A DNA stretch of 64,000 nucleotides. It comes from an uncultured archaeon. Its GTDB lineage: Archaea > Aenigmatarchaeota > Aenigmatarchaeia > PWEA01 > JAGHBM01. This document shows, in pieces, positions 1 to 64,000 of this stretch (positions within the stretch are counted from its first letter, which is position 1; each line of letters begins with the position of its first letter). The DNA lies in contig CAZOZN010000002.1 of the NCBI GenBank assembly GCA_964584335.1, forward strand, positions 200,025-264,024. Direction: 5' to 3'. Made by a program: the position numbers and the translations under genes. Under the pieces are notes generated by a model. The model ran no database searches. It had not been told where the DNA came from and saw nothing but the letters and a program-made list of their open reading frames with translations.

Positions 1-146
1 TGGGGGAAATACGGTCCTTAGGTCTCCCGAGGAGCCTTCATTTAGTATTTTTTCAAAAAAAGGAAGACTACCTTCTTTTATCCACTTTTTTATTATGTCT
101 AGTCTTGCTCCATCTATCCCAACGAAAAGAGTTTTTGAGATACCAT
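1..146 (-). CDS. N-terminal fragment of an alkaline-phosphatase-core / type I phosphodiesterase-nucleotide pyrophosphatase family protein (partial; start not resolved)
   Basis: Reverse-strand translation reads ...SQK(T)LFVGIDGARLDIIKKWIKEGSLPFFEKILNEGSSGDLRTVFPP. The GIDG...P..T.FP pattern is typical of the AlkP/NPP metal-binding N-terminus. No in-frame ATG/GTG/TTG is present. A +1 frame carries ATG GTA TCT CAA AAA..., which would join to give MVSQKTLFVGIDGA if the A5 run at about 128-132 had one more A. The reading frame continues beyond the window start. Confidence 0.4.
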
Positions 147-149
147 CAC

Positions 150-1193
150 CTATAATACTTCTTCATAAACTTTTATTAATTCATCTGTAAAGTTGTCCCA
201 AGTATATATCTTGGATTTTTTTCTGTTTTCTTCCCCCATCCTTTGAGCTTCTTTTGGATTTTCTATAAGGTATCTTATGGAATCTACCAGCTGTTTTGTG
301 TTCTCTTTTTCCACTTTAAATCCCTCGTAATCAAGGGGTATGGTAGATACTATAGCGCAACCCGATGCCATCGCCTCCGCCAGAACAAGCCCAAAACCTT
401 CTCCTATCGAAGGCAGGCAAAAAACAAGAGCCTTTGAATAATAATCAAACATTTCTTCTCTGTCTATCCATCCCAGAAACTCGACATTTTTCGGGGCCAT
501 CTCCTTAAGAGCTTTGCTTTCTCTGCCCTTTCCCGTGAGCTTGAATTTTATGTCAGGAAGTTCTCTAGCAGCAAGCATGAGATATTTCAATCCCTTTTGT
601 TTTGCAAGTCTTCCGGCGAAGAAAACAAAAGGCTCTTTCTCTGTTTTTTTGAATTTATCCCTGTCTATTACCAGGCCAGGCGGTATTATCTTTGTTATTT
701 TTTCGCTGAGACCGTGTTCAAGAGCCTGCTTTCTTGCGTAGCTGCTTAAAAAAACCACTTTGTCGTAATTGTGAAGTATTTGCATCCTTTCCATGTAGTC
801 GGATATGGAACCTAACATTTTTCCGCGCATCTTTATCCATCCCTTTCCATACATTCCATGAACTATACACACTACCGGTTTTTTTAGCAGTTTGCCAGCA
901 ACATAAGAAGGGAAACATGCATTGTAGTTGTTTGTCTGTATTAAGTCAAAGTCTTTGGCCTTTTTTAGTATTTGGGGTATTGCAAAGTTTAACGCATATC
1001 TGTTTATTGGGATTCTATGTGTTACAATGTCTTCATACTTTTTTATTTTTGGGTCTCCTGTTGTAAGAACTTCGACATAAACTCCCTTTTTCTGAAGAGT
1101 TTTTGTTACGTGATAAACAACTTCCTCTCCGCCACCATGACACACGGGCATAAACAACTCATGTGTCATTAGAACTCTCATTTTATCACACAA
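150..1193 (-). CDS. GT4-family (GT-B fold) glycosyltransferase
   Basis: 347-aa ORF. C-terminal EGFGLVLAEAMASGCAIVS matches the E-x7-E GT4 motif. It lies immediately downstream of aglB on the same strand. Confidence 0.8.
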   Translation of the reverse strand: MCDKMRVLMTHELFMPVCHGGGEEVVYHVTKTLQKKGVYVEVLTTGDPKIKKYEDIVTHRIPINRYALNFAIPQILKKAKDFDLIQTNNYNACFPSYVAGKLLKKPVVCIVHGMYGKGWIKMRGKMLGSISDYMERMQILHNYDKVVFLSSYARKQALEHGLSEKITKIIPPGLVIDRDKFKKTEKEPFVFFAGRLAKQKGLKYLMLAARELPDIKFKLTGKGRESKALKEMAPKNVEFLGWIDREEMFDYYSKALVFCLPSIGEGFGLVLAEAMASGCAIVSTIPLDYEGFKVEKENTKQLVDSIRYLIENPKEAQRMGEENRKKSKIYTWDNFTDELIKVYEEVL

Positions 1194-1212
1194 AATTATT
1201 TGAATTAATATA

Positions 1213-3381
1213 TTATATGTTTTCTATTGCTTTTTCTATTTTTAGCCTGTATATTTTTACCTGCTCGTTCATGAAAACCCTTTCAAAATATTCTGTATCT
1301 TCCTCTTCTTTAAAGAACATTCTTGTGAACAATGAGTTTTCATGATTTGTTGGTATGTAAACAGTATATCCAAATTGTGGATGAATCCATACAGTTCCGG
1401 GTATAGTGTTGTTCAGATTTTCAAAAGAAACTTGAGCAACCGAACCGTTTTGCTGGTATATTAGCATTTTTTCTATTACAACTTCACCGTCTTCTGCCTC
1501 AATTTTTGGAGTTATTGTGTTGTTTGAGAAATCTAAAACCAAACCACCCCTGTATAATAATTTTGTTTCTCTTTGTTCTGACAAAGGCATTTGCGTGTAG
1601 AGAGGGCAAATTTGCTGGCCATTGTTTGTTAGTATACCCGTTCCGTCACAGCCAGTTCCAAAGTACTGAAGCCATCTAAATTTACCTATCAAATCGTCTG
1701 ATGCAATCCAGTATATTTCTGATGCATCTCCTTTGTAGTTCAATAAAATTTTTGCAGCTTCTGTTTCATTATCCGTATTGAATATTTTGCCCAGATGTGT
1801 TATTCTTGTGTTTAACCCAGGGTCACAAGTTCTTTCTGGGCAGTGTGCCCCGTCTGCTATGTTTCTTCTTTCTGATATTGCTGCTATCCTGTGACCAGGG
1901 TCCCACCAAGTTCCGACTACACTATCTTCCGGTGTATTATCCCTAAGGAAAAAATAAGCCTCTTTCCAGTTGTTGTTTATCGGGTTTCTTTCTGATTGTT
2001 GCGTTGCGACTTGTGTTGCTTGGGATAGAGTAACTAAGCACACAAAAACAGCAACTCCCATTATTATTGCCTTTGATATTTTTGGTGTTTTTTCTTTTTC
2101 TTTTTTGTAGTAAGGATATAGAACTATCATCAGTGCGGTAAATATTGCTAGTAAAATTCCTCCAGAAGGTTGCGTGAATGATACTAAAACGGACGCGAGG
2201 AAAAGAAAACCTATCAAGGGAGCCATATTACCCATTTCTTTAAGACTTTTGTATGCTTCTGATATAGCAATGCCGCCAGAAACTGCTGCAGCGGGTGCGA
2301 AAACAAGCATAAAACGAACACCTCTTGTTATCGCGAAGAAAGTCACACCCAACCAAGTTAAAAGTATAATACCGTCTTTTAAATCCCTTTTAAGGAGAAG
2401 AATAACACCGGTTATTGAGAATATGAACGGTATTGATAGTTCGCTAAATAATCTGCTCCAAGCACCACCGAGAATGTTTAAGTTTTGCAATTCTGCTACG
2501 GAAATGTTTACTATTTGTACCTGTGCTGGATTAAATGTAAATCCTACTAATGCAGTTATTATTGAGTAGGGGTTGTAACCCATCAACCAAACCAAAACAG
2601 ACGAAGCTATGAATATTAACAGCAACGGAAAAAAAGTTTTTTTGAATATTTTGAAGGATTTTTTTGCCCTTTCTCCCATTTCAGGCATTACCTTATTTTT
2701 TTCGCTTCCGGTTCTCCATTCTTTTTTGCCTATAAAAACCAATGTGATAAAGTAAGCAAAACTTGAAATCATTACTATTATTGGAATATACCAACCTTGT
2801 CCCCATGTCAAGCCAAAAAGAACCAAACCCAGGAAAGCAAGAATATGATTAATCAAACTTTTCTTTTTGAAAGATCTTACCAGCAGGTACATTGTTAGCA
2901 GGGTGAAGAAAACAACCAAACCGTCTGTGTCGTAGAAACCGGCCATTGTTCTTGTAAGAACTGCGACACTTGTTCCTATGAAGAAGGCCGCTAAAAGTCC
3001 TGCTTTTTTGTCTGAAAATTCCTTTCCAAGAAAGAATGCGGGTATTGTAGCCAAAGCTCCATAAATACCTGCCATATACTTGCAGAAAAGCATTAAAGAC
3101 ATTCCCGAACCGAATATCATATATAGGTAAGCAGTAGTATAATGCATAACAGGCGGATGGTTTATTGGTCTGCCGGGCGGGTAATAACTCATCGAATCCC
3201 ACGCGGGCATTATTCCGTTTTCTACAACATAACCAGTATATCTGTAGTGAAAGTATGGGTCATAAGCTAACAGCCAGTCCCCGTCCAGAGTGAAAAATCT
3301 GATATGTAAAGACAATAGAAATATTATTAACAGTGCTATCAGGTACCATCTTTTTTTAAGAACTTTTTTTATTTTTTCCAT
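1213..3381 (-). CDS. aglB: Archaeal oligosaccharyltransferase AglB (STT3 family)
   Basis: 722-aa polytopic membrane protein. The N-terminal region has a DxD-type motif (LDGDWLLAYDPYFHYRY). The WWDYG-type catalytic motif is present as GTWWDPGHRIA. A C-terminal soluble domain is present. Confidence 0.9.
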   Translation of the reverse strand: MEKIKKVLKKRWYLIALLIIFLLSLHIRFFTLDGDWLLAYDPYFHYRYTGYVVENGIMPAWDSMSYYPPGRPINHPPVMHYTTAYLYMIFGSGMSLMLFCKYMAGIYGALATIPAFFLGKEFSDKKAGLLAAFFIGTSVAVLTRTMAGFYDTDGLVVFFTLLTMYLLVRSFKKKSLINHILAFLGLVLFGLTWGQGWYIPIIVMISSFAYFITLVFIGKKEWRTGSEKNKVMPEMGERAKKSFKIFKKTFFPLLLIFIASSVLVWLMGYNPYSIITALVGFTFNPAQVQIVNISVAELQNLNILGGAWSRLFSELSIPFIFSITGVILLLKRDLKDGIILLTWLGVTFFAITRGVRFMLVFAPAAAVSGGIAISEAYKSLKEMGNMAPLIGFLFLASVLVSFTQPSGGILLAIFTALMIVLYPYYKKEKEKTPKISKAIIMGVAVFVCLVTLSQATQVATQQSERNPINNNWKEAYFFLRDNTPEDSVVGTWWDPGHRIAAISERRNIADGAHCPERTCDPGLNTRITHLGKIFNTDNETEAAKILLNYKGDASEIYWIASDDLIGKFRWLQYFGTGCDGTGILTNNGQQICPLYTQMPLSEQRETKLLYRGGLVLDFSNNTITPKIEAEDGEVVIEKMLIYQQNGSVAQVSFENLNNTIPGTVWIHPQFGYTVYIPTNHENSLFTRMFFKEEEDTEYFERVFMNEQVKIYRLKIEKAIENI

Positions 3382-3430
3382 GGAATGACCGTATTTTGTT
3401 TACTCATAAAAACAATAGTATATAACACTT

Positions 3431-4105
3431 TTAAAGCTTAAAGAGTTTTTTAAACAAGAACTTTGCGTTGTGTATACCGTCCATTACTGTTATTCCTTTT
3501 ATTTTTGCTTTTGTTACTATTGGTATTTCTTTTACTTTTAGTTTGTTTTTTGCTATCTCGAATACCATTTCACCCTCTATTTCATATCTTTTTGCTTCCA
3601 AGTTCATTTTTCTAAGCGCGCTTGTTTTCAGAGCCCTGTAACCGGATTGGGTATCTCCCAACCATTTATGGCTCAATAATCCCTTGGGTCCGAAAGAGAA
3701 AAAATTTGTGATAAAGTTAAGTCCGAAGTTTCCAATTACATTTCTGGGAAAGGTGTAAAAACGACCGGCGTACCTTGAACCTATTACGACATCATTGTCT
3801 TTGAGTTCTTTAACCAGTTTGGGTATGTATTTTGGGTAATGTTGTCCGTCCGAGTCCAAAAACACTATGACATCTGCCCCGTTTTCTTCTGCGATGTAAG
3901 CTCCTGTTCTCAAAGCAAAACCTTTTCCATGGTTAAAATACAGATTTATTATTTCTGCTTCTGTTTTTTCTGCTTCCTTCATGCTACAATCATGAGAACC
4001 GTCATCCACGTATATTACATCATCTACGTACTTTTCTGTTTCACTTATAACGTCTTTTACTGTTTTTTCGACGTTATATCCAGGAATAACCGCTGTTATA
4101 TTCAT
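3431..4105 (-). CDS. GT2 dolichyl-phosphate hexose synthase-like glycosyltransferase (DPM1/AglJ-like)
   Basis: MNITAVIPGYNVEK...VDDGSHDCS...FLDSDGQH are GT-A motifs. The ORF-track start at 4186 would overlap the divergent rSAM gene by 35 nt. The internal Met (MNITAVIPGYN) at 4105 gives the canonical GT2 N-terminus and removes the overlap. Confidence 0.8.
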   Translation of the reverse strand: MNITAVIPGYNVEKTVKDVISETEKYVDDVIYVDDGSHDCSMKEAEKTEAEIINLYFNHGKGFALRTGAYIAEENGADVIVFLDSDGQHYPKYIPKLVKELKDNDVVIGSRYAGRFYTFPRNVIGNFGLNFITNFFSFGPKGLLSHKWLGDTQSGYRALKTSALRKMNLEAKRYEIEGEMVFEIAKNKLKVKEIPIVTKAKIKGITVMDGIHNAKFLFKKLFKL

Positions 4106-4151
4106 AAATATATAAAGCCCCATTAAGAATAAATAAAGTTGGGGGTAATTC

Positions 4152-5594
4152 TTGTTGAAGGTTCTTTTTTTAAATCCACCGCACAAATTCAGGATAAGCA
4201 GGTGTAGTAGGTGGCCGGAACATACAAAATCCGGAACGCTTTATTTTCCTTACTGGCTTGCTTATGCCGCGGGAGTTTCCTTGGAAAAAGGACACGAAGT
4301 TTCTCTTTTGGATGCAATAGCAAAAAATTGGAGTTTTGAAAAAACCTTGGATGAAATAAAAAAATTCAATCCGGATTTGATTGTTCTGGAAACAGTAACT
4401 CCTACTTTTTTTAGCGATATGAGATTTGTAAGTTTTGTAAAACAGAATATTGATACAAAACTTTGTCTTGTCGGTACCCACGTAAGTGTCTTTCCAAAAA
4501 AATCCTTGAGAGAAAGCAAGGCGGATTATGTTGCAATAAAGGAATATGATTATACAGTTCTGGATTTGCTTGAAAATTTGAATGGAAAAAAAGATTTGAA
4601 AGACATAGAAGGAATAGCTTATAAAGAAGATGACGATGTTTTTGTAAACAAAGAAAGGGAATTACTGACAGACATGGATTCATTACCTTTCGTTTCTAAG
4701 GTGTATAAGAAATTTCTTGATATAGAGGATTATAGGTATTCTTTGGCCAGACATCCCATGGTACAAATATGGAGTGCGAGGGGTTGTCCCAATATGTGTA
4801 CGTTTTGCCAGTATCCTCAAGTTTTTTCTGGAAGATGTTTCAGGTCAAGGTCGCCGGAAAATTTCGTAGACGAACTTGAATGGGTTAAAAAAAACCTTCC
4901 ACAGGTAAAGGAAATTTTCGTTGAGGACGATACTATGACTATTGACAAGGAGAGAATAATCAGAATATGTGATTTGATAAGGGAAAGAAATCTTAAAATA
5001 GTCTGGTCTGCCAATTTAAGGGCGGATGTTCCTTACGAAGTTTTAAAGAAAATGAAAGAATCCGGATTCAGGATGGCTATAGTTGGTTATGAGAGCGGCA
5101 ACCAAGAGGTTCTTAATAATATAAGAAAGGGAGTTTTATTGGAGAGAACGATAAAATTTACTGAAGATTGTAAGAAATTGGGGATAAAAATATTCGGCTG
5201 CTTTATGGTAGGTTTACCCGGAGAAACCAGGGAAACTGTTTACCAGACTCTTGATTATGCTAAGAGACTTAATCCTGATATGGCTTTCTTCCAGCATTCA
5301 GTTCCTTTCCCCGGGACACGGTTTTACGAGTGGGCAAAGAAAGAAAATTGTCTTGTCACTGAGGATTGGGATGAATGGCTTGATGAAAATGGAAGGTTGG
5401 GTTTTTTGATTGATTGCCCTGAGATGTCAAGAAAAAAAGTAAGGGAACTGAGAGATGAAATAACAAAAAAGTTTTATACAAACCCGAAGTGGATAGGTTA
5501 CGCGTTGACACACAATATTCATCCATATGAAATGGTCAGGATGATTAAGGCAGGTGTTGACTATTTTAAGTTTTTAGTAAGTGAGAGTGATTAA
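4152..5594 (+). CDS. Cobalamin-binding (class B) radical SAM enzyme
   Basis: N-terminal B12-binding Rossmann-like region (MLKVLFLNPP...). The radical SAM cluster motif CPNMCTFCQY (CxxxCxxC) and a C-terminal elongated rSAM domain are present. The stop is 2 nt before the next GT2 gene. Confidence 0.85.
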   Translation: MLKVLFLNPPHKFRISRCSRWPEHTKSGTLYFPYWLAYAAGVSLEKGHEVSLLDAIAKNWSFEKTLDEIKKFNPDLIVLETVTPTFFSDMRFVSFVKQNIDTKLCLVGTHVSVFPKKSLRESKADYVAIKEYDYTVLDLLENLNGKKDLKDIEGIAYKEDDDVFVNKERELLTDMDSLPFVSKVYKKFLDIEDYRYSLARHPMVQIWSARGCPNMCTFCQYPQVFSGRCFRSRSPENFVDELEWVKKNLPQVKEIFVEDDTMTIDKERIIRICDLIRERNLKIVWSANLRADVPYEVLKKMKESGFRMAIVGYESGNQEVLNNIRKGVLLERTIKFTEDCKKLGIKIFGCFMVGLPGETRETVYQTLDYAKRLNPDMAFFQHSVPFPGTRFYEWAKKENCLVTEDWDEWLDENGRLGFLIDCPEMSRKKVRELRDEITKKFYTNPKWIGYALTHNIHPYEMVRMIKAGVDYFKFLVSESD

Positions 5595-5596
5595 AA

Positions 5597-6556
5597 GTGA
5601 AGGAACCTTCTGTTACAATTTTCTTGACTGTTAAGAATTCTTCAGAAACAATAAAAAAATGCGTCGATTCTCTTTTGAATCTGAATTATAGTAATTACAG
5701 CATTTACGTAACTGATGCTTATTCTACAGACGGTACTTTTGAAATTCTTAAGGAATACGAGGACAAGATAAAACTTGAGCAAGTCAGGGGCAATATGTCA
5801 AAGGCTTACAACCATATGACAAAAAGAACTAACACAGATTTTATTGCTTACACAGATGCTGATTGTGTTGTTGACAGTGATTGGTTGAGTGAGTTGGTTT
5901 CTGGTTTTGAAAAAGAAGAAGTGATAGCGGTTGCAGGCTTTTGCGGAACTCCAGACGGCTTGTCTAATTTTCAAAATGCAATAGGAAAGGAGCTTGAGCA
6001 AAGATTCAAAGATTTCCCCAAGTACATTAAAAGGGCACCCACAATGAATCTTGCTATTAGGACAGAAGTGGCAAAGAAGGTGGAGTATGACGAGAGTCTT
6101 GACGTAAGTCAGGAGACAGATTGGTGCTATAAGATAAATAAATACGGCAAGATACTTTATAATCCGAATGCAAAAGTTTTTCATTATCACAGAAGCAATA
6201 TAAGAAGTTATTTCAAACAACAGAAGAAGTACGGAAAATTTGTTGTTCTTACCTACTTGGGCAGACATAGAAAAGAAATAAAGGGAGATAACGTGTCACC
6301 CACATACATGGCCTTGCAGATACCTTTCTTCTGGGCGTCAGTTTATTTTATTTTACTTTCTCTTATAAATTTCAGTTTGATTTATTTTTCTCTGTTTTTT
6401 GTTTTTTTGATTTTTTTGATATACCTTTTTAACATTTTTAAGATTAAACCGAGATTAATTGAACTGCCTGTTTATTTTTTTATTTTTGTCTTGAGAACAG
6501 TTGCCTGGTCGATTGGTTTCGTAAGCGGACTAATTCTTTTGATTAAATCGAAATGA
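5597..6556 (+). CDS. GT2 glycosyltransferase with C-terminal transmembrane helices
   Basis: YVTDAYSTDGT and DADCVVDSDW are GT-A DxD motifs. The last ~90 aa are strongly hydrophobic (2-3 TM). Confidence 0.8.
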   Translation: MKEPSVTIFLTVKNSSETIKKCVDSLLNLNYSNYSIYVTDAYSTDGTFEILKEYEDKIKLEQVRGNMSKAYNHMTKRTNTDFIAYTDADCVVDSDWLSELVSGFEKEEVIAVAGFCGTPDGLSNFQNAIGKELEQRFKDFPKYIKRAPTMNLAIRTEVAKKVEYDESLDVSQETDWCYKINKYGKILYNPNAKVFHYHRSNIRSYFKQQKKYGKFVVLTYLGRHRKEIKGDNVSPTYMALQIPFFWASVYFILLSLINFSLIYFSLFFVFLIFLIYLFNIFKIKPRLIELPVYFFIFVLRTVAWSIGFVSGLILLIKSK

Positions 6557-6620
6557 ATGCTTTATACCAGATAATTTTATATATAGAAAAATTTGTTTTT
6601 TAATTATAGAGGTAGATTTG

Positions 6621-6827
6621 ATGGTTAAGAAAAAAAGTACCAAGAAAAAAACAAAAAAGAAAACAATGAAGAAAGTAAGGTGCGCAGCGAAGACAAGAGA
6701 TGGAAAGAGATGCAAGAACTTTGCATCAGGCAGGTCTAAATATTGTAAGGCTCATCAGAAGGCAAGTTCAAGAGGGCCTAAGAAAAAGAAGACCACAAAG
6801 AAAAAGAAAACCAGAAAGAAAAAATGA
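6621..6827 (+). CDS. Small lysine-rich Cys3His zinc-finger protein (putative nucleic-acid-binding)
   Basis: MVKKKSTKKKTKKKTMKK-VRCAAKTRDGKRCKNFASGRSKYCKAH-QKASSRGPKKKKTTKKKKTRKKK. A single C-x9-C-x10-C-x2-H core (resembling an FCS/treble-clef finger) is flanked by two poly-Lys tails. The ATG at 6621 is preferred over the TTG at 6618. An AGAGGTAG Shine-Dalgarno sits 7 nt upstream. A TTTATATATAG TATA-like box lies about 27 nt upstream. Confidence 0.55.
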   Translation: MVKKKSTKKKTKKKTMKKVRCAAKTRDGKRCKNFASGRSKYCKAHQKASSRGPKKKKTTKKKKTRKKK

Positions 6828-7031
6828 TTTTTATCTTTCATCACAAAACACCCCCTATTTTTAATTTATTTAACCCTTCCAGTTCTTAGTATGAATGCAA
6901 TGGCGATGAAAATACCGTCCCAAAGGGATTTTTAGATGACCGGAAAGGTAGCTATTGAGCCATTGCACTATAAAAAAGCTTAAATACTTGATAATTTTAA
7001 TAAAATTACAAATTAGAACGGAGGTAAAAAA

Positions 7032-7340
7032 ATGGTAGAATTTGAGACAATTGAATCAACTGAAGTAAAATTTGGAAATAACAACTTCATTGAGATTGGG
7101 AAGAAAAAAGCCATAACTGACGAAGGGGAAAACGTTTTTATTTCTCTTTCCAGAGGTTTTTTCACACCAGACAATGAAAGGAGATATAAGAAGAATTTTG
7201 CATTACCAAACGAAGCTGGTGTAATAAAGAAAATAATAGAAGCACTACAGGATTTGGATGTGCCAGAAGGTTCAGAAGATTCTGATGAAGAAGCGGCTGA
7301 AGAAGATGCAGATGATTCAAGCGAAGAAGAAGAAGAGTGA
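7032..7340 (+). CDS. PC4/Sub1-like (ssDNA-binding fold) protein with poly-acidic C-terminal tail
   Basis: NFIEIGKKKAITDEGENVFISLSRGFFTPDNERRYKKNFALPNEAGVIKKIIEALQDL matches the pattern of the PC4 C-terminal domain (FQIGK..YVSV..FKGK.LIDIREYW...G.KGISL). The 25-residue tail is D/E/S-only. A GGAGGT Shine-Dalgarno is 7 nt upstream. Confidence 0.55.
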   Translation: MVEFETIESTEVKFGNNNFIEIGKKKAITDEGENVFISLSRGFFTPDNERRYKKNFALPNEAGVIKKIIEALQDLDVPEGSEDSDEEAAEEDADDSSEEEEE

Positions 7341-7361
7341 GAAAAACCTTTTACTTTATAA

Positions 7362-7389
7362 TTCTGCTCTTAGAGCAGAATTTTTTTTG
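7362..7389 (+). terminator. Intrinsic-type terminator: 8-bp hairpin (TTCTGCTC/GAGCAGAA, loop TTA) followed by T9
   Basis: A perfect inverted repeat immediately followed by a run of 9 T, located 22 nt after the stop of the acidic-tail gene. Confidence 0.6.
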
Positions 7390-7432
7390 TTTTTTATTAA
7401 ATAATTAAATATAACTGTCTTATACTATTATT

Positions 7433-8305
7433 ATGCCTGAAGAGTTGTTTACGGGAGGTTCTCCTTTGTGTTCTGGTTGCATGTCTTCTCTTGGTTTGAA
7501 GATTGCTCTGGAAACCTTGGGCAAAAATACTATAGTTGTAAATTCTTCCGGATGCCTTACTCTCTTATCTGTTTATCCCAATTCTCCAATGAGAGTTCCG
7601 TTTATTCATGTAGCGATAGAGAATGCAGGTGCAGTTGCTAGCGGCATATACTCGGCATACAAGCAGAAAGGAGAACATGTCAATATTTTGATTTATGCGG
7701 GAGACGGTGCTACGTATGATATAGGTTTTCAGTCGCTTTCCGGTGCTTGCGACAGAAGGGATGATTTTTTGTATGTTTGCTATAACAATCAGGCGTTTAT
7801 GAATACGGGGATACAACAATCTAGTGCGACTCCTCTTGGAGCAGCTACTAAAACAACACCAAGCGGCGAGGAAAATAAGATGGGAAATTTATTTCAAAGA
7901 AAACCTATAGAGAGGATAATTGCGGCACATGGAGTTCCTTATGTTGCTACTGCATGTGTTTCTTTTCCTGAGGATTATAAGAACAAACTTGAGAAGGCCA
8001 TGAACATTGTCGGCCCGAAATTTATAGACCTGTTATGTCCCTGTCCTACTGGATGGGGTTTCAAGCCCCAAGACGGTATAGATATAGGCAAGCGTGCAGT
8101 TCAAACTGGTCTGTGGCCTCTTTACGAGATAGAAAACAACAAACTCAAAATAACCCACAAACCCAATAAACTTAGGCCAGTTGAAGATTATTTTTCATTA
8201 CAAAAAAGATACAGGCATCTTGGTAGTGAGCAAAAGAAGACTATACAGAATGTTGTTAATCATAGATGGAAGGAGTTGTTAAAGGGAGATTTTTATGGAT
8301 TTTAG
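7433..8305 (+). CDS. porB: Pyruvate/2-oxoacid:ferredoxin oxidoreductase beta subunit (TPP-binding)
   Basis: N-terminal CSGCMSS Cys cluster. The GDG(x)nN thiamine-pyrophosphate motif is present as YAGDGATYDIGFQSLSGA...YNNQAFMNTG. Size is about 290 aa. Confidence 0.85.
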   Translation: MPEELFTGGSPLCSGCMSSLGLKIALETLGKNTIVVNSSGCLTLLSVYPNSPMRVPFIHVAIENAGAVASGIYSAYKQKGEHVNILIYAGDGATYDIGFQSLSGACDRRDDFLYVCYNNQAFMNTGIQQSSATPLGAATKTTPSGEENKMGNLFQRKPIERIIAAHGVPYVATACVSFPEDYKNKLEKAMNIVGPKFIDLLCPCPTGWGFKPQDGIDIGKRAVQTGLWPLYEIENNKLKITHKPNKLRPVEDYFSLQKRYRHLGSEQKKTIQNVVNHRWKELLKGDFYGF

Positions 8306-10255
8306 GTGGTTGAAATTTTTGTAATTTTTTGTTGTCTTATGGGATTTTTGTTTGTTTTGTTTTTGTATAGAAAACTTAATGGATTTGAAAAAGGCAACAA
8401 AAGAATGGTGGAAATATCTGACTATGTTCATAACGGTGCAAAAACATTTCTAAAGGAAGAGTACAAATCGCTCCTGATATTCGTCTTTATTTTTTCTGTA
8501 ATACTTTACTTTCTTGACTTTCGTTTATCACTGTCTTTTATATTGGGTTCATTTTTTTCTGCGCTGGCAGGAAATATAGGAATGAGAATGTCCACCTCTT
8601 CTAACACGAAGACTGCATACGCTGCAAGGAAAAGCCTTAAAAAATCTTTGAGGGTTGCTTTCTCATCTGGTTCTATAATGGGCATGACCACAGTGAGTCT
8701 GGGACTAATAGGCATTAGTTTGCTTTATATGGTTTTTGGAGATCCTAACGTAATTTATGGTTATGCTTTTGGTGCTTCCATGGTTGCATTGTTTGCCAGA
8801 GTTGGTGGCGGGATATATACCAAGGCTGCTGACATAGGTGCTGATACAGTAGGCAAGCTAGAAAAAAACATGCCCGAGGACGACCCCAGAAACCCTGCCG
8901 TTATAGCTGACCAAGTGGGAGATAACGTGGGTGATGTTGCTGGAATGGGTTCAGACCTTTTTGAGAGCTACGTCGATGCGATTATAGCGACAATGGTAAT
9001 GGGAGTTTCTATAATAGGTTTTGGCGACTTTGTCTTAATACCCTTATTGATATCCGGTATAGGTATTTTATCCTCTATAATCAGTTATTTTCTTATATAC
9101 CTGAACCTTGAAGGAGGCGTGGAAAACATGCTTGACAGGTGTGTTTATGGTTCTACTATTTTAACTGCATTGTTTTCCTTCCTGATAGTGGACTATCTTG
9201 CTGTTGGTATGCATATTTTTTATTCTATATTCACAGGACTTTTGCTGGGTTTGATAATAGGCAAATCCAGCGAGTACTATACATCAATGGATAGAAGTCC
9301 TACCATAAACATAGCTAAAGAAAGTCGCGCCGGTGCTGCCACCAATATAATATCAGGTCTTGCCACGGGAATGGAAAGTAATATAGTTCCGGTCATATCG
9401 ATAGGCGCGGCGATGGTAATTAGCTACGGCTTCGCCGGAATTTATGGAATAGGCCTTGCCGCAGTTGGCATGTTTGCTAATCTGGGTACGACTCTCTCTA
9501 TAGATTCCTACGGTCCCACAGTTGATAATGCGGAAGGCATAGCAAAGATGGGTAAGTTAAGCAAGGTCGCAAGGAAAAGATGCGAAGAATTGGATGCTGT
9601 TGGCAACACCACGGCTGCTGTAGGCAAAGGATTTGCGATAGGTTCTGCAGCTCTTGCTTCACTCGCATTGTTTTCTTCTTACATAGAGGCAACCAATCTT
9701 AGTGTCATAAGTCTTGTTTCGCCTAAGGTTATAGCCGCTCTTTTCTTGGGAGGTCTTTTGCCGTTTTTGTTTTCTTCAATGACAATGAGGTCTGTAGGAA
9801 AGACGGCATCGAAGATAGTTCATGAATCAAGAAGGCAGCTGGAAGACAAGAAGATATTTTCTGGAAAGAAAAAACCAAATTACCAGAGATGCATAAAGAT
9901 AAGCAGTGATGCTGCAATCCAGGAAATGATTTTACCAGGAGTTCTTGCGATAGGTGCTCCTGTTGCTACGGGATTGATTTTGGGGGTGGAGGCTTTGGGA
10001 GGTCTTTTGGCGGGAACAATCACTACAGGCTTGTTGCTTGCTATAATGATGGCCAATGCCGGCGGTGCATGGGATAACGCAAAGAAATATGTTGAACAGG
10101 GGCATCTCGGTGGAGAAGGTTCTGAAGTTCACAAGGCCACAATAATCGGGGACACGATAGGTGACCCATTTAAAGATACTTGCGGCCCTTCTCTTGATAT
10201 ATTGTTAAAGTTGATGTCGATAGTTGCGATAGTTTTTATACCACTTTTTATATAA
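8306..10255 (+). CDS. hppA: Membrane-bound H+/Na+-translocating pyrophosphatase
   Basis: Polytopic membrane protein. It carries the signature motifs GGG(I)YTKAADIGADTVGK, DQVGDNVGDVAGMG and IGDTIGDP. It starts 1 nt after the porB stop. Confidence 0.9.
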   Translation: MVEIFVIFCCLMGFLFVLFLYRKLNGFEKGNKRMVEISDYVHNGAKTFLKEEYKSLLIFVFIFSVILYFLDFRLSLSFILGSFFSALAGNIGMRMSTSSNTKTAYAARKSLKKSLRVAFSSGSIMGMTTVSLGLIGISLLYMVFGDPNVIYGYAFGASMVALFARVGGGIYTKAADIGADTVGKLEKNMPEDDPRNPAVIADQVGDNVGDVAGMGSDLFESYVDAIIATMVMGVSIIGFGDFVLIPLLISGIGILSSIISYFLIYLNLEGGVENMLDRCVYGSTILTALFSFLIVDYLAVGMHIFYSIFTGLLLGLIIGKSSEYYTSMDRSPTINIAKESRAGAATNIISGLATGMESNIVPVISIGAAMVISYGFAGIYGIGLAAVGMFANLGTTLSIDSYGPTVDNAEGIAKMGKLSKVARKRCEELDAVGNTTAAVGKGFAIGSAALASLALFSSYIEATNLSVISLVSPKVIAALFLGGLLPFLFSSMTMRSVGKTASKIVHESRRQLEDKKIFSGKKKPNYQRCIKISSDAAIQEMILPGVLAIGAPVATGLILGVEALGGLLAGTITTGLLLAIMMANAGGAWDNAKKYVEQGHLGGEGSEVHKATIIGDTIGDPFKDTCGPSLDILLKLMSIVAIVFIPLFI

Positions 10256-10287
10256 TATTTTATAAAACAAAAACAGGGTGATAATTA

Positions 10288-12216
10288 ATGAGTAATTGGG
10301 TAGTTAAGGACGAAGAAAAGGATTTTTTTTGGCCGTCGGATGAGATGAAAAATAAGGCTAATGTTTCTGATTCTAATGTTTATGATGATGCACTTTCAGA
10401 CCAGATCGGGTTTTGGTCTGAAAAAGCAAAGGAGCTTGAATGGTTTAAAGAATGGGATAAAGATTATGAGGATAATCCTCCAAATTTCAAATGGTTTGTC
10501 AACGGAAAAACTAACATATGTTATAACGCGGTGGACAGGCATCTTAATGACAAGGGGGATAAAACTGCAATTATTTGGGTACCCGAAAACCAGGAAGAAA
10601 CCCCAAGAAAGATAACTTATAAAGAGCTTCATGAGGAAGTCTGCAAGTTTTCTAATGTTCTAAAAGATTTGGGTGTCGGTAAGGGAGACAGGGTAGGAAT
10701 ATACATGCCAATGGTACCCGAAGTACAGGTGGCTCTTCTTTCCTGTGCCAGACTGGGTGCTATACACACCGTTGTTTTCTCTGCATTTTCTTCCGAGTCT
10801 CTTAAGGAGAGGATGGAAGATTCGGATGCAAAAGTCTTGATAACAGCGGACGGTTATTACAGGAGAGGCAAGGAAATAGACCTAAAGAAAAAGGCAGACG
10901 AAGGAGTTGAAGGTACTGGTGTAGAAAAGGTTGTTGTTGTAAGGAGATTGAAGTCCGATGTAGATATGATGGAGGGAAGAGATTTTTTCTACGATGAAAT
11001 AATCAAAGACAGCAATTCATCATTTAATGCAGAACACATGGAAAGCAATAAAACTCTTTTCATATTATATACTTCCGGAACAACAGGCAAGCCGAAGGGG
11101 ATTGTGCATGATACCGGAGGCTACATGGTACAGGCTTACCTTACAACAAAATGGATTTTTGATTTGCAGGACGACGACGTGTTCTGGTGTACTGCAGATA
11201 TAGGATGGGTTACAGGACACACTTACTCATGTTACGGCCCTCTTCTTAACGGCGGAACAATGTTAACCTTTGAGGGTTCTCCGGATTATCCTGATTTGGG
11301 TGCCTGGTGGAAGATAATAGAGGAACATGGAGTTACGATTTTTTATACCTCACCCACCGCAGTAAGGATGTTTAAGAAAGGAGGGGTTGAATTTATAAAA
11401 AAATATGATTTGAACACCCTTAGAATTCTTGGAAGTGTGGGGGAACCTATAGACAAGGAGACGTGGCTCTGGTATTTCAAAGAAATAGGGGGAGAAAGAT
11501 GCCCCATACTTGATACATGGTGGCAAACCGAAACCGGCGGAATACTTATAACAGCACTTCCCGGTATAGGGCCGATAATACCGACTGTCGCAGGAAAACC
11601 TTTCCCAGGAGTAAGAATGGAAGTTGTTGATGAAGACGGAAAAAAGGTTGAAAAGGGGGAAGGTTTTGTAGTACAAAAGAAGCCTTTCGCTCCCGGTATG
11701 TTGAGAGGTGTTTACAAAAACCCGGAAAAATATCTCAGTACCTACTGGGAGAGGTATGGAAAAGATGTTTATTACCCCGCCGATGGCGCGATAATGATGG
11801 AGGGAGGCAACATAAAGATAACGGGCAGGTCCGACGATGTCATGAAGGTGGCCGGACACAGGATGTCCACGGCCGAGATGGAGGACGCAATAAACAGGAA
11901 CCCAAACGTGGCGGAGTGTGCGGTCGTTTCGAAACCGGATGAAATAAAGGGCGAAGTGCCTATAGCATTTGTTATATTGAAGAATAGTGAAGACCCGGAA
12001 AAAATGAGAAAGGAAATAAAGAAAACAACGGACGAGCACATAGGACCAATAGCGAGACCGAAGGAAATATACTTCGTGGAAGACGTTCCCAAAACACGTT
12101 CCGGTAAAATAATGAGAAGGATACTCAAGAGCATGCTTCGTGGTAGGGAACTGGGCAACCTCAGCACGCTAAAGAACCCGGAATCGGTAGAAAAAGTAAA
12201 GGATGTTATCGGTTAG
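10288..12216 (+). CDS. acs: Acetyl-CoA synthetase (AMP-forming acyl-CoA ligase)
   Basis: 642 aa. The AMP-binding motif is present as YTSGTTGKPKG. The hinge/core motifs are GYYRRGKEID...TGD. The C-terminal region matches ACS (PKTRSGKIMRR). Confidence 0.9.
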   Translation: MSNWVVKDEEKDFFWPSDEMKNKANVSDSNVYDDALSDQIGFWSEKAKELEWFKEWDKDYEDNPPNFKWFVNGKTNICYNAVDRHLNDKGDKTAIIWVPENQEETPRKITYKELHEEVCKFSNVLKDLGVGKGDRVGIYMPMVPEVQVALLSCARLGAIHTVVFSAFSSESLKERMEDSDAKVLITADGYYRRGKEIDLKKKADEGVEGTGVEKVVVVRRLKSDVDMMEGRDFFYDEIIKDSNSSFNAEHMESNKTLFILYTSGTTGKPKGIVHDTGGYMVQAYLTTKWIFDLQDDDVFWCTADIGWVTGHTYSCYGPLLNGGTMLTFEGSPDYPDLGAWWKIIEEHGVTIFYTSPTAVRMFKKGGVEFIKKYDLNTLRILGSVGEPIDKETWLWYFKEIGGERCPILDTWWQTETGGILITALPGIGPIIPTVAGKPFPGVRMEVVDEDGKKVEKGEGFVVQKKPFAPGMLRGVYKNPEKYLSTYWERYGKDVYYPADGAIMMEGGNIKITGRSDDVMKVAGHRMSTAEMEDAINRNPNVAECAVVSKPDEIKGEVPIAFVILKNSEDPEKMRKEIKKTTDEHIGPIARPKEIYFVEDVPKTRSGKIMRRILKSMLRGRELGNLSTLKNPESVEKVKDVIG

Positions 12217-13559
12217 TCTGATTTAGAATATTCATAGAGGACTTTCAATACCTCTACGCACCTTTTAGGGGATGTGAAGCAAGGCATCCCGCCCTCTTCC
12301 AGTTTCATTTTCAATTTTTCAGTATATTCTCCACCTGCAGATACTATTGAAGTTGTCTTTCTTCCTGATAGTTTCAATATTTTATCCACTACATCTTTTT
12401 TTAACAGGGGCGGCTGGAACAGGAAAACGAGCGCTATCATGTCAACCTTTTTGTCTCTTATTGCATCTTCGTAACAAGCCTCGTACATTTCTGAGGTAAC
12501 GTCTCCCGTAAGGTCTATTATATTTTCCATTGTTGCGTGCTTGGGTAATATTTTTCTTAGATTATTTTTGCTTTTTTTGCTGACTTTAGCAAGGCTCAAT
12601 CCGAATTTTTCTGCCCAGTCTGATGTCAGTACACCGAAACCACCAGCATCTGTTATTATTCTTAGTTTCCTGCCTTCTGGGAGTGGCTGGTTTGATATAG
12701 CTCTAGCAAGGTCAAACATCTGTTCCAAATCTTCCGCTTCAATTATTCCTGTCTGATTGAACACGCCGGAATATATTTTTGCGTTTCCTGCCAAAGCACC
12801 TGTGTGAGTTTTTGCCGATTTTCTGCCGCTTTCAGTTTTACCACCCTTGAGAACTATTACCGGCTTATTTATTTTTTTTGATACTTTGAAAAATTCTTTG
12901 CCGTCCTTCAATCCTTCTATGTATATACAAATTACTTTTGTTTCTTTATCCTCATCCAAATGTTTCATCAATTCAGTAACGTCTACATCTGTTGCATTAC
13001 CATAAGATATTGCCTTTGATATTTTGTATCCTTTCAGGGACATCCAGTCCAGTGTTATGCAAAGAGTTGCTCCGGATTGTGATATGAAACCAATGTTTCC
13101 CTTTTTTGGCCTTCCCATCCTTTCTTTTGGATTGAAGATGGTATCCAAACCGAAATAAGGGTTATAAACTCCCATGCAGTTGGGCCCTATTACTCTTAGG
13201 TTATATTTTTTGATTACTTTTTTCAATTCTTTCTCTCTTTTAATGTTTCCGGCTTCTTTGAAACCTGCTGAAACTACTATGCAGTTTTTTATTTTTTTCT
13301 CTCCGCATTCTTCAAGAACATCATAAACATATTTTGCAGGTATTGCCAGAACAGCCAGGTCCACTTTTTTGTTTATATCGCTGACTTTTCTGTAACAGTC
13401 AATGCCCATTATTTTTTTGGCCTTGGGGTTTACCGGATATATTTCGCCCTTGAAATTTTCTTTGAAATTGTTTAATATTACATTTCCTATCTTGCCTTTT
13501 TTTCTTGAAGCTCCTATTATGCAAACTGACTCCGGCCTAAAAAATTTGTCTAAGGTCAT
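12213..13559 (-). CDS. acdA: ADP-forming acetyl-CoA synthetase (NDP-forming acyl-CoA synthetase) alpha subunit
   Basis: N-terminal CoA-binding domain (SVCIIGASRKKGKIGNVILNN). A succinyl-CoA-synthetase-like flavodoxin domain contains a GPNCMGVYNP phosphohistidine-loop region. Size is 448 aa. Confidence 0.85.
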   Translation of the reverse strand: MTLDKFFRPESVCIIGASRKKGKIGNVILNNFKENFKGEIYPVNPKAKKIMGIDCYRKVSDINKKVDLAVLAIPAKYVYDVLEECGEKKIKNCIVVSAGFKEAGNIKREKELKKVIKKYNLRVIGPNCMGVYNPYFGLDTIFNPKERMGRPKKGNIGFISQSGATLCITLDWMSLKGYKISKAISYGNATDVDVTELMKHLDEDKETKVICIYIEGLKDGKEFFKVSKKINKPVIVLKGGKTESGRKSAKTHTGALAGNAKIYSGVFNQTGIIEAEDLEQMFDLARAISNQPLPEGRKLRIITDAGGFGVLTSDWAEKFGLSLAKVSKKSKNNLRKILPKHATMENIIDLTGDVTSEMYEACYEDAIRDKKVDMIALVFLFQPPLLKKDVVDKILKLSGRKTTSIVSAGGEYTEKLKMKLEEGGMPCFTSPKRCVEVLKVLYEYSKSD

Positions 13560-13638
13560 AATAATCTTTCGTGATTGTAATATAATAAATTTATGTAAAG
13601 TTTATAAAAGATGCAAATAAAATATTTTTAGTGTTCGC

Positions 13639-14619
13639 ATGAATTTGAGTGATATGGCGATTATTGCGTCTATTGTTGCTGGCCTGGCTTCTGTTCCATT
13701 TGTAGCATCAACAATTTCTAATGATTACGGTCCCATAGGCGATATAATTTTAAACATGAGTTCTGATGAAATACCCGGTGAACTTTCAAGAAAAATAAGT
13801 GATGACAGGTTCGAGCAAAATTATAAGACACCATTTGGAAGATTTAAAATAACTGTAATACCAACAGGAGTTTATCAGGAGCTTGTTAGGCCTGACAGAA
13901 AGATAATAATAGAAAATACTCCATATCATGATTCTTGGATTGTAATTACAAGCGACTACAAATTAGTTATAAATAAAACTAGTGGAATGAAGGTTGAGAG
14001 ATTTGAGAGCAAGGACGGTTTCATTGAAATAGTTGAATATATGGGCAACAGAGATGAAGTAATCAAGGGCAATGTTCAAGATTACGAAGATGCAAAGAAA
14101 ACACTAAAAGAGGAGCTGTCTAGAATTAATAAAATAAGAGAAAAATATATGAATATACCCGGCACTGAGAATATTACTTCATCGGATAAAGTAAAAATAA
14201 ATGAGGTATTGCCAAATCCGGATGATACACAAGATTGTAATGGTGATGGCAGTTTTACGGATTCTGGAGACGAGTTTATTGAATTGTATAACTATGGTGA
14301 TGAGGATATAGATTTATCCGGTTGGAAAATAAGTGATAATAATGATTTGACAATAGAAAGCGGAACTACGATAGAATCTGGTGATTTTGTTTATTTTGTT
14401 TCGGGTGACAAACAAGGCAATTATGGTAGTGAGTGGTCTGGTTCATGGCCTAATTTAAATAATGGCGGGGATGATTTGAAAATTTATAATAACAATGACT
14501 TACTCGTAGATGAAATAAATTATGCTTCCAGTACTGAAGGCAAATCATGGTCCAGAATACCTGATGGCAATGAGAGTTTTTGGGAAGTTGAACCAACACC
14601 CGGGTATACAAATAACTAG
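13639..14619 (+). CDS. Membrane-anchored/secreted lamin-tail-domain (LTD) protein
   Basis: N-terminal hydrophobic signal/anchor (IIASIVAGLASVPFVAS). The C-terminal region INEVLPNPDDTQDCNGDGSFTDSGDEFIELYNYGDEDIDLSGWKISDNN matches the LTD consensus (NE....P.....EF.ELyN.....dLsGw.l.d). Confidence 0.7.
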   Translation: MNLSDMAIIASIVAGLASVPFVASTISNDYGPIGDIILNMSSDEIPGELSRKISDDRFEQNYKTPFGRFKITVIPTGVYQELVRPDRKIIIENTPYHDSWIVITSDYKLVINKTSGMKVERFESKDGFIEIVEYMGNRDEVIKGNVQDYEDAKKTLKEELSRINKIREKYMNIPGTENITSSDKVKINEVLPNPDDTQDCNGDGSFTDSGDEFIELYNYGDEDIDLSGWKISDNNDLTIESGTTIESGDFVYFVSGDKQGNYGSEWSGSWPNLNNGGDDLKIYNNNDLLVDEINYASSTEGKSWSRIPDGNESFWEVEPTPGYTNN

Positions 14620-14843
14620 TCCAACTTTGAAATCAATTCTTCAAATTTTTTGTCTAATTTTATTTTAGTTCTTTTTGTCAGATTTTTATGAACCATGTAA
14701 GATGTTAAAACACCAACCATAATGTATAGATAAAGTAGAATTATTACAGTCCAGTAATTGAAAGGAAAAAATTGAAGAATAGCAGAACAAAGAGAAGCGA
14801 TAGAAACTCCTATAAAGAGTCCTATCTTTAAACTCTGTTTCAT
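14616..14843 (-). CDS. Small membrane protein (2 predicted TM)
   Basis: The internal start MKQSLKIGLFIGVSIASL... is used. The ORF-track start at 14948 would overlap the metK 3' end by 94 nt, so it was trimmed to the first Met downstream of the metK stop. Confidence 0.4.
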   Translation of the reverse strand: MKQSLKIGLFIGVSIASLCSAILQFFPFNYWTVIILLYLYIMVGVLTSYMVHKNLTKRTKIKLDKKFEELISKLD

Positions 14844-14854
14844 CTTGTCACCAT

Positions 14855-16009
14855 TTAGTATAATCCGGCTTCCTTTTTTAATTTTTCGGCAAGGTCTGTT
14901 TTTTCCCAAGTGAATTCGGGACCTTCCCTTCCGAAATGCCCGTAACAAGAAGTTTTTCTGTAAACTGGTTTCATCAGGTCAAGCTGTTTTATTATTCCGG
15001 AAGGCGTCAAATTGAAATGACTGTTTACTATTTCTGTTATTTTTTTATTCTCGATTTTTTCTGTGCCGAAAGTATCTATCATAACAGACGTTGGCTTGCG
15101 GCCTCCTATTGCATATGAAAGCTGTATTTCACATTTTTCACATATCCCGGATGCCACTAAATTTTTTGCTATATATCTTGCCATGTAGGCAGCTGACCTG
15201 TCAACCTTTGTGGGATCTTTTCCCGAAAAGGCACCGCCTCCATGTCCTCCTGTTCCGCCGTAAGTGTCCGCTATTATCTTTCTTCCAGTCATTCCTGCAT
15301 CTGCCACAGGACCGCCTATTACAAAACGTCCAGTGTTGTTTATGTAGTATTTCGTACTATCGTTGAGCCAGTTGCAGCATACAGGTTTTATTAGCTTTTC
15401 TTTTATGTCTTTCTTTATCCTTTCCGTTTTTACATCCGTGTCGTGTTGTGTGGCTACCACTACGGAAGTTATGTATTTTGGAATACCTCTTTCGTACTTT
15501 ACGCTTACCTGGGTTTTCCCGTCAGGCCTAAGGTATTTTATTTCACCGTTTTTTCTTAGCTCGGTAAGCTTTTTTGCCAATTTCTGCGCCAAAAGTATCG
15601 GCAGAGGCATAAATTCAGGTGTCTCATTTGTGGCATAACCACTCATCATTCCCTGGTCTCCCGCTCCGCTTTCCTGACCATCGACTCCCATTGCTATGTC
15701 AGCAGATTGTTCGTGTATGCTAGTGAGGACACCTACTGTGTTATAATCAAATCCGTATTCAGGTCTGTCGTATCCTATATCACTTATTACTTTTCTTGCA
15801 ATTTGGGAGTAGTTTATACTCGTGCGAGTACTTATTTCACCTGTTATTATTACGAAACCCATTCCTACCATGGCCTCGCATGCAACCCTTGATTCAGGGT
15901 CTTTCTTTATAATTTCATCCAGTATGGCATCAGATATCTGGTCACATACTTTGTCTGGATGACCTTCTGTCATAGCTTCTGAAGTGAAGACAAAATCACC
16001 TTTTTTCAT
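14855..16009 (-). CDS. metK: S-adenosylmethionine synthetase, bacterial/eukaryotic type
   Basis: [41 protein letters not shown] and the overall 384-aa architecture are diagnostic of the MetK family. This is not the archaeal MAT fold. Confidence 0.9.
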
Positions 16010-16635
16010 TTACAAACCACCTCTTTGTAGTATTTACAAATTTTCTTTAGCTGGCACTCATTGCATCTTGGACTTATTGGCCTGCATATTTCTTGACCAA
16101 ATCTTACAAGACCCAAATTTATAAGGAATCTTTTTTTGCCTTTTATCTTTTTTTCCAAGGTTTTCCTAACTTCTTCTACGTCAGCTTCTTTTCTTACAAT
16201 TCCCAGTCTTTTTGGTATTCTGTTCACATGAGTATCTACAGCTATTGTCGGTACCCCGAAACCGTATGAGAGCACTATGTCTGCGGTTTTGTACCCAACA
16301 CCAGGCAAACTCATCAATTCTTCTCTTGTCATAGGAACCCGTCCCTTATGGTCCTTCAAGATTATTTTTGATATTTCTTTTATCCTTTTTGCTTTTTGCC
16401 TGTACGGCCCGGAAGGCCTTATCAAATTTTCTATTTTTTTCAAAGGTAGCTTGCTTATGGTTCTCGGTGTTGAAGCTACTGAGAATAATCTCTTAGAGGC
16501 TCTTTCGGTGTTTTCGTCTCTGGTTCTCTGGGAGAGAACAGTTGATATCAAAAGCTTGAAATTATCCCCGTAGCCTATTTTTGGATAACCATATCTTTTT
16601 TCTAGGAAATTAATTATCTTGTCGATTTTTTCCAT
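16006..16635 (-). CDS. nth: Endonuclease III (HhH-GPD DNA glycosylase with 4Fe-4S cluster)
   Basis: HhH motif [13 protein letters not shown]. The C-terminal C-x6-C-x2-C-x5-C cluster reads [17 protein letters not shown]. Confidence 0.9.
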
Positions 16636-16742
16636 AGTTAATTTTTATGTAATTTCCTAATAAAAGAAAGATATTTATGGCTCTTTAGATAATATTATCT
16701 CGGGAAAAAAGTCACATGTTAAAATATAACAGTGTTATATAA

Positions 16743-19571
16743 GTGGTTAAAATGAAAGAAAAAAACAACAAAAAAGACGTATTTGATGTCCTGCACCCGA
16801 AGATAAAAAAGATAGCCAAATCTAGGTTTGGTGAGGCAACACAGGTACAGAACATAACAATACCACAAATATTAAAGGGAAAAAATGTCCTTACGATAGC
16901 AGGAACTGGCATGGGAAAGACCGAATCGGTAATGCTTCCTGTTTTTTCTTTTTGGCTAAAGGAAAAGCCAAAACCGATATCTGCTCTTTACATCTGTCCA
17001 CTACGTTCCCTTAATCGTGATATGTTCAAGAGGCTTCTTTGGTGGGGGAACAAAATAGACATGGACATTTCAGTCAGGCATGGAGACACAACCCAATATG
17101 AGAGAAGCAAGCAGTCTGAATTCCCACCCGATCTTTTGATATCAACCCCAGAAACTCTGCAGGCAATTTTACCTGGATCAAGAATGAAGGAAAATTTATC
17201 AAACGTAAAATGGGTAATAATAGATGAGATACACGAGCTAGTTTCTAGCAAGAGAGGCACCCAGTTAAGTGTTGCTCTTGAAAGATTAAGAAGAGTGTCC
17301 AAAGACTTTCAAATAATTGGTTTATCTGCTACTGTTGGTTCTCCCAGGAAAGTTGCCAATTTTCTTGGAAAAGATGTGAAAATATTATCTGCTTTAAGTT
17401 CTAAGGATTTTGACATAGAGGTTGTTTCACCTGAGCTGACCGAGGAAGACAAAAAAATAGGAGAGGAAATATTCCTTGGAAGTGAAGCGACTGCAAGATT
17501 GAGAAGAATAAGAGACTTGATTAAAGAAAAAAAATCACTCGTATTTACAAATACAAGAGAAGCATCGGAAGTGCTTTCTTCAAGGCTTAGAAGACTTGAA
17601 CATAAGGGCCATGGTATACACCACAGTTCTCTGAGCAAAGATGTCAGGGTGCAGGCTGAAGACAGATTTAAGAACGATGAATTGAATGCACTGATATGTA
17701 CTTCTTCTTTGGAACTTGGTATAGATATAGGCACAGTTGAGCAGGTTGTACAGTACATGAGCCCCAGGCAGGTCTCTAAACTCGTCCAGAGAGTTGGAAG
17801 AAGCGGTCATAGCATAGACAAAAAAAGCAAGGGGCTTATAATAGCGGCAGACCCTGACGACATACTTGAAGCAGGTGTTATAGCAAGAAAGGCTATGAAA
17901 GGAGAGCTGGAGAAGACCAAGTTCCATGAAATGGCTTTTGATGTTTTATCTCATCAAATAATAGGGCTTTCTCTTGATGAGTACGGGATAGACTGGAATA
18001 AGGCGTATGAACTGATAAGAAATGCATATCCTTACAGAAAGCTGGGAGAAGAAGATTTTTTCAGAGTACTAAAGTTTATGGAAAACCTTTGGTTGATTTA
18101 CCTTGATGAAGGTATAAAGAGAAAGAGAAAATCCTGGAAATATTATTACGAAAACCTTTCAACAATACCAAGTGTGTACAATTACAGAGTCATAGACAAT
18201 ATAGAAAACAGAGAAGTTGGGGTTTTAGACGAGGCTTTTGTGGCCGAGCATGGTGAGACCGGAACAACTTTCATAGTAAAGGGCAGCCCCTGGAGAATAA
18301 TATCCGTATACGGAGGCAATGTTTATGTCGAGCCTGTTAATGACATAACTTCTGGAGCCCCTGCTTGGGAAGGTGAGCTGATACCCGTGACTAGAGAGAT
18401 ATCGGAGGAGGTTGGTGATTTGAGATTTTTAATATCCGGCCTGATAAAAGAAAAAAAGAGTAAAAAAGATATTGAATCCGAAATAAAAAACAAGTATCCC
18501 TTATCCCCGGGGGCGTGCAAAAAAGTAGTAGATTATATTTCTAACCAATTAAAGGAAAAGAAACAGGTACCTGATAAAAATAATATTTTGATTGAAAAAG
18601 ACAAGGATTTTGTTGTAATTCATTCTTGCTTCGGTTCCCTTATAAACCAGACTTTGGGAAGATTCTTTTCTTCTCTACTTATTTCCGGCTTGGGTAAGAG
18701 CGTTGGTATAAAGACAGACCCTTACAGGATAATGATACAGGGAGTTGAAATAGACGATGTTCTAAAGGCTTTGGAAAATAACACCAAGGAAGATTTTGAA
18801 ATGATAATAAACAATACAATAGACAGGACCCGTGTTTTTAGATGGAGATTTATACACGTAGCAAAAAGGTTCGGTGCTGTAAGAAAGGATGCTAAGTGGG
18901 ATAAGATGAACATGACTAAGCTTGTTGATTCTTTCAGGAACAGTCCAGTATTTGATGAGACTGAAAGGGAAGTCTATAACGAGAAGCTGGATTTAGAAGG
19001 AGCAAAAGAAATATTTGAAAAGATAAAGGAAAAAGAAATAAATGTTTTTGTCGACAATACCGCCAAACTTTCTTCTATAGGAAAAGTTGGTGTGGAATTT
19101 AAATTCAGGGAACTTGTCGGACCCAAGAAACCGGAGAAGGAAATATTTTCTGTATTCAAACACAGGCTTCTGAACACCAGGGTAAGGCTTGTATGCATGA
19201 AGTGTGGTGAATTTTCTTCAACTAGGACAGTAAGGATGATAAAAAAAGACCCCGAATGTCCCGTTTGCGGGAGCAGGTTCATAACTGTTTTGAAGCCCCA
19301 TGAAAAGGAAAAAGAAAAGTTGATAAAGAAAAACGTATCAGAAAAGGAATTAAACGAGGAAGAAAGGAAGAAGATAGAGAGAATGGAAAATGCTGCAGAT
19401 TTGGTCCTTACATATGGTTCTAAAGTAATAACTGCTCTTGCAGGAAGAGGAGTAGGTCCTGATACGGCAATAAGGGTTCTTGCAAAGCAAAAGGAAAGCG
19501 AAGACGAATTCCTAAAAGATATACTGGAAGCGGAGAGAAACTTTGCTAAGAACAAGAGATACTGGAATTAG
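16743..19571 (+). CDS. lhr: Lhr-like large ATP-dependent DEAD/DEAH-box helicase with C-terminal zinc ribbon
   Basis: Walker A AGTGMGKT and DEAH-like DEIHE are present, followed by a helicase C domain. The C-terminal CMKCGEFS...CPVCGS is a 4-Cys ribbon. Size is 942 aa. Confidence 0.85.
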   Translation: MVKMKEKNNKKDVFDVLHPKIKKIAKSRFGEATQVQNITIPQILKGKNVLTIAGTGMGKTESVMLPVFSFWLKEKPKPISALYICPLRSLNRDMFKRLLWWGNKIDMDISVRHGDTTQYERSKQSEFPPDLLISTPETLQAILPGSRMKENLSNVKWVIIDEIHELVSSKRGTQLSVALERLRRVSKDFQIIGLSATVGSPRKVANFLGKDVKILSALSSKDFDIEVVSPELTEEDKKIGEEIFLGSEATARLRRIRDLIKEKKSLVFTNTREASEVLSSRLRRLEHKGHGIHHSSLSKDVRVQAEDRFKNDELNALICTSSLELGIDIGTVEQVVQYMSPRQVSKLVQRVGRSGHSIDKKSKGLIIAADPDDILEAGVIARKAMKGELEKTKFHEMAFDVLSHQIIGLSLDEYGIDWNKAYELIRNAYPYRKLGEEDFFRVLKFMENLWLIYLDEGIKRKRKSWKYYYENLSTIPSVYNYRVIDNIENREVGVLDEAFVAEHGETGTTFIVKGSPWRIISVYGGNVYVEPVNDITSGAPAWEGELIPVTREISEEVGDLRFLISGLIKEKKSKKDIESEIKNKYPLSPGACKKVVDYISNQLKEKKQVPDKNNILIEKDKDFVVIHSCFGSLINQTLGRFFSSLLISGLGKSVGIKTDPYRIMIQGVEIDDVLKALENNTKEDFEMIINNTIDRTRVFRWRFIHVAKRFGAVRKDAKWDKMNMTKLVDSFRNSPVFDETEREVYNEKLDLEGAKEIFEKIKEKEINVFVDNTAKLSSIGKVGVEFKFRELVGPKKPEKEIFSVFKHRLLNTRVRLVCMKCGEFSSTRTVRMIKKDPECPVCGSRFITVLKPHEKEKEKLIKKNVSEKELNEEERKKIERMENAADLVLTYGSKVITALAGRGVGPDTAIRVLAKQKESEDEFLKDILEAERNFAKNKRYWN

Positions 19572-19608
19572 TTTTTTAATTAAAAAAGTTAATATAAATT
19601 AGATTTTA

Positions 19609-19749
19609 ATGAAAGAAAAAGAATTCATTAAAGAGATTGATTTAGATGAAATCAACATAAAATGGGAAGATGATTTTTTCCCGGAAGATAAACTTTTGGG
19701 AAAATTAAAATTGCCCTACAAAGAATCAAAGAAAAACAAGCGTTTTTAA
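19609..19749 (+). CDS. Hypothetical small protein (46 aa)
   Basis: Intergenic ORF MKEKEFIKEIDLDEINIKWEDDFFPEDKLLGKLKLPYKESKKNKRF. There is no recognisable motif. It is listed only because it fills the lhr-ABC gap on the coding strand. Confidence 0.2.
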   Translation: MKEKEFIKEIDLDEINIKWEDDFFPEDKLLGKLKLPYKESKKNKRF

Positions 19750-19773
19750 TCATCTCCTTTTTTGGTGTTTTAA

Positions 19774-20787
19774 ATGTCGATAGTTAGTGTTAAAAAAGTT
19801 TCAAAGAAATTCCGGGACAAAAGTAAAGACAAAAGAATAATAGACAAGCATGGTCCTTTCATGGGTTTCATAAAGAAATCTCAAAATAAAAAACATTTTC
19901 ATGCTCTTAAAAACGTGAGCTTTGACGTTGAAGAGGGCGAGATATTTGGTCTTCTAGGTCCCAACGGTTCAGGAAAAACCACCCTTATAAAGATAATTAC
20001 AGGCCTTATGAGACAGGATAGCGGCCAAATAAAAGTTCTTGGAAAAAAAGTTCCCGAGGAGATAGACAGTATAAGAGGCAAGATAAATGCTGTTTTTGCA
20101 AGGGCTGCAATGTTCTGGCATTTAACTGGAGAATACAATCTTGAGGTATATTCCCAAATATACGGAGTAAAAGATTATAGTAAGAAAATAAAAAAATACC
20201 TGAAATTTTTTGAAATAGAGAATAAGAAAGACCTCTATCTTGACAAGCGTTCAACCGGGGAGTTGATGAGATTTAATCTTGCGAGGTCTTTGCTTAATTC
20301 TCCAAGAGTTTTGTTTCTTGATGAGCCGACTATTGGTTTAGACCCTCATATAAGTCTAAAGGTGAGGAATTTTCTTAAGAAATTAAATCAAACAGAAAAA
20401 ATGACAATTCTACTTACTACGCATTACATGGAAGAGGCAGATTATCTTTGTGACAGAATAGCCATAATAAACAACGGAAAAATAATAAAAATAGATACTC
20501 CTTCTAACCTAAAAAAATTATTGAGTAAAGAGAAGATACTGGAATTCAGAATGAAAGAAATGAACAGGAAAACTATAGAAAAGATAAAAAAATTAAAGTA
20601 TGTAGAGAATGCGCACTGGGTTGACGAGGAGGAAAAACTCAGAGTAATTGTCAGCAGCCTTGATAAATGTGATAATGTTATAACTGAAATTAGGAAATCC
20701 GGCAACAACATAATTTCTATAAATACAGATGAACCGAGCCTTGAAGATGTTTTTATACACCTTACGAAAAAGAGGTTGGTTAGATGA
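19774..20787 (+). CDS. ABC transporter ATP-binding protein
   Basis: Walker A GPNGSGKTT, signature-like LSTGELMR, Walker B VLFLDEPTIGLD and an H-loop are present. It overlaps the downstream permease gene by 4 nt. Confidence 0.85.
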   Translation: MSIVSVKKVSKKFRDKSKDKRIIDKHGPFMGFIKKSQNKKHFHALKNVSFDVEEGEIFGLLGPNGSGKTTLIKIITGLMRQDSGQIKVLGKKVPEEIDSIRGKINAVFARAAMFWHLTGEYNLEVYSQIYGVKDYSKKIKKYLKFFEIENKKDLYLDKRSTGELMRFNLARSLLNSPRVLFLDEPTIGLDPHISLKVRNFLKKLNQTEKMTILLTTHYMEEADYLCDRIAIINNGKIIKIDTPSNLKKLLSKEKILEFRMKEMNRKTIEKIKKLKYVENAHWVDEEEKLRVIVSSLDKCDNVITEIRKSGNNIISINTDEPSLEDVFIHLTKKRLVR

Positions 20788-21587
20788 GATTTTTTAGAGA
20801 CCTTAGGATTATGTTCGTTGCTGAGATAAAGAGATACTATAGATGGAAAGAGAGAGTTGTATGGGATGTACTTTTTACTCTTATAGCTTTCTTTGGTTTC
20901 ATTCTAGTCTGGAGAACAGTATTAATGGGAGGTTTTCAGGGAGTAGGCGATTTGACCGCAGAGAACTATATAACATTCTTGCTGACGGGCACCGTTATGT
21001 GGGTTGTTATAAGGCAGGGGATAGGATGGCAAATGGCCTTTGCATTTACACAAGACAAACATAGAAGGGTACTTCCCTACATAATGATTTCACCAATGAA
21101 TAAAATAGCATATCTTTATGGTAAAATAGGTACTGGTTTGTTGCGTTCCATAATAAACAACATAATTATAATAATAGTTGCCTCGTTATTTTTTGAGTTC
21201 TATTATGCTGGCAGTACTGTTTTGACTATTTTTTTATTTGCTCTAACTTTCGTTGCATTTTCTGGAATAGGGCTTATTATAGCATCTCTTGGTGCTGTAA
21301 GGGAAGGTATAGCAGACTTTTCTTTGGTTCTTATAGAATTTGTTTACCTTGTCTCCGGAGTGTATTATCCTATAGAAGTTTTCCCAGAAAATATAAGAGG
21401 ATTTGTTTTGCTGTTACCGACTACACAGGCTATAAATGCAGTTAGAAAAATAGGTCTTCACGGTGCTGGTTTTTTCGATATATTACCCCAAATATTATAT
21501 CTGGGAGTTTTAGCTATAATATCTCCAATAATAGGCTATTATGTTTTTAGATGGGTTAAAAACAGGGCAATGCTTATCGGAATCTGA
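20784..21587 (+). CDS. ABC-2 type transporter permease
   Basis: 267-aa protein with 6 predicted TM helices. It is translationally coupled to the ATPase gene. Confidence 0.75.
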   Translation: MRFFRDLRIMFVAEIKRYYRWKERVVWDVLFTLIAFFGFILVWRTVLMGGFQGVGDLTAENYITFLLTGTVMWVVIRQGIGWQMAFAFTQDKHRRVLPYIMISPMNKIAYLYGKIGTGLLRSIINNIIIIIVASLFFEFYYAGSTVLTIFLFALTFVAFSGIGLIIASLGAVREGIADFSLVLIEFVYLVSGVYYPIEVFPENIRGFVLLLPTTQAINAVRKIGLHGAGFFDILPQILYLGVLAIISPIIGYYVFRWVKNRAMLIGI

Positions 21588-22533
21588 GTTTTTTTGCCGC
21601 GTATTCAGGCATTACTTCGTTTACAAAAAGTCCGAAATATTCAAAGCCGCCGTATATCTTAAGTTTTGGGTATATTTCTATATGGAAGTGCCAAAAATCT
21701 GATTTAGGAAATGAATTGTAAACTATGTGGTAAGGCAAGTCCCCGAACAATTCATTGTATTTATTAAGCAGTTTTTTTATTGTTTTTAAGAAGTACCTTT
21801 TTTGGCTAGAATCAAGTTTTGATATATCAGATATATGTCTTTTTGGAAATAGCCATGTTTCATAAGGCCACGTGGAAGCGTACGGTGCAATTACTACGAA
21901 TTCTTTGTTTTCAGATACAATTCTTTTCTTTTTTTCTTTCTCCTTTTTTATTATATCACAATACGGGCACCTGTTCTCTTTTTTGTAAAATTTTTCCGCT
22001 GCAGTCATTTTCTCCGATATTTTTTTAGGGAAAACAGGGGATGCTATTATTTGAGAATGTGAATGACCGATAGAAGCTCCTGCCATCTTTCCCTCATTTT
22101 TGAACATTGTTACGTATACTATTTCCTTTCTTTTTATGTGCTCTTTGTATCTTTTAATTAAAACACCCAATGATAATTCCATGTCTTTTATGGACAAATC
22201 ATGAAAATCTTTTGAGTGGTCTGGAGTTTCTATCACAACTTCGTGTGAACCATAAGGTTTGTAATGATTAAAGAAGCCTTTTCCTTCCTCTCCATTGAAT
22301 TTAGTATCACATAGAGCGGGAAACTTGTTCGGTATCAGCCTTACTTTCCAGTTCTTTTTAGGTTTTTGTATTATTTCTTTCGGTGTCATTTTTTCGTTGC
22401 CGGGACAGAATGGGCACTTACTCGGGTCCATCACTTCTCCTTTTTTAGCACTGAACAAATGAGGCCTCTTTGCTCTTTTTGGTGAAAAAACAACATATTT
22501 TTCAGATATGTAGTCTCTTCTTATCTCGTTCAT
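21574..22533 (-). CDS. galT: Galactose-1-phosphate uridylyltransferase (HIT-superfamily, class I GalT)
   Basis: N-terminal zinc site CPFCPGNE. The active-site HxHxQ is present as HSHSQ. A second half-domain carries a CPYCD motif. Confidence 0.8.
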   Translation of the reverse strand: MNEIRRDYISEKYVVFSPKRAKRPHLFSAKKGEVMDPSKCPFCPGNEKMTPKEIIQKPKKNWKVRLIPNKFPALCDTKFNGEEGKGFFNHYKPYGSHEVVIETPDHSKDFHDLSIKDMELSLGVLIKRYKEHIKRKEIVYVTMFKNEGKMAGASIGHSHSQIIASPVFPKKISEKMTAAEKFYKKENRCPYCDIIKKEKEKKKRIVSENKEFVVIAPYASTWPYETWLFPKRHISDISKLDSSQKRYFLKTIKKLLNKYNELFGDLPYHIVYNSFPKSDFWHFHIEIYPKLKIYGGFEYFGLFVNEVMPEYAAKKLRFR

Positions 22534-22554
22534 TTTATCACAATAATAGTAAGT

Positions 22555-23874
22555 TTATTCTTTTATTAATGATTCGACTTCCTTTAGTTTATCTTCCATA
22601 ATCTCTTTTGTCTTTCCTTCCAGATTCAGCCTTAATAGGTCCTCGGTGTTGGATGGCCTTAAGTTGAACCACCAATTTTCAAATTCTACAGTCATTCCGT
22701 CTATCTTTTCTATTTTTGCATCCGTTTTTGAGTAATATTTCTCTATTTCACTAATCTTGCCTTCTTTGTCTTTTACTTCGTAGTTGGTCTCAATTATTTT
22801 ATAGTATTTCTTGAAAGGTTTTACAACTTCTGAAAGTTTTTTGCCAGAGTTAGATAATACTTCTAACAAATTTACTAGTGCTTTCAATGTTGATTCGGCG
22901 TAAAAACAATCCTTGAAGTAGAAATGTCCGGAGGATTCTCCGCCAAAAATAACGTCTTCTTCTCTCATCCTTTTTTGTATAAAAGAATGCCCGACCCTGG
23001 ATTTTATTGGTACACCGCCGAATTTTAATATAGTTTCCGGTACTATTTTGCTGACAGTCAAGTTGTAAAGTATTTTACCTTTTTCTTTTTTTAGTACGTT
23101 TTTTGCTATTATAGACAAAATAATTTCACTAGTTACGAAATTACCTTTTTCATCAACAAAACCAATTCTATCTCCGTCACCATCGAAAGCCACTCCAAAA
23201 TCTGCTTTTTGTTTTAAAACAAATTCTTTTAATTTCTGTAGGTTACTTTCTTTTATTGGATTCGCTTCGTGGTTGGGAAATGTACAGTCGACTTCAGAAT
23301 AAATAGTCTCGTAATTTATATTCATTTTTTCCAAAAAATCCTTTATAAACAAACCTACCATGCCATTTCCAGGGTCCACAACTATCTTACCGTTATAATT
23401 TATTTTCTTGCTTGCCATGAATTGAACAAAGTCTTCTTTGATATCTATTTTATTTACGGAATAATCAGCGTATTTGTAATCCATTTCTTTAACACCTTCT
23501 TCTATTTTTGATATACCCGTATCGTATACAAGCGGCACTGCATTTTTTCTAACTGCCTTTATTCCGTTAAATTCAGCACCCAAATGGGATGCTGTAATCA
23601 TTATACCTCCATCGGCTTTAAGCTTGTTTACAGCAAAGTAAAACATAGGAGTAGTGGAAAAACCTATATCAATTATTTCTTTTCCTGTCTGATAAAGTCC
23701 TGACAGAATACCGTCTTTAATTTCATCCGATGATTTTCTGGCATCCATACCAACGACTATTTTATTTTCTTTAATTAACCCACCAAAGGCCTTTCCTATT
23801 TTGAAAGCTATTTCTTTGTTGATTTCATAAGGGTATTTGCCTCTTATGTCATAAGCCTTGAAAATACCAGACAT
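22555..23874 (-). CDS. Phosphomannomutase/phosphoglucomutase (alpha-D-phosphohexomutase)
   Basis: The catalytic Ser loop reads TASHLGAEFNGIK. The Mg site is GVAFDGDGDR. The sugar-binding GGESSGH motif is present. Confidence 0.85.
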   Translation of the reverse strand: MSGIFKAYDIRGKYPYEINKEIAFKIGKAFGGLIKENKIVVGMDARKSSDEIKDGILSGLYQTGKEIIDIGFSTTPMFYFAVNKLKADGGIMITASHLGAEFNGIKAVRKNAVPLVYDTGISKIEEGVKEMDYKYADYSVNKIDIKEDFVQFMASKKINYNGKIVVDPGNGMVGLFIKDFLEKMNINYETIYSEVDCTFPNHEANPIKESNLQKLKEFVLKQKADFGVAFDGDGDRIGFVDEKGNFVTSEIILSIIAKNVLKKEKGKILYNLTVSKIVPETILKFGGVPIKSRVGHSFIQKRMREEDVIFGGESSGHFYFKDCFYAESTLKALVNLLEVLSNSGKKLSEVVKPFKKYYKIIETNYEVKDKEGKISEIEKYYSKTDAKIEKIDGMTVEFENWWFNLRPSNTEDLLRLNLEGKTKEIMEDKLKEVESLIKE

Positions 23875-23971
23875 TAATAAGAATTGTGAACCATTATTTA
23901 ATAAATTTACAAATACCGGAAAGACAGTAAAATACTAAAAATTTTATAAACTAGGAATTTAAAATCATATA

Positions 23972-26254
23972 GTGTTTAAGATGAAAAAATACGTAGCGGA
24001 TTTTAAAGATTTATCAAAAAAGGACATACCTCTAGTGGGTGGAAAGAACGCTAACTTAGGGGAAATGATTCAGAAAACAAAGGTTCCCGTCCCTGGAGGT
24101 TTTGCTATAACAACTAAAGCTTACGATTATTTTATCAAGTACAATAAGATAGATGATGATATACGTTCTGTAGTTTCTAAACTGGATAAAAAAAATCTTA
24201 GAAATCTTGAAAAGATAGGTAAGAAAGTAAGAGATTTAATTAAGAACGGCAAATTTCCAAAAGATTTGAGAGATGAAATAGTTTCGTATTATAAAAAACT
24301 TTCTAAGAAGAACAAGAAAAAAGATATAAGTGTTGCAGTAAGAAGCTCTGCTACTGCTGAGGACTTGGCGGATGCAAGCTTTGCAGGCCAACAGGAGAGT
24401 TACCTTAACATAGTAGGTGAAAGACAACTACTTTTTGCTGTAAAAAAATGTATAGCATCCCTATTCACCAACAGAGCTATTTCTTACAGAGAGGATAAGG
24501 GATTCGACCATTTCAAAGTCAAGCTTTCTGTTGCTGTTCAAAAAATGGTATATTCAAAAAGCTCCGGCGTGATGTTTTCTATGGACCCGGATTCAGGAAA
24601 CGAAAATTTTGTTTTCATAAACGGAAGCTGGGGACTGGGTGATTACATAGTACAGGGCAAGGTCAATCCGGATTCTTTTTACGTCCTCAAAAATACTAAA
24701 ACGATAATAAACAAAAAATTGGGAAGTAAGAAAGCTATGGAAGTCAGGTCTAAGAGAGGCGTGAAGAACAAGTCAGTACCTACCAGTAAAAGAAAAAGGT
24801 TCTGTATAACTGATAATGATGTAATTAATCTGGCAAAATATTGCATGGATATTGAAAAACACTACAAAAGGAACATGGACATAGAGTGGGCTAAGGACGG
24901 TTCAGGAAATCTTTACATACTCCAAGCAAGACCAGAAACCATACACTCTTCCAGGGGGGAGAAGAAAGCTGAACAATATATACTAAGAGAGAAAAGCGAG
25001 ATAATATCAAAGGGTGAAAGCATAGGCAGAAAAATAGGTTCAGGAACTGTAAATGTCATAAAGTCAGCAAAGAACATATCAAAATTCAATAAGGGACAGG
25101 TTTTGGTAACGGAGATGACCGACCCGGACTGGGAACCCATAATGAAAATCGCTTCTGCAATAATAACCGAGAAAGGAGGAAGAACATCTCATGCTGCAAT
25201 AGTATCAAGGGAACTGGGTATTCCTGCAGTTCTTGGAGTTGAGAATGCGACAAAGAAACTAAAGAAAGGCCAGAAAGTTACCGTAGACTGTACAGAGGAA
25301 ACTGGAAGAATATGGAAAGGTAACCTAGATTACGACGTTAAAAAAATTGATTTGGGAAAGATACCCAAAACAAAAACTGAAGTATTTGTAAATGTCGGGA
25401 TACCTGAAAAAGCTCTTATACAAGGGCAACTGCCGGTAGAAGGTGTTGGCTTGGCAAGGGAAGAATTTATAATGACTTCTATAGGAGAACATCCTCTTTA
25501 CGCTATAAAAAAAGGAAGGTCAAATGAATATGTTGAAAAAATCGCTGAAGGCATATCAAAAATAGCCGCTTCTTTCTATCCACGTGATGTAATATTAAGA
25601 ACTTCCGACTTTAAGACGAACGAGTATGCTGGGCTAAAAGGAGGAAAAGAATTTGAGGGAGAAGAGAACAATCCAATGATAGGATGGAGAGGCGCTTCCC
25701 GCTACGTATCAGAGTTTGAACCAGCTTTCAGGCTTGAGTGCCGTGCGATTAAGAAAGTTAGAGATGAAATGAAGCTGACAAATATAATACCAATGATACC
25801 TTTCTGCAGAACAATAGAGGAAGCCAAAGGAGTTTTAAAGATAATGAGAAGCGAAGGTCTCAAGAGAGGCAAAAATTTCAAGGTGTATGTTATGGCCGAG
25901 ATACCATCCAACGTGGTATTGGCTGACCAGTTTTCAAAATATTTTGACGGATTTTCTATAGGTTCAAATGACCTTACTCAATTGACTTTGGGTATAGACA
26001 GAGACAGCCAAAAATTGGCCAAAAGTTTTGACGAAAGAAACGATGCAGTCAAAAGAATGATTGAGATGCTTATAAAGACAGCGCATAAACACAAGAGAAA
26101 AGTTGGTATATGCGGAGAGGCCCCCAGTTACTTCCCCGAGTTTACTGAATTTCTTATAAAGTGCGGAATAGATTCAATATCAGTAAATCCAGAAGTTGCC
26201 ATAAAAACCAAGTTTTTGGTTGAAAAGGTCGAGAAGAAAATCAAAAGAAAATAA
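23972..26254 (+). CDS. ppsA: Phosphoenolpyruvate synthase (pyruvate, water dikinase)
   Basis: N-terminal PPDK_N ATP-grasp region (VGGKNANLGEM). The phospho-His domain reads GGRTSHAAIVSRELGIPAV. A C-terminal PEP-utilising TIM barrel is present. The ATG at 23981 is an alternative start to the GTG at 23972. Confidence 0.9.
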   Translation: MFKMKKYVADFKDLSKKDIPLVGGKNANLGEMIQKTKVPVPGGFAITTKAYDYFIKYNKIDDDIRSVVSKLDKKNLRNLEKIGKKVRDLIKNGKFPKDLRDEIVSYYKKLSKKNKKKDISVAVRSSATAEDLADASFAGQQESYLNIVGERQLLFAVKKCIASLFTNRAISYREDKGFDHFKVKLSVAVQKMVYSKSSGVMFSMDPDSGNENFVFINGSWGLGDYIVQGKVNPDSFYVLKNTKTIINKKLGSKKAMEVRSKRGVKNKSVPTSKRKRFCITDNDVINLAKYCMDIEKHYKRNMDIEWAKDGSGNLYILQARPETIHSSRGEKKAEQYILREKSEIISKGESIGRKIGSGTVNVIKSAKNISKFNKGQVLVTEMTDPDWEPIMKIASAIITEKGGRTSHAAIVSRELGIPAVLGVENATKKLKKGQKVTVDCTEETGRIWKGNLDYDVKKIDLGKIPKTKTEVFVNVGIPEKALIQGQLPVEGVGLAREEFIMTSIGEHPLYAIKKGRSNEYVEKIAEGISKIAASFYPRDVILRTSDFKTNEYAGLKGGKEFEGEENNPMIGWRGASRYVSEFEPAFRLECRAIKKVRDEMKLTNIIPMIPFCRTIEEAKGVLKIMRSEGLKRGKNFKVYVMAEIPSNVVLADQFSKYFDGFSIGSNDLTQLTLGIDRDSQKLAKSFDERNDAVKRMIEMLIKTAHKHKRKVGICGEAPSYFPEFTEFLIKCGIDSISVNPEVAIKTKFLVEKVEKKIKRK

Positions 26255-26266
26255 TATGAGCATTTT

Positions 26267-26737
26267 TTAAATATAGTCTTCTTCAGTAAATATTTTAATG
26301 TTATTTTTATCTAGCAGTGCTGCTGTAACACCATTACCTCTTGTTTTTCCCCTTTTCTTTAATCCTCCCTGCGTAAAGCCATGCCCACACGAAGGACTTC
26401 CCTGTTTCATTATAACTTCATTTACGTTGAAATATTTTACTAATTTGAGTGTTTCAAACGCTCCTTTAATGAAATGTTTTGTAACATCTTCATCATTGTC
26501 TGTAATCACTTTGCTTTTTCCATCTAAAACCGATTTACCATCTCCATATACTATTCTGCTTCCGCTTCTTGGTATTGGAAGTCCCCCCAAATATTCGGGG
26601 CAAATTTCTATTATCTCATGTTTGTAATATTCGTCCATTATTCTTCTCGAAGATTTTTTAAGGTTATCTTTACCATCATATCTGCATTTAAAACCAAGTA
26701 GACATGCACTACACAATTTCATAATTATTATTAACAT
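26267..26737 (-). CDS. DUF523 family protein
   Basis: The N-terminal CSACLLGFKCRYDG matches the DUF523 (YbbK-like) signature. Confidence 0.65.
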   Translation of the reverse strand: MLIIIMKLCSACLLGFKCRYDGKDNLKKSSRRIMDEYYKHEIIEICPEYLGGLPIPRSGSRIVYGDGKSVLDGKSKVITDNDEDVTKHFIKGAFETLKLVKYFNVNEVIMKQGSPSCGHGFTQGGLKKRGKTRGNGVTAALLDKNNIKIFTEEDYI

Positions 26738-26780
26738 GAAAAACTATAATAACTTATAAAAATTATTTTATAGTGATTAG

Positions 26781-27677
26781 ATGGATAAAGAAGTTCTAGA
26801 CAAATACAAAAAAGCCGGAAGGATAGACAAAGAATGCCTTGATATGGGCAGGAAATTGATAAAACCCGGGGTAAGTATAATGGATGTTATAGAGAAAATA
26901 GAGAAAAATATAATTGATTCTGGAGCAGGATTTGCATTCCCTATAAATGTTTCAATAAATGACATGGCAGCTCATGATACAGCAGACATAGAAGACAACA
27001 GAGTCTTCAAATCAGGAGACTTAATCAAGCTTGATATAGGGGTTCAAGTAGATGGTTATATAGCTGATTCAGCAATAACTATTTCTCTTGGTTCTGAAAA
27101 AGAAGAATTGATTAAAGTATCAGAAAATGCACTTAAAAATGCTCTAAAAATGATGAAACCAGGAGGTAAAGTATCTGAAATATCCGAAGTGATAGAAAAC
27201 ACAATAAGAAAGGAGGGTTTCAATCCTATAATAAATCTTTCAGGTCATCAACTAGAGCAATATGAGTTGCATGCTGGAATAAACTTTCCCAACGTTAAAA
27301 CAGACTTGGATTATGTACTGAAAGAAAATGATGCCTTTGCTCTTGAACCTTTTGTAACAGATGGAAGTGGAAAAGTCGTAGAGACAGAGAAAACCTTGAT
27401 TTATATGTTCTTGAATGACAGGCCATCTAGATTTCATGAAAGCAGGAAAGTCCTGGACTTGGCAGAAAACAAGTACAATACACTACCTTTTACAAAAAGA
27501 TGGCTTGCAAGAGATTTGAATATCTCTCCCATAAAACTTAGGATGATACTAATTCAGCTCGAAAATATAAATTCTCTTTACGGCTATCCCGCTTTAAGAG
27601 AAATAAAAAATGGTCATGTGGCTCAATCAGAACACACGGTTATTGTAAAAGACAAACCCGTAATCACTACTGCTTAA
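26781..27677 (+). CDS. map: Methionine aminopeptidase, type 2 (archaeal)
   Basis: 298 aa with the pita-bread fold metal ligands (D...D...H...E...E pattern: [17 protein letters not shown]..., [13 protein letters not shown]). It is convergent with cdc48 and overlaps it by 4 nt. Confidence 0.9.
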
Positions 27678-29974
27678 CCAACATAACTTATTTCCCTTCC
27701 TTCACTAAATCTCTTTTTCAAATCAACATCCCTGTAATATTTCTTCATTTCTTTTGAAAGAGATGGTTTTACTTCTTTTAGTGCTTCTTTGAAATGTTTC
27801 ATTGATATTTTTTTGGAATTTATGTTTTCTCTTAGGGCATTAAGACCTGCTTCCCTGCATATTGCTTCTATATCAGCTCCACTGTATCCCTCTGTCTCCT
27901 TGGCCATCTTCTTAAGGTCAACATTTTCAAGAGACATTCCTTTTGTATGTACCTGGAAAATCTTTAGCCTGCTTTTTTCATCCGGTTCAGGTATTAACAT
28001 CTGCTTGTCAAATCTTCCCGGTCTCAAAAGTGCAGGGTCTACTATGTCCGGCCTGTTTGTGGCTGCAATAACGACGACATCGTGAAGTTCTTCCAGTCCG
28101 CTCATCTCGCTCAACATCTGTGAAACAACACGCTCACCTACTCTGCTGTCGGAAGAGCTTATTCCTCTGCTTGGTGCCATTGCATCAATCTCGTCAAAGA
28201 ATATTATTGTCGGGGATACCTGTTTGGCTTTTCGGAATATTTCCCTCACCATCTTCTCTGACTCACCGACCCACTTGCTTAGCATTTCCGGGCCCTTGAT
28301 TGATATAAAATTCGACTCGCTTTCATTTGCAACAGCTCTTGCTATAAGAGTCTTACCGCAGCCAGGGGGACCGTACAGCATTATTCCCTTGGGCGGTTTT
28401 ATTCCTATATTTTTGAAAGAGTCTGGATACTTGAGTGGCCATTCGACTGATTCCTTAAGCCTTTCTTTAACATCTTTCAGCCCACCAACATCATTCCAGT
28501 TTACCTTGGGAACCTCTATCATTACTTCTCTCATTGCAGAAGGCTGGACCATCTTCATTGCATAATCAAAATCTTTTTTAGTCACCTTTAGCCTGCTTAT
28601 TAGTTCTTCCGGAAGTGGTTCATTTTCTTCAAGTCCTGACATTTCTGGTTGAACTCTTCTAAGTACATGCATAGCTGCTTCCTTGGCAAGAGCTTCCAGA
28701 TCTGCCCCCACAAATCCGTATGTTTTTTCAGCAAGATTTTCTAGTTTTATTTCCTTTGACATAGGCATGTGCCTTGTATGTATTTCCAATATCTCCTTTC
28801 TACCTTTTTTGGTCGGCACTCCCATTTCTATTTCTCTGTCAAACCTCCCGGGTCTTCTCAGGGCAGGATCTATGGCATTTACCCTGTTTGTTGCTGCTAT
28901 CACTATAACTTTCCCCCTGCTTTTTAATCCATCCATCAAAGTCAAAAGCTGTGAAACAACTCTTCTCTCGACTTCTCCTGTAACCTCTCCTCTTTTGGGA
29001 GCTATCGCATCTATTTCATCTATGAATATTATTGCGGGAGAGTTTTGCTCCGCGTCTTCAAAAACCTTTCTAAGGTTCTGTTCGGACTGGCCGTAAAACT
29101 TGGACATTATTTCAGGACCTGCAAGTGAGATAAAATGCGCACCGGCCTCGTTTGCAACGGCCTTTGCCAAGAGAGTTTTTCCTGTTCCGGGCGGCCCATA
29201 CATCAAAACTCCTTTCGGTGGGGCTATTCCTAGCCTATCAAATAACTCAGGATGCTTAAGCGGCAGCTCAATCATTTCCCTGACTTTTTTAATCTCGTCA
29301 TGCAGTCCGCCAATATCTTCGTAAGTGACTGTAGGTATTCTAGTTTCCTCTATTTTTTCGACTGCGTGTTCCTTTAACACTATTTCAGTATTTTCACCTA
29401 CTCTCACTATACCTTCTGGTGAAACTTTCGCTATAATTAGTTTTATTTCTGTACCGAAACTTCCAAATGAGCCAGGACCCATTGTGCCTATGTTTATACC
29501 AAACTGTTTGAATATATCTTCAAACGGGTCTGTTCTTCTTCTTTTGTTTATTACAGATGAAGGCACTATAACATCGCCCTTTGTGGCCGGTCTCATGATA
29601 AGTTTCTGCCTCAAAAGGTTTTCATTCATAAATATCTTCATGCCTTTTTGTGTCGGTGCGAGAACTATCTTTTTTGCTTCTTTTACATCAGCTTTCCTTA
29701 CCTTTACCATTTCGCTTATACCAGTCCCCGCATTTCTTCTGACAAGCCCGTCCATTCTTATTATATCAAGACCTATATCGTCGGGGTAAGGACCAACAAC
29801 AATAGCGCCTGTCTTGTTTTTGCCCTCTATTTCTACAATATCACCGTCTCTAAGACCTAATTTTTTCATAGCTTTGGAATCCATCCTTGCTATTCCCTTG
29901 CCGTATTCCTCCCTGCTTGTAAGCTCACCAACTTTGAGTTTTAATACATCATCTTTATCTTTTTTGAAAACCAT
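27674..29974 (-). CDS. cdc48: Cdc48/VCP-like double-ring AAA+ ATPase
   Basis: An N-terminal double-psi-barrel domain is followed by two AAA modules. Each has a Walker A ([16 protein letters not shown]) and a second-region-of-homology arginine motif. Size is 766 aa. Confidence 0.95.
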
Positions 29975-29982
29975 GAAATCAC

Positions 29983-30345
29983 CTACTTTATTTTTATTTC
30001 TTTTGATTTTATTTTTTTATATTCTTCAGGTTCTAAAAGAACCTTGAAAAAATCATAATCTATTTTTTCCTCCCACTGTTTCATATAATTCATTATTTTT
30101 TCCATTTCTTTTAGTGCAACTATGAATACAGAGTTATCTACCTTTATATGAGGAGTTTCTGTCAATAAACCCTCTCTTCTGTACCTGTACTCGGATTTTT
30201 CATTCCTTATTGTTTGAGTCCATCCGTACAACCCTCTAAAAAATTTGTTTCTCTCGTAATTAGACTCAAACTTGTCCGAGTGAGTGTTGAAGCTTATTAG
30301 CACGGCCACTTTACCGTCCTTGCTTTCTTTTATTTTTATCTTCAT
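29983..30345 (-). CDS. Hypothetical protein (120 aa) immediately upstream of, and co-oriented with, cdc48
   Basis: There is no recognisable motif (KFFRGLYGW...YRYRREG). An 8-nt gap separates it from the cdc48 start, suggesting an operon. Confidence 0.5.
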
Positions 30346-30616
30346 ACCAACACTTTTAGTGTTTATTTAAACTAAAAAGTATATAAAACTTTCGGTTGAA
30401 GGGTACTTTTTTAAAAAAGAGAGGCAGGAGGCAGAACCTCCTGATAAACTAATCCAAAGCGTTTTTATTTCAGGTTGTAATTAGAAATCTATTTTTTATT
30501 CGCTGTTTTTCTTCTTTTTTCTTGGAGCCATGAAGGACACACCTCCTATTTTTTACATTTCTAAATAATTTATTGAGTATTTAAGCCTATCCAATGAAAG
30601 GCAAGGAAAATTCTTT

Positions 30617-31405
30617 TTACAAGAAGAAACTCAAGACAGACAAAATGCCTATTATAATGCAAAACCAACCGAATTCGATTTTTTCTGCAACTCTTATTAG
30701 TGTTTTTATAGTGGCAAGCCCGAAAATGAAAGAGAAAAATATCGCTATTATAGAATAAATGCTGATGTTAATTTCACCCAGAATACCCAGCCCGATTTCA
30801 GCAACAAGTATTGCTGGGATACTCATAAGAAAGCTCAATTTAAGTGCCTTTTCCGGTTTGTAATTTTCAAACAAAAGCACGGAAGTAGTTAATCCCGAAC
30901 GACTTAAACCGGGCATTACAGAAAATCCCTGTACCAATCCCACTATAACAGAATCCCAAATACTTAGCTCTTTTTTGTTAGAGACAAAAATTTTACTGTA
31001 TTTTTGTAATAATCCCGTTATCATTAAAAAAATTCCTATAATCAGCATACCAACCTTAAGTGATATTTCTATTTCGTTTATGCCGAAAATAAGTATCGGT
31101 GCTCCTACAATACCAGTAAAAACCGTTGAAATAATTAGGAAAGTGGTAAGTCGGTTGTAATTTTTACTGTCCTTTATTTTGTACTCCGGTATGTTTTTGA
31201 GAATTCCTGCTATGTCTTTGCTGAAATAAACTATTGCGGCAAGTAAAGTTCCTGAATGCAGCCATATAGAAAGGAATATTGATTCAGAAAAAGTCTTACC
31301 AAAAAAATTCATTAACACCAATGATATTATTCCCTCGCTGCTTACTGGAAGCCATTCTAATATTCCTTGTAGCGTGCCTATTATAACAGGTTCAAAAAAA
31401 CTCAT
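30617..31405 (-). CDS. uppP: Undecaprenyl/dolichyl-diphosphate phosphatase (BacA/UppP family)
   Basis: 8-TM protein. BacA signature regions are present (GILEWLPVSSEG; SRSGLTTS...). Confidence 0.85.
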   Translation of the reverse strand: MSFFEPVIIGTLQGILEWLPVSSEGIISLVLMNFFGKTFSESIFLSIWLHSGTLLAAIVYFSKDIAGILKNIPEYKIKDSKNYNRLTTFLIISTVFTGIVGAPILIFGINEIEISLKVGMLIIGIFLMITGLLQKYSKIFVSNKKELSIWDSVIVGLVQGFSVMPGLSRSGLTTSVLLFENYKPEKALKLSFLMSIPAILVAEIGLGILGEINISIYSIIAIFFSFIFGLATIKTLIRVAEKIEFGWFCIIIGILSVLSFFL

Positions 31406-31459
31406 AATATAATTTATTCAAGATATAAAATATACTTAAGCATTAGAATCAAATAAGAA

Positions 31460-32164
31460 ATGGGTGTTTGTGTGGAAATTAACAGGAAGTTGCCTTTTGA
31501 CCAGAAAAATCTGGATGAGTTCTTTGGTGGTGGTATAGAATACAAATCTCTTACAAACATATACGGTCCACCCGGCTCTGGAAAGACTAATATAGCTTTA
31601 TTATCCTGTGTTTCATGTATTAAAAAAGGAAAAAAGGTCATTTTCATAGATACCGAGGGAGGCTTTAGTGCTGAAAGGTTTTCACAGATATCTGGGGATT
31701 TTGAAAAATTTTCCAAGAACATAATTTTAATTGAGCCAAAAACTTTTGACGAGCAAAACAAAGTGGTAAAGGATTTAGAAAAAAAATGCGACAATAAAAT
31801 CGGATTGATAGTTCTGGATTCTCTTGTCAATCTTTACAGGCTTGTGCTTGATGATGAGAACTTCCAGAAAATAAACAGGATGCTTTCTTCCCAGCTGGCA
31901 AAACTTTCAAAAATATCCAGAGAAAAAGACTTGCCAGTTCTAATAACTAATCATATGTATTCAGGAAACAACGGCACACAGCCAGTTTCCCGTGATATAA
32001 CAAAATACTGGTCCAAATGTCTTGTTGAGCTTATAAAATTAGATAAGGGAAAAAGGGTAGCAATATTAAAAAAACACAGATCGATGCCGGAAGGCAAGGA
32101 GATACATTTCAAAATAACAAACGAGGGAATTTCCCCCGCAGAGAAAAAATTTAAGCTGTTTTGA
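31460..32164 (+). CDS. radB: RadB recombinase paralog (RecA/KaiC-like ATPase)
   Basis: Walker A GPPGSGKTN and Walker B LIVLDS are present. Size is about 234 aa, with no N-terminal HhH domain. This matches RadB rather than RadA. Confidence 0.85.
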   Translation: MGVCVEINRKLPFDQKNLDEFFGGGIEYKSLTNIYGPPGSGKTNIALLSCVSCIKKGKKVIFIDTEGGFSAERFSQISGDFEKFSKNIILIEPKTFDEQNKVVKDLEKKCDNKIGLIVLDSLVNLYRLVLDDENFQKINRMLSSQLAKLSKISREKDLPVLITNHMYSGNNGTQPVSRDITKYWSKCLVELIKLDKGKRVAILKKHRSMPEGKEIHFKITNEGISPAEKKFKLF

Positions 32165-32173
32165 TTTTTTTCT

Positions 32174-32305
32174 TCACTTAGGCATGTTTATATATTCTAT
32201 TCCTTCTCTCTTTGCATTTTCATGCATCCTTCTCGAAACATCGAGAGTGAAAAGTATCTTTGAATATTCTTTTTCTTTTGATTCTAGATATTCTTTATCC
32301 TCCAT
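32174..32305 (-). CDS. Hypothetical 43-aa protein, possibly ribbon-helix-helix-like
   Basis: MEDKEYLESKEKEYSKILFTLDVSRRMHENAKREGIEYINMPK. A GGAGGT Shine-Dalgarno is 8 nt upstream. It lies below the 60-aa ORF-track cutoff. Confidence 0.25.
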   Translation of the reverse strand: MEDKEYLESKEKEYSKILFTLDVSRRMHENAKREGIEYINMPK

Positions 32306-32437
32306 ATTAAAACCTCCGAAGGGAGAGAAATCGAGGTCGATTGAACCCGACCATAGTTATTCTTATATCAATAAAAGCATTTCTATACATCAGAACGATA
32401 ATTTTAATTACTCAAGAAAACAATAATTAAATGTATT

Positions 32438-34525
32438 CTATTTTTTGTTCTTTTTGTATTTTTTCTTGCCCCAGTTAGCCTTGCTGGGACATTTTGGGTC
32501 TATGCACATTGTGTATGGACGAAGACCTTTTCTTATGACTTTTATCATAGGCAGTCCACAATCCTTGCATTTTCCAGCTGATTCTATTTTCCCGTTTTGA
32601 GGCAATGGGAAAGAATTCCTGCAACCATCAGAGTAACCTTCGCAACCCACAAATCTCTTTTTTGTCTTTTTTGAAACTATTATCCTAAGGTTTTTACTGC
32701 ATTTTGTACATTCTCCCAAAATGTATGAATTCCTTATTGTATTTGTTAGGGCTTCCTGTAACTCAGAGCCTATATTTTCCTCGTTTTTTTTGAATTCTTC
32801 CAGTATTTTACCTAGCGTTTCTACGGCATCTTTTATTACTTTTTCTCTTTTTCTTTTCCCCTTTGATACATCATCCATCTCTTTTTCGAATTTTTCTGTA
32901 AGCTTCTCTGATAGTATTTCTGGACAGTATTTTTCGAGTGTTTTTACCACAGCGAAACCCAGTTCTGTTACCTCTATCTTTTTTCCCTTAATATAACCTC
33001 TGTCATATAAAGTTTGTATTATGTTTGCTCTTGTTGCTTTTGTTCCAAGATTAAGTTTCTGAAGTTTTTTTACAAGAGAAGCTTGATTATATCTGTTAGG
33101 CGGTTTCGTCTCTTTTTCTAGCAGTGATATTTTTATAACATCTAGCATGTCTCCTTTTTTTAGTTCAGGTAATATTTGTTCCTTATATTTTACATATTTC
33201 TCGTAAAATTCAATCCAGTTTTTTTCTAATGTTCTCTTTCCCTTTGTTACAAATTCCTCTTCATTTATTTCGAATAAAATATCCATTGTCTGTCTTAAAG
33301 CGGAGTCCCCAAAAGTTGCCATAAACCTTCTTACAATTAAATCATATACCTTTGATTCGTACTTGTTCATGTTTTTCGGTTTTTCTCCTGTAGGGTATAT
33401 GGAAGGATGTGCCGGATCTTTTTTCTTACCCTCGTTTGGTTTTAATTTTTTATTTTCTAAAAGTTTGTTTGAAAGTTCTTTGTATTCTTTTTGATTAGAT
33501 AATTTTTTTAGTATGTTTTTGTATCCTATCCTTGCCGGAAGCTTCTGGCTTGATGTTCTGGGATAAGATATTAAAACAGAATCATATAGGCTTTGAGCGA
33601 TATCAAGTGTCTGTTTGGGTGTTAGCCCGAATGCCGAATGAGCTTCTGTCTGAAGAGTGGTTAAATCAAAGGGTACTGGTGGTTTTTGTCTGTATTTTCT
33701 TTTGTTTACCTTTGATACAGTTGCTTTTTTCCCCTGAGTTTTTTCCTTTATTTCTTCTGCTTTTTTCTTTTCCCATATTTTACCTTCAACATGATTTGCT
33801 ATTATCTCTTCTTTACTTTCTGTCATTAAATTTGCTTCTAATTCCCAGTAGGGTTCTGAAACGAATTTTTTTATTTTTTCTTCTCTTTTTGCTACTATTT
33901 TTAAAGATGGTCCTTGAACTCTTCCAGTGCTCAAAACTTTGAAATAATTGGTCGCCTTTTTTATCGAAATACTCAATGCCCTTGACGTGTTTATACCATA
34001 AAGCCAGTCAAGTTTATGTCTTACTATACCGGCTTCTATTTGCGGGAAGTCGAGTTTTTCTGAGGCTTTATCGTAAGATTCACACAATTCCGAGGCTGTT
34101 AGAGTTGAAAATTTCATTCTTTTTGCATCTTCTGTCTCGCATATGAATCTTAAAATATTATATCCTATCACGGAACCCTCCGAGTCGTAATCCGTAGCAA
34201 CAATAAATTCATTTGCCTTCTTGCTAAGCTTCTCAAAATTTTTGAAGTAAGGTTTGGAGAACGCGGAATTTTTTGATTCAAAACTAGGCACCCACTCGGT
34301 CTCAAATATTGGATATTTCCAGTCTTTTTTCCCTTTTTGTTTTAGACCAAAAAGATGACCGACTGCAGGAACTACAAGAACTTCTTCCCCGTTTATAAAT
34401 ATTTCAAACCAAACTGCCTTACCGTTTCTTTCTTTCTTAACATCTTCCTCTGATAGTGCATATGCTATTTTTTCAGCAGCTTTTGGTTTTTCTGATATTA
34501 TAAGTATTGTCAAAATAAACACCAA
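32438..34525 (-). CDS. topA: DNA topoisomerase I (type IA, TopA) with C-terminal zinc ribbons
   Basis: N-terminal Toprim domain (MVFILTI...EKPKAAEKIA). Catalytic Tyr region (ISYPRTSS). C-terminal C4 ribbons (CTKCSKN...CEGYSDGC; CKDCGLP...CIDPKC). Confidence 0.9.
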   Translation of the reverse strand: MVFILTILIISEKPKAAEKIAYALSEEDVKKERNGKAVWFEIFINGEEVLVVPAVGHLFGLKQKGKKDWKYPIFETEWVPSFESKNSAFSKPYFKNFEKLSKKANEFIVATDYDSEGSVIGYNILRFICETEDAKRMKFSTLTASELCESYDKASEKLDFPQIEAGIVRHKLDWLYGINTSRALSISIKKATNYFKVLSTGRVQGPSLKIVAKREEKIKKFVSEPYWELEANLMTESKEEIIANHVEGKIWEKKKAEEIKEKTQGKKATVSKVNKRKYRQKPPVPFDLTTLQTEAHSAFGLTPKQTLDIAQSLYDSVLISYPRTSSQKLPARIGYKNILKKLSNQKEYKELSNKLLENKKLKPNEGKKKDPAHPSIYPTGEKPKNMNKYESKVYDLIVRRFMATFGDSALRQTMDILFEINEEEFVTKGKRTLEKNWIEFYEKYVKYKEQILPELKKGDMLDVIKISLLEKETKPPNRYNQASLVKKLQKLNLGTKATRANIIQTLYDRGYIKGKKIEVTELGFAVVKTLEKYCPEILSEKLTEKFEKEMDDVSKGKRKREKVIKDAVETLGKILEEFKKNEENIGSELQEALTNTIRNSYILGECTKCSKNLRIIVSKKTKKRFVGCEGYSDGCRNSFPLPQNGKIESAGKCKDCGLPMIKVIRKGLRPYTMCIDPKCPSKANWGKKKYKKNKK

Positions 34526-34564
34526 TTATAATAGAAAAATTTGTATTAATTTAAAAGTTTCTAA

Positions 34565-35851
34565 TTAGAAGCTTATTTTTTTCTTTCCATTCATATACGG
34601 TCTAAGAACCTTCGGTACTCTTATCGAACCGTCCTTGTTTTGGTATTGCTCTAATATGGCTATCATCGTTCTTGAGGTGGCCAGTGCCGTATTGTTGAGG
34701 GTATGCACGAAACCTTTTGGAGGTTGCCCTTCCTTTTCCCTGTATTTTATATTTAATCTCCTTGCCTGATAGTCCGTGCAGTTTGAATTTGAGCCGACTT
34801 CCCTGAATTTTCCGTCCGCCATCCAGGCTTCCGTGTCATATTGTTTTGCCTGTTTTTTGCCTATATCACCGCTGCATATGTCAACAACCCTGTAATACAA
34901 ACCAAGCTCTTTGTAAAGTTCTTCAGAATTCCTCTGCAGTTCTTCAATATATATGTAAGACTCATCAGGAAGGCATATTAAAAATTGTTCTACCTTGTTG
35001 AACTGGTGCATCCTGAAAAGACCCTTTGCGTATTTCCCATGGGTCCCCACTTCTTTCCTGAAAGCAGGCGAGACACCAATCAGTTTTATTGGAAGTTCAT
35101 CCGTGTTTATTACCTTGTCGATAAACATTCCTCCAAGTGGGTATTCTGCCGTGGGTATCGGGTAAAGCTCCTCCCCTTCTATTTTGTATCCCGCCTCTCC
35201 GAGTTCCGTGGGGTCTCCTATCATGGAATCATATGTCCTCTTGTTTACCATGTATGGAGGTTCAATTAAAGTAAAACCTTTTTTTATAAGAAAGTCTATT
35301 GCGAATCTTTGCAGAGCCAAGTCAAGCAATACCATATCATTTTTGAGGTAAGCGAATCCACTGCCGGATGCTCTTGCACCGGATTCAAAATCTATAAAAT
35401 CTTTGGCTATCTCCAAGTGGCTCTTGGGTTTGAAACTGAAAATGGGTTTTTTGCCCCATTTTCTTATTTCCATGTTATCTTCTTCGTCCTTACCCGTGGG
35501 AACAGAATAATGAATAAGATTTGGTATTTTTAGAAGAAGTAAGTCACAATCTTCTCTCAATTTATCTATCTTTTCTTTGTTTTTCTTTATCTTGTAAGGT
35601 ATGTTTTTAACTTCTTTCATTTCCTTTGATGCTTTCTTATTCTCTGACCTTAGCCTTCCTATTTTTTTGCTTAATACGTTTCTTTTGTGCTGAAGTTTTT
35701 GGTTCTTAGACTTTAATTTTCTCCATTCTTCATCTTTTTTGAGAAGTTTATCGAGAAGCCTTATGTAATCTTTTTTACCCCTTTTCTTTAGGTTGTCTTT
35801 TACCATTTCAGTCTCGTTTCTGATAAGGTTTATATCTAACATTTTTATCAT
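34565..35851 (-). CDS. serS: Seryl-tRNA synthetase
   Basis: N-terminal coiled-coil arm. Class II motifs are present (motif 2 FRKEVGTHGKYAKGLFRMHQFNKVE; motif 3 GSNSNCTDYQARRLNIKY). Confidence 0.9.
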   Translation of the reverse strand: MIKMLDINLIRNETEMVKDNLKKRGKKDYIRLLDKLLKKDEEWRKLKSKNQKLQHKRNVLSKKIGRLRSENKKASKEMKEVKNIPYKIKKNKEKIDKLREDCDLLLLKIPNLIHYSVPTGKDEEDNMEIRKWGKKPIFSFKPKSHLEIAKDFIDFESGARASGSGFAYLKNDMVLLDLALQRFAIDFLIKKGFTLIEPPYMVNKRTYDSMIGDPTELGEAGYKIEGEELYPIPTAEYPLGGMFIDKVINTDELPIKLIGVSPAFRKEVGTHGKYAKGLFRMHQFNKVEQFLICLPDESYIYIEELQRNSEELYKELGLYYRVVDICSGDIGKKQAKQYDTEAWMADGKFREVGSNSNCTDYQARRLNIKYREKEGQPPKGFVHTLNNTALATSRTMIAILEQYQNKDGSIRVPKVLRPYMNGKKKISF

Positions 35852-36840
35852 CTAAATGTTTCTAACATGTCCTTATGTTTTTCAAAATATTTTCTTATTG
35901 GTTTTAGTATTTCGGTTAGTTCTTTTGCTAGACTCTTTTTTAAATCAAGTGGATGTAATTTACCTAACCCGAATTCTTTTTCTAATTCCTTGTAATTGTT
36001 GAATATTATATCTCCTCCGAATTTGCTTGGTCTTTCTATTTTTAATTTGCTTTTTCTTGGGAAAACTATGAATCTGATGTACTCAAGTATCGGATTTTCT
36101 TTTGTCTGTCCTTGTGGACAGTAAGCATTTTTGATTCTTTTTTCTATTGTTTTTTCTGACGCAAAAAGTTCCAGTCTTGATTTTTTCTCGCTTGCTGACA
36201 TTTTATTATTTCCGTCAAGACCAATTCCCAAAGGTGAGAAAACGCATACAGGTTTTTTATAGCCTATTTTTGGTAAGTATTCCCTGCTTAACATATAAAC
36301 ATGTCTTTGGTCTATTCCACCTGCTGCTACATCAACGTCAAGTCCTATACAATCAAGGCTCTGCATTAATGGATAAATTAGCTCTGAAATTGTTGAATTT
36401 TTCATTCTGCACACTTCTCTGGCTGCTCTTTCGGCTCTTTTGGAAGTCACAAAACCGGAAATTCTCAGTATATCCATAAAATATTTTTTATCTGTTTGAA
36501 ATTCTGAACCTTTTATGAATTCAGCTTCTTCTAGGCCGAATAAACTAAGGCATTTTTCATATATTTTGGCTCTTATGTCTAGTTCTTCCCATGGTGATTT
36601 TCTGTCGTCAAGGTATGCGTGCAAGTCAGCAATTAAAACTTTATGTTTAAACCCCGCTTTTATAAGCTCTATCTGTTTTGCAATTGACCTGTAATAGCCT
36701 ATATGTGGCGGACCAGTGGGCGCAATTCCGACATAACTTACAGGCCTCTTCTTTTTTTCAAGGGTGTTTTTTAGTTCTTCTTTTGTTATTATTTCTTCTG
36801 TTCCGTTTGTTACCAATTCCATTCTATCTTCTACATCCAT
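35848..36840 (-). CDS. tyrS: Tyrosyl-tRNA synthetase (archaeal class I)
   Basis: The HIGH-region is PTGPPHIGYY. KMSAS serves as the KMSKS motif. Size of 330 aa fits archaeal TyrRS. Confidence 0.8.
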   Translation of the reverse strand: MDVEDRMELVTNGTEEIITKEELKNTLEKKKRPVSYVGIAPTGPPHIGYYRSIAKQIELIKAGFKHKVLIADLHAYLDDRKSPWEELDIRAKIYEKCLSLFGLEEAEFIKGSEFQTDKKYFMDILRISGFVTSKRAERAAREVCRMKNSTISELIYPLMQSLDCIGLDVDVAAGGIDQRHVYMLSREYLPKIGYKKPVCVFSPLGIGLDGNNKMSASEKKSRLELFASEKTIEKRIKNAYCPQGQTKENPILEYIRFIVFPRKSKLKIERPSKFGGDIIFNNYKELEKEFGLGKLHPLDLKKSLAKELTEILKPIRKYFEKHKDMLETFR

Positions 36841-36853
36841 TTTAACACCCTTA

Positions 36854-36873
36854 TAAGATTAATTAAAATCTTA
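36854..36873. other. AT-rich hairpin (7-bp stem TAAGATT/AATCTTA, loop AATTAA) between tyrS start and DUF1015 stop
   Basis: Inverted repeat seen directly in the sequence. It is a possible weak terminator or operator. Confidence 0.3.
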
Positions 36874-38004
36874 ATAGAATAAATATACGACTAGACCGCT
36901 CAACAGCTTAGGGTCGAACCATGTTGATTTCGGAGGCATGTCTCTGCCGGCATCAGCTACTTTTTCAACTTCCCTTACGCTGGTTGGAAATAAACTGAAT
37001 ACAAGGTCATTTCCTTCTTCCACGTATTTTTCCCATCTCTGCTTTCCACCTTCAAAGAATATATTGGGATCTTTTCTTGGGTTTTCTATTCCCAGTATCG
37101 GTCCCAGTATTTTGTTCTGTAGAATGGATGCATCCAAACTCTTTACAGAATCTTCAGGCACCTCTTTCGTCACTAACTTGTACCATTTATCGTGATACAT
37201 GCATATTGTTCTTTTTTCCGGTATTCCACCCTCCACGACTTCAAAATTTTCTTTTATTTTTTCCATAAAATCTTCAAAAGGAATAGGAAGCTTTTTTATT
37301 ACCCTGTTATAAGGAAGAACACGCACTTCGTCGTCGTTTGCCACATAAGCCATCAAGTAGTTCCAGGGTCCCTCTTCTTTTGATTTCATATATTCATATG
37401 CTGAAGCTATCCTATGATGACCGTCAGCTATGTAAAGATTAACAGGTTCCAATATTTTTTTTATTTCTTCTTCAATTTCTTTGGGTATTTTCCATAGTTT
37501 GTTTTTCCAACCGTATTTTTCAAAGGCTTTAAATGGCTCTGTTTTCTCTGTTTCGTCAAAAACTTTTTTCAAATCTTCATTTGATTTTACTGTCAGCCAA
37601 ACCAATCCTGTTTGCGCTTCCGTATTTTTTATATGTTTTATTCTGTCTCTTAGTGGTTTTTCTCTTGTCTTTTCGTGTATCTTTATATTACCATTCCCGT
37701 AATCTTCTAAATCAAACCCGCCAACCAGTCCTCTTTGGGTCCATTCTCCGTTGCTCTGTTTGTACAGATAGAAAGAAGGAGATTGTTCTTCTAAGATGTT
37801 TTCTTTTACCATTCTATCGAGTTCTTTTTTTGCATTTTCATACCTTTCTTCATCCTCTCCTTTAGGTAATATTACATGAATAAAGCTATTAGGCTCTTTT
37901 CTAATTTCTTCAAGTTCCCTTTCTCCTATAACATCATATGGATTTGTAGTAAATTTTTCCGGTTCTTTCGGGATAAATAGTCGTATAGGCTTTGATTTTA
38001 CCAT
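36871..38004 (-). CDS. DUF1015 family protein
   Basis: 377 aa with the family-typical YIADGHHR motif. Confidence 0.7.
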   Translation of the reverse strand: MVKSKPIRLFIPKEPEKFTTNPYDVIGERELEEIRKEPNSFIHVILPKGEDEERYENAKKELDRMVKENILEEQSPSFYLYKQSNGEWTQRGLVGGFDLEDYGNGNIKIHEKTREKPLRDRIKHIKNTEAQTGLVWLTVKSNEDLKKVFDETEKTEPFKAFEKYGWKNKLWKIPKEIEEEIKKILEPVNLYIADGHHRIASAYEYMKSKEEGPWNYLMAYVANDDEVRVLPYNRVIKKLPIPFEDFMEKIKENFEVVEGGIPEKRTICMYHDKWYKLVTKEVPEDSVKSLDASILQNKILGPILGIENPRKDPNIFFEGGKQRWEKYVEEGNDLVFSLFPTSVREVEKVADAGRDMPPKSTWFDPKLLSGLVVYLFY

Positions 38005-38055
38005 AAAACTTATTTTCGACCCAAAGTTTATAAACTTTACCTGAAAGACACCTCA

Positions 38056-38064
38056 TTATAAATA
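38056..38064 (+). promoter_or_regulatory. Archaeal TATA box (TTATAAATA) about 27 nt upstream of the beta-CASP gene ATG. A mirrored TTTATAAAC box (38024-38032, opposite strand) serves the divergent DUF1015 gene
   Basis: Box A consensus at the expected distance for leaderless transcripts. Similar TTTATAAA boxes occur about 25-35 nt upstream of ppsA and of the 6621 gene. Confidence 0.4.
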
Positions 38065-38086
38065 GTAGGTCCACAAAATTTTGTGT

Positions 38087-39364
38087 ATGAATTTAAAGTT
38101 TTTGGGAGGTGCAATGGAAGTTGGCAGGTCGGGAGTTCTTTTAGACACAGGAAGCGAGAAAATATTGATGGATTACGGGATAAAGATAGTAAGCCAGGCA
38201 GAAGGGCCTCTCCAGTCGCCTAAAATACCAATTGCTACCAACCTTAAATTAGATGCGATGTTACTTTCTCATGCCCATTTGGATCACTCCGGTTTTGTTC
38301 CCAACCTTTATAACAGGGGATATAGAGGCCCTACTTATTCCACTGCCACTACTTTTGATTTGGCAAAGGTTTTGCTTAATGACAGCATAAAACTAGCGGA
38401 TTTGAGAAACCAGGAGAAGTATTTCTTTAAAAAAGACCTTAAGAAAATGGAGAAAAATGAGTACAGAATAACTCATGGCCAGCAGTTTTACATAGGAAAA
38501 ACCTCTGTTGGTGTTTACGATGCCGGGCATATACCGGGGTCTGTTTCTTTCCACTTAAACACAGGCAAAAAGTCTATAGTTTATTCAGGTGATATAAAGA
38601 GCAGGGATACCGAGCTTTTGAGGGGTCTTGAGAAAATAAGAGAAAATACAGACATTTTGATTATGGAATCTACTTACGCACAGAGAGACCATCCCGACAG
38701 GGAGGTTCAGGAAAAGAGGCTAACCGATGCGGTAAGAGAGACTCTTGACAAAGGCGGAACAGCTATGATACCTTGTTTTGCTGTAGGCAGGGCTCAAGAG
38801 GTGCTTTTAATACTGCAGAAGTATGGCCTAGACAAGTATCCGATATACCTTGACGGCATGTCTGTGGCAGCCACCGAAATAATTTTAAGATACCCCGAGC
38901 TCATAAACCAGCCCAAGAAGCTTAAAAAAATATATAGTACGATTACTAAAGTTCACAACAACAGGCAAAGAAGCGCTATAACTAAAAAACCCTGCATAAT
39001 AGTTACTACATCCGGAATGCTTAACGGAGGGCCGATTGCATACTACCTCGGCAAGCTTTATAATAGGAAAGATTGTTCTTTAACTTTGACTGGTTTCCAG
39101 GTACCCGGGTCTGCTGGACACGGGCTGTTAGAGACGGGAAATTATGTAACTGATGATAAATCATTTAAGGTAAAATGCAATATAGATTTTATAGATTTGA
39201 GCGCACATTCAGGTAGAAAGGAACTATTTGAATATGTCCAGATGATAGACCCGGAAAAGGTTTTCGTTATACATGGAGATTCCTGTGACAGGTTCGCAAG
39301 GGAACTCGCTGAGAAAGGTTATGATGCATACGCGCCAGAGAGAGGCGAAAAATGCGATTTATGA
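38087..39364 (+). CDS. Beta-CASP family ribonuclease (MBL + beta-CASP, aCPSF2/RNase J-like, no KH domains)
   Basis: MBL motif LSHAHLDHSG. Beta-CASP motifs are present (ESTYA, ...HGD). The ATG at 38087 (MNLKFLGG...) is preferred to the TTG at 38081. Confidence 0.85.
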   Translation: MNLKFLGGAMEVGRSGVLLDTGSEKILMDYGIKIVSQAEGPLQSPKIPIATNLKLDAMLLSHAHLDHSGFVPNLYNRGYRGPTYSTATTFDLAKVLLNDSIKLADLRNQEKYFFKKDLKKMEKNEYRITHGQQFYIGKTSVGVYDAGHIPGSVSFHLNTGKKSIVYSGDIKSRDTELLRGLEKIRENTDILIMESTYAQRDHPDREVQEKRLTDAVRETLDKGGTAMIPCFAVGRAQEVLLILQKYGLDKYPIYLDGMSVAATEIILRYPELINQPKKLKKIYSTITKVHNNRQRSAITKKPCIIVTTSGMLNGGPIAYYLGKLYNRKDCSLTLTGFQVPGSAGHGLLETGNYVTDDKSFKVKCNIDFIDLSAHSGRKELFEYVQMIDPEKVFVIHGDSCDRFARELAEKGYDAYAPERGEKCDL

Positions 39365-40388
39365 TGGTGTTTTTTTGATTGAAGTGGATGGTTCTTACTT
39401 GGAAGGAGGAGGCCAGATTTTGAGGACATCTGTTGCACTTTCTTCTGTTACTGGAAAACCTTTCAAAATTTACAATATAAGGAAAGGCAGAGACAGGTCC
39501 GGACTAAAACACCAGCACTTAAAAGCCATAGAACTCGTTTCTAAAATATCAAGAGCTAAAGTTAAAGGAGCTTCAATAGGTTCAAGCAATGTGGAATTCT
39601 TTCCCGGTTCTTTGAAAGGCGGTAAGTATAAAGTTGATATAGGAACTGCAGGTTCTATAACACTATTGTTGCATGCTGTAATACCACCATGCCTTTATTT
39701 GGGTGAAAATGTTGACATAGAGCTTGTAGGAGGCACCAATGTTCCCTGGTCTCCGACAACTGACTTTTTTCGTCATGTTTTCTGTAATTTCCTTGACAGA
39801 ATGGGTGTTTTTATAAGAGTTGATGTCAAGAAACATGGATTTTATCCTAGAGGTGGAGGAAAAATAAGAGTTCTTATGGAACCGCGCAAAAGACTTAAAA
39901 AACTAAATCTTACTGAAAGAGGCAAGTTCAAAAGAATAGACGTATGGTCTATATCTTCCAAAGATTTAAAGGACAGAAAAGTTTCTGAAAGACAGTTAAG
40001 TTCTTTTAAGGAAAAGCTTAAAATGGAAGGTCACGAACACGCGGTTTACACCGATACTTTGTCTACCGGTACTTCCATACATGCTCATGCACATTATACG
40101 AAAACCAAGCTGGGTGCCGATGTCCTAGGTCAAAAAGGCATACCAGCAGAAAAAATAGGTTCTGACTGTGCTGAAGTATTAAAGAAGCAAATGGAAAGCG
40201 GTGCATGTCTTGATGAGTGGATGGCTGATCAGATACTTCCTTATATGGCTATTTCAGGTGGTGGAAAGGTTTCTGTCGCGGAAGTAACAGAACACTCTAA
40301 GTCAAACATGTGGGTAATAGAAAAATTCCTTCCAGTCAAATTTAAAATAAGGAAAAACATCATAAGTTGCTATAAAGATAAAAAATAA
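39321..40388 (+). CDS. rtcA: RNA 3'-terminal phosphate cyclase
   Basis: IEVDGSYLEGGGQILRTSVALS is the RtcA N-terminal signature. The catalytic His region HAHAH is present. The start is chosen at an internal ATG (MMHTRQ...). The ORF-track start at 39273 would overlap the RNase gene by 92 nt. A TTG at 39375 is another option. Confidence 0.8.
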   Translation: MMHTRQREAKNAIYDGVFLIEVDGSYLEGGGQILRTSVALSSVTGKPFKIYNIRKGRDRSGLKHQHLKAIELVSKISRAKVKGASIGSSNVEFFPGSLKGGKYKVDIGTAGSITLLLHAVIPPCLYLGENVDIELVGGTNVPWSPTTDFFRHVFCNFLDRMGVFIRVDVKKHGFYPRGGGKIRVLMEPRKRLKKLNLTERGKFKRIDVWSISSKDLKDRKVSERQLSSFKEKLKMEGHEHAVYTDTLSTGTSIHAHAHYTKTKLGADVLGQKGIPAEKIGSDCAEVLKKQMESGACLDEWMADQILPYMAISGGGKVSVAEVTEHSKSNMWVIEKFLPVKFKIRKNIISCYKDKK

Positions 40389-40397
40389 GGGAATTTT

Positions 40398-40814
40398 TTA
40401 TTTCAGTTTTATTTTCTTTCCCTTCATCTTCTTTTTTTCTTTCTTAGGAAGATTTACTTTAAGAACGCCGTCCTTCATCTCGGCTTCTATGTTTTCTTCG
40501 TCCACTTCTACTGGCAAAGTAAGTTCTCTGTAAAACTTACCACATCTTCTTTCCTGCCTGAAGTAGTTCTTCTTTTCTTCGACTTCTTCTTTGTTTTTTT
40601 CGGCTTCTATAATTATTCTGTTATCCATGATTCTCAGTGAAACGTCTTTCTTGTCAAATCCAGGCAGATTAGCTTTTATTATTATTTCTTCATCATTTTC
40701 CGACATATCTGTCGGTATTCCTGAAAAATATCCCCCTGAAACTTTTTCTATTTCGTTCCATGGTTCCCAGTCTTCATCTTCCCAGAAAAATCTGAATGGC
40801 CTTCTCCTTCTCAT
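40398..40814 (-). CDS. Small heat-shock protein (Hsp20/alpha-crystallin family)
   Basis: Alpha-crystallin domain with the A-x-x-x-n-G-v-L motif (AEMKDGVLKVNLPK) and a C-terminal basic tail. Confidence 0.9.
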   Translation of the reverse strand: MRRRRPFRFFWEDEDWEPWNEIEKVSGGYFSGIPTDMSENDEEIIIKANLPGFDKKDVSLRIMDNRIIIEAEKNKEEVEEKKNYFRQERRCGKFYRELTLPVEVDEENIEAEMKDGVLKVNLPKKEKKKMKGKKIKLK

Positions 40815-40890
40815 TTTATCACCACCTTTTTAGTTTACTTAAACACTAAAAATATACAGGTTCAATTATTTAAAATTAACCCAGAAATAA

Positions 40891-41541
40891 TCATATGCTT
40901 TCAAGCGCTTTCTTTATAGCATTCTTCGCGTAAATGTTTCTTTTTGATGCCGGTGCTCCATGGCCCGGTAATAGTATTTCTATTTCACCGAGTTTTTTTA
41001 TTTTACCCAAAGATTTTTTGAGTTCATTTTCTTTTCCTCCGGGCAGATCTGTTCTTCCTATGCCATCGAGGAATAAAGTATCACCGCTTATCAGTATTTT
41101 GTTGTTTTCGTCCCATAAACATACCCCACCCGATGTATGTCCCGGAGTATGAATGACCTCAAAAGAGTAGCTGCCTGTTTTTATAACATCACCTTCTTTT
41201 ATTGTACTGTCCGCTTTTACTTTTTCATAATCTATTTCGAAATCCTCGGCCATAGTATCCTTACCTGTCTCTAAACCCTCTTTATCTTTTTCATGTACGA
41301 GTATTTTTGCCCCTGTAAGTTTCTTCCATTTTTTTGCAGCGCCACAGTGGTCAAAATGTGAGTGTGTTATTATTATTTTGCTTATTTTCTTTGGATTTAC
41401 TCCATATTCCTTTAGTTGTTCTATAGTCTCCTCAAAAAACAAACCGCTACCACAGTCTATCAATATGTCATTGTTTATGCAGAATACGTTTGAGTCAAAT
41501 TCTGCACCGTCTACCAGGAATATGTCCTCGCTCAGTTTCAT
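40891..41541 (-). CDS. MBL-fold metallo-hydrolase (glyoxalase II-like)
   Basis: HxHxDH motif THSHFDHCGAA, plus downstream His/Asp ligands (HTPGHTSG, LPGHG). Confidence 0.8.
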   Translation of the reverse strand: MKLSEDIFLVDGAEFDSNVFCINNDILIDCGSGLFFEETIEQLKEYGVNPKKISKIIITHSHFDHCGAAKKWKKLTGAKILVHEKDKEGLETGKDTMAEDFEIDYEKVKADSTIKEGDVIKTGSYSFEVIHTPGHTSGGVCLWDENNKILISGDTLFLDGIGRTDLPGGKENELKKSLGKIKKLGEIEILLPGHGAPASKRNIYAKNAIKKALESI

Positions 41542-41609
41542 TTTCTCACCAATCTAAAGAAGAATTCGTAAATTTAAATAAATTTATCTATTTGGAGATA
41601 CAGTTTAGT

Positions 41610-42482
41610 CTATTCAATTTTTTCGTAGAGCTTTTCATATGCTTTTAGTACGGAAACCACGACTTCTTTTATCTCTTTTTCATGGTTTTTGGCACCAGGC
41701 CTTACATCTTTCAGCTGCTTTAAAACTTTATCACATTCTTTCTCGACATTTTTTGATAATTTGAAAGGTTTCTTTATTTTTTCTTTGTACTTTGCTGATT
41801 TCATCTCTAAGGGAATCCACATGTTGTGATAGCCTATAAATATTATCATTAGGTTTGCCAGGTTTTTTCTGCTTGTTTTTATTTTTTTATTGTTTTCGAA
41901 TGACAACAACTTCTTTTCTTCATATATTTCTTCTTCAAACCCGTTCTCTATAAGAATAGTATCAACTATAAGGTCTTTCATGCATAGTATGCAAAAGGTG
42001 ACCAGTTTTATTATGTCTGATAGGACTTCTTCGTAATTCTCGCCTATTCTTTCGAGAGTTTTTATTATTAAAGGCCATTGTTTTTTTCCAACTTCTGATA
42101 TTCTTGGTTCTATGCCGTTTGATTTTACAACTGTGTGCATGTATTCGTGAGCTATCAACCCCTTTGCGTATTTTCTGTTTTTTATGAATTTGTCTTTTAT
42201 GTTTATCATTATCTTTACTTTCTTTTTTTCTGTTATAGAAAATGATGAAACGCTTTCTGAAAGCCAGAACTCCATCTTATCGTATCTTCTTCCATGGTAC
42301 ATCTTTTCAGGGTTTGCTATCTTTAGGAATGCTTTTTTGGGATTTTCAGTAAAAAGGAAAAAAACCTCGTCAAATTTATTTTTTCCTATTTTTTTTACTA
42401 TTTCGTCAACAATGGGATATAACAGTTCCTTTACAAATTTTTTTCTGCTATCGGTTTTTTTTATTAGTTTCATAAAAATCAT
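41610..42482 (-). CDS. Hypothetical protein with HExxH zincin-like motif
   Basis: LIAHEYMHTVV carries the HExxH motif. Otherwise there is no recognisable family. It is co-oriented with, and directly downstream of, porA (stop-start overlap). Confidence 0.5.
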   Translation of the reverse strand: MIFMKLIKKTDSRKKFVKELLYPIVDEIVKKIGKNKFDEVFFLFTENPKKAFLKIANPEKMYHGRRYDKMEFWLSESVSSFSITEKKKVKIMINIKDKFIKNRKYAKGLIAHEYMHTVVKSNGIEPRISEVGKKQWPLIIKTLERIGENYEEVLSDIIKLVTFCILCMKDLIVDTILIENGFEEEIYEEKKLLSFENNKKIKTSRKNLANLMIIFIGYHNMWIPLEMKSAKYKEKIKKPFKLSKNVEKECDKVLKQLKDVRPGAKNHEKEIKEVVVSVLKAYEKLYEKIE

Positions 42483-43624
42483 TAAAGAATCCAGTATTTC
42501 TTCGGTTTTTTTGTTCTAACCGTCTTTTTGTATATGTCAGTAAAGTCCTTTAGTCCGGTGTGAGTTCCACCCAAACTCACTATGAAATCGGATACCACAG
42601 CATTATTATCGTAAAGTGCCGACTTTATCTCAGGAAAAACTATACCGCCGTATCCGGGTGCTATATTGTTGTCTATTACAGCTACTCTTTTAACATCATC
42701 CAAGGATTTTTTTATTTGTTCTTCAGGAAAAGGCCTGTAACTTCTCAATCTAAGCAAACCCACTTTCTTTCCTTTTTTTCTTAAGTTGTTTACTGCTTCT
42801 TTTACTGTAGTCGATATTGCTCCGGTAGTTACAAAGGCGAACTTGGCGTCACTCATTTTATATTCTTCAACCAGTCCGTATTTTCTTCCAAATTTTTTCT
42901 CGAATTTTTTCCCAACTTTTTTTATTTTTTCGATAGCATTAAGTTGTGCTTTGTGTTGCTGTGCCCTAAATTTCATATAGTCCTTGCCCATTGCGGAAAT
43001 TCCCTGGCACATTGGATTTTTTGGGTCCAAAACAACCTTGGGCCTGTACCTTGGTATGAAATTTCTTACGTCAAATCTGTCCGGTATCTCCACAGGCTCT
43101 CTGGTGTAAGAATGTATAAATCCTTCCATGTTTACCAAAGCTGGAAGCATCACTTCTTCATCTTCACATATTTTATAAGCCTGAATTATAGAATCTAAAA
43201 CTTCCTGGTTGTTTTGAGAAAAGAATATCAACCATCCAGTATCTCTCATTGCAAGTATATCGTTTTGATCTGTCCACAGGGTAACGGGCGCAGACAGACC
43301 GCGCGATACATTTACCATTACAATTGGTAATCTCATACCGGATGCTATGTACATAACCTCGTGCATATAGAGAGTGCCCTGGGAACTTGATGCGGTAAAA
43401 GTTCTTAATCCAGATGCTTCTGAGCCTATGCATGCAGACATTACAGAATGCTCCCCGTCAACATCTACAAATTCTCCTCTCCATTTACCGTCTACTTTCC
43501 ATTTGGCCAGTTTTTCTATAAGTTCGGTTTGTGGTGTTATTGGAAAGTTAGGGACAACTTTTACGTCAGAAAGCCTTACTCCCCATGCAGCAGCCGTGTT
43601 ACCGTCCATCAAGGTCTTTTTCAT
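42482..43624 (-). CDS. porA: Pyruvate/2-oxoacid:ferredoxin oxidoreductase alpha subunit
   Basis: 380 aa with the transketolase-like POR alpha fold (GNTAAAWGV..., pyrimidine-binding and C-terminal domains). Confidence 0.9.
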   Translation of the reverse strand: MKKTLMDGNTAAAWGVRLSDVKVVPNFPITPQTELIEKLAKWKVDGKWRGEFVDVDGEHSVMSACIGSEASGLRTFTASSSQGTLYMHEVMYIASGMRLPIVMVNVSRGLSAPVTLWTDQNDILAMRDTGWLIFFSQNNQEVLDSIIQAYKICEDEEVMLPALVNMEGFIHSYTREPVEIPDRFDVRNFIPRYRPKVVLDPKNPMCQGISAMGKDYMKFRAQQHKAQLNAIEKIKKVGKKFEKKFGRKYGLVEEYKMSDAKFAFVTTGAISTTVKEAVNNLRKKGKKVGLLRLRSYRPFPEEQIKKSLDDVKRVAVIDNNIAPGYGGIVFPEIKSALYDNNAVVSDFIVSLGGTHTGLKDFTDIYKKTVRTKKPKKYWIL

Positions 43625-43923
43625 TTACTCACCCCACTTTCATGAAAGTCCTTTTTCATTTCTATTGCATTTACTGGACAATTTTTTGAGCATATACCAC
43701 AGCCTTTGCATATTTTATAATCAAAAACCGGTCTCCCTTTCTTATCAATTTTTATTGCATTCTCGGGGCAAATCTTAAAACAAAGCTTGCATGATATGCA
43801 TTTTTCATTCCTTACTGGTTTGTATACTCTCCAAGCCCCAGTGTTAATGGTTTTTGCTTCGTTTGCCTTTATTACGGGTATTCCTTTAACTCCTTTATAT
43901 TTTATTTTGTGTTCTTCAATCAT
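43621..43923 (-). CDS. porD: POR delta subunit (2x[4Fe-4S] ferredoxin)
   Basis: Two CxxCxxCxxxCP motifs (CISCKLCFKICP; CKGCGICSKNCP). Confidence 0.85.
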   Translation of the reverse strand: MIEEHKIKYKGVKGIPVIKANEAKTINTGAWRVYKPVRNEKCISCKLCFKICPENAIKIDKKGRPVFDYKICKGCGICSKNCPVNAIEMKKDFHESGVSK

Positions 43924-43932
43924 GATATCGTC

Positions 43933-44478
43933 TCATATTTTTAGCTTATTGTAACAGGTCTCTATTGCTTTTTTGTTTTTTTCTATAAGTTCTTCTTTGC
44001 CTTCTTCTTCCAATTCTTTTTTCATTGCATCGATTAGAGATTCTATGGTTATTTTTTTGAAAATTTTTACAAATGCTCCCAGTATAGCGGTATTCGGTAT
44101 CGGAACCCCGATACAATCAATTGCTATTTTTGTTGCATCTATAGTATAGACTTCTTGTTTCAATTTTGAAAAATAGCCCGGATATTTGTTGGTATTAATT
44201 AATAGAGTACCGTCTTTTTTTAATCCTTTTGTTACTTCTTCCATATCGAGGGTATCATCTATGCATATAACAAAATCTGGGTCGAAAATATAGTCTCTCT
44301 CAAGTATTTCTTTTTTGTCCATTCTCAAGAAAGAAGTCAGTGGAGCTCCCCTCCTTTCCGCTCCGTATACAGCAAAACTTTGTGTTTGATAACCCGAAAG
44401 AAAAGCAGCCCTGCCCAATATATGAGCAGCCAATTTTATTCCTTGCCCTCCCCTGCCGTGAAACCTAATTTTATACAT
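43933..44478 (-). CDS. porG: POR gamma subunit
   Basis: MYKIRFHGRGGQGIKLAAHILGRAAFLSGY is the canonical gamma-subunit N-terminus. Confidence 0.85.
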   Translation of the reverse strand: MYKIRFHGRGGQGIKLAAHILGRAAFLSGYQTQSFAVYGAERRGAPLTSFLRMDKKEILERDYIFDPDFVICIDDTLDMEEVTKGLKKDGTLLINTNKYPGYFSKLKQEVYTIDATKIAIDCIGVPIPNTAILGAFVKIFKKITIESLIDAMKKELEEEGKEELIEKNKKAIETCYNKLKI

Positions 44479-45017
44479 TATCTACCCCTTCTATAGTTTC
44501 TTTGAGTGTAGTTGTTTTGTTTGTAGTCTGATGAATTTCCTTGGTTGTAGTACCTTCTTGTGACCCTGCTTATGGCTTTGTTTATTATATTTTCGACTTC
44601 TCTGGGTTTGTTTACTGAAAGCAGCCAGAATTGGGCTTCTCCCGTGTCTATTTCTATATTTCCAATCCCAAGTATCCTATCGTGCCATTTATTGTCAAAT
44701 AGTATCTTTTCAATCATCTGGTAAGGTATGTAGTCAGTTTTTTTGTTTATTATACCTTCTTCCTTGATTATTCTGTTTTCAGTTATGCTATATTTTACCA
44801 TCAGTCTCTTTATTTCTACCAATATAACAAAAAGTATGCTTAATCCAATGAGCAAGTATGATAAGTAGTCAGCAAATGCTGCCAAAAAACCTATTTCTAT
44901 TATACCAAACAGTAAAACACCGGTTAATGCTAAGAATAATATAGAAACAATGTAATAATGTAGGAATGCCTTTCTTGATTTTTTACCTTTCCAAAAAATT
45001 CTTTCTTCTTTCATCAA
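44478..45017 (-). CDS. Membrane-anchored bacterial-type PH-domain protein (bPH_2/YdbS-like)
   Basis: Two N-terminal TM helices are followed by a ~100-aa PH-like region. It sits between acdB and porG on the same strand with overlapping stop/start codons. Confidence 0.6.
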   Translation of the reverse strand: MMKEERIFWKGKKSRKAFLHYYIVSILFLALTGVLLFGIIEIGFLAAFADYLSYLLIGLSILFVILVEIKRLMVKYSITENRIIKEEGIINKKTDYIPYQMIEKILFDNKWHDRILGIGNIEIDTGEAQFWLLSVNKPREVENIINKAISRVTRRYYNQGNSSDYKQNNYTQRNYRRGR

Positions 45018-45616
45018 TTCACCCTTATGTCAACAGCCCAGGTATTTTTTCTAGAACACATGACAGGATTTATATCCATCTCTTTTATACCTTCTTTCAA
45101 CATCAAGTTAGATACTTTTTTTATTGTTTCACAAAGTCCTTCAATATCATATTTCTTACCCCTGTAGCCCTTCAATATACGATATATCTTGCTTTCTTTA
45201 ATCATATCCTTGGCTGCCTTTTTTGATACGGGACAAACCCTAAAACTTATATCGTCGAGTATTTCTACGAATATACCACCAGTACCAAAACTAACACAGG
45301 GACCAAACTGGGAATCTTCTATACCCCCTATTATTGTTTCTATACCCTCCACTTGTTTTTGCAGCAACACGGAACCTTCTGATTTTTTCATAATCTTGTT
45401 GAAAGCATTTTTCAAATCTTTCCTATATAGGTCAGTCAATACGCCGCCCGCTTCGGTTTTATGGCTTATGTTTGGAGAAATTGTTTTAATTACTACAGGA
45501 TAACCGACTTTTTCTGCAAAATCCAAAGCATCTTTTTGCCTTTTGGCAACCAAGTACTTTGGTGTTTTTATTTTATATTTTCTTGCAAGCTTTATAGATT
45601 CTTCAGGGGGCATCAT
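45014..45616 (-). CDS. acdB: ADP-forming acetyl-CoA synthetase beta subunit (ATP-grasp domain)
   Basis: 200 aa. KIKTPKYLVAKRQKDALDFAEKVGYPVVIKTISPNISHKTEAGGV matches the ATP-grasp_5 nucleotide-binding region of ACD beta. Confidence 0.8.
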   Translation of the reverse strand: MMPPEESIKLARKYKIKTPKYLVAKRQKDALDFAEKVGYPVVIKTISPNISHKTEAGGVLTDLYRKDLKNAFNKIMKKSEGSVLLQKQVEGIETIIGGIEDSQFGPCVSFGTGGIFVEILDDISFRVCPVSKKAAKDMIKESKIYRILKGYRGKKYDIEGLCETIKKVSNLMLKEGIKEMDINPVMCSRKNTWAVDIRVN

Positions 45617-45723
45617 GATTATAGTTAATAAAATAGTTTATATAATATTTTCTAAGGCATTCTGACATGTACAGAACATACCAAATTCTCATTATCGAAT
45701 AAAATATGATAACACTAGACAAA

Positions 45724-46011
45724 TCAGTCTTCTTCCATTTCGTCAGGTTCTTTTATTGTCGGTGGAGTTATATGCTGTACTATTACTATGTCATCCACTG
45801 ACTTAACCATTTGATAAGGTACAATAACTCCTCTCTTACTACCAACCATTTCAGCCAAATAAGAGTTTCTGGCAGCTTCTATAACGAGAGATCTTACTCT
45901 GAATTTGTTTAAATTAACCTTTACATCTCCTACTCTTCCACAATAAGTTCCCTTAGTGGTAAAAACGTCTTTTCCAAACATTTCAGAAAGATTTTTCACA
46001 TTTATTGGCAT
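45724..46011 (-). CDS. PRC-barrel domain protein
   Basis: 95 aa with the small beta-barrel pattern (VKVNLNKFRVRSLVIEAA...) typical of archaeal PRC-barrel proteins. Confidence 0.65.
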   Translation of the reverse strand: MPINVKNLSEMFGKDVFTTKGTYCGRVGDVKVNLNKFRVRSLVIEAARNSYLAEMVGSKRGVIVPYQMVKSVDDIVIVQHITPPTIKEPDEMEED

Positions 46012-46120
46012 AACTCTACCCCCTTTTTAATATAATCGTTTACTTTTAATATTTATAGCTCTTACATCTATTTAAATGTTAAAAGAATTTGGGAATTTTA
46101 GATTTTTTGGTTTTAAAGAG

Positions 46121-46208
46121 GCTGAGGTGGCCGAGTGGTTTAAGGCGCTGGCCTGCTAAGCTAGTGGGGCACGTCCCCGCGAGGGTTCGAATCCCTCCCT
46201 CAGCGCCA
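46121..46208 (+). tRNA. tRNA-Ser (anticodon GCT), type II, intron-less, CCA encoded
   Basis: Acceptor GCTGAGG/CCTCAGC. Anticodon loop CT-GCT-AA. Long variable arm. T-arm GAGGGTTCGAATCCCTC. Discriminator G followed by CCA. Confidence 0.85.
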
Positions 46209-46255
46209 TTAAAATCTAATAAGCTTAAATACTAAGAATATAATAAAAAATTGAC

Positions 46256-46387
46256 GGGCTGGTAGTCTAGTGGTTATGACGCTGCCCTTACAAACCTTTT
46301 ACTCAGCGAAAAAGGTTTAATAAAATTGGCTGGATTAAAGTTTGTGAAAGGCAGAGGTCGGGAGTTCGACTCTCCCCCGGCCCACCA
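46256..46387 (+). tRNA. tRNA-Val (anticodon TAC) with a ~55-nt intron at the canonical 37/38 position, CCA encoded
   Basis: Acceptor GGGCTGG/CCGGCCC. Anticodon stem CTGCC...GGCAG with loop CTTACAA. The intron ACCTTTT...GTGAA contains an internal hairpin. T-arm GGGAGTTCGACTCTCCC. Confidence 0.7.
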
Positions 46388-46448
46388 CCAAGGAAATAAA
46401 ACTATAAAAAGGTTGAAAGACCAAGAAGATAAATCAGGAAATGAAAAT

Positions 46449-46624
46449 GCTCCCGTAGTCTAGCTCGGTTAAGGATGCCGGCCTTTCGATTCAAGTCGAA
46501 AGATTTGAGAACCAACTGGGTTCAGTGAAAGAAGAAAGCCGGAGACTCGGGTTCAAAAAAGCTTTTCTTTAAAAAAGAAAAGACTTTAGAAAAGAAAGCT
46601 TGGATTGTCCCGGCGGGAGCACCA
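46449..46624 (+). tRNA. tRNA-Glu (anticodon TTC) with two introns (anticodon loop 37/38 and T-loop), CCA encoded
   Basis: Acceptor GCTCCCG/CGGGAGC. The anticodon stem-loop CCGGC-CTTTCGA is identical to the canonical archaeal tRNA-Glu loop. The 3' half of the stem, GCCGG, lies ~48 nt downstream. The T-stem TCGGG/CCCGG is interrupted after TTCAAA by a ~50-nt insert. The insert is closed by an AAGCTTTTCTTT...AAAAGAAAGCTT helix. Confidence 0.65.
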
Positions 46625-46798
46625 ATAAAATTTATGGGAATTTTGAGTTTCTCAAACCCCTTAAAATAACATTTTTAGGGCTTCTAGTATATAAATCTTA
46701 TTAAAAATGCCCCTAAACCTTTATATTTGAGTGTTTCAAAATGTTACTATAGACGGCCTAGAGGCCTCTTAAACACAATTTAGTGGAGGTGTAAAAAA

Positions 46799-46966
46799 AT
46801 GGCATTGATTGTAAAGAACGCAATAAAAGATTTGGTAAGAGGAAAAGCAAACGTAAGCGCTGATTTCTATGATGCTTTGGACACAGAAGTAAAAGACATA
46901 GTACACAAAGCATTAAAAAGAGCAAAAGACAACAGCAGAAAAACAATTCAAGCAAGAGACCTTTAA
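46799..46966 (+). CDS. Histone-fold protein truncated after helix alpha2 / L2 (55 aa)
   Basis: MALIVKNAIKDLVRGKANVSADFYDALDTEVKDIVHKALKRAKDNSRKTIQARDL aligns by eye with archaeal histone HMfB ([53 protein letters not shown]). It ends where alpha3 would begin. A GGAGGTG Shine-Dalgarno is 7 nt upstream. Confidence 0.55.
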   Translation: MALIVKNAIKDLVRGKANVSADFYDALDTEVKDIVHKALKRAKDNSRKTIQARDL

Positions 46967-46995
46967 ATCGGTCTCTTTTCTCTTTTTATTTTTTT
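46955..46995 (+). terminator. Hairpin (AGAGACC/GGTCTCT, loop TTTAAATC) followed by a T-rich tract
   Basis: A perfect 7-bp inverted repeat overlaps the stop of the histone-fold gene and is followed by TTTCTCTTTTTATTTTTTT. Confidence 0.5.
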
Positions 46996-47078
46996 AACTT
47001 TTTAACTTTTTTTTAAATGATTAATAATAAAAGATTAATAAGACTAAGAAAAAACAGGAAAAACACATTTGCATTATG

Positions 47079-47255
47079 CGGGGGTACCCAAGAGAGCTTT
47101 TAGAAAAAGCTCAAGCAAAAATCTAAAGCTCTGGGAATGGCCAAAGGGGCAGGACTTAAGAAAGCTTTTTGGAAAAAGCTTTACCAAAAACTTCAACTCT
47201 GAGAAATCCTGTGAACGTAGGTTCTCCGTGAGTTCGAATCTCATCCCCCGCACCA
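47079..47255 (+). tRNA. tRNA-Leu (anticodon TAA), type II, with two introns (D-loop and anticodon loop 37/38), CCA encoded
   Basis: Acceptor GCGGGGG/CCCCCGC. The D-loop is interrupted by a ~40-nt insert closed by AGAGCTTT...AAAGCTCT. Anticodon stem CAGGA/TCCTG with loop CTTAAGA, and a ~45-nt intron after position 37. Long variable arm. T-arm TGAGTTCGAATCTCA. Confidence 0.65.
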
Positions 47256-47289
47256 ATCTTTTTATTTTATTAAGTTCTAAGATGTCTTT

Positions 47290-47838
47290 ATGAACAACTT
47301 GGTTGCTGTTGTCGGTATGCCCGGATGCGGAAAGAGTGAATCAGTTAAGATTTTTGAGGATTCTGATTTTTTCAAGGTTTATTTTGGAGGGGTAGTTATA
47401 GAGGAATTAAAAAAAAGAGACATGGAAATAAATGAAAAAAATGAATCTTTCATGAGAGAAAAACTTAGAGAAGAACAGGGGATGTCTGCAATGGCTAAGC
47501 TTAGCATCGATAAGATAAAAGAAAAGCTTTCAGAAAGCAATGTAGTAATAGATGGACTTTATTCAATGGAAGAATACGAACTTCTTAAAAAAGAATTTCC
47601 AAATATGATGGTTTTTTGCGTTTTCTCTTCACCAAAGACTAGACACGAAAGGCTTTCAAAAAGGACTGTAAGACCTTTAAAGAGAGAAGAGTCTTCTAAT
47701 AGGGATAAGAATCAGATAAAGAATCTTCATACCGGCGGTCCTATAGCACTTGCTGATTTTACAGTTGTTAACGAATCAACTCTTTATGAACTGAAGGAAA
47801 AAACTAATGCTTTTATTGAGAGCATAACTAAAGATTAG
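47290..47838 (+). CDS. P-loop nucleotide kinase family protein (dephospho-CoA-kinase/adenylate-kinase-like fold)
   Basis: Walker A VVGMPGCGKSE at the N-terminus. Size is 182 aa, and it resembles the archaeal UPF0200-type kinases. Confidence 0.65.
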   Translation: MNNLVAVVGMPGCGKSESVKIFEDSDFFKVYFGGVVIEELKKRDMEINEKNESFMREKLREEQGMSAMAKLSIDKIKEKLSESNVVIDGLYSMEEYELLKKEFPNMMVFCVFSSPKTRHERLSKRTVRPLKREESSNRDKNQIKNLHTGGPIALADFTVVNESTLYELKEKTNAFIESITKD

Positions 47839-47839
47839 T

Positions 47840-48949
47840 ATGCCTCTTTCACATTTTCAATGCTTTAATTGTAAAAAAGATTTTTCAAAAAATGATGTCC
47901 TGTTTTGGTGTCCCGAATGCGGAGGCTCTTTGGTAGTTCTTTACAAAAAAGACAAGATTAAAAGGCATATAAAAAAGACCAAATTCAAAAGTCAGAAACC
48001 TTCTCACTGGAAATATTGGATGTTCTACCCACTACCCAAGAACGTAGAAAGGGTGACAATGAGCGAAGATGACACCCCTTTAATAAAAGATAAGAACAAT
48101 GATGATTATTTTTTAAAATTCGAGGGAGCCAATTCTACAGGCAGCTTCAAGGATAGAGGTTCTACTGTAGAAATAACGCATGCCAAGCAACTTGGTGTAA
48201 AAAAGGTTGCCTGTGCATCCACAGGTAATATGGGCGCTTCTGTTTCGGCTTATTCCTCAAGGGCTGGTATAAAGGCAACGATATATGTTCCAAAGGGAGC
48301 TCCTATAATAAAGAGAGAACAAATAAAAAAGTACGGTGCAAGAATAGTCAGAATAAATGGAGATTATACAGACGCATTAAACAAGACAAAAAAGCTTTGG
48401 ACCGAGAAGAAGACATATCTTACCGGCGATTATTTGTATAGACAAGAGGGCCAAAAATCTGTTATAATCGAATCGATTGACCAGATGAATTTTGATGTTC
48501 CTGATTACGTCGTTATTCCTGTCGGAATGGGAAATCTTTGTTACGCGACTTACAAGGGATTGATAGAAATGAAAATGGTCGGTCTTATTAATAAAATACC
48601 AAAGATAGTGACTGTTCAATCCTTTCATTGTTCTACCGTTGTAAAGGCCTTAAATAAAAATATGGATAAAATACCTGTTGTTAAAAATCCTAATACTATA
48701 GCCTCTGCTATTTCTTGCGGTAAACCCAACTACGGCAGGGAGGCACTTTTTGCTGTAAGAGGCACGGGAGGTACTGGAGTGTCTGTAACTGAAAAAGAAA
48801 TAAAGGATTCGAGGAAAAGTCTTGCCAGGCAAGGCATTTATACAGAGGCTTCCGGCGCAGTCAGTTATGCTGGTGCAAAAAAACTAAATCTTAAGGGCAA
48901 ATGTTTAATAATCTTGACAGGACACGGCCTTAAAGATACACTAATTTAA
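47840..48949 (+). CDS. thrC: Threonine-synthase-family PLP enzyme with N-terminal C4 zinc ribbon
   Basis: PLP-lysine motif GSFKDRG, glycine loop GNMGAS and a fold-type II layout. The N-terminus is CFNCKK...CPECGG. It starts 2 nt after the kinase stop. Confidence 0.75.
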   Translation: MPLSHFQCFNCKKDFSKNDVLFWCPECGGSLVVLYKKDKIKRHIKKTKFKSQKPSHWKYWMFYPLPKNVERVTMSEDDTPLIKDKNNDDYFLKFEGANSTGSFKDRGSTVEITHAKQLGVKKVACASTGNMGASVSAYSSRAGIKATIYVPKGAPIIKREQIKKYGARIVRINGDYTDALNKTKKLWTEKKTYLTGDYLYRQEGQKSVIIESIDQMNFDVPDYVVIPVGMGNLCYATYKGLIEMKMVGLINKIPKIVTVQSFHCSTVVKALNKNMDKIPVVKNPNTIASAISCGKPNYGREALFAVRGTGGTGVSVTEKEIKDSRKSLARQGIYTEASGAVSYAGAKKLNLKGKCLIILTGHGLKDTLI

Positions 48950-48983
48950 AAACGTTTTAAATAAGTTTTTACAAGATTAAATC

Positions 48984-49964
48984 ATGGATTCGAAAACATT
49001 AAGAAAGCACAGTCAAAAACTTCTAAAACTTAAACAGGAAATACAGAAAGGAATAATAGGACAGGAGTATGTAATAGATTCCGTAATAAAATGTTTGATG
49101 TGTAATGGTCATGTTCTTTTGGAAGGAGTTCCAGGCTTGGCAAAGACCTTACTTGTAATGCTTTTGGCGAGGTCTGTTTCTGATAGTGTTTTCAAGAGAA
49201 TACAATTCACCCCTGATTTGTTGCCTTCTGATATAACAGGCACGACCATGTATATAGAGAGAGAAGGCACGTTCAAGGCACAGAAAGGTCCAATTTTTGC
49301 AAACTTCGTTCTTGCCGACGAAATAAACCGTACAACACCAAAAGTACAGAGCTCAATGCTTCAGGCAATGCAGGAGAGGGAAGTTACCATAGGCAAGGAG
49401 ACTTTTTCTCTTCCTAAGCCGTTTATAGTTCTTGCTACCGAGAACCCTCTCGAACAGGCAGGTACTTATCCATTAGCTGTTGCTCAAACAGACAGGTTCC
49501 TTTTTAAGATTTTTGTTGATTATCCCAAGGAAGATGAGGAAATTAAAATTATAGATATAAATTCAGTTGTTAAAGGCATGAAAGATTACAAGACCAAGCC
49601 AGTAGTTACACCTAAAGATATTCAAAAAGTACAAGAAATAGTAAGGAAAATTAAAATAAGCGACAGTGTTAAGGATTACATACTTAATATAGTCGAATCT
49701 ACAAGAGTTCCTGAGAAATATGGTCTCGAGTTTCACAAGTTTATAGATTATGGTGGAAGTCCTAGAGCTTCTATTTATCTTGCTCTTTCAGGTAAGGCAA
49801 GTGCTCTCATGAACGGAAGGGATTATGTAATACCAGATGATATAAGGGAAGTGGCACCAAACGTACTCAGACATAGAATAATAATGAACTATGAAGGCAA
49901 GGCAAGAAACATTTCTACTGACGATATAATAAAAGAGATTATAGATACTGTTCCGGTGGTTTAG
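48984..49964 (+). CDS. MoxR-family AAA+ ATPase (copy 1)
   Basis: Walker A GVPGLAKT. Walker B/sensor region VLADEINRTTPKVQSSMLQAMQEREVTIG. Size of 326 aa is typical of MoxR/MRP. Confidence 0.9.
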   Translation: MDSKTLRKHSQKLLKLKQEIQKGIIGQEYVIDSVIKCLMCNGHVLLEGVPGLAKTLLVMLLARSVSDSVFKRIQFTPDLLPSDITGTTMYIEREGTFKAQKGPIFANFVLADEINRTTPKVQSSMLQAMQEREVTIGKETFSLPKPFIVLATENPLEQAGTYPLAVAQTDRFLFKIFVDYPKEDEEIKIIDINSVVKGMKDYKTKPVVTPKDIQKVQEIVRKIKISDSVKDYILNIVESTRVPEKYGLEFHKFIDYGGSPRASIYLALSGKASALMNGRDYVIPDDIREVAPNVLRHRIIMNYEGKARNISTDDIIKEIIDTVPVV

Positions 49965-50954
49965 ATGGTTGAAGGAAATATAGAAAAGAAAATAGATTTT
50001 TATAGTGATAAGATTTCCAAAATAGAAGATGAGATACACAAGTGTGTTTACGGACAGCAAGATACGGTCTCTTCGATTATAAAATGCTTGATATGTAATG
50101 GTCATGTTCTTATAGAGGGGGTTCCCGGAATAGCTAAAACTTTAACTGTGGTTGTTCTTTCAAATACAATAAAAGGAGCTAAATACAACAGGATACAATT
50201 CACCCCTGATTTGTTGCCTTCTGATATAGTAGGTACTCTCATATACAGAAAAGGAAGAGGGTTCGAGGTTCAGAAAGGTCCTGTTTTTGGAAATATTATA
50301 GCTGCTGATGAGATAAACAGAGCCCCTTCCAAAGTACAGAGCGCTATGCTTCAGGCAATGCAGGAGAGGGAAGTTACCATAGGCAAGGAAACATATCCTC
50401 TTCCAAAACCCTTCATGGTTCTGGCCACGCAAAATCCACTGGAGACCAAGGGGGTTTATCCCTTACCCGAGGCTCAGATAGACAGATTTTTGTTTAAGAT
50501 ACAAGTTGATTACCCCAAAAGGGAACATGAAAAGAAGGTTATTGATATAAACGCTGAAGTAAAAAACATGGAAGATTATAAAATAAAAAAAGTGCTTTCT
50601 ATTAAAGATATAGTAGAGATGCAAAAGTTAGTACCCAGAATAAAATGCTCCGAAGAAATAAAGAAATACATAGTAAAGCTGGTTAATGCTACGAGGTATC
50701 CGGATAAATATGGAATAGAGTTCGGCAGGTATATAAAGTGGGGTGCATCACCCAGAGCTACTATATATCTTAGCTTGGCAGGCAAGGCAAATGCCTTGAT
50801 GAAAGGAAGAAGTTATGTTACCCCGGATGATATAAGGGATATAGCACATCACGTTCTTAGGCACAGAATGATTTTAAATTACGAAGGAAAAGCTGAAAAG
50901 ATAAAAACTGAAGATTTGGTCGATGAGGTTATAAATAGTGTTCCAGTGATTTGA
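49965..50954 (+). CDS. MoxR-family AAA+ ATPase (copy 2, tandem paralog)
   Basis: GVPGIAKT and IAADEINRAPSKVQSAMLQAMQEREVTIG are present. Several blocks are nucleotide-identical to copy 1 (e.g. TACAATTCACCCCTGATTTGTTGCCTTCTGATATA). The start codon abuts the copy-1 stop. Confidence 0.9.
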   Translation: MVEGNIEKKIDFYSDKISKIEDEIHKCVYGQQDTVSSIIKCLICNGHVLIEGVPGIAKTLTVVVLSNTIKGAKYNRIQFTPDLLPSDIVGTLIYRKGRGFEVQKGPVFGNIIAADEINRAPSKVQSAMLQAMQEREVTIGKETYPLPKPFMVLATQNPLETKGVYPLPEAQIDRFLFKIQVDYPKREHEKKVIDINAEVKNMEDYKIKKVLSIKDIVEMQKLVPRIKCSEEIKKYIVKLVNATRYPDKYGIEFGRYIKWGASPRATIYLSLAGKANALMKGRSYVTPDDIRDIAHHVLRHRMILNYEGKAEKIKTEDLVDEVINSVPVI

Positions 50955-51910
50955 TGAGGGAAGAATCAAAAAATAAAAAAATAAGTGATGCAATAGGTGA
51001 ACTTAAGAAAGGGGAGCCAGATGACTCTAAGCTATTTGACATGAAAGAAATGATGTATGAGATAGATTCCAAAGTTAAAAGATTAAGCGACATTTTTTCT
51101 TTTCTCTTAACATACCAGATGCTTTTTAGAGGAACGGGACTTGAGTTTGCTCAGTTAAAGGAATATATACCGGGTGAGGACGATGCAACCAAGATAGACT
51201 GGAAATCCAGTCTCAGGACCGGTAAAATTTTCATAAAACAATACGAGGAGGAAAGGGACTTGGATATAGTTGTTCTTCTTGATGTTTCTTCTTCCATGAA
51301 TTTCGGAACTCAAAAAAGAATAAAGAGAGAATATGCCGGAATAATAGCAGGCGCGATAATAAGTGCAGGTATACAAATAGGCGATAATGTTGGTTTTTGT
51401 ATATATTCTGATGAAGTGATAAAATTTCTTGAACCTTCCAATGACGAATCACAGTATTACAGAAGTCTGGAGCTTATAATTGACAAAAAAAACTATGGAG
51501 GCAAGGCGGACCTGGATAAGGCACTTAGATTTGTATTGAATAACGTAAAAGAGAGTACAATACTTTTTCTCGTATCTGATTTCATATCTACCGGAAAAGA
51601 ATGGGAAGACAGCATAAAAATGGTTTCAAACAAGCTTAATGATGTAATGGGATTTATGGTTAGAGATTTAAGGGACGAGTTTCTTCCAGAAGGTTCTGGC
51701 AACTTCAGGTTTAAAGACCCACATACCGAGAAGACTATAATAGTAAATCTTGATAAAGCAAAAAAGAAATACGAAGAAATGGCCAAAGAACAGTCCGATT
51801 ATGTTAAAAAAATATTTAGGAGCAGTAATACGGGTTTTGTAAAGGTTTTTACTCATGAGCCATTCGTAAAGGCATTGGTGAAGGAACTGACACTAAGAAG
51901 AGTTTTATAG
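50951..51910 (+). CDS. DUF58 (vWA-like) protein, MoxR partner
   Basis: LEFAQLKEYIPGEDDATKIDWKSSLRTGKIFIKQYEEERD is the DUF58 signature. It is followed by a VLLDVSSSM MIDAS-like motif. It overlaps the MoxR-2 stop by 4 nt. Confidence 0.8.
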   Translation: MMREESKNKKISDAIGELKKGEPDDSKLFDMKEMMYEIDSKVKRLSDIFSFLLTYQMLFRGTGLEFAQLKEYIPGEDDATKIDWKSSLRTGKIFIKQYEEERDLDIVVLLDVSSSMNFGTQKRIKREYAGIIAGAIISAGIQIGDNVGFCIYSDEVIKFLEPSNDESQYYRSLELIIDKKNYGGKADLDKALRFVLNNVKESTILFLVSDFISTGKEWEDSIKMVSNKLNDVMGFMVRDLRDEFLPEGSGNFRFKDPHTEKTIIVNLDKAKKKYEEMAKEQSDYVKKIFRSSNTGFVKVFTHEPFVKALVKELTLRRVL

Positions 51911-51977
51911 CTTTAATTTCTCTTTTTATATACTTTAGATTAAGCTGATTTTTATATAAACTCTACTTAATAAGATT

Positions 51978-52940
51978 ATGAAAATTTTGAAACTGTTTTT
52001 TGTAATTTTTATTCTTTTAGTGACCTTAACAGAGGTAAATGCATCTGTAATAAATACACGAAACGGGGAAGATGATTTTCTAATAAGTCTTGATTTTAAA
52101 GGCTTAAATCCCATGGAAAATGAGCCAATTGTTTTTCTTTGCAGAGAAATTTGTATCAGTACTGATGTAAAATCTGTAAGCTTTAACGAAAACGGAGAAA
52201 TTGATATTTTTATAAAACCAGAATACACCGGTAACTATACTTTAAAGGTCTTTTTTAATTCAAGCGAAGAATTGCTTTTATTTGAGGATGAAATAGAAAT
52301 AAGTGAAATATACAAAAGCGAAGAATTTTTAGTGGAGGAAGATTTTGGAGTTACAGGAAATATAGTCAGAAACTCCACCAATCCACTTTTTTTACTTGGT
52401 TTTTTGAGTTTGGTTATCATTCTCATGTTTTTTAAGTTAGATAATGATGTTATTTTTGAAAAAAATAAGTTTTTAAGACACTTTAAAACCAAATTAAAAC
52501 CTTTTATAGTCTTTATGCTCTCTTTCGTTGTTTTAACTGTTTTTACTCATGAGTTATTTCATATAATTACTGCAGGTATTTTTGGATGTGCGGCAAGTTT
52601 GGAATCTTTTTTGCCAATTTATTCTCCTTCTTCCGTTTCCATTAGCTCGTGCAAAATAACATCTTTCCAGAGTATAATGATATTATCTGCAGGTATAATC
52701 GGTAATATGATGGTGGGCCTGTTTCTTTTGTATTTTCCTCTTAAAAGGAATAAAAAAATTTTAAATACAGTTTCTCTGGCCTTTTTTGTTTCATCCTTCT
52801 CATATTTTTTCTACAAAACCGGCGATATTCATAACATAATAAATATAATGAATTTAAGCATCCCGCAAATTTACTTGAATATTTTCGGAGTATTGACTCT
52901 ATCCGGCTCCTTTTATCTTTTTTTAAGAAATTATAATTAG
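51978..52940 (+). CDS. Membrane protein with signal peptide, ~110-aa extracytoplasmic domain and HExxH motif inside a predicted TM helix
   Basis: N-terminus MKILKLFFVIFILLVTLTEVNA. The HExxH motif is in VLTVFTHELFHIITAGIFG. Four or five further TM helices follow. It is the last gene of the MoxR operon. Confidence 0.55.
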   Translation: MKILKLFFVIFILLVTLTEVNASVINTRNGEDDFLISLDFKGLNPMENEPIVFLCREICISTDVKSVSFNENGEIDIFIKPEYTGNYTLKVFFNSSEELLLFEDEIEISEIYKSEEFLVEEDFGVTGNIVRNSTNPLFLLGFLSLVIILMFFKLDNDVIFEKNKFLRHFKTKLKPFIVFMLSFVVLTVFTHELFHIITAGIFGCAASLESFLPIYSPSSVSISSCKITSFQSIMILSAGIIGNMMVGLFLLYFPLKRNKKILNTVSLAFFVSSFSYFFYKTGDIHNIINIMNLSIPQIYLNIFGVLTLSGSFYLFLRNYN

Positions 52941-55198
52941 AAAATAGGAACAAGTCCCATATACCATAAAAATATGTAGATTATTAGTATAATTGTAATT
53001 ATTGAAGAAATCGGATAAAGTATGCCTACATATCTTCCTCTCCTTCTCATGGTAATAAGACTTAACAAAAATACTATGAAGAACAACAATAGTAATGGTA
53101 TTAAAAGCAGTCCTCCTGGCAGTAAAGCCGAGGGAGATGAAACATTTATTTTTATTCTTGAGAAAGCATAAGCATTTTCTTTTGATTCTATTATAAGCAT
53201 TGCATTACATGTCTTTGGTCCTGTTCTTGTCCTAACCTTTAAGTTAAAATTTGCTTCTTCCTCACTATCTAGTTTTAACTCAGGAGAAGTTATGTTGACT
53301 ATGCAGTTTTCTATGTTTTCTAGTTTTGCACTTATTTTAGTAAGTGGCTTAACTCCTACATTTTTTATCATTATTGGTATTTCTCCTACAGAATCTGATT
53401 CAAGTGTTATTTCTCCCGGGCTTTCCAGTATTTTTATCTTTGCAAGAAATTCTCCGGGCAAAACTTCAAACCAAAAATAGGCAAGATCTAAGACGTTACC
53501 GCTACTATCTAAAGCCTGTACAGGAATTGCATAAGTCGAGGGCTCCACTTTATATGTAGGTGTTATAAATAAAGTTCTGTTTAGTTTTTCTCCAGAATCA
53601 ATTGTGTCTATTTGTGCACTTTCAAATCCCCACTCCTCACCTACTATAGGCTCTAATGTTATATCTGAAGCGGTACTTGAACCAAGATTTTCTATTTCAA
53701 ATAATACGGGTGTTGTTTGTTCCTGCATTCCGCTAATTTCAGGTTCCACCGGATATATGTTTATTTCTATAGGACCGGGCAATGGTGTTGGCAGGGGTTC
53801 AGGAGTGGGGCTCGGAGAGGGGCTGGGTTCCGGTTTAGGTTCCGTCTCGGGTGAAGGTTGCTCTTCTTCGCCCCCGAACTCCTTGACTACTTCAAAATCT
53901 TCAACTATTTCCATGCTTCCGTTGCATTGTATCTTATCGTAACAAGCAATCTTGTTAATAGTATAATTAACTTCACATTGGGAAACCACGTACCTGTCTA
54001 CACAACTTGTAAAAGTCTCGGAGAAGGTGACATTCCTTCCGTTCGGGTCCATTGAGGTTATAGTCATATTGCCTAGTTCGTTTTTTATTATATTTCCCTC
54101 AAACCAGTCTGTGGAATATGAACACTCATCTTCTGTTAAGTTCGTGTCGTCACTAATGCATGCATAACAATATTCACTGCAGTCCTCCATATTAAACGTG
54201 TAAGCGTTGTATATTGTGTTTGATATGTTTGCTGTGCCTGCATATGTTGTTGTGTTTGGCGTCTGGTTTTCTAATGTAAGTGAAGAGGAAGAAGTAGTGT
54301 TAAATTGGTACTCTTTTGCATATGCGTTGAAGCATCTGTGGCTAAAATGGTTGTAGCATGTGGTTTCGTTTTCACCGTCAAAGTCGATATCTTCCGGTTT
54401 AGTACAGTTGGCAGTTTGGTTGTAATCCGGCCAGTCGTAAAATGTTTCGCTCATTCCGCTTGGTGTCCTTCCTACGAACCTTGTTATACCGTGCCAATAA
54501 TATACTCCCAGAGCGGTACTGTTATATGTCTTCCACAAGCCGTAATGAAGATCATCTTCCCAAGGTTCCAGCTCTGTTGTTTGGTCAAGATAAGGCCCCC
54601 AGATAAGGGTCCCGTCGTTATATTCTATGTACATACTGCTCGTTTCGTTAACATCCATGTTTCCTATATTTTCGTTTATTTGCATAAAGAAAACAGTCTG
54701 CTCTCTTGTAACCTCTTCAGGTACAAAATAGAAGCTGAATCCCACACCGCAATCAGGAGAAACCTCGACGCTTATTATAACTTCATCAGATTCTGTTTTT
54801 GTTATTCCGAAAGTATATCTGTCTGATTTTGTGTAGTTACCGCTCGACTCGTTAACAAATATGTTATAATAGTATATGTCTGTGTAGTTGTTCAATTTGT
54901 ATGCTATTGTAAAGGTACCCCCATACCTGTAAGGGTCTGAAGTGTTAGACATTTCAAAAGTTTCTACTACTTCAGTACTTCCGTTCATGTAAGTTATGTT
55001 TGCTAATACAGTGTCTATGTAACACCCCGGGTTTGTAATGTTTTCTCTCGTTACTTCAGTTAATATTGTCACATTTTCGTTGTATTCTAAAACACTTGGA
55101 AAATCCTGAACATAATCTATCGTCGGCGTTGCATATACAACATTAAAACTGAGAACAAATATCAAAATTATTAATTCCTTCGGGGGTGCTCTTTTCAT
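52937..55198 (-). CDS. Secreted cell-surface protein with Pro/Thr/Ser/Glu-rich linker and C-terminal membrane anchor
   Basis: Signal peptide MKRAPPKELIILIFVLSFNVVYA. Many N-x-S/T sequons. Linker PSPETEPKPEPSPSPSPTPEPLPTPLPGP. C-terminus LLPGGLLLIPLLLLFFIVFLLSLITMRRRGRY plus a second hydrophobic segment. Confidence 0.7.
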   Translation of the reverse strand: MKRAPPKELIILIFVLSFNVVYATPTIDYVQDFPSVLEYNENVTILTEVTRENITNPGCYIDTVLANITYMNGSTEVVETFEMSNTSDPYRYGGTFTIAYKLNNYTDIYYYNIFVNESSGNYTKSDRYTFGITKTESDEVIISVEVSPDCGVGFSFYFVPEEVTREQTVFFMQINENIGNMDVNETSSMYIEYNDGTLIWGPYLDQTTELEPWEDDLHYGLWKTYNSTALGVYYWHGITRFVGRTPSGMSETFYDWPDYNQTANCTKPEDIDFDGENETTCYNHFSHRCFNAYAKEYQFNTTSSSSLTLENQTPNTTTYAGTANISNTIYNAYTFNMEDCSEYCYACISDDTNLTEDECSYSTDWFEGNIIKNELGNMTITSMDPNGRNVTFSETFTSCVDRYVVSQCEVNYTINKIACYDKIQCNGSMEIVEDFEVVKEFGGEEEQPSPETEPKPEPSPSPSPTPEPLPTPLPGPIEINIYPVEPEISGMQEQTTPVLFEIENLGSSTASDITLEPIVGEEWGFESAQIDTIDSGEKLNRTLFITPTYKVEPSTYAIPVQALDSSGNVLDLAYFWFEVLPGEFLAKIKILESPGEITLESDSVGEIPIMIKNVGVKPLTKISAKLENIENCIVNITSPELKLDSEEEANFNLKVRTRTGPKTCNAMLIIESKENAYAFSRIKINVSSPSALLPGGLLLIPLLLLFFIVFLLSLITMRRRGRYVGILYPISSIITIILIIYIFLWYMGLVPIF

Positions 55199-55199
55199 A

Positions 55200-55970
55200 C
55201 TATCTCCTTTTTCTGTATAAAATATAAATTATCAGACTGACAATTGCTAAAATTATTATGTAGTATAAAATACCGGATTCGTCTTCTTCTCCTCCCAAAG
55301 AAAAAAATCCTGTGGGAAGTTCTCTTCTTTCTTCGATATTACTTTCTTCTTCATCATTTTCTTTTACTTCTATATTCCAACTATTCCCAGTATCATTAGA
55401 TTCGTAACTTTCTCTTTGAACTTCCTGATAAAACTCTTCCAATGTTTCCTCGTACTCTTCCTCGGTCCTTGCATTTATGTTGCCGGGAACTGTTATTGCG
55501 AAACTGTATTCGTGAACGGATTTCATCCTCTCTTTTGTTCCTCCGAAGTTGGTGTCTTCAGATGAAGCTGTCGCTACTATTTTTATTTTATGGAAATTTT
55601 TTGTTATCTCGCTTATGTTATCCGGCACTTTTATTATGACTTGAACAGGAACACATTTTGCATAATTTTCTCCAAGAACTACCCATTCTTCTTCACCCAT
55701 GGGATTTACGACTTTTTTATCGCTCTCTAACAAGAAATATCTTGGATTTATGCTAGTAATTATTTCGTCGCTCCCTGAGTTTTTCAAGTCGACAACCAAT
55801 GGAGTTTTTCCATAGTTAAAGAATGATAATTTTACCTTTTTAATATCACCAGGGACCATTGTAAACCTTTGGTTATGTCCCACAGAACCAAAACTGAGCT
55901 GGTCTGCGTAAGATGTTTTTGTCAATAAAAGGAATATTATTAAAAAATATACCAGATGCTTTTTTTTCAT
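55200..55970 (-). CDS. Secreted protein with acidic stalk and C-terminal TM anchor plus basic tail
   Basis: Signal peptide MKKKHLVYFLIIFLLLTKTSYA. C-terminus ...ELPTGFFSLGGEEDESGILYYIIILAIVSLIIYILYRKRR. Its stop is 1 nt from the next gene's start. Confidence 0.6.
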   Translation of the reverse strand: MKKKHLVYFLIIFLLLTKTSYADQLSFGSVGHNQRFTMVPGDIKKVKLSFFNYGKTPLVVDLKNSGSDEIITSINPRYFLLESDKKVVNPMGEEEWVVLGENYAKCVPVQVIIKVPDNISEITKNFHKIKIVATASSEDTNFGGTKERMKSVHEYSFAITVPGNINARTEEEYEETLEEFYQEVQRESYESNDTGNSWNIEVKENDEEESNIEERRELPTGFFSLGGEEDESGILYYIIILAIVSLIIYILYRKRR

Positions 55971-56006
55971 GATATAACCTTATTTTCTTTGAAATTTATA
56001 TTTTAA

Positions 56007-59000
56007 TTACCAAGAGGCGTTAGCCATTATTGTTATTACTCCTGAATATTCACCGAAATAAACCGGATAAGAGTCTATCCAGAAGTACATGTTGTATATT
56101 ATTCCAGACTGGGGGTTTGATTGTATTGTTTTGTACGTAGTGCTGAGGTTTTCAGATGTCGGATATCCGCTACAACCCTTACACCAGCTTATGTTTCCAA
56201 CTCCCAGATTAGAATACCCAGATGAAAGATGTGTTCCTTTTATGTAAATACCGTCACCATCATTTGAGTTTTTAGCTAATCCAATCTGATAAGGATTTCC
56301 TGGTGCTGCCAATCCTTGCTGGTTGGGGTTTTCATTTCCCCAGTCTATACTGTTAGTTGATACATTCAGCACCAGTACTTTACCTATCCTTATCAGAGAG
56401 TTGGTTGTGTCGTTAGAGGGGTTATAGAATATAACATCAATGTTGTAGTAATCATCAAGATTGCCTGTTGCATTTACTATCCATAACATGTTGCAGCTTT
56501 CATCCTGGTTTAGGTTGCATGTTTGCGGGTTTGCGTTTAAAGTGTAGAAAGGAGTCCCGCTTGCTGGGATGTTTGTGTTGGGTTCTCCCGAGGTTGAATT
56601 GTATCTTACTGCTCCTTCTATGTTACCGCAGTTGTCATCTTTACATGTTACTGTTGCATTTACAGTGAAGTTTCTGTACAAAGGAACTATTGTATTATCC
56701 GGAGGCGTGTTTAGTTTTACCACCAACCTTCCCGCATATTCTACCTGAGTTATATTGACTGTAGAATTGTCTTCATAGTTACTGGAGGAGTTGTAGTAAA
56801 GAGAATTTTGGTTGGTTATGTTACATTTTGTATAATATATTCCATTTGAATATATACTCTTGTTTACGTACCAGTTAGCCGTAGCTCTTCCTGACGGGGA
56901 TGACTCAGTAGTATTTACAAACCACTCGTGTGTGTTGTTGTATACATAGAAACTTACATTATAATCTTCTATTCCAGAGTCTGTTTCATTGTCTTTTACG
57001 TCACATTGTAGCTGTATGGTTTCTGTTTGGTTATATTTTGAACCAGAGGGTGGAGAAAACCATTCAATTTTTGAGTAACCTCTTACGAATATGTCTCTTT
57101 CATCAAAACCATTCTGGTAATTGTTCTTGTAAGTTGTTATATTTATTTTGTTTATTCCAACGCTCATGTCATTTGGAACAATCCAAGTGGAATTTTCCTG
57201 GTTTGATATTTCTCCCGGTTCGCTTTTCCATGACACGGAGTCAGGGATTATATTAATTCCATTCTCGTCTTCGGTCGTAGAGTTGAGTTTAACGGTTTCT
57301 CCTCTCCAGTATTCACTTTCATTTATCGGATATTGTATTGAAGTGTTTAAAATTCCCTGAAGTGTAATTGTACCGGAATCATCCGATATTATACTTTTCT
57401 CGTAATAAAGTGAGGGCTCATCTCCTATTTCACAATGGAGTGTCTCGTCGCCAACAGGATAACCGGAAAAATCATAATCTATGCTTGCATGGCCCGAAGA
57501 GTTTGTGTCTGATGAACCCAACTGGTCCCAAGTGGAGTTGTAGAAAACTACAGTATAATCTTCAATGGGCTGACCATTGTTGTAATCTTTTACCCTGGCT
57601 ACCAGTTTTAAACTTCCCCTATTTTTATATCCCGTGGGTGATATCCATTCAACTTCCGAGTATCCCTTAACAGTAAATTCTATGTATGGAAGGGAGTCAT
57701 TCATATTTCCAAGTGAATCGTTTGCATAGGCTTTTATAACGTGTTTTCCAACTAACCAGTCGTCTCCTATTCCTATGCTTATGTTTGTCCAGTTTTGGGT
57801 GTAGGGAGAGTCTGCACCATTCTCTATCATAGAAGATGAGGTTGAGTTGTACTCCCAGTATGCATAATCAGGCATATCATCCCATAGAGCGTAAGCCTTT
57901 ATGGCTTCATCCTTGTATACATTAGTTTCATTTATGTTATAATTGTTATTTACTATTCTGGGTGCCTGTGTATCTTCTCCAGGAACAGCCGTATAAAGAG
58001 TGTCCGATAAAACGTAGTTTTCAGAAGCGTTGTAATAACTGGGTAAATTATCAGTTATATTGCATGTTATTAATTCATTCCCGCTGCTCTGGTCTGTATA
58101 ATTCCAGTAAGCCCAGCCATCACTTCCCGTTGTGTTTGTTCCTAGTTCGTGTGTTTGGTTGTAGAATTTCACTGGATAGTCTTCTATTGATTCCGAAGAA
58201 TTAGAATCCTCCACTTTACATCCTATTATACTTGAGTTACCCACGTAAATTGTATCAGGGTTGAGTTCTATTTCTGTAACAGAAGCCCATCCCCAAGCTT
58301 CAAAATCGAGAATGCCAGTCACGTTGTAGTTTCCGAAAAAGTCCTCCCCGAAAATTCTCCATTGAACCGAACCGAGCTCGGAATCAGCGGGATAACTAAA
58401 GCTGAAGTTGGACCATGACTCGTTTCCTGACATTGATAGGGGGCTGTGCAGGCTCGAGTTAAGAAATACACCTGTATCATTTGATTCCAATACAGCCTGA
58501 GACAGCCGGTAGTTATCGGTCCAGTAAGCAGAAATCTTAAGGCTTTCTCCCTTGTGAACCACTTCCTTGCTGCTTTCGGTGCTGTACCACTTCGGCTTTT
58601 CATTTTCTCTTGTTGTCAGCTCCAGGGTTCTTTGATAGCTTGTTTCAGAGGCGTTATAATAACTTGAAGGCTTGTCAGTTATGTTGCATGTTATTGTTTC
58701 CGTACCGAGTGAGTTGTCTGTCCAAGTAAAGTTAGACCATCCTGTTTGGTTGGTTTTGCCTACATACATGAGGTCCGTGGAATTGTAGAAGCTTATGTTG
58801 TAATCTTCCAAATAATAATTTTCGTCATCCCTTACTCTGCAGTAGAAAGTTACCTGCTCTCCTTGGTTTATTGTTTTGGATGACGGGCTTGAATCTGTAA
58901 CAGAAGCTATTCCGTAAACTTCAAATTCCATGTAAGTTAGGGTTCCATTTATATTGTCATTCAAATCATAACCGTAAATCTTTGCGACATGTTTTCCAGT

Positions 59001-62000
59001 ATCCCAGCTGCTGTTAGTCTCCATGGTAAAGTTTGTCCATGTTCCCGAAGGGCTTAAACTCTCGTTCTTTAATGGGTTCGTTGAATTAAACTCGACCTTT
59101 GATGTACCCATTTCTTCTGTCCAGTTTGCGTATATCTTTATGTTTTGACCCCTCAAAACTGATTCCGGTTCAATTCCATATATCTCGTTTTTAAGTTTTG
59201 GCGGTTGGTCTTCTGAAAGTATTATGTTAAAGGTGTCTGTATATGTCTTTATGAAATCTGTATCATTTATTATGAACTTGACAGCCTTTTCTTCCTGCGA
59301 AGTTGTGTTTATTTCCAACACATAATAAAAAGTCGCATTGGAACCCGGGGAAACTTTACCTCCCTGACCGGTATTCCATGATACATTTCCCTGATTAAAA
59401 GAACCTCCAGTAAATTCGGTACCATTATTATACCAAATATCGCTTTCTGATATTTTCCAGTTATTTAGGAACACATGAACTATATCAGAACCGCTTATAT
59501 CCCAGTCTTCTGTGCTTTGCATACTATTCTCCAAGTAAAATTCAATCCTGTATTTTTCACCCGTGTAAAGATTGAAAGTCTTGTTCAAACCATAATCAAT
59601 TAGATTGCTTGTGTTTGTATGTGTGTTGCTTGCTTCGGTTACATCATACACTGTTATATTCTTCAGGCTAACCCTTGAATCTGGTTGGGTTATGTTGAAT
59701 TCATATGTTCCTATAATGTAACTACCGTTTGTATTTTCAAGTATGTTGCCGTAAGGGTCTGTGAAACCCACCCAAGCTCTATATGTATCATTATCGCACC
59801 TTTTTGTATTCCAACTATCCCAAATGTTTCTTAGTTCCAGATAGTTGTAAGAACTAACATTTCTTCTTATCGATTCGTTTGTATCGTCCCATACAACTTC
59901 AAAGTCACCCCATCCTGTTCCTGTTTTCTTCTGAACTTTCATTAATAGGTAACCTGATGTATTTAGCTCCAATTGGTTAACAAAACTTGGAGACTGATAA
60001 TACTCCCCGCTAAGAGATGTGGATATTCCGGATGCTGTTGATTCTATTTGGCCGTAGCTAGTCGAACCAACTCCCGAATCAGTGTAATACATATAGTAAG
60101 TTTTTTCCGAATTCGGGTTAATAGTAACATTGAAAACGACTGTTGCGTTTTCGTAATAGTTTCCATCGTATTGAGCTTCCTTTATAAAGGAGTGAATAGA
60201 ACTGCCTGTTGAGTTGTAAATTCTTATTGAGTTGTTGTAGGCGTGTTCTTCTGCGAAGTTTACAAAAATTTCTGCAGGTTCTTTGTTTCTTCCAACACCA
60301 TTTTCTTCGGTTACGTTTATTTCTTTTCTGTATTTCCATGAAGGGTTGAACCAATTGTCCAATATATCCTCCAGCATTACATTCTCATTAGGGCCATATT
60401 CTTTTTCCTCGGTTTCAATATCTATAAGAGCAGATGATAAAACCTCAAAACTGAAAGTGCTGGAATTCCCTATGTTGTTTAAAGTATCATTAGCCCAAAC
60501 ATAATAGTAATAATTTCCTATTTCCCATGTATCTTTGAATGAACCCCTGAAGAAATTTGTTTCAGATTCTCCGTATGATATGAGAGAATCCGTTCCTGAC
60601 ATGAAAGTGGAATTTATCCAAGAGTCTGTTCTTGTTATATTGGAGAACTGTATTTCATCTATTTTACCTTCAAAGTAGCTTGTATCATCGAAACCCCCGC
60701 CTGTCTGACTTTCTGTTGCAGAGAACGCCATATATTGACTGCCTGGTGCACTTCTAGTACATTCGTAAATGTCTTTAAGTTCTCCGTCTAAATAGGCCTT
60801 TTCGTGTGAGCCGTTGTAAACCAAAGTTAAATGGTACCATTTGTTTTGGTTTATTGTTCCGAAAATAAGGTCGTCATTACAATTCCATATGTTTCCTCTT
60901 AGCTCTTTGTCACTGTTAAGACCTATCTTAGTGTAGTGATAACCAGAGTTTATTGTCTTCTGGCCCAATTCCGATACTATAACACCAGAATCTTCGGCAT
61001 AAACCCATAGGGAAAGTGTTTCTGTGCTCGGTGATGAAGTAAGCTGGTCGCTTATTAAGTAGTCATCGTTACCGTCAAAACTGTCTGCCCCGTCTATTTT
61101 ACCTGTCTTTTGCATGTTTGTATCCGGCGTTACATATTCCGTCAAATTGTTACCCCTTGAAGTAGAATCTGTGGCATTACCCGTGTTTTGGGAGAGATGC
61201 CATATTCCTATATAATCAGTATCCCAGACACCGCTGCTGTTCTGTCTGTCCTCCGCATTGCTGTTGCCGTAGTAAAGCCAGAAGGTTGTGTTTGAAGTGG
61301 ATGAAACAGCAGGCAGCCTTACCCAGACAAAGGAATCACCCGATTCATTCCACTTTTCTATCTCGTAGTCAAGCAAAGTATCATTCAAGATAAACCTTAC
61401 GTCCTCCCCGTTATCCTGTGTATTCGAGTAATCTATTCTAGAGGAATTAAGTTTAACCATTACCGGGAAATCAGACAGGTCTTCCTTTATCTTCCCCGAG
61501 TCTATTAAAAGTGGCATCCTATGATTCCAGGAAGAGTTCCAAAAGTTTTCAAGGCTTACATTTTCCATTTCAATCCAGTATTCATATCCTTCGGGACTCT
61601 CTATGTGGCTTCTTACTTTGTCTAGGCCATCCTCGTCTTCCACTTTAGATGATATGTTTATTTTCTGGCCATAACCTATTTGTTCCTGCGAAACTTCTGT
61701 TTCCGATATCTGCGGATTATCATGTATTGATATGGTCGTATAATTGTAAGAGTAAAATGTGAAGTAAGGGTGTCCTGTCTGTGAATGGGTTACGTTTATT
61801 GTATAGTTTCCTATATTCTTTGTATCGGGTATCTGATATTCTATTGAACCGTATCCTGAGCTATTGGTCTGAGAAAATCCTATATTCTCACCGTCCATTA
61901 TAAAGTTTATAAATTCTCCCTCAACGGGGTTTTGTGTGTCGTTATACAACAAGACCGAGGATATTTCTATAGTGTCTCCCGTTACCGGATTGTAGTTGCT

Positions 62001-64000
62001 TGATTTTGTTTCTGTAACAAGGGTACCGGTCCATACTTCTATGTCTCTTTTTCTTAAATCTTCATAGCCGTTTGAAGATTCTGATTCTATTATTACTTCA
62101 TTTGGCCCAAGGGAAGACGATGAATTGACTTCTATTGTTATATTGTTCCATTTTATTTCTCCTGGTGTTATATTACCAACAAATTTTTTCATACTACCAC
62201 TTGTGTTTATCCAACCGTTCGGGAGCGTATAATTTAGCCATACGTTTGTTATGTTTGTGCTTGAAAGTGTGTTATTTACATATGTTGTAATATTTACAGT
62301 GTTTGTTCTGGTAATGTTTTGAGGATAGTTGTATTCTATTATTTCTAATCCTACTGACCTTACTTTAAGTATCTGGCTTTCTTGAGTGTACCAGTTTCTA
62401 TTTTCGGAACCCGGGTTAATGTAACTCAGGTTTGCAGTTATGTTGTAGTCTCCCACCGGAGTAGAACTGTTTGTTTGTATTACAAAACTGGCTGTCCATG
62501 AATTTCCTCCTTTCTCATCCCCAAAATCTAGAAGGTAGTCTTTTCCTGACTGGTATGTTGCGTTTATCCATCCTATAGAACGGTCTTTATCTGATACTCT
62601 AACCTCATCTATGTCTCCAAGGAAATACTCGTTTACTGCATTACATGATGCTCCTATTGATACGTAATTCTGCCAGTTGAAGTTTGATTCGTTTTTGCAG
62701 TTGCTTGCCTTTTGTGCTCCATCTATGTATATCTTTTGTCCCGATAGACTGTTTACAGTATGCACTACCTTATGCCATTCACCATCCGCAACGTTTTCAC
62801 CCGAAGTGCACAGGGTCTCAGAACATCCGAATTCTGTTGGCCATGTCCTTACGCATATATCTCCCCCGCTTATGTATACATGCCTGTCATGTCCGTTTTG
62901 ACAAGAACCCGTGTTACCATGAGCATGGAATATGCCTCTGTTGTTGTTTGTTGTCTTGAACCATATTTCTGTTGTGAAATTTGTTAAAGGCATTACTAAA
63001 GGAACTTCTACGTGGTCGTTACTTCCATCGAAATTATTTGCACCATCAAATATTCCTTTTTGGTCTAAATAGGAGTCTGACATATCCATAGCCTCACCAT
63101 TTTTACTATTTCCAGAAGAATCGTAATGGTCATTGTAACTTCCGCTGGTCCTTGAAGTTTCTTCAAGATGATGAACCATCATATAGTTTTCATCCCAGAC
63201 ACCGCTGCTGTTCTGTCTGTCCTCCGCATTGCTGTTGCCGTAGTAAAGCCAGAAGGTTGTGTTTGAAGTGGATGAAACAGCAGGCAGCCTTACCCAGACA
63301 AAGGAATCACCCGATTCATTCCACTTTTCTATCTCGTAGTCAAGCAAAGTATCATTCAAGATAAACCTTACGTCCTCCCCGTTATCCTGTGTATTCGAGT
63401 AATCTATTCTAGAGGAATTAAGTTTAACCATTACCGGGAAATCAGACAGGTCTTCCTTTATCTTCCCCGAGTCTATTCTAATCTCTCTTTTTTTGTCCCA
63501 AGATTCGTTCCACCAGCTGGTTGACTCAAGAATATTATTTACTTCGCATGTTCCGCCATATTGTCCTGTCAAATTACATGAGCAATTAAATCCCAAAGAG
63601 TCCGGACAATTTATCGTGACATTAACATCTGTTATATTTTCCGACCAGGGATTAGTTATTTTGAAGCTGTATTCTGAGCTGTTTCCTTTGTATATTTCAT
63701 CCGGCGTTAGCGATGATGTTAGCTGTTCTTTTAAATTGTGTACTGTAAATGTCTCTGATGTGATAAAAGTGGTGTTCGCGTTTTTACCCATTATTGTTAT
63801 GTTCCAGTTAAATGTGTAAGTTCCTGTTGTAGCATCTTTAGGTATTCTGTAACCGTTTGAGGAATTATCGAACATCTTGGTGCAGAATTGGTTTTTTTCT
63901 ATATTGCTGCAATTTTTGGTTTCATTCGGACCCCAGCTGACTTTCTCTCCGTCTTTAAGTATGTTGAGTGTCACATTTACGTTTACTGCTTCTGACTCAA
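56007..64000 (-). CDS. Giant (more than 2655 aa, N-terminus outside window) cell-surface protein with repeated DUF2341/LamG-like (concanavalin-type jelly-roll) and Ig-like beta-sandwich modules
   Basis: The reading frame stays open from 56007 to the window end. The ORF-track M at 63974 is an internal GTG. It contains two identical 96-aa DUF2341-like modules (DSGKIKEDLSDFPVMVKLNSSRIDYSNTQDNGEDVRFILND...FWLYYGNSNAEDRQNSSGVWD). LamG-like segments include FDGSNDHVEVP...TTEIWFKT. There are hundreds of N-x-S/T sequons and no C-terminal anchor. Confidence 0.8.
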   Translation of the reverse strand, partial: ESEAVNVNVTLNILKDGEKVSWGPNETKNCSNIEKNQFCTKMFDNSSNGYRIPKDATTGTYTFNWNITIMGKNANTTFITSETFTVHNLKEQLTSSLTPDEIYKGNSSEYSFKITNPWSENITDVNVTINCPDSLGFNCSCNLTGQYGGTCEVNNILESTSWWNESWDKKREIRIDSGKIKEDLSDFPVMVKLNSSRIDYSNTQDNGEDVRFILNDTLLDYEIEKWNESGDSFVWVRLPAVSSTSNTTFWLYYGNSNAEDRQNSSGVWDENYMMVHHLEETSRTSGSYNDHYDSSGNSKNGEAMDMSDSYLDQKGIFDGANNFDGSNDHVEVPLVMPLTNFTTEIWFKTTNNNRGIFHAHGNTGSCQNGHDRHVYISGGDICVRTWPTEFGCSETLCTSGENVADGEWHKVVHTVNSLSGQKIYIDGAQKASNCKNESNFNWQNYVSIGASCNAVNEYFLGDIDEVRVSDKDRSIGWINATYQSGKDYLLDFGDEKGGNSWTASFVIQTNSSTPVGDYNITANLSYINPGSENRNWYTQESQILKVRSVGLEIIEYNYPQNITRTNTVNITTYVNNTLSSTNITNVWLNYTLPNGWINTSGSMKKFVGNITPGEIKWNNITIEVNSSSSLGPNEVIIESESSNGYEDLRKRDIEVWTGTLVTETKSSNYNPVTGDTIEISSVLLYNDTQNPVEGEFINFIMDGENIGFSQTNSSGYGSIEYQIPDTKNIGNYTINVTHSQTGHPYFTFYSYNYTTISIHDNPQISETEVSQEQIGYGQKINISSKVEDEDGLDKVRSHIESPEGYEYWIEMENVSLENFWNSSWNHRMPLLIDSGKIKEDLSDFPVMVKLNSSRIDYSNTQDNGEDVRFILNDTLLDYEIEKWNESGDSFVWVRLPAVSSTSNTTFWLYYGNSNAEDRQNSSGVWDTDYIGIWHLSQNTGNATDSTSRGNNLTEYVTPDTNMQKTGKIDGADSFDGNDDYLISDQLTSSPSTETLSLWVYAEDSGVIVSELGQKTINSGYHYTKIGLNSDKELRGNIWNCNDDLIFGTINQNKWYHLTLVYNGSHEKAYLDGELKDIYECTRSAPGSQYMAFSATESQTGGGFDDTSYFEGKIDEIQFSNITRTDSWINSTFMSGTDSLISYGESETNFFRGSFKDTWEIGNYYYYVWANDTLNNIGNSSTFSFEVLSSALIDIETEEKEYGPNENVMLEDILDNWFNPSWKYRKEINVTEENGVGRNKEPAEIFVNFAEEHAYNNSIRIYNSTGSSIHSFIKEAQYDGNYYENATVVFNVTINPNSEKTYYMYYTDSGVGSTSYGQIESTASGISTSLSGEYYQSPSFVNQLELNTSGYLLMKVQKKTGTGWGDFEVVWDDTNESIRRNVSSYNYLELRNIWDSWNTKRCDNDTYRAWVGFTDPYGNILENTNGSYIIGTYEFNITQPDSRVSLKNITVYDVTEASNTHTNTSNLIDYGLNKTFNLYTGEKYRIEFYLENSMQSTEDWDISGSDIVHVFLNNWKISESDIWYNNGTEFTGGSFNQGNVSWNTGQGGKVSPGSNATFYYVLEINTTSQEEKAVKFIINDTDFIKTYTDTFNIILSEDQPPKLKNEIYGIEPESVLRGQNIKIYANWTEEMGTSKVEFNSTNPLKNESLSPSGTWTNFTMETNSSWDTGKHVAKIYGYDLNDNINGTLTYMEFEVYGIASVTDSSPSSKTINQGEQVTFYCRVRDDENYYLEDYNISFYNSTDLMYVGKTNQTGWSNFTWTDNSLGTETITCNITDKPSSYYNASETSYQRTLELTTRENEKPKWYSTESSKEVVHKGESLKISAYWTDNYRLSQAVLESNDTGVFLNSSLHSPLSMSGNESWSNFSFSYPADSELGSVQWRIFGEDFFGNYNVTGILDFEAWGWASVTEIELNPDTIYVGNSSIIGCKVEDSNSSESIEDYPVKFYNQTHELGTNTTGSDGWAYWNYTDQSSGNELITCNITDNLPSYYNASENYVLSDTLYTAVPGEDTQAPRIVNNNYNINETNVYKDEAIKAYALWDDMPDYAYWEYNSTSSSMIENGADSPYTQNWTNISIGIGDDWLVGKHVIKAYANDSLGNMNDSLPYIEFTVKGYSEVEWISPTGYKNRGSLKLVARVKDYNNGQPIEDYTVVFYNSTWDQLGSSDTNSSGHASIDYDFSGYPVGDETLHCEIGDEPSLYYEKSIISDDSGTITLQGILNTSIQYPINESEYWRGETVKLNSTTEDENGINIIPDSVSWKSEPGEISNQENSTWIVPNDMSVGINKINITTYKNNYQNGFDERDIFVRGYSKIEWFSPPSGSKYNQTETIQLQCDVKDNETDSGIEDYNVSFYVYNNTHEWFVNTTESSPSGRATANWYVNKSIYSNGIYYTKCNITNQNSLYYNSSSNYEDNSTVNITQVEYAGRLVVKLNTPPDNTIVPLYRNFTVNATVTCKDDNCGNIEGAVRYNSTSGEPNTNIPASGTPFYTLNANPQTCNLNQDESCNMLWIVNATGNLDDYYNIDVIFYNPSNDTTNSLIRIGKVLVLNVSTNSIDWGNENPNQQGLAAPGNPYQIGLAKNSNDGDGIYIKGTHLSSGYSNLGVGNISWCKGCSGYPTSENLSTTYKTIQSNPQSGIIYNMYFWIDSYPVYFGEYSGVITIMANASW
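61222..61507. repeat. Perfect 286-nt direct repeat, copy A (inside the giant surface-protein gene)
   Basis: Nucleotide-identical to 63192-63477 over its whole length, checked base by base in the printed sequence (offset 1970 nt). Confidence 0.9.
63192..63477. repeat. Perfect 286-nt direct repeat, copy B
   Basis: Identical to 61222-61507. It encodes the same 96-aa DUF2341-like module. Confidence 0.9.

Follow-up and report, generated by a model that had tools for sequence, protein, structure and literature searches.

A radical SAM enzyme with a B12-binding domain (hereafter rSAM) and a membrane-anchored family 2 glycosyltransferase (GT2b) encoded immediately downstream in all likelihood form a functional unit inside a glycosylation module. 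This module lies at one end of a 64,000-nt stretch of DNA (the window) from an uncultured archaeon of the Aenigmatarchaeota. Gene identities, the placement of the rSAM among known families, the conservation of its linkage to GT2b, and the latter's fold and topology were established directly. Many tiny archaea and several bacterial phyla have the rSAM and a membrane GT2 side by side in their glycosylation clusters, a recurrence that predicts a sugar modification not described before. Our literature search found no earlier description. The likeliest activity of the rSAM is to rearrange a lipid-linked hexose, by HpnJ-type radical chemistry, at the inner membrane face. Taken as a whole, the proposal that the rSAM-GT2b unit rearranges a lipid-linked sugar within the glycosylation module is plausible but tentative.

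The preliminary description of this DNA had reported a cluster of AglB, a GT4, a DPM1-like GT2, a membrane GT2, and an AlkP-like enzyme. Sequence searches recovered all five at positions 1–6556, and their identities support the designation of the cluster as a glycosylation island. On the minus strand, the outermost gene (1–146) encodes the N-terminal fragment of an AlkP-superfamily or type I phosphodiesterase (PF01663-like), with 47 residues inside the window (frame translation ...ISKTLFVGIDGARLDIIKKWIKEGSLPFFEKILNEGSSGDLRTVFPP) and the remainder past its edge. No canonical in-frame start is present past the GT4 stop, where only ATT and ATA occur. The fragment aligns by tblastn with Phosphodiest-family genes located by the same rSAM in three other loci (L010, L019, and L002; 36%–50% identity over 40–46 aa), and the L019 representative matches PF01663 at 149.5 bits. 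The adjacent GT4-family enzyme (150–1193, minus strand; GT-B fold) matches PF00534 (104 bits) and PF13439 (75 bits), and its best NCBIfam matches, glycogen synthase and Agl16, are weak and far under their cutoffs. AglB, an STT3-type oligosaccharyltransferase (1213–3381, minus strand; PF02516, 125.9 bits), carries a WWDPG motif at residue 492 and has STT3A, STT3B, and archaeal AglB as its best PDB sequence matches.

GT2a (3431–4123, minus strand; PF00535) is a soluble polyprenyl-phosphate glycosyltransferase of the DPM1/AglJ/PpgS/ArnC type for which no transmembrane segment is predicted. Its length is 224–230 aa, depending on whether it starts at the ATG at 4123 (230 aa, as called in the window's own contig, L001) or at the ATG at 4105. 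Among NCBIfam models, AglJ (91.5 bits) scores highest, ahead of PpgS (84.5 bits), with both under cutoff, and the best PDB match is the Dol-P-Man synthase of P. furiosus (5mlz, E 3.6e-11), followed by ArnC. A galT/PMM pair had been noted 15 kb away, and Pfam domains confirm both a galT-like, HIT-type Gal-1-P uridylyltransferase (21574–22533, minus strand; PF01087, PF02744) and a PGM/PMM (22555–23874, minus strand; PF02878, PF02879, PF02880, PF00408). These genes possibly supply sugar nucleotides to the island. The link is weak, and neither gene is among the recurrent rSAM neighbors in other loci.

The rSAM gene (4152–5594, plus strand) does lie between two GT2 genes, as first described, with the qualification that it is divergent from GT2a and codirectional with GT2b only. 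The starts of rSAM and GT2a are ~30–50 bp apart, and the intergenic region (4124–4151) is AT-rich, very short, and presumably a shared promoter region. By direct reading, a TATATAAA element is located just to its left at about 4108–4116. A GGGGGT Shine–Dalgarno-like element lies 4–7 nt upstream of the rSAM TTG start, and a scan for sigma-70 promoters and terminators gave no signal above chance. The proposed translational coupling of rSAM to GT2b holds with respect to the tight spacing only: there is no overlap, and GT2b, which is operonic with rSAM, starts 2 nt past the rSAM stop (TAA at 5592–5594, GTG at 5597).

The rSAM protein is 479–480 aa long, with a TTG start at 4152 or 4155. Matches to both PF02310 (48 bits, with the B12-binding domain intact) and PF04055 (88 bits) agree with its original assignment to the class B type, and the cluster motif is C212-x3-C216-x2-C219 (CPNMCTFC, 212–219). 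No transmembrane segment is predicted, and the enzyme is predicted to be cytoplasmic. Its best NCBIfam match is HpnJ (TIGR03471), a hopanoid-associated B12-domain radical SAM protein encoded in the hpnI-hpnJ-hpnK operon. HpnJ is genetically required for conversion of bacteriohopanetetrol (BHT) glucosamine into the cyclitol ether of BHT, and is a presumed nonmethylating, ring-contracting enzyme. The match scores 428.4 bits over residues 3–477 versus a curated cutoff of 577.6 bits. The second-best family is BchE (159.7 bits, cutoff 481), and the ladderane rSAM family also scores at most 160 bits. Models for MCR Gln methylase (138), PhpK (123), HpnR (92), AprD4 (69), and KedN5 (68 bits) fall lower. 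The rSAM is not GenK-like, and the examples emphasized earlier (GenK-type C-methylation, GrsA/B ring formation, and HpnP) are not its nearest relatives; HpnJ is nearest at 428 bits versus at most 160 bits for other families. An AF2 model of the enzyme (pLDDT 92.8) has AprD4, MgmA, TsrM, and OxsB as its best structural matches, with CysS and TokK also among its neighbors.

Phylogenetic analysis separates the window rSAM from the clade of bona fide HpnJ (bootstrap 100/100) but places it within an HpnJ-like superclade that separates from paralogs in 81/100 bootstraps. In the window clade, 50 columns reach a conservation of 95% or more; bona fide HpnJ has an identical residue at 45 of them, whereas neighboring class B paralogs share 32. 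The window clade is hosted by DPANN archaea, Omnitrophota, Sumerlaeota/BRC1, Endomicrobiales, Planctomycetota, Fibrobacterota, Clostridia/Coriobacteriales, and a Lawsonia plasmid, and its genes are found in glycosylation loci. It had been proposed that grouping of the rSAM with lipid-tailoring enzymes from genomes lacking such a cluster would mark the adjacency as incidental. Such a grouping exists only nominally, because HpnJ tailors lipid head groups, yet the window rSAM lies outside the HpnJ clade. Because the enzyme's own clade is embedded in glycosylation loci, the adjacency is functional and not incidental.

A survey of 36 loci of this clade revealed a GT2b-family gene directly beside rSAM in 24 and no more than four genes away in 29. 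Other recurrent neighbors are GT4 (18 loci, counted as a homologous GT4 within four genes of rSAM), GT2a (12), PMT_2 (11), and STT3 (9). Excluding the window's own contig, 22 rSAM-adjacent GT2b genes score 227–399 bits on the family HMM. Pairwise distances for rSAM and GT2b correlate (r = 0.85; Mantel test, 0 of 2000). The pair occurs in ~20 independent loci in two domains of life, and thus its arrangement is not due to chance and the position of rSAM is meaningful, as had been suspected. The arrangement of GT2a divergent from rSAM and GT2b, whose conservation in related genomes had been put forward as a check, is kept in four loci (L097, L087, L089, and L099) with rSAMs that are 56%–70% identical. 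The pair is also present in many loci from DPANN and bacteria, where GT4, STT3, or PMT_2 often accompanies it. DPANN have the same block, and bacterial variants exist in Omnitrophota (L016; STT3-GT2-rSAM-GT2b-GT4), BRC1 and Endomicrobiales (L046 and L065; GT2-rSAM-GT2b, in some cases with GT4), Sumerlaeota (L041; the same genes in altered order), and Chitinispirillaceae (L025; GT2b preceding rSAM). In CPR loci, GT2b-family genes are found amid several other class B rSAM subfamilies and methyltransferases.

GT2b (5597–6556, plus strand; PF00535, PF13641, PF13632) consists of a GT-A domain, an amphipathic helix, and three C-terminal transmembrane helices (AF2 pLDDT 95.9; helices 202–221, 236–254, 259–283, and 287–318). 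Both GT2 enzymes had been considered dolichol-phosphate-type; this description suits GT2a, whereas GT2b has a minimal cellulose-synthase-like membrane fold. To judge from the model, this fold fits an enzyme with a membrane-embedded acceptor, as expected. Its TDADC motif includes D87 and D89, which are invariant among 42 homologs. Because GT2b has only three transmembrane helices and its alignment lacks a QxxRW motif, it is probably nonprocessive. Foldseek returned hyaluronan and cellulose synthases (TMq 0.62–0.68) and PcManGT, a transmembrane GT2 mannosyltransferase from Pyrobaculum calidifontis (PDB 6yv7, TMq 0.59). These enzymes, including the class I hyaluronan synthases, likewise combine a GT-A domain, an interface helix, and C-terminal transmembrane helices, but are only 11%–13% identical to GT2b. 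Profile comparison reveals no specific relationship between GT2b and HpnI (hhalign E 2.6e-15 for the HpnI-like family versus 1.5e-13 for a generic GT2).

From these components we infer a substrate, an order of steps, and a chemistry. The module would comprise GT2a (Dol-P-sugar synthase type), GT4, a GT-C transferase (AglB here; PMT_2, STT3/PglB, or ArnT-like in other loci), and often an AlkP-type phosphodiesterase, and would serve polyprenol-phosphate-dependent surface and protein glycosylation. GT2a would load a hexose or HexNAc onto dolichyl phosphate at the cytoplasmic membrane face, and GT2b and GT4 would extend this lipid-linked intermediate with further sugars. We lean toward a lipid-linked glycan as the substrate of the rSAM. 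Using its [4Fe-4S] cluster, the cytoplasmic enzyme would cleave SAM reductively and abstract hydrogen from a sugar ring of the intermediate, most probably in the residue installed by GT2b. The sugar would then be rearranged, with pyranose-to-cyclopentitol ring contraction favored by analogy with HpnJ, Cds, and PtmC. The product would be an ether-linked pseudo-sugar resistant to glycosidase and acid. Finally, the modified glycan would be flipped, and AglB would attach it to Asn sequons in surface proteins. Counting against this scheme, a contracted sugar at the reducing end could not be transferred by a GT-C enzyme. No HpnK-type deacetylase was identified.

Ring contraction as the specific chemistry is an analogy that may hold but is open to doubt. 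Against it count the missed HpnJ cutoff, the position outside the HpnJ clade, an identity to HpnJ of only 36%–40%, the lack of a specific tie between GT2b and HpnI, and the presence of the methylases MgmA, TsrM, CysS, and TokK and the sugar diol-dehydratase AprD4 among the best structural neighbors. The mix of rSAMs and methyltransferases in CPR loci fits iterative methylation at least equally well. Moreover, the HpnJ reaction is known from knockout genetics, with no biochemistry (PMC9092360).

The rSAM might instead tailor a Dol-P- or nucleotide-linked glycan sugar in a cobalamin-dependent manner without rearranging its ring, either by C-methylation (GenK/MoeK5) or by AprD4-type dehydration or deoxygenation, a conceivable but not probable alternative. 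The intact B12-binding domain is in keeping with such a role. Characterized class B enzymes are mostly methylases, and HpnJ itself shares a cluster with two methylases, Fom3 and MoeK5, when SSN thresholds are stringent (PMC9204698). The leading structural matches are a methylase (MgmA) and a sugar diol dehydratase (AprD4, TMq 0.75), and class I methyltransferases and additional class B rSAM paralogs abound in related loci. However, every methylase model scores far under HpnJ, and the residues conserved in the clade are largely those of HpnJ.

We consider it unlikely that the pair makes a membrane-lipid head group rather than a protein glycan, with AglB, GT4, and GT2a merely co-located in a "glyco-island." GT2b would then attach a sugar to a free lipid alcohol (archaeol or GDGT; in bacteria, diacylglycerol), and the rSAM would turn this sugar into an ether-linked cyclitol of the kind found in calditol or BHT cyclitol ether. 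Both characterized precedents, HpnI/HpnJ and Cds, do modify membrane-lipid head groups (PMC13459092). The GT2b fold is membrane-embedded, several GT2b homologs match PF13506 (Glyco_transf_21, the ceramide-glucosyltransferase/HpnI family), and a flippase-like LPG_synthase_TM gene is found beside hpnIJK and in one CPR locus. Yet the window GT2b does not reach PF13506 in a Pfam search and is no closer to HpnI-like GT2s than to generic ones. In addition, the pair is common to archaea and bacteria, whose core lipids differ chemically, and it is persistently linked to GT2a-type polyprenyl-phosphate glycosyltransferases and GT-C transferases with polyprenyl-phosphate donors. To our knowledge, DPANN archaea as a rule do not make their own lipids, which also speaks against a lipid product. 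It is highly improbable that the rSAM belongs to an unrelated pathway (e.g., for a cofactor or tetrapyrrole) and sits here incidentally in a variable region. Some databases name homologs "anaerobic Mg-protoporphyrin IX monomethyl ester cyclase" or "YgiQ," and a few clade members (L007, L011, L013, and L015) have no recognizable GT2b beside rSAM. Against this stand the low BchE score, the frequent adjacency to GT2b in two domains, the correlated distances, and the 2-nt spacing in the window.

Among known systems, the island resembles Dol-P-based archaeal N-glycosylation (Agl) pathways, such as that of Haloferax (AglJ/AglG/AglI/AglE/AglB), in having AglB with a WWDxG motif, an AglJ/DPM1-like GT2, a further GT2, a GT4, and sugar-nucleotide genes. 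It differs in that every Agl-specific NCBIfam model is missed by large margins. We know of no Agl pathway with a radical SAM enzyme, and a literature search on this point found no relevant paper. The closest solved folds for the rSAM are AprD4 (PDB 6fd2, a 1,2-diol dehydratase acting on paromamine) and MgmA (PDB 9ccb, an MCR glutamine C-methylase; TMq 0.65), which are also nearest in sequence among PDB entries (E 3.9e-17 and 1.5e-21, respectively). AprD4 likewise acts on a sugar ring, that of an aminoglycoside, but both enzymes have other substrates and are only 18%–21% identical to the rSAM.

In Sulfolobus acidocaldarius, an archaeal radical SAM enzyme, the calditol synthase Cds (Saci_1489), has been proposed to act after glycosylation and contract a lipid-bound hexose into a cyclopentitol, yielding an acid-stable ether linkage (PMC13459092, PMC9092360). 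By description, the window rSAM is similar in being an archaeal radical SAM enzyme with a proposed hexose ring contraction. However, Cds acts on GDGT head groups and its homologs are reported mainly from acidophiles, whereas the window clade comes from DPANN, CPR-associated, gut, or sediment lineages, and its window member resides in an AglB locus. HpnJ differs from the window rSAM in its monophyletic clade, in its hopanoid context with an HpnK deacetylase, in a partner GT2 from another family, and systematically at two positions (E258 and C350 in the window clade, both D in HpnJ); the window enzyme has an archaeal host. Nevertheless, no other family scores nearly as well as HpnJ, which aligns colinearly over the full length and has most clade-invariant residues in common. 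Bona fide hpnJ adjoins a membrane GT2 (hpnI or HpnI-like), just as the window rSAM adjoins GT2b, and is sometimes found near an ArnT-like GT-C gene and a flippase-like gene, paralleling the loci of the window clade.

The island at the left end of the window carries the genes that the preliminary description had placed there, with small corrections. Its minus-strand genes are an AlkP-superfamily gene that runs past the window edge and is represented by its first 47 residues (1 to approximately 146), a GT4 (150-1193), AglB (1213-3381), and GT2a, a short soluble GT2 (3431-4123). On the plus strand lie the B12-domain radical SAM gene, here called rSAM (4152-5594), and GT2b, a membrane GT2 (5597-6556). 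AglB matched PF02516 with 125.9 bits, carries the catalytic WWDxG motif as WWDPG at residue 492, and has STT3 and AglB as its PDB sequence matches. The AlkP-like fragment can be aligned to PF01663 genes found with the same rSAM at other loci. A galT and PMM pair is indeed present downstream, at 21.5-23.9 kb of the window. The reported coupling of rSAM to the second GT2 gene corresponds to a gap of 2 nt between the rSAM stop codon and the GTG start of the co-directional GT2b. It does not extend to GT2a, which is divergent from rSAM with starts ~30-50 bp apart.

The start of the AlkP-like gene is unusual (140-152, minus strand). No in-frame ATG, GTG, or TTG codon occurs from the upstream TGA to the conserved GIDGAR motif, and there are only ATT/ATA codons, which overlap the GT4 stop (TTATAG). 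Either this gene begins at a noncanonical start codon with coupling to GT4, or a sequence error is present.

Both GT2 proteins flanking rSAM had been regarded as dolichol-phosphate-type enzymes, and this assignment suits GT2a. Its best solved relative is the Pyrococcus furiosus Dol-P-Man synthase (5mlz, E 3.6e-11), followed by ArnC. Despite its resemblance to DPMS, AglJ, PpgS, and ArnC, GT2a scores below every equivalog cutoff, including those of the AglJ and PpgS models that it matched; GT2b and the GT4 are generic. Although sister loci have a PF00953 (AglH-type) gene, none is present in the 64-kb window, and tblastn found no gene in the window for PMT_2, the usual divergent neighbor in sister DPANN loci. 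A promoter and terminator scan of the window, which used no model of archaeal promoters, gave nothing above chance.

Several features elsewhere in the window deserve mention. Rfam reported two tRNAs only: tRNA-Ser(GCT) at 46121-46208 and a second tRNA at 46256-46384 (plus strand; 129 nt, 54.9 bits) that ARAGORN did not report and whose greater length points to an archaeal tRNA with an intron. A SAM synthetase of the bacterial/eukaryotic type (MetK, 14855-16009, minus strand; PF00438, PF02772, PF02773) lies ~9 kb from the SAM-consuming rSAM, and the rest of the genome around it is archaeal. Archaea usually have another MAT family. A giant predicted surface protein of 2655 aa (56007-63974, minus strand; Laminin_G_3, DUF2341, Big_1) has 126 N-X-S/T sequons at a density of 4.75 per 100 aa, and a 753-aa protein without a Pfam match (52937-55198, minus strand) has 25 sequons and a hydrophobic, signal-like N terminus. 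Either protein could plausibly serve as an AglB substrate. The island is separated from a lone PorB-like gene (7433-8305) and an H+-pyrophosphatase-like ORF (8306-10255) by a 102-aa ORF (7032-7340, plus strand) that has no family match and whose C-terminal tail (DSDEEAAEEDADDSSEEEEE) is strongly acidic.

Among NCBIfam models, HpnJ (TIGR03471) scored highest for rSAM at 428.4 bits, with residues 3-477 colinear with positions 2-469 of the 472-position model. However, TIGR03471 is an equivalog model with a curated whole-protein cutoff of 577.6 bits, and rSAM falls short of it. The next models were BchE (160 bits), ladderane rSAM (139), MCR glutamine methylase (137.7), PhpK (122.8), HpnR (92.1), AprD4 (69), and KedN5 (67.8). 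The tested methylase models reached at most 137.7 bits; those for MCR glutamine methylase (cutoff 360), PhpK, HpnR, and KedN5 all left rSAM far below their cutoffs as well as below its HpnJ score. Members from Acidobacteria, Binatia, and Enterobacteriaceae MAGs score 722-792 bits against the HpnJ model, whereas the relatives of the window protein in DPANN, Omnitrophota, BRC1, Planctomycetota, and Christensenellaceae score 381-464 bits.

A neighbor-joining tree with 100 bootstraps, in which an hpnJ annotated by PGAP on a Mycetohabitans megaplasmid served as the reference, gave a consistent picture. The bona fide HpnJ clade (Mycetohabitans hpnJ, Acidobacteria, and Binatia) was recovered in 100/100 bootstraps with the window rSAM outside it, and the larger HpnJ-like assemblage was split from neighboring class B paralogs in 81/100. 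Within the clade of the window protein, conservation reaches 95% or more in 50 alignment columns; HpnJ has the same residue in 45 of these and the paralogs in 32. Systematic differences include E258 and C350, both of which are replaced by D in HpnJ.

The protein nevertheless shows the full HpnJ architecture, with an N-terminal B12-binding-type domain, a CxxxCxxC core (CPNMCTFC at 212-219; C212, C216, and C219), and a C-terminal extension, and it lacks any hydrophobic segment. PF02310 (48 bits, cutoff 32.1) together with the radical SAM core (PF04055) upholds its original designation as a class B enzyme by domain architecture, and its use of cobalamin is predicted. Its AlphaFold2 model (pLDDT 92.8) is closest in fold to AprD4, MgmA, TsrM, OxsB, CysS, and TokK. 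Because these neighbors mix methylases and nonmethylases, structure does not decide between the two kinds of chemistry. The top structural match, AprD4, has a B12 domain yet functions without cobalamin, and therefore a B12 domain alone is no proof of cobalamin use.

To examine genomic context, 100 loci were gathered, with the listing of matches covering the best 80 loci; genes were called and clustered, and cluster representatives were annotated. A metagenome scan gave only five further close loci. Neighbors were counted at those loci, 36 among the matches listed, whose rSAM belongs to the same clade as that of the window, with the window's own contig excluded. A GT2b-family gene directly adjoins rSAM on the same strand at 24 of these 36 loci (19 downstream, 5 upstream), and lies within four genes at 29. 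The other neighbors counted are GT4 at 18 loci, a GT2a-type GT2 at 12, PMT_2 (GT-C) at 11, STT3 at nine, PF00953 at seven, and a PF01663 phosphodiesterase at three. For 22 rSAM-adjacent GT2b genes outside the window's own contig, family-HMM scores were 227-399 bits, and the pairwise distances of rSAM and GT2b are correlated (r = 0.85; Mantel 0/2000).

Conservation of the GT2-rSAM-GT2 arrangement in related genomes had been suggested as a check, and the order in which GT2a diverges from rSAM and GT2b is kept exactly in the three closest relatives (L097, L087, and L089; 68-70% identity). A typical DPANN block has PF00953, PMT_2, and GT2a divergent from rSAM and GT2b, with GT4, STT3, histone, RPA, and RadA genes farther along. 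Comparable sets of genes are found in bacteria. An Omnitrophota locus (L016) reads STT3-GT2-rSAM-GT2b-GT4, and Chitinispirillaceae (L025) have the same genes with GT2b before rSAM. The order GT2-rSAM-GT2b(-GT4) recurs in BRC1 (L046) and Endomicrobiales (L065), and Sumerlaeota (L041) carry these genes in another order. Clostridia and Coriobacteriales have looser clusters with GT2a, DUF2304, GT2b, and LicD.

The preliminary description had reasoned that the adjacency would be incidental if rSAM clustered with lipid-tailoring enzymes of genomes that lack this glycosylation cluster. The nearest characterized relative is a lipid-tailoring enzyme, but the agreement is only nominal, as the clade of the window protein forms a lineage of its own with ties to glycosylation. 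Thus, we consider it very improbable that rSAM sits beside these genes by chance. The rSAM-GT2b module is real, conserved, and uncharacterized.

Some loci hold additional tailoring genes. A second radical SAM gene, which has no counterpart nearby in the window, recurs close to the HpnJ-like rSAM at L082, L004, L005, L019, L065, L016, and L085, with a SPASM domain in that of L082 and in the L019 cluster representative. L082 and L085 also have class I methyltransferases, and L082 has a C5-epimerase-like gene. L085 (4624-19226) resides on a 27-kb plasmid (NC_008012.1) of Lawsonia intracellularis, an obligate intracellular pathogen of pigs. Its clade member is 40% identical to the window rSAM, and its heptose- and methyltransferase-rich cluster comprises a GT2 with two DUF2304 genes, galE, SIS, the second rSAM, five class I methyltransferases, another GT2, HAD-IIIA, and a GHMP kinase. 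This cluster offers a cultivable system for the rSAM family. Two CPR loci, L101 (Nealsonbacteria, GCA_043816745.1, 1-14434) and L102 (Patescibacteria, 1-15005), have GT2b-family genes amid four B12-domain rSAMs each, mostly 27-29% identical to the window protein, with one in L102 at 40%. Each also has one radical SAM gene of non-B12 type, which in L102 includes a SPASM domain. Further genes are a methyltransferase and members of the heptose pathway (SIS, GHMP kinase, NTP-transferase/HAD) in L101, and LPG_synthase_TM and DUF2304 in L102. Both are unusually dense radical-tailoring glycan clusters.

The dolichol-phosphate-type assignment is not supported for GT2b, since neither PDB sequence searches nor fold searches point to a DPM1-type enzyme. 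Members of this tight family are about 315-340 aa long and are found in DPANN and CPR. The AlphaFold2 model (pLDDT 95.9) combines a GT-A domain with one amphipathic helix (202-221) and three transmembrane helices within 236-318. By coverage, its best folds are membrane-integrated GT2 synthases, namely Chlorella hyaluronan synthase and BcsA (TMq 0.62-0.68), compared with 0.59/0.55 for PcManGT, a size-matched archaeal transmembrane mannosyltransferase; TarP is another of the best fold matches. PDB sequence matches are SunS, chondroitin synthase, and GmaR. The D87-x-D89 motif is kept and QxxRW is absent. PF13506, the ceramide-GlcT/HpnI family, is matched by some homologs but not by the GT2b of the window. 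We conclude that GT2b is probably a nonprocessive GT2 acting on a membrane-embedded acceptor, which would make it analogous, not orthologous, to HpnI.

A pathway can be proposed from these parts. GT2a would make a Dol-P-sugar, and GT2b and GT4 would lengthen the lipid-linked intermediate. The cytoplasmic rSAM might then act on a lipid-linked sugar, probably the one that its operon partner GT2b has attached, by abstracting a hydrogen from the ring, and a rearrangement would follow. AglB would transfer the flipped product; in other lineages this role would fall to PMT_2, STT3, or enzymes resembling ArnT. The chemistry we favor is modeled on HpnJ, Cds, and PtmC, the precedents for a radical ring-contraction route (PMC13459092, PMC9092360, PMC9204698): a C-5 radical would lead to ring opening and C-1/C-5 recombination, giving a cyclopentitol ether-linked to the aglycone. 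A GT-C enzyme must displace the reducing-end sugar from phosphate, so the contracted residue cannot be that sugar and the reaction is placed on a distal residue. We infer these steps throughout, from data that cover family placement, linkage, and topology.

A farther-reaching reading of this proposal is tentative and has a rather low probability. It holds that a lipid-linked hexose, contracted by a radical mechanism, becomes a carbocyclic (cyclitol) pseudo-sugar in N-linked or other surface glycans, that the cassette of GT2a, rSAM, GT2b, GT4, and GT-C has been swapped horizontally between DPANN and bacteria such as Omnitrophota, Sumerlaeota, Endomicrobiales, and Fibrobacterota, and that the hopanoid HpnJ is a specialized offshoot of a much wider family devoted to the tailoring of lipid-linked sugars. 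As a rival to the favored chemistry, rSAM might instead methylate a carbon of a glycan sugar or deoxygenate that sugar, a possibility of less than even probability. HpnJ was grouped with MoeK5 and Fom3 in a sequence similarity network (PMC9204698), the nearest folds are those of AprD4 and MgmA, and the CPR clusters place up to four class B paralogs next to GT2b genes. It is rather doubtful that the product is a calditol-like head group of a membrane lipid. Both precedents act on lipids, but it speaks against this reading that the rSAM-GT2b pair is present in both domains of life and is linked to pairs of polyprenyl-phosphate GT and GT-C enzymes.

To our knowledge, no archaeal or bacterial N-glycosylation pathway involves radical SAM chemistry. 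Within the literature collection searched, no paper tied AglB or other oligosaccharyltransferases to radical SAM enzymes, or HpnJ homologs to archaeal glycosylation. Ring contraction, if true, would introduce radical SAM chemistry into an AglB/PglB pathway for the first time and would create a glycan linkage resistant to glycosidases. A carbasugar product would form a hydrolysis-resistant glycan cap, relevant to glycobiology and biomarker work, and a C-methyl or deoxy sugar would still mean that lipid-linked glycans undergo a previously undescribed kind of tailoring. The comparative evidence for the module is solid, and the host is uncultured. Because the unit of rSAM and GT2b is conserved and has apparently moved between domains, it marks a widespread, testable, and uncharacterized sugar modification. 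Many of its carriers (DPANN and Omnitrophota, and CPR for the GT2b-family clusters) are ultra-small lineages, many of which are thought to depend on contact with host surfaces.

The hopanoid system serves as a comparison. In the reference operon (L086), the genes are arranged as hpnI-hpnJ-hpnK. Among 55 bona fide HpnJ loci, an HpnI-like GT2 is found in 14 (hhalign to HpnI, E 3e-56), an ArnT-like GT-C in six, and GT2b in only three. A separate conserved hpnJ block, distinct from the classical hpnIJK, occurs in Binatia and Proteobacteria MAGs (L020, L021, L026, L035, L043, and L060). It comprises gamma-glutamyltransferase, an ArnT-like GT-C, a flippase-like protein, hpnJ, an HpnI-like GT2, and a 295-aa protein; its hpnJ scores at least 722 bits where scored (L020), and a GT-C thereby lies beside a hopanoid hpnJ.

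NCBIfam gave no match to HpnI in the window, and the association of HpnJ with hopanoid genes is not reproduced there. Orthology of GT2b and HpnI was rejected on the same grounds, and hhalign showed no preference of GT2b for the HpnI-like family over generic GT2s. Even for HpnJ, there is no biochemical proof that a lipid-bound hexosamine undergoes ring contraction (PMC9092360), and rSAM-GT2b provides a second, independent system for a reaction that has never been reconstituted. The hopanoid enzyme now looks like a single branch of a larger family whose members act beside membrane GT2s. The window module is best described as an HpnI/HpnJ-type pairing of a membrane GT2 and a radical SAM enzyme that has been recruited into polyprenol-dependent glycosylation.

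Follow-up and report, generated by a model that had tools for sequence, protein, structure and literature searches.

Genes for a Lysine-Rich CCCH Microprotein, a Putative C/D Box sRNA, and a Protein of Predicted PC4-Like Fold in an Aenigmatarchaeota Locus

Introduction

DPANN archaea have very small genomes and carry many conserved genes of unknown function. In a 64,000-nucleotide stretch of DNA from an uncultured archaeon of the Aenigmatarchaeota (contig CAZOZN010000002.1; "the window"), two small genes encode proteins of strongly opposite charge, and a preliminary description made from the letters alone had presented them as an adjacent basic/acidic pair. The locus therefore raises the question of whether the lysine-rich protein of gene 1 and the acidic-tailed, PC4-like protein of gene 2 are partners, and what each of them may do. 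The sequences, how they are conserved and distributed across taxa, the folds predicted for them, and the synteny patterns are shown here; zinc binding by gene 1, dimerization of gene 2, contact of the proteins with nucleic acid, guiding of methylation by the sRNA, and the function of the acidic tail are inferred.

Results

Layout of the interval

The open reading frame (ORF) list of the window contains gene 1 and gene 2 at the coordinates first reported. Both are conserved among homologues, so that neither can be dismissed as a reading frame arising by chance in an A-rich genome. The two oppositely charged ORFs are thus real, but they are not immediate neighbors: a conserved C/D box sRNA gene lies in the 204-nt spacer between them (Table 1). 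Reading of the sequence agreed with the earlier assignment of a separate TATA box and Shine-Dalgarno motif to each gene (TATA-like boxes, with GAGGT upstream of gene 1 and GGAGGT upstream of gene 2), and the terminator placed after gene 2 was recovered as a 10-bp hairpin followed by a T-run. Boxes of the form TTTATAAATAA occur at equal distance 5' of the orthologous ORF in loci L009, L010, and L012. The GGAGGT motif of gene 2 is invariant in a four-locus alignment and present in most of the further loci listed.

Table 1. Positions of putative genes, domains, and signals in the window
Feature	Position	Strand	Basis
TATA-like A/T-rich box of gene 1, TTTTATATATA	6575..6585	+	Sequence reading; function inferred
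Shine-Dalgarno-like GAGGT of gene 1, 7 nt 5' of ATG	6609..6613	+	Sequence reading; function inferred
Gene 1, 68-aa lysine-rich CCCH zinc-knuckle microprotein	6621..6827	+	ORF, composition, homologues, invariant columns
CCCH core of gene 1, residues 21-45	6681..6755	+	Regex match, AF2, Foldseek, subthreshold family matches
TATA-like box of sRNA gene, TTTTTAATTTATTTAAC	6858..6874	+	Kept in L001, L002, L004; function inferred
C/D box sRNA gene	6897..6966	+	Conservation, paired stem, model R1 homologues
sRNA terminal stem, 8 bp	6897..6904 / 6959..6966		
sRNA C box, AUGAAAA	6906..6912		
sRNA guide, 12 nt	6913..6924		
sRNA D' box, GGGA	6925..6928		
sRNA C' box, AUGACCG	6936..6942		
sRNA guide, 12 nt	6943..6954		
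sRNA D box, UUGA	6955..6958		
TATA-like box of gene 2, GCTTAAATACT	6978..6988	+	TTAAATA conserved in close loci
Shine-Dalgarno GGAGGT of gene 2, 6 nt 5' of ATG	7020..7025	+	Four-locus alignment
[quoted passage not shown]
Disordered acidic tail at the C terminus of gene 2 (residues 76-102), with stop codon	7257..7340	+	Composition, pLDDT
Terminator-like hairpin (10 bp) and T-run 3' of gene 2	7360..7392	+	Hairpin and T-run

Gene 1 encodes a lysine-rich microprotein with a predicted zinc knuckle

Read from the ATG at 6621 to the stop codon at 6825 to 6827, gene 1 encodes 68 amino acids (69 if the upstream TTG is the start). With 28 lysines and 6 arginines (50% basic residues), a net charge of +33, and a pI of 11.4, the protein is as extremely basic as first described, although Lys/Arg had been put at about 45%. 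A regular expression search returned exactly one C-x9-C-x10-C-x2-H core, as had been claimed (C21-x9-C31-x10-C42-x2-H45), and poly-Lys tails lie on either side of it (residues 1 to 20 and 46 to 68). Across 64 homologues, C21, T25, K29, C31, C42, and H45 never vary. The AF2 model reached a mean pLDDT of 89, 89, and 85 in the three 10-residue blocks covering residues 21 to 50. In Foldseek, the best two matches to the core were the internal zinc-finger domain of Mcm10 (root mean square deviation of 1.6 to 2.0 Å), at nonsignificant E values of 2 to 4.

The same kind of finger recurred in the profile searches, always below the curated cutoffs. Among the 64 gene 1 relatives, 25 matched DUF5763 (PF19067; best E value, 4.6e-4), 24 matched WRC (PF08879; 1.3e-3), and 23 matched zf-primase (PF09329; 1e-4), and there was no match at gathering score to any of the three. 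The window protein itself scored 16.2 bits against zf-primase (cutoff, 28.8; E = 0.0093), hhalign of the family against WRC sequences gave a probability of 64%, and gene 1 has the ligand spacing of the WRC, DUF5763, and zf-primase fingers. The zf-FCS class, proposed earlier as a search target, never appeared among the profile matches and was not the right class. In NCBIfam, 63 of the 64 members matched GvpO_arch_Nterm and 47 matched HGG_STG, again below threshold. Gene 1 scored 21.2 bits against a cutoff of 52 for the former and 18.1 against 29 for the latter (NF041373), of which model positions 1 to 25 alone were matched. The HGGxSTG signature is absent from gene 1, where QKASSRG follows H45, and the window has no gas vesicle context.

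The plant WRC domain binds double-stranded DNA and one zinc ion, which it needs for folding (bioRxiv 10.1101/2025.01.03.631214). In gene 1, one zinc ion on C21, C31, C42, and H45 would organize a knuckle of about 25 residues of the WRC, DUF5763, or Mcm10 zf-primase type, flanked by disordered poly-Lys tails. Such a protein would most likely bind DNA or RNA with high affinity and with little dependence on sequence, acting as a coating or charge neutralizer much as histone H1 tails or protamines do.

The gene 1 family consists of unannotated lysine-rich CCCH microproteins of 30 to 95 amino acids in archaea and bacteria, mainly Thermoplasmata and Zixibacteria, with a patchy, nonuniversal distribution. 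In the three genomic contexts examined, which include Zixibacteria and Thermoplasmata, the genes are monocistronic and share no neighborhood; the neighbors are unrelated, and none is PC4-like. Just three relatives were found among the 2.9 million contigs of IMG/VR, and we rejected a viral origin.

The preliminary description had allowed that gene 1 might prove to be a known ribosomal protein. This did not happen: neither the protein, nor its core profile, nor the 64 relatives gave a ribosomal match in Pfam, NCBIfam, or PDB (eL40, eS31, eL37, eL43, and eS27 among the identities considered). Gene 1 could still act at the ribosome or on RNA, as a small ribosomal protein that has escaped description or as an RNA chaperone, and not on DNA or chromatin. 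Like the small ribosomal proteins that bind zinc, it is tiny and extremely basic and is predicted to bind the metal; it adjoins a C/D box sRNA gene, and it stands alone with its own promoter and Shine-Dalgarno motif, in a monocistronic family. We nevertheless regard a ribosome- or RNA-associated role as quite unlikely, given the lack of any match to ribosomal families or ribosomal PDB chains, the patchy phyletic spread, the lack of a zinc core in the orthologous ORF of close relatives, and the fact that the closest domain matches, WRC and the Mcm10 zinc finger, are DNA binders.

The spacer holds a C/D box sRNA gene

Judged from its sequence, the spacer holds a C/D box sRNA gene. It is near-invariant across loci whose gene 2 proteins are just 70 to 87% identical. 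In the locus alignment its terminal stem is 98% paired, and three of the eight pairs have changed on both sides. The C and D boxes can be read as a 3-nt bulge followed by tandem G.A/A.G pairs formed by AUGA and UUGA, and the arrangement of the two guides is the same in L013. Model R1 found homologues of the sRNA in L013 and in L017, the latter with canonical GUGAUGA/CUGA boxes. No Rfam family matched at gathering score. The only C/D snoRNA match was a weak one, to snR67 (E = 0.29; 16.8 bits where 55 are required), but family models give poor coverage of archaeal C/D sRNAs.

A TATA-like box lies about 25 to 30 nt 5' of the 5' stem. Since the TATA-like box of gene 2 is downstream of the sRNA, the sRNA is not part of the gene 2 leader; the TTAAATA motif of that box is found about 45 nt 5' of the gene 2 ATG in all close loci, including those without the sRNA (L007, L011, and L013). 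A UCCC-AAA-GGGA hairpin in the spacer had been flagged as terminator-like. We rejected it as a functional hairpin, since it is broken in L012; a guide followed by a D' box is the better interpretation of these nucleotides. The RNA would thus be made from its own promoter and fold into a K-turn-forming C/D pair closed by the 8-bp stem, with two 12-nt guides that presumably direct 2'-O-methylation of rRNA or tRNA. The targets expected from the guides, 5'-UUUGGGACGGUA-3' and 5'-UAGCUACCUUUC-3', had no match above chance in the window, which contains no rRNA, and this explains why a target was not found there.

Gene 2 combines a conserved core with a variable acidic tail

Gene 2 (7032 to 7340) encodes 102 amino acids with a net charge of -19 and a pI of 4.1. 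The acidic tail that had been noted is present, though it measures 27 residues instead of 25 (DVPEGSEDSDEEAAEEDADDSSEEEEE, residues 76 to 102), with 17 Asp/Glu, 4 Ser, and a net charge of -17; pLDDT falls below 50 over residues 84 to 102. The core is mildly acidic (net charge of -2; pI of 5.1). Homologues occur in no fewer than 405 species genomes, for the most part of Aenigmatarchaeota but also of other DPANN, and comprise 253 cluster representatives (50% clustering) at an E value of ≤0.001. The 75-amino-acid core is conserved throughout, with aromatic and basic columns that are invariant or nearly so, whereas the acidic tail occurs in some homologues and lineages only and varies in length. 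Because a protein of 75 residues stays more than 50% identical across Aenigmatarchaeota and has a strong promoter and Shine-Dalgarno motif, gene 2 likely has a core role.

None of the 2.9 million IMG/VR contigs contained a relative of gene 2, and a viral origin was rejected here too. Domain fusions gave no reliable clue to function, and the long "fusions" mostly seem to stem from misassigned start codons. In P0330, a partial gene 2 match follows an OB-fold domain in what is probably a chimera, and the N-terminal region of P0377, with a weak EAP30 match (E = 0.0047), reads like a winged helix and is unreliable.

The core of gene 2 is predicted to adopt a PC4-like fold

AF2 modeled residues 1 to 75 with a pLDDT of 94 to 96 as four strands of 10 to 13 residues each (3 to 14, 18 to 29, 32 to 44, and 50 to 59) and a helix (62 to 74). 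[quoted passage not shown] The best two structures in a Foldseek search of PDB were the PC4 homologues 4bg7 (phage T5) and 5a4n (BPSL1147). Their E values were weak (5.6e-3 for 4bg7 and 5.6e-3 to 2e-2 for the PC4 homologues), with target-normalized TM scores of 0.72 over 76 columns for 5a4n and of 0.51 (chain B) and 0.49 (chain A) for 4bg7, at ranks 1, 2, and 4. The model thus exceeds a TM score of 0.5 on solved type II PC4-like members. In BFVD, a phage single-stranded DNA (ssDNA)-binding protein ranked fourth and a PC4 C-terminal-domain protein nineteenth. NTF2-like and cystatin-like sheets scored nearly as well in Foldseek, with a different helix order.

In contrast to the fold, sequence searches by Pfam, NCBIfam, PDB phmmer/hmmsearch, and hhalign were all negative for membership in PC4 or YdbC. 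No Pfam or NCBIfam family matched gene 2. Neither the window protein nor any of 44 relatives matched PF02229 (PC4) at an E value of ≤10, and none of the 44 family members matched PF09901 (YdbC/DUF2128) at that level. The family profile matched no PC4 chains among PDB sequences, and hhalign of the family alignment against PC4/Sub1 returned a probability of 0.4%. The initial PC4-like call therefore survives as a predicted fold, with 4bg7 and 5a4n as the top structures, and fails as a profile-supported assignment. The fold prediction is of high confidence, and we describe gene 2 as resembling PC4 in fold, not as a demonstrated member of the PC4 family.

From this model, gene 2 is probably a dimeric binder of single-stranded nucleic acid. 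Such binding is not obvious from charge because the core is mildly acidic; the conserved Phe, Arg, and Lys columns are compatible with single-strand binding but do not prove it. As in type II PC4-like domains, two copies of the 75-residue domain would pair into a homodimer, and single-stranded nucleic acid would lie on the curved beta-sheets of that dimer, with the conserved F4, F14, F19, K25, K26, F36, R41, F43, and R51 as candidate binding residues. The lineage-specific tail could act as an intramolecular nucleic acid mimic or as a docking site for partners, by analogy with the tails of bacterial SSB and T7 gp2.5 and with the SEAC region of PC4.

Gene neighborhoods bear on both this function and its main competitor. 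Across 81 loci, the tightest neighbor of gene 2 overall is a PepSY-domain protein with no link to DNA (immediately downstream in 18 loci). In about 9 of the 81, all in other lineages, gene 2 is the next gene downstream of Nre. A Hel308-type helicase gene is divergent from gene 2 and at most 100 nt away in 4 loci, and it lies within 4 kb in 11. The PepSY neighbor, the net acidic core, the many NTF2-like and cystatin-like structures that score close to the PC4 homologues, and the lack of detectable homology to nucleic acid-binding families would fit a protein that binds no nucleic acid at all and uses its sheet and helix as a protein-protein adaptor or as a small-molecule or lipid binder (an NTF2/cystatin-type cone), maybe together with the PepSY protein. 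We consider this unlikely. The strand-strand-strand-strand-helix order is PC4-like (PMC7549692), whereas NTF2-like cones begin with helices; ssDNA binders are among the top-ranked matches in both structure libraries; proteins that bind by base stacking typically have conserved Phe, Arg, and Lys on the surface, as gene 2 does; and gene 2 adjoins Nre and Hel308 in separate subclades.

A single-strand binder thus remains the preferred reading of gene 2. Its association with Nre and Hel308 may be no more than a gene order passed down within a few subclades, with no bearing on function. Rather unlikely is the more ambitious proposal that the family is a previously unrecognized DPANN-wide archaeal PC4-type ssDNA-binding factor that would work with Nre and Hel308 at stalled or damaged replication forks, its tail buffering the poly-Lys neighbor in the clade of the window.

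The lysine-rich neighbor and the acidic tail do not co-vary

The suggestion that gene 1 and gene 2 form a basic/acidic functional pair fails on distribution: gene 2 homologues are found in at least 405 genomes, and the CCCH gene is adjacent in the window and its nearest relatives only. Of 87 sequences scanned, only the window and L001/L002 had the strict CCCH motif at a distance of 4 kb or less from gene 2. The co-occurrence check that had been proposed likewise went against a pair, as the gene 1 family resides mostly in other phyla, with no PC4-like neighbor.

Closer relatives retain part of the arrangement. At the position of gene 1, L009, L010, and L012 have an ORF of 35 to 38 amino acids rich in lysine and threonine (poly-K/T) that lacks the zinc core; in CP070662.1 (L004/L008), the stretch expected to hold the lysine-rich gene is N-masked. 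The lysine-rich ORF, the sRNA, and gene 2 follow one another in this order at six separate loci within the clade (the window, L001/L002, L009, L010, L012, and probably L004), which makes a local functional link possible. In eukaryotic PC4, a Ser/acidic region and a Lys-rich region occupy one chain, and the two genes could be a split analogue of it, the acidic tail of the PC4-fold protein binding and neutralizing the poly-Lys protein as a chaperone or antagonist. Besides the kept order, most gene 2 copies in these loci have acidic tails, and the charges of +33 and -19 are complementary. Set against this, the other 70-odd genome loci have neither a CCCH nor a lysine-rich ORF near gene 2; L007 (gene 2 84% identical, with a 40-residue acidic tail) and L005 have tails without a lysine-rich neighbor; L012 has the poly-K/T ORF and the sRNA and no tail on gene 2; the gene 1 family, mainly in Thermoplasmata and Zixibacteria, has unrelated neighbors; and separate promoters and the intervening sRNA gene divide the two. 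The acidic tail and the lysine-rich neighbor do not co-vary, and we find a neutralizing pair very improbable. On balance, we favor the view that the interval consists of three independently transcribed small genes, for the poly-Lys CCCH microprotein, the C/D box sRNA, and the PC4-fold protein, and contains no co-evolved basic/acidic pair.

Discussion

A striking charge contrast between neighboring genes is no evidence of partnership. Considered one by one, the genes suggest other connections. The CCCH microproteins, which no Pfam or NCBIfam model captures at its curated cutoff and which their sources label "hypothetical protein," may represent prokaryotic, free-standing relatives of a zinc finger known from plant GRF transcription factors (the "plant-specific" WRC) and Mcm10. 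If gene 2 is truly a PC4-type single-strand binder, the PC4-like fold extends into DPANN archaea, and gene 2 might then assist Nre and Hel308, whose part in repair is poorly understood, as an accessory factor.

Gene 1 shares with the WRC domain of plant GRFs, DUF5763, and the Mcm10/zf-primase finger not only the identical ligand spacing but also similar T-x-x-G-K-x-C and K-Y-C-x-x-H surroundings, and of the solved structures the Mcm10 finger superposes best on the predicted core. Unlike in WRC proteins and Mcm10, the finger is the whole protein apart from the poly-Lys tails, with no large eukaryotic factor around it, and it reads KRC where the "WRC" motif has its Trp. With HGGxSTG proteins and halophile-type GvpO (NF045806), the likeness is confined to about the first 25 model positions, which align with the CCCH core; the subthreshold scores, the missing signature, and the genomic context set gene 1 apart from both.

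Gene 2 is like the PC4/Sub1 C-terminal domain (human 1pcf, T5 4bg7, and Burkholderia BPSL1147 5a4n) in its predicted single beta-beta-beta-beta-alpha unit of about 65 to 75 residues with long curved strands. PC4 carries the SEAC region as a charged low-complexity regulatory extension, and gene 2 has a charged low-complexity extension on its fold as well, the Ser/Asp/Glu tail. Gene 2 differs from PC4 in having no detectable sequence or profile similarity to it, in the position of the tail (C-terminal in gene 2 and N-terminal in PC4), and in belonging to an archaeal (DPANN) family. PC4 and Pur-alpha have been reported to be absent from archaea, a few Methanococcus homologues of YdbC being noted (PMC3575825). 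Like YdbC/DUF2128, a bacterial PC4-like binder of ssDNA and RNA (PMC3575825), gene 2 would be a small stand-alone prokaryotic PC4-fold protein; its family is set apart from YdbC by the missing PF09901 match in the 44 members searched and by another phyletic range.

The sRNA gene resembles the archaeal C/D box guides bound by L7Ae, Nop5, and fibrillarin in several respects. Its boxes come in the order C, D', C', D, both of its spacers measure exactly 12 nt, its C and D boxes could pair into a K-turn above a terminal stem, and it is about 70 nt long with a promoter of its own. It departs from these guides in that no Rfam family reaches threshold and in its C and D boxes, the noncanonical AUGAAAA and UUGA in place of RUGAUGA and CUGA. 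These box changes are mutually compensating, with A-U pairs taking the place of U.U and G-C.

Gene layout and signals

The lysine-rich CCCH open reading frame (gene 1) and the acidic-tailed PC4-like one (gene 2) belong to a low-GC DPANN archaeon, and gene 2 has its nearest named relatives in Aenigmatarchaeota MAGs. The 68-aa gene 1 product is half basic residues (28 Lys, 6 Arg; 50%), with a net charge of +33, a pI of 11.4, and exactly one copy of the motif C21-x9-C31-x10-C42-x2-H45. Gene 2 as a whole has a net charge of -19 and a pI of 4.1; its first 75 residues are mildly acidic (net -2), and residues 76 to 102 (DVPEGSEDSDEEAAEEDADDSSEEEEE) include 17 Asp/Glu and 4 Ser. On reading the sequence, we found A/T-rich TATA-like boxes and GAGGT/GGAGGT motifs upstream of both genes. 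The preliminary description was thus accurate in its account of the ORFs, charges, CCCH motif, acidic tail, hairpin, and TATA-like/GAGGT signals.

Elsewhere in the window, the minus strand carries a very long ORF (56007-63974; 2,655 aa), unusual in a small DPANN-type genome. Rfam also reports a second tRNA on the plus strand at 46256-46384 (54.9 bits, spanning 129 nt) that is absent from the ARAGORN calls, the sole one nearby being tRNA-Ser(GCT) at 46121-46208. The Rfam match is probably an intron-containing archaeal tRNA.

Features of the gene 1-gene 2 region (window coordinates) and of fetched loci of relatives (L numbers)
Feature	Position or loci	Strand	Basis or detail
Gene 1	ATG 6621 to stop 6825-6827	+	ORF list and sequence
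C/D box sRNA gene (fairly high confidence)	6897-6966	+	Conservation, stem covariation, covariance-model homologues
Gene 2	7032-7340	+	ORF list; 102 aa
Hairpin, 3' of gene 2	7360-7392		10 bp plus T-run
Lys/Thr ORF at gene 1 position	L009 3712-3819; L010 3690-3806; L012 2982-3089
Gene 2 directly downstream of Nre	L015, L016, L026, L036-L039, L043, L046
Gene 2 divergent from Hel308-type helicase	L067, L069, L072, L083

A probable C/D box sRNA gene between genes 1 and 2

The 204-nt spacer between the two genes is conserved above the flanking proteins, and we assign part of it, with fairly high confidence, to a C/D box sRNA gene. In order, this sRNA comprises an 8-bp terminal stem (GCAATGGC / GCCATTGC), a 3-nt bulge, AUGAAAA (C box), a 12-nt spacer (UACCGUCCCAAA), GGGA (D'), a short loop, AUGACCG (C'), a second 12-nt spacer (GAAAGGUAGCUA), and UUGA (D box); the two 12-nt spacers are the guides. 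The consensus C/D boxes are RUGAUGA and CUGA. Departures from this consensus compensate each other (two A-U pairs for U.U and G-C beside the tandem G.A pairs), and K-turn geometry is therefore kept.

Stem pairing reaches 98% across seven distinct copies, with 3 of 8 pairs changed on both sides, compared with 23 to 63% pairing in slid controls. A covariance model made from the copies retrieved a homologue of identical layout in L013 (54 bits) and a more distant one in L017, which has canonical GUGAUGA and CUGA boxes, shares the CACCGUCCCAG guide, and lies directly upstream of gene 2 without the Lys-rich ORF. In all, homologues occur in L001 to L004, L009, L010, L012, L013, and L017. A TATA-like box lies about 25 to 30 nt upstream of the sRNA; gene 2 has its own TATA box, which lies 3' of the sRNA and is retained where the sRNA is missing. 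Rfam gave a weak C/D snoRNA match only. No guide targets were found within the window, as expected from its lack of rRNA.

Gene 1 is a probable small zinc-knuckle protein

A full-length search with gene 1 recovered six relatives only, and a profile of the 40-residue core recovered 128 clusters. The family consists of 30- to 95-aa proteins of the form [poly-Lys tail]-C-A-[AG]-K-T-K-x-G-K-R-C-K-...-K-[YF]-C-x-x-H-K-K from, where named, Thermoplasmata archaea and Zixibacteria, with "hypothetical protein" as the sole annotation; IMG/VR holds three relatives only. The call of a single CCCH finger is supported; 64 family sequences show no variation at C21, T25, K29, C31, C42, or H45. Three family contexts showed no common neighbor and no PC4-like gene. 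We found no support for identity with a known ribosomal protein, one of the outcomes that the preliminary description had named as counting against its reading: no ribosomal family or ribosomal PDB chain was matched.

No curated model matched gene 1 at its cutoff, and the subthreshold matches were consistent across the family: GvpO_arch_Nterm (first 25 positions; 63/64 members) and HGG_STG (47/64) in NCBIfam and DUF5763 (25/64), WRC (24/64), zf-primase (23/64), and zf-TRM13_CCCH (5/64) in Pfam. The CX9CX10CX2H spacing is identical in WRC and the Mcm10 finger, and hhalign aligned gene 1 with WRC sequences in register at 64% probability. A 2025 preprint (10.1101/2025.01.03.631214) shows that the WRC domain coordinates a single Zn(II), needs zinc to fold, and makes contact with dsDNA. 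An AlphaFold2 model of gene 1 had mean pLDDTs of 89, 89, and 85 in three 10-residue blocks over residues 21 to 50. Its two best PDB matches were the Mcm10 internal domain (3h15 and 3ebe; rmsd, 1.6 to 2.0 A over 29 to 35 columns), at nonsignificant E values of 2 to 4, in keeping with the small size of the domain. Gene 1 is best read as a WRC/DUF5763/Mcm10-type zinc knuckle with polycationic tails and, by inference, a general nucleic-acid binder.

Gene 2 has a PC4-like predicted fold outside the PC4 family

The PC4-like call divided into two parts. PC4 family membership found no HMM support, the outcome that the preliminary description itself had named as refuting its PC4-like call: Pfam and NCBIfam gave nothing relevant for gene 2, PC4 (PF02229) and YdbC/DUF2128 (PF09901) had zero matches among 44 aligned relatives even at E ≤ 10, the family profile retrieved no PC4-like chains from the PDB, and hhalign against a PC4/Sub1 alignment (human sequence checked against 1pcf) returned a probability of 0.4%. 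By sequence, gene 2 cannot be filed as a PC4 family member.

The fold part stood. An AlphaFold2 model from the 44-sequence alignment (pLDDT, 94 to 96 over residues 1 to 75) consists of four long strands in antiparallel order (3-14, 18-29, 32-44, and 50-59), then a helix (62-74), and a disordered tail. [quoted passage not shown] Foldseek against the PDB placed the phage T5 PC4 homologue 4bg7 at ranks 1 and 2 (E = 5.6e-3) and the Burkholderia PC4 homologue BPSL1147 (5a4n) at rank 4 (target-normalized TM, 0.72; 76 columns); among viral models, a phage ssDNA-binding protein ranked 4 and a PC4 C-terminal-domain protein 19. The E values are weak, and NTF2/cystatin-type sheets score almost equally, but such folds start with helices, unlike the gene 2 model. 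With good confidence, the model points to a PC4-like fold.

Distribution and neighbors of gene 2

Gene 2 relatives formed 112 clusters at 90% identity in a word-indexed search and 253 representatives at 50% clustering (162 at E ≤ 1e-10) in an exhaustive search; at least 405 GTDB species genomes contain one, and none were found in IMG/VR. Among the matches listed, most hosts belong to Aenigmatarchaeota, and the rest include Undinarchaeota, Naiadarchaeum, Nanohaloarchaea, Pacearchaeota, and a few other groups. Conservation is strong over the 75-aa core (M1, V2, F4, F14, G15, F19, E21, F36, G42, and P59 invariant; K25, K26, R41, F43, and R51 nearly so). Most homologues end at residue 75 to 78, and acidic tails of 17 to 51 residues appear in scattered lineages. 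Two homologues are apparent fusions: P0377 (226 aa, acidic, halophile-like) adds an N-terminal region with a weak EAP30 match (E = 0.0047), winged-helix-like by eye, and P0330, possibly a chimeric gene call, joins a partial domain to a PHA02142 OB-fold domain.

We clustered all ORFs of 81 gene 2 loci and named recurrent ones by Pfam. A PepSY-domain protein lies directly downstream in 18/81 loci, and eL15 within a few kilobases in 18/81. In about 9/81, archaeal Nre (Nre_N plus Nre_C) precedes gene 2 on the same strand by 42 to 181 nt; a Hel308-type helicase (DEAD, Helicase_dom4_arc, HHH) is divergent, 7 to 91 nt away, in 4/81 and within 4 kb in 11/81. The Nre- and Hel308-adjoining copies belong to different Aenigmatarchaeota subclades, distinct from that of the window. 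Two different DNA-repair neighbors in different subclades lend modest support to a DNA-related role, and the adjacency may also be inherited gene order. The TPP-dependent oxidoreductase subunit, H+-pyrophosphatase, and acetyl-CoA synthetase downstream of gene 2 in the window and close relatives are uninformative on function.

Genes 1 and 2 vary independently

The two genes had been suggested as a possible functional basic/acidic pair. We searched the window plus 86 fetched loci (87 sequences) for the strict CCCH signature; in 80 of the loci a gene 2 homologue is present, flanked by up to 4 kb on either side. Only four sequences matched. In the window, L001, and L002 (gene 2 of the latter two 87% identical), the CCCH gene adjoins gene 2; L003 is a short contig with a gene 1 homologue and the sRNA start that ends before any gene 2 is visible. 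The closed relative CP070662.1 (L004/L008) has a 100-nt N run at 3685-3783, exactly at the Lys-rich gene's place.

L009, L010, and L012 (gene 2 70 to 78% identical) carry instead a 35- to 38-aa ORF of almost only Lys and Thr (MVKKK...TKKK...; e.g., MVKKKTTKKKTTKKKTTKKKTTKKKTTKKKSKKKK), without the zinc-finger core and with a TATA box and SD sequence similar to those of gene 1. It aligns to both gene 1 tails with a gap at the core, reflecting either in-frame loss of the finger or its gain in the window's lineage. L012 lacks the acidic tail though the Lys-rich ORF is present; L007 (84% identical; 40-residue tail), L005, and others have the tail without a Lys-rich neighbor; L011 (76% identical) has neither. 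From these differing combinations, zinc core, Lys-rich ORF, and acidic tail vary independently, and the phyletic ranges of the two families are almost disjoint. Both findings speak against a functional pair. The adjacency is synteny confined to a single small clade, within which a functional link may exist, but nothing requires it. "Eukaryote-like chromatin cofactor pair" outruns the evidence.

Comparison with known systems

We somewhat favor three independent genes: gene 1 would encode a polycationic zinc-knuckle nucleic-acid binder, the spacer a methylation-guide sRNA, and gene 2 a PC4-fold protein that dimerizes and binds single strands, with an acidic tail that may be a lineage-specific regulatory appendage. 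Current understanding is not overturned, and the conserved DPANN PC4-fold family with its Nre/Hel308 neighbors is worth a biochemical test.

PC4 and Pur-alpha have been reported absent from archaea, with YdbC homologues in four Methanococcus species only (2013 YdbC paper, PMC3575825), and the main text of a 2020 review of PC4-like domains lacks the words "archaea" and "archaeal" (PMC7549692). Our literature search (PC4-like with archaea/DPANN, DUF5763, and HGGxSTG) found neither family described. In gene 1, a known CCCH finger type has a prokaryotic relative that stands free, and gene 2 is, given this literature, a new sequence family in a known fold class previously unnoted in that lineage.

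Follow-up and report, generated by a model that had tools for sequence, protein, structure and literature searches.

Do the tRNA-like sequences clustered on this stretch of archaeal DNA encode functional tRNAs, and what are the inserts that interrupt three of them? We addressed these questions in a window that is the whole 64,000-nt stretch, with all coordinates counted from its first letter. A sequence-only reading had proposed four tRNA genes, three with introns and two of these with double introns, and had suggested that the inserts are substrates of the bulge-helix-bulge (BHB) type. All four genes were recovered on the + strand where they had been placed (Rfam, ARAGORN). The genes, their inserts, and one open reading frame (ORF) that lies inside the cluster and outside the tRNA genes are as follows.

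46121..46208, + strand: tRNA-Ser(GCT) gene, class II, intron-less, CCA encoded
46256..46387, + strand: tRNA-Val(TAC) gene, 132 nt, CCA encoded, exons 46256-46292 and 46349-46387
46293..46348, + strand: Val intron at 37/38, the canonical position, 56 nt, 30% GC, relaxed BHB
46449..46624, + strand: tRNA-Glu(TTC) gene, 176 nt, 78 nt spliced, CCA encoded, exons 46449-46488, 46537-46557, and 46608-46624
46489..46536, + strand: Glu intron 1 at the canonical position 37/38, 48 nt, strict hBHBh'
46558..46607, + strand: Glu intron 2 in the T-loop at 59/60, 50 nt, 26% GC, mature loop UUCAAAU
46799..46966, + strand: 55-aa ORF, histone-fold-like/DUF1931-like, a synteny landmark
47078..47255, + strand: tRNA-Leu(TAA) gene, 178 nt, CCA encoded, exons 47078-47092, 47138-47160, and 47206-47255
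47093..47137, + strand: Leu intron 1 in the D-loop at 15/16 (between G15 and U16), 45 nt, BHB
47161..47205, + strand: Leu intron 2 at the canonical position 37/38, 45 nt, BHB

These sizes agree with the earlier description of an intron-less Ser gene, a Val intron of about 55 nt at 37/38, and a Glu gene with a canonical intron and a T-loop insert of about 50 nt. For Leu, both the D-loop insert and the canonical intron were present as described, but the D-loop insert had been estimated at about 40 nt; removal of a 40-nt insert did not yield a Leu(TAA) cloverleaf, and ARAGORN reported a spurious Leu(AAG) with an 8-nt intron. The exons of the three interrupted genes are collinear and contiguous within 132 to 178 nt, and no split or permuted tRNA genes were seen in the cluster. 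Exons averaged 62% GC, introns 32%, and the window 37%. As the sequence-only reading had also noticed, short ORFs overlie the tRNA genes (46089-46235, 46326-46463, 46600-46704, and 47069-47293).

The genes differed in their visibility to standard tools. The Ser gene was detected by both Rfam (RF00005, 61.5 bits) and ARAGORN. The Val gene scored 54.9 bits in Rfam with a 57-nt insertion, and ARAGORN with the -i option returned i(38,56), corresponding to an intron at 46293-46348. Unspliced Glu and Leu were detected neither by Rfam nor by ARAGORN, with or without -i. Deletion of both inserts led ARAGORN to call a 78-nt tRNA-Glu(TTC) and an 88-nt tRNA-Leu(TAA), the latter class II with a long variable arm, so the cloverleaf that had been proposed as a check is obtained once the inserts are removed. 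Spliced Val likewise gave a 76-nt cloverleaf. When only the noncanonical insert was removed from Glu or Leu, ARAGORN detected each as a single-intron gene. Random double deletions of matching sizes (300 per gene) gave any tRNA call in 9 cases for Glu and 23 for Leu; among the calls listed, those with the correct anticodon had deletion starts near the true intron positions.

When both strands were searched for the combination of a 7-bp acceptor stem, U8, a discriminator, and CCA, all four cluster genes were recovered at exactly their lengths. The search also returned nine further hits, which had 4 to 5 G:C pairs, 5' ends unlike the G-start of the cluster genes, and coordinates inside ORFs. These were judged too weak to represent additional hidden tRNAs in the window.

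We identified relatives through homologous proteins and the contigs encoding them, and through a DNA scan with Leu exon 2; a search of genome contigs with the downstream AAA_17 protein confirmed no relatives. Sequence comparisons support a DPANN host close to Aenigmatarchaeota: the best named matches of SerRS were to Candidatus Aenigmarchaeota (71 to 73% identity), the closest Leu exons were found in Aenigmatarchaeota metagenome-assembled genomes, and the window carries genes for STT3/AglB, Lhr, and a four-subunit-type POR. The cluster is syntenic, in the order PRC-barrel gene, Ser, Val, Glu, 55-aa gene, Leu, and AAA-family ATPase gene. The 55-aa ORF matched PDB 9f2c (E=1e-9), and a 55-aa gene occupies the equivalent place in relatives. 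In seven related loci, the same genes carry two to four introns each at varying positions, with Leu insert counts of 2, 2, 3, 3, 4, 4, and 4. The Ser gene, intron-less in the window, has two introns in each of its L002, L004, and L049 orthologues. At the gathering threshold, Rfam found zero tRNAs in L002, L004, and L005, where all tRNA genes carry several introns. ARAGORN called none of the unspliced genes with two or more inserts across the eight loci (window included), and called all 25 spliced orthologues as the expected tRNA.

We then asked whether the junctions have the geometry of archaeal splice sites. In the strict BHB motif, a helix of 4 bp lies between two 3-nt bulges, one on each strand, and these bulges contain the splice sites; relaxed forms (HBh', hBH, and BHL) are also recognised. 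A scan requiring only a fully paired (4/4) central helix was too unspecific, since continuous helices pass, and was set aside in favor of a register test, in which junctions were defined by alignment and only product-preserving shifts were allowed. Across the eight loci, 38 of 57 inserts had a 4/4 central helix and another 11 had 3/4, against an arithmetic estimate of about 2% per register for a random 4/4 helix. In the window, three of the five introns are strict BHB (Glu 37/38, Leu 15/16, and Leu 37/38) and two are relaxed (Val 37/38 and Glu 59/60).

The Leu D-loop intron has a central helix CCCA:uggg (4/4), a 5' bulge AG|a, a 3' bulge aa|U, and a 7-bp inner helix (GAGCUUU:AAAGCUC); the outer helix is absent, and the BHB motif also appears in the unconstrained minimum-energy fold. 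The canonical Leu intron has a central helix CUUA:ugag (4/4) and a 6-bp outer helix, with an internal hairpin in place of the inner helix. Glu intron 1 combines a CUUU:gaag central helix (4/4) with a 5-bp outer and a 2-bp inner helix. The Val central helix is 3/4 in the canonical register, with one U-U, or 4/4 one nucleotide downstream, with an identical product. The inverted repeats that had been quoted as consistent with BHB substrates were found and correspond to the inner (h') helices of the motif: in Leu, AGAGCTTT (47093-47100) pairs with AAAGCTCT (47125-47132), and in Glu, the 8-bp inner helix of intron 2 takes in AAGCTTTTCTTT (46559-46570) and AAAGAAAGCTT (46591-46601).

Comparison with the relatives provided evolutionary support for these junctions. 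Orthologous genes gain and lose introns precisely at the BHB junctions. In the L002 Leu gene the D-loop intron is missing, and the sequence there, CCCAAGTGGCC (CCCAAGTGGCCAAAGGGG), is precisely the junction that had been predicted. At Leu 15/16, L004 has CCCG:cggg instead of CCCA:uggg, a compensatory change between exon and intron. The central helix at Leu 53/54 likewise covaries across loci, from CGUG:cacg/caug to CGCG:cgcg. The exons themselves show the same signature: the consensus fold of seven orthologous spliced Leu sequences is a cloverleaf with two compensatory pairs, and alignment of the Glu exons with six orthologues revealed a compensatory change in the anticodon stem. These comparisons support the view that the window inserts behave as archaeal BHB introns.

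Taking the gene calls together with the junction geometry and the comparative data, we consider it very probable (roughly 0.9) that the four tRNA genes of this DPANN archaeon are functional and separately spaced, and that Val, Glu, and Leu are interrupted by one, two, and two protein-spliced BHB introns, respectively. Each interrupted gene would be transcribed as a 130- to 180-nt precursor whose exon-intron junctions are predicted to fold into a strict or relaxed BHB. Cutting in both bulges would be the task of the tRNA splicing endonuclease (EndA), and an RtcB-type ligase would join the exons; the resulting tRNAs, with encoded CCA, would be 76 nt (Val), 78 nt (Glu), and 88 nt (Leu) long. Given that the introns at 15/16 and 59/60 lie outside the anticodon loop and that two junctions are relaxed, the host enzyme would need broad substrate specificity. 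Neither EndA nor RtcB was found among window ORFs of at least 120 aa (Pfam, with a relaxed E<=0.1 for ORFs without hits); an RtcA cyclase is encoded at 39273-40388.

The junction most open to another interpretation is the Glu T-loop. The insert there could be real and yet be cut in a register other than 59/60, leaving a T-loop that is 8 nt long (UUCAAAGU) or atypical in some other way, or its processing could be inefficient. With 59/60 as the strict register, the central helix reaches just 2/4, and a 4/4 helix (UUCA:ugga) requires a 3' bulge of 4 nt (uugU), which exceeds that of relatives such as L004 by one nucleotide; the motif is therefore of the relaxed kind, with a 1-nt uncertainty in the exact 3' cut. 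Cuts of strict geometry would produce a loop of 6 or 8 nt, so that it is homology with relatives that places the intron at 59/60, and ARAGORN, which tolerates loops of 5 to 10 nt, does not discriminate between these outcomes. However, splicing at 59/60 yields UUCAAAU in all six orthologues, and four of them (L002, L004, L009, and L016) have a 4/4 central helix there (UUCA:ugag/ugga/ugaa). An 8-nt loop would also break the conserved T54-A58, 7-nt architecture, and EndAs of broad specificity are reported to accept disrupted bulges (PMC5829648). A different cut at this site thus appears unlikely, and we favor splicing at 59/60.

It is considerably less likely that Glu and Leu are pseudogenes destroyed by inserted MITE-like hairpin repeats, with functional copies elsewhere in the genome. 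The inserts are A/T-rich, have terminal-ish inverted repeats, and fall into repeated sequence families, and standard tRNA finders miss both genes. The exons, however, are conserved (77-84/85 positions identical to relatives for Leu and 67-72/75 for Glu, with introns that differ in length and sequence) and remain fold-competent in the seven related loci, with the compensatory changes described above. Moreover, every relative examined has only interrupted copies in the syntenic cluster, and the genomes of the relatives are small (∼0.83 Mb, CP070662.1), which makes redundant tRNA copies unlikely. At the junctions, no target-site duplication was seen on reading, the insert-free alleles equal the predicted ligation product exactly, and the BHB register (38/57 at 4/4) is far above chance. 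That the inserts are self-splicing introns of group I or II, or some other ribozyme-type element, is highly improbable: although archaea do have group I introns, some of them in DPANN rRNA genes (PMC6125680), and bacteria have them in tRNA anticodon loops, the inserts are 45 to 56 nt long, far under any group I or II core (over 200 nt), no intron or ribozyme family was found by Rfam in 46000-47400 even at E<=10, and positions and geometry fit BHB. Equally improbable is an assembly or chimera artefact, a concern raised by the uncultured source organism, for the Logan assembly of run SRR15425351 (L001), independent of this one, is identical to the window over 46178-49229 (3,052 nt spanning Val, Glu, and Leu), which makes a single-assembly error unlikely, and at least seven further assemblies from different projects, one of them a closed genome of 832,879 bp, share this architecture.

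Similar intron sequences occur in nonorthologous tRNA genes and at different positions, in the window and its relatives. Scored against shuffles that keep mononucleotide composition only, which somewhat inflates z-scores for such A/T-rich, hairpin-forming introns, Glu 59/60 resembled the L004 Ser T-loop intron (z 14.3), L016 Leu 15/16 (z 12.8), and L004 Leu 53/54 (z 11.8), each with 0 of 200 shuffles; the two Leu introns of the window were paralogous in sequence (z 7.5-10, with 0 of 200 shuffles reaching the score); the Val intron resembled the 37/38 intron of its L049 orthologue (z 11.9); and Glu intron 1 had homologues at the same site in L002, L016, L047, and L049 (z 8.5-12). BLAST detected no further copies of the five introns in the window. 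The recurrence of intron sequences across tRNAs and positions suggests intron transposition, as in Thermoproteales. We infer that the introns have probably been spread through duplication or transposition, with rapid gain and loss.

Multiple-intron tRNA genes have been described from Thermoproteales (Pyrobaculum, Thermofilum, and Caldivirga; Sugahara 2007/2008 and Fujishima 2010, summarised in PMC4033280 and PMC4090602). There, as in the window, short BHB or relaxed introns occur at 37/38 and at D- and T-arm sites, two or three per gene, the genes are hidden from ordinary tRNA finders, and similar introns in different tRNAs imply transposition. Positions 59/60 and 53/54 are known noncanonical sites (PMC4090602), whereas 15/16, found in the window Leu gene, is absent from the site list quoted in that work; the reviews consulted put the maximum at three introns per gene, whereas relatives of the window reach four inserts. 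The Thermoproteales enzyme is an (alpha-beta)2 EndA with a crenarchaeal loop. In contrast to those organisms, the window host is a mesophile-type, low-GC DPANN archaeon close to Aenigmatarchaeota.

Disrupted tRNA genes are also known within DPANN, in ARMAN-1/2 with an epsilon2 EndA, in Nanoarchaeum, and in Woese-/Pacearchaeota with an alpha4 EndA carrying an L3 loop (PMC3239211, PMC5829648). In this superphylum, noncanonical and multiple introns have been linked to endonucleases with an extra specificity loop, and lineages with loop-bearing EndAs show more tRNA gene disruption and incomplete predicted tRNA sets (PMC5829648). Those authors took the incomplete sets to imply hidden disrupted genes, and the window cluster contains exactly such genes. 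In a different superphylum, the Asgard Atabeyarchaeia and Freyarchaeia have intron-rich tRNA genes that were recognised by manual curation of complete genomes (PMC11291895). The earlier statement that multi-intron tRNAs are known mainly from Thermoproteales and a few deep lineages needs qualifying: the host here belongs to DPANN, and DPANN and Asgard examples are now on record as well (PMC5829648, PMC11291895). We found no specific description of Aenigmatarchaeota tRNA introns in the literature searched; what is new within it is the lineage, as multi-intron tRNA genes are already known from other archaea. The mechanism proposed is the textbook one for tRNA splicing in archaea, so the finding carries known biology into a new lineage without altering it.

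The cluster has consequences for annotation, in that default ARAGORN and Rfam overlook two of its four tRNA genes; when such genes are missed, DPANN genomes appear to be without essential tRNAs, and annotation places spurious ORFs across these genes. As the taxonomic marker that had been suggested, the feature performs poorly at fine scale, since close relatives differ both in how many introns they have and in where these lie. From the cluster one would predict that Aenigmatarchaeota require a splicing endonuclease that cuts relaxed motifs in D and T loops. Beyond this, we tentatively propose, at a little short of even odds, that the Aenigmatarchaeota-like lineage may, independently of Thermoproteales, represent a second major hotspot where BHB introns are actively spreading. 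In such a hotspot, intron families would copy between genes and positions (including from Leu 37/38 to the D-loop), relatives would carry up to four introns per gene, and turnover would be rapid enough for close relatives to differ at almost every site. If so, an EndA of very broad specificity would be expected in the phylum. The syntenic cluster, a series of close relatives with differing intron complements, is suited to the study of BHB intron gain, copying, and loss, and under the hotspot proposal it would constitute a natural comparative series for how archaeal introns move.

Four tRNA genes, all on the plus strand and each with an encoded CCA, occupy positions 46121 to 47255 of the window. 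The sequence-only reading had proposed an intron-less tRNA-Ser(GCT) and a tRNA-Val(TAC) with a canonical intron of ~55 nt; both were borne out by Rfam and ARAGORN. No tool called a tRNA at the sites of the other two genes, tRNA-Glu(TTC) and tRNA-Leu(TAA), on unspliced DNA (ARAGORN with intron search; Rfam to E ≤ 10). The lengths of the three interrupted genes (132, 176, and 178 nt) fall in the anticipated range of 130 to 180 nt.

tRNA genes and inserts of the cluster (window positions)
46121-46208, plus strand: tRNA-Ser(GCT), no intron (Rfam, 61.5 bits; ARAGORN)
46256-46387, plus strand: tRNA-Val(TAC) (Rfam, 54.9 bits with a 57-nt insertion)
46293-46348, plus strand: Val intron, 56 nt, after position 37 (ARAGORN with intron search)
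46449-46624, plus strand: tRNA-Glu(TTC), GCTCCCG...CGGGAGC-A-CCA, 176 nt (sequence reading)
46489-46536 and 46558-46607, plus strand: Glu inserts (removal gives a cloverleaf)
47078-47255, plus strand: tRNA-Leu(TAA), GCGGGGG...CCCCCGC-A-CCA, 178 nt (sequence reading)
47093-47137 and 47161-47205, plus strand: Leu inserts (removal gives a cloverleaf)

Removal of both inserts yielded clean ARAGORN cloverleaves: a 78-nt tRNA-Glu(TTC) and an 88-nt class II tRNA-Leu(TAA). This result agrees with the proposed canonical intron plus ~50-nt T-loop insert in Glu and with the canonical and D-loop inserts in Leu. The size given for the latter (~40 nt) was in error: the D-loop insert measures 45 nt, and no Leu(TAA) cloverleaf was found after deletion of the 40-nt version. 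When the noncanonical insert alone was deleted from either gene, ARAGORN -i reported a gene with a single canonical intron; when the canonical insert alone was deleted, it returned nothing. Among 300 random double deletions per gene, matched in size to the true inserts, any tRNA call was obtained in 9 for Glu and 23 for Leu, and where a listed call had the correct anticodon, the deletions began close to the true intron sites. Both strands were also searched for a 7-bp acceptor stem, U8, discriminator, and CCA, which returned all four genes (88, 132, 176, and 178 nt). Its nine further matches were weak, with 4 to 5 G:C pairs and 5' ends unlike the G-start of the four tRNAs, and lay inside listed window ORFs. 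GC content was 62% in exons and 32% in introns (window, 37%). The inverted repeats and the short ORFs noted earlier over the tRNA genes were all present.

Junctions were tested for bulge-helix-bulge (BHB) motifs by pairing the 4 nt ending two before the 5' cut with the 4 nt ending two before the 3' cut, a register that follows the established geometry, with each cut between the second and third nucleotides of a 3-nt bulge. The earlier interpretation of the inserts as BHB substrates was upheld, with complete central helices at three junctions and relaxed motifs at two.

Junction geometry
Glu 37/38: central helix 4/4; outer helix 5 bp, inner helix 2 bp
Leu 15/16: central helix 4/4; inner helix 7 bp, without outer helix
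Leu 37/38: central helix 4/4; outer helix 6 bp
Val 37/38: central helix 3/4 with one U-U; 4/4 one register downstream, product unchanged
Glu T-loop (59/60): central helix 2/4 in register

At the Leu D-loop junction, C10-C11-C12-A13 pairs with uggg, flanked by the bulges A14 G15/a (5') and a a/U16 (3'). The previously noted repeat GAGCUUU/AAAGCUC forms the inner helix, and an unconstrained minimum-energy fold gives the same structure. This geometry sets the intron length at 45 nt. As the decisive check, the Leu gene of the related locus L002, which lacks the D-loop intron, has the sequence CCCAAGTGGCCAAAGGGG, an exact match to the ligation product predicted. For the Glu T-loop insert, UUCA:ugga pairing is followed by a 4-nt rather than the expected 3-nt 3' bulge. 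Orthologues show a 4/4 helix at 59/60 in four of six cases and the spliced product UUCAAAU in all six, and we place the window intron at 59/60 by homology. Because of this placement and the 4-nt bulge, its 3' cut is uncertain by 1 nt, a real residual uncertainty. Every defining feature of a BHB tRNA intron that could be tested is present in the inserts. The sequence-only reading was essentially correct; what the present analysis mainly adds is a corrected boundary, a host assignment, and, from relatives, evidence that introns turn over rapidly and fall into families.

Several lines point to a DPANN archaeon close to Aenigmatarchaeota as the probable host. The best named matches of the window SerRS are Candidatus Aenigmarchaeota proteins (71 to 73% identity), the closest whole Leu genes come from Aenigmatarchaeota MAGs, and the sequence of Leu exon 2 recurs unchanged in 41 GTDB representative genomes, mostly DPANN-labelled. 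The window also encodes STT3/AglB, Lhr, pyruvate:ferredoxin oxidoreductase subunits, parts of ADP-forming acetyl-CoA synthetase, a membrane pyrophosphatase, and TyrRS, among others. Elsewhere in the window, a giant surface or adhesion protein, of a kind common in DPANN archaea, is probably encoded by a 2,655-aa ORF (56007-63974, minus strand; Laminin_G_3, DUF2341, Big_1, and NPCBM_assoc domains). The S-adenosylmethionine synthetase (14855-16009, minus strand; S-AdoMet_synt N, M, and C domains) belongs to the bacterial/eukaryotic MetK type rather than the archaeal one and adjoins an HhH-GPD glycosylase; the pair also lies beside the AAA-family ATPase gene in the related locus L004.

Five syntenic loci, L002, L004, L047, L048 (closed genome CP070662.1, 832,879 bp), and L049, were reached through homologues of the gene that directly follows tRNA-Leu; they have the order PRC-barrel gene, Ser, Val, Glu, 55-aa gene, (AlaX), Leu, AAA-family ATPase gene. 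Rfam found zero tRNAs in L002, L004, and L005. In the window, the 55-aa ORF (46799-46966, plus strand) lies between tRNA-Glu and tRNA-Leu, as in L002, L004, L047, and L049; in L048 it is upstream. It matches small histone-fold/DUF1931-type proteins in PDB (9f2c, E = 1e-9; CBFD_NFYB_HMF domain proteins, E ~4e-5); Pfam gave nothing at E ≤ 0.001. Comparison of window positions 46040-46120 with L002 820-880 and L004 480-530 revealed a conserved promoter-like box, CTATTTAAATGTTAAA, roughly 5 to 7 nt upstream of tRNA-Ser in the relatives; in the window the distance is about 30 nt, the gap holding roughly 25 extra nt.

The spliced window tRNAs were aligned, with introns tolerated, to the syntenic loci and to L016 and L009, two further related loci. 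Exon identity to the window was 77-84/85 for Leu and 67-72/75 for Glu. Intron numbers varied: Ser has none in the window and two each in L002, L004, and L049; Val, one in the window and one to three in relatives; Glu, two in the window and two to three in relatives; and Leu, across the seven loci holding the gene, 2, 2, 3, 3, 4, 4, and 4 inserts. Once spliced, every orthologue was called as the tRNA expected; left unspliced, genes carrying two or more inserts yielded no call. For both Leu and Glu, the spliced sequences gave a cloverleaf as consensus fold, with compensatory pairs. Over eight loci, 57 inserts were found (the window's five included), with the central helix 4/4 in 38 and 3/4 in 11 when only shifts leaving the spliced product unchanged were allowed; by our own arithmetic, the chance of 4/4 in a random register is ~2%. 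Central helices covaried between exon and intron at Leu 15/16 (CCCA:uggg versus CCCG:cggg) and Leu 53/54 (CGUG:cacg/caug versus CGCG:cgcg). Together, exon conservation, BHB register, and exon-intron covariation strongly suggest that the inserts are maintained as splicing substrates rather than representing gene damage. The same three observations contradict a reading of the interrupted genes as pseudogenes hit by MITE-like repeats, as do two further facts: no syntenic cluster contains an uninterrupted copy, and an exact intron-free allele exists. Self-splicing introns are excluded by insert size and by an Rfam search that gave no intron or ribozyme family, and an assembly artefact by the agreement of independent assemblies; 46178-49229 matches an independent Logan assembly without difference.

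The introns also resemble one another across genes and positions, with the caveat that the shuffles used for comparison keep base composition alone and that the introns are A/T-rich hairpins. The two window Leu introns gave z-scores of 7.5 to 10 (0/200 shuffles reached the score), and their L048 counterparts appear identical over about the first 30 nt of the alignment. The window Glu T-loop intron resembles the L004 Ser T-loop intron (z = 14.3), the L016 Leu D-loop intron (z = 12.8), and the L004 Leu 53/54 intron (z = 11.8), with the common core AAGCCTTTCTTT...AAAGAAAGCCTTTAGGGAAAGA. By eye, Val T-loop introns and a Leu T-loop intron also appear to be joined in a second family, GACGCGCACGAAGTGTGCGTC. 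The same cross-gene, cross-position similarity in Thermoproteales has been interpreted as large-scale intron transposition (PMC4033280, PMC4090602).

In the likely pathway, each gene would be transcribed into a long precursor, BHB or relaxed-BHB motifs would fold at every junction, the splicing endonuclease EndA would cut in the bulges, and an RtcB-type ligase would join the exons; the structural prerequisites are those described here, and the enzymology we infer. Given two introns outside the anticodon loop and two relaxed junctions, EndA should be of the broad-specificity kind. Neither EndA nor RtcB was found in the window. An RtcA cyclase (39273-40388, plus strand; RTC and RTC_insert domains), which is not evidence for splicing, adjoins a beta-CASP/RMMBL ribonuclease (38081-39364, plus strand); both are RNA-end-processing enzymes, ~6 kb from the tRNA cluster, and no RtcB or EndA lies near the pair. 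In several DPANN lineages, loop-bearing EndAs are reported to accompany increased tRNA gene disruption, and incomplete predicted tRNA sets are noted as a sign of unidentified disrupted genes (Kaneta et al., PMC5829648). BHB tRNA introns like those proposed here are of a kind already known from other archaea, the closest precedents being multi-intron tRNA genes in Thermoproteales (PMC4033280, PMC4090602), disrupted tRNA genes in other DPANN (ARMAN, Nanoarchaeum, and Woese-/Pacearchaeota; PMC3239211, PMC5829648), and intron-rich tRNAs in Asgard Atabeyarchaeia (PMC11291895). In the literature searched, we found no description of tRNA introns in Aenigmatarchaeota.

The reviews consulted give a maximum of three introns per tRNA gene (PMC4033280). 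Among the relatives, tRNA-Leu(TAA) apparently carries four in L016 (JAGGZI010000034.1, minus strand of the locus, ~1132-1453: 15/16, 82 nt; 37/38, 55 nt; 53/54, 86 nt; 59/60, 14 nt; central helix 4/4 in all), in L048 (CP070662.1, 1615-1871: 15/16, 49 nt; ~21/22, 13 nt; 37/38, 46 nt; 59/60, 64 nt), and possibly in L009 (1697-1974). Once spliced, the L016 and L048 genes are called as 88-nt tRNA-Leu, and the mini-introns of 13 to 14 nt all begin with ACCTAYG. The 23-nt Leu exon 2, TGGCCAAAGGGGCAGGACTTAAG, is identical in the 41 GTDB loci (L006-L046), labelled Altiarchaeota, Micrarchaeota, Aenigmatarchaeota, Iainarchaeum, Pacearchaeota, Parvarchaeota, Nanohalarchaeota, Undinarchaeota, and Nanoarchaeota, with some Methanosarcinales. 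In rough alignment, many of these Leu genes hold large inserts at 15/16, 37/38, and the T arm (e.g., Micrarchaeota L007 and L024), which suggests that Leu genes with several introns are widespread in DPANN archaea.
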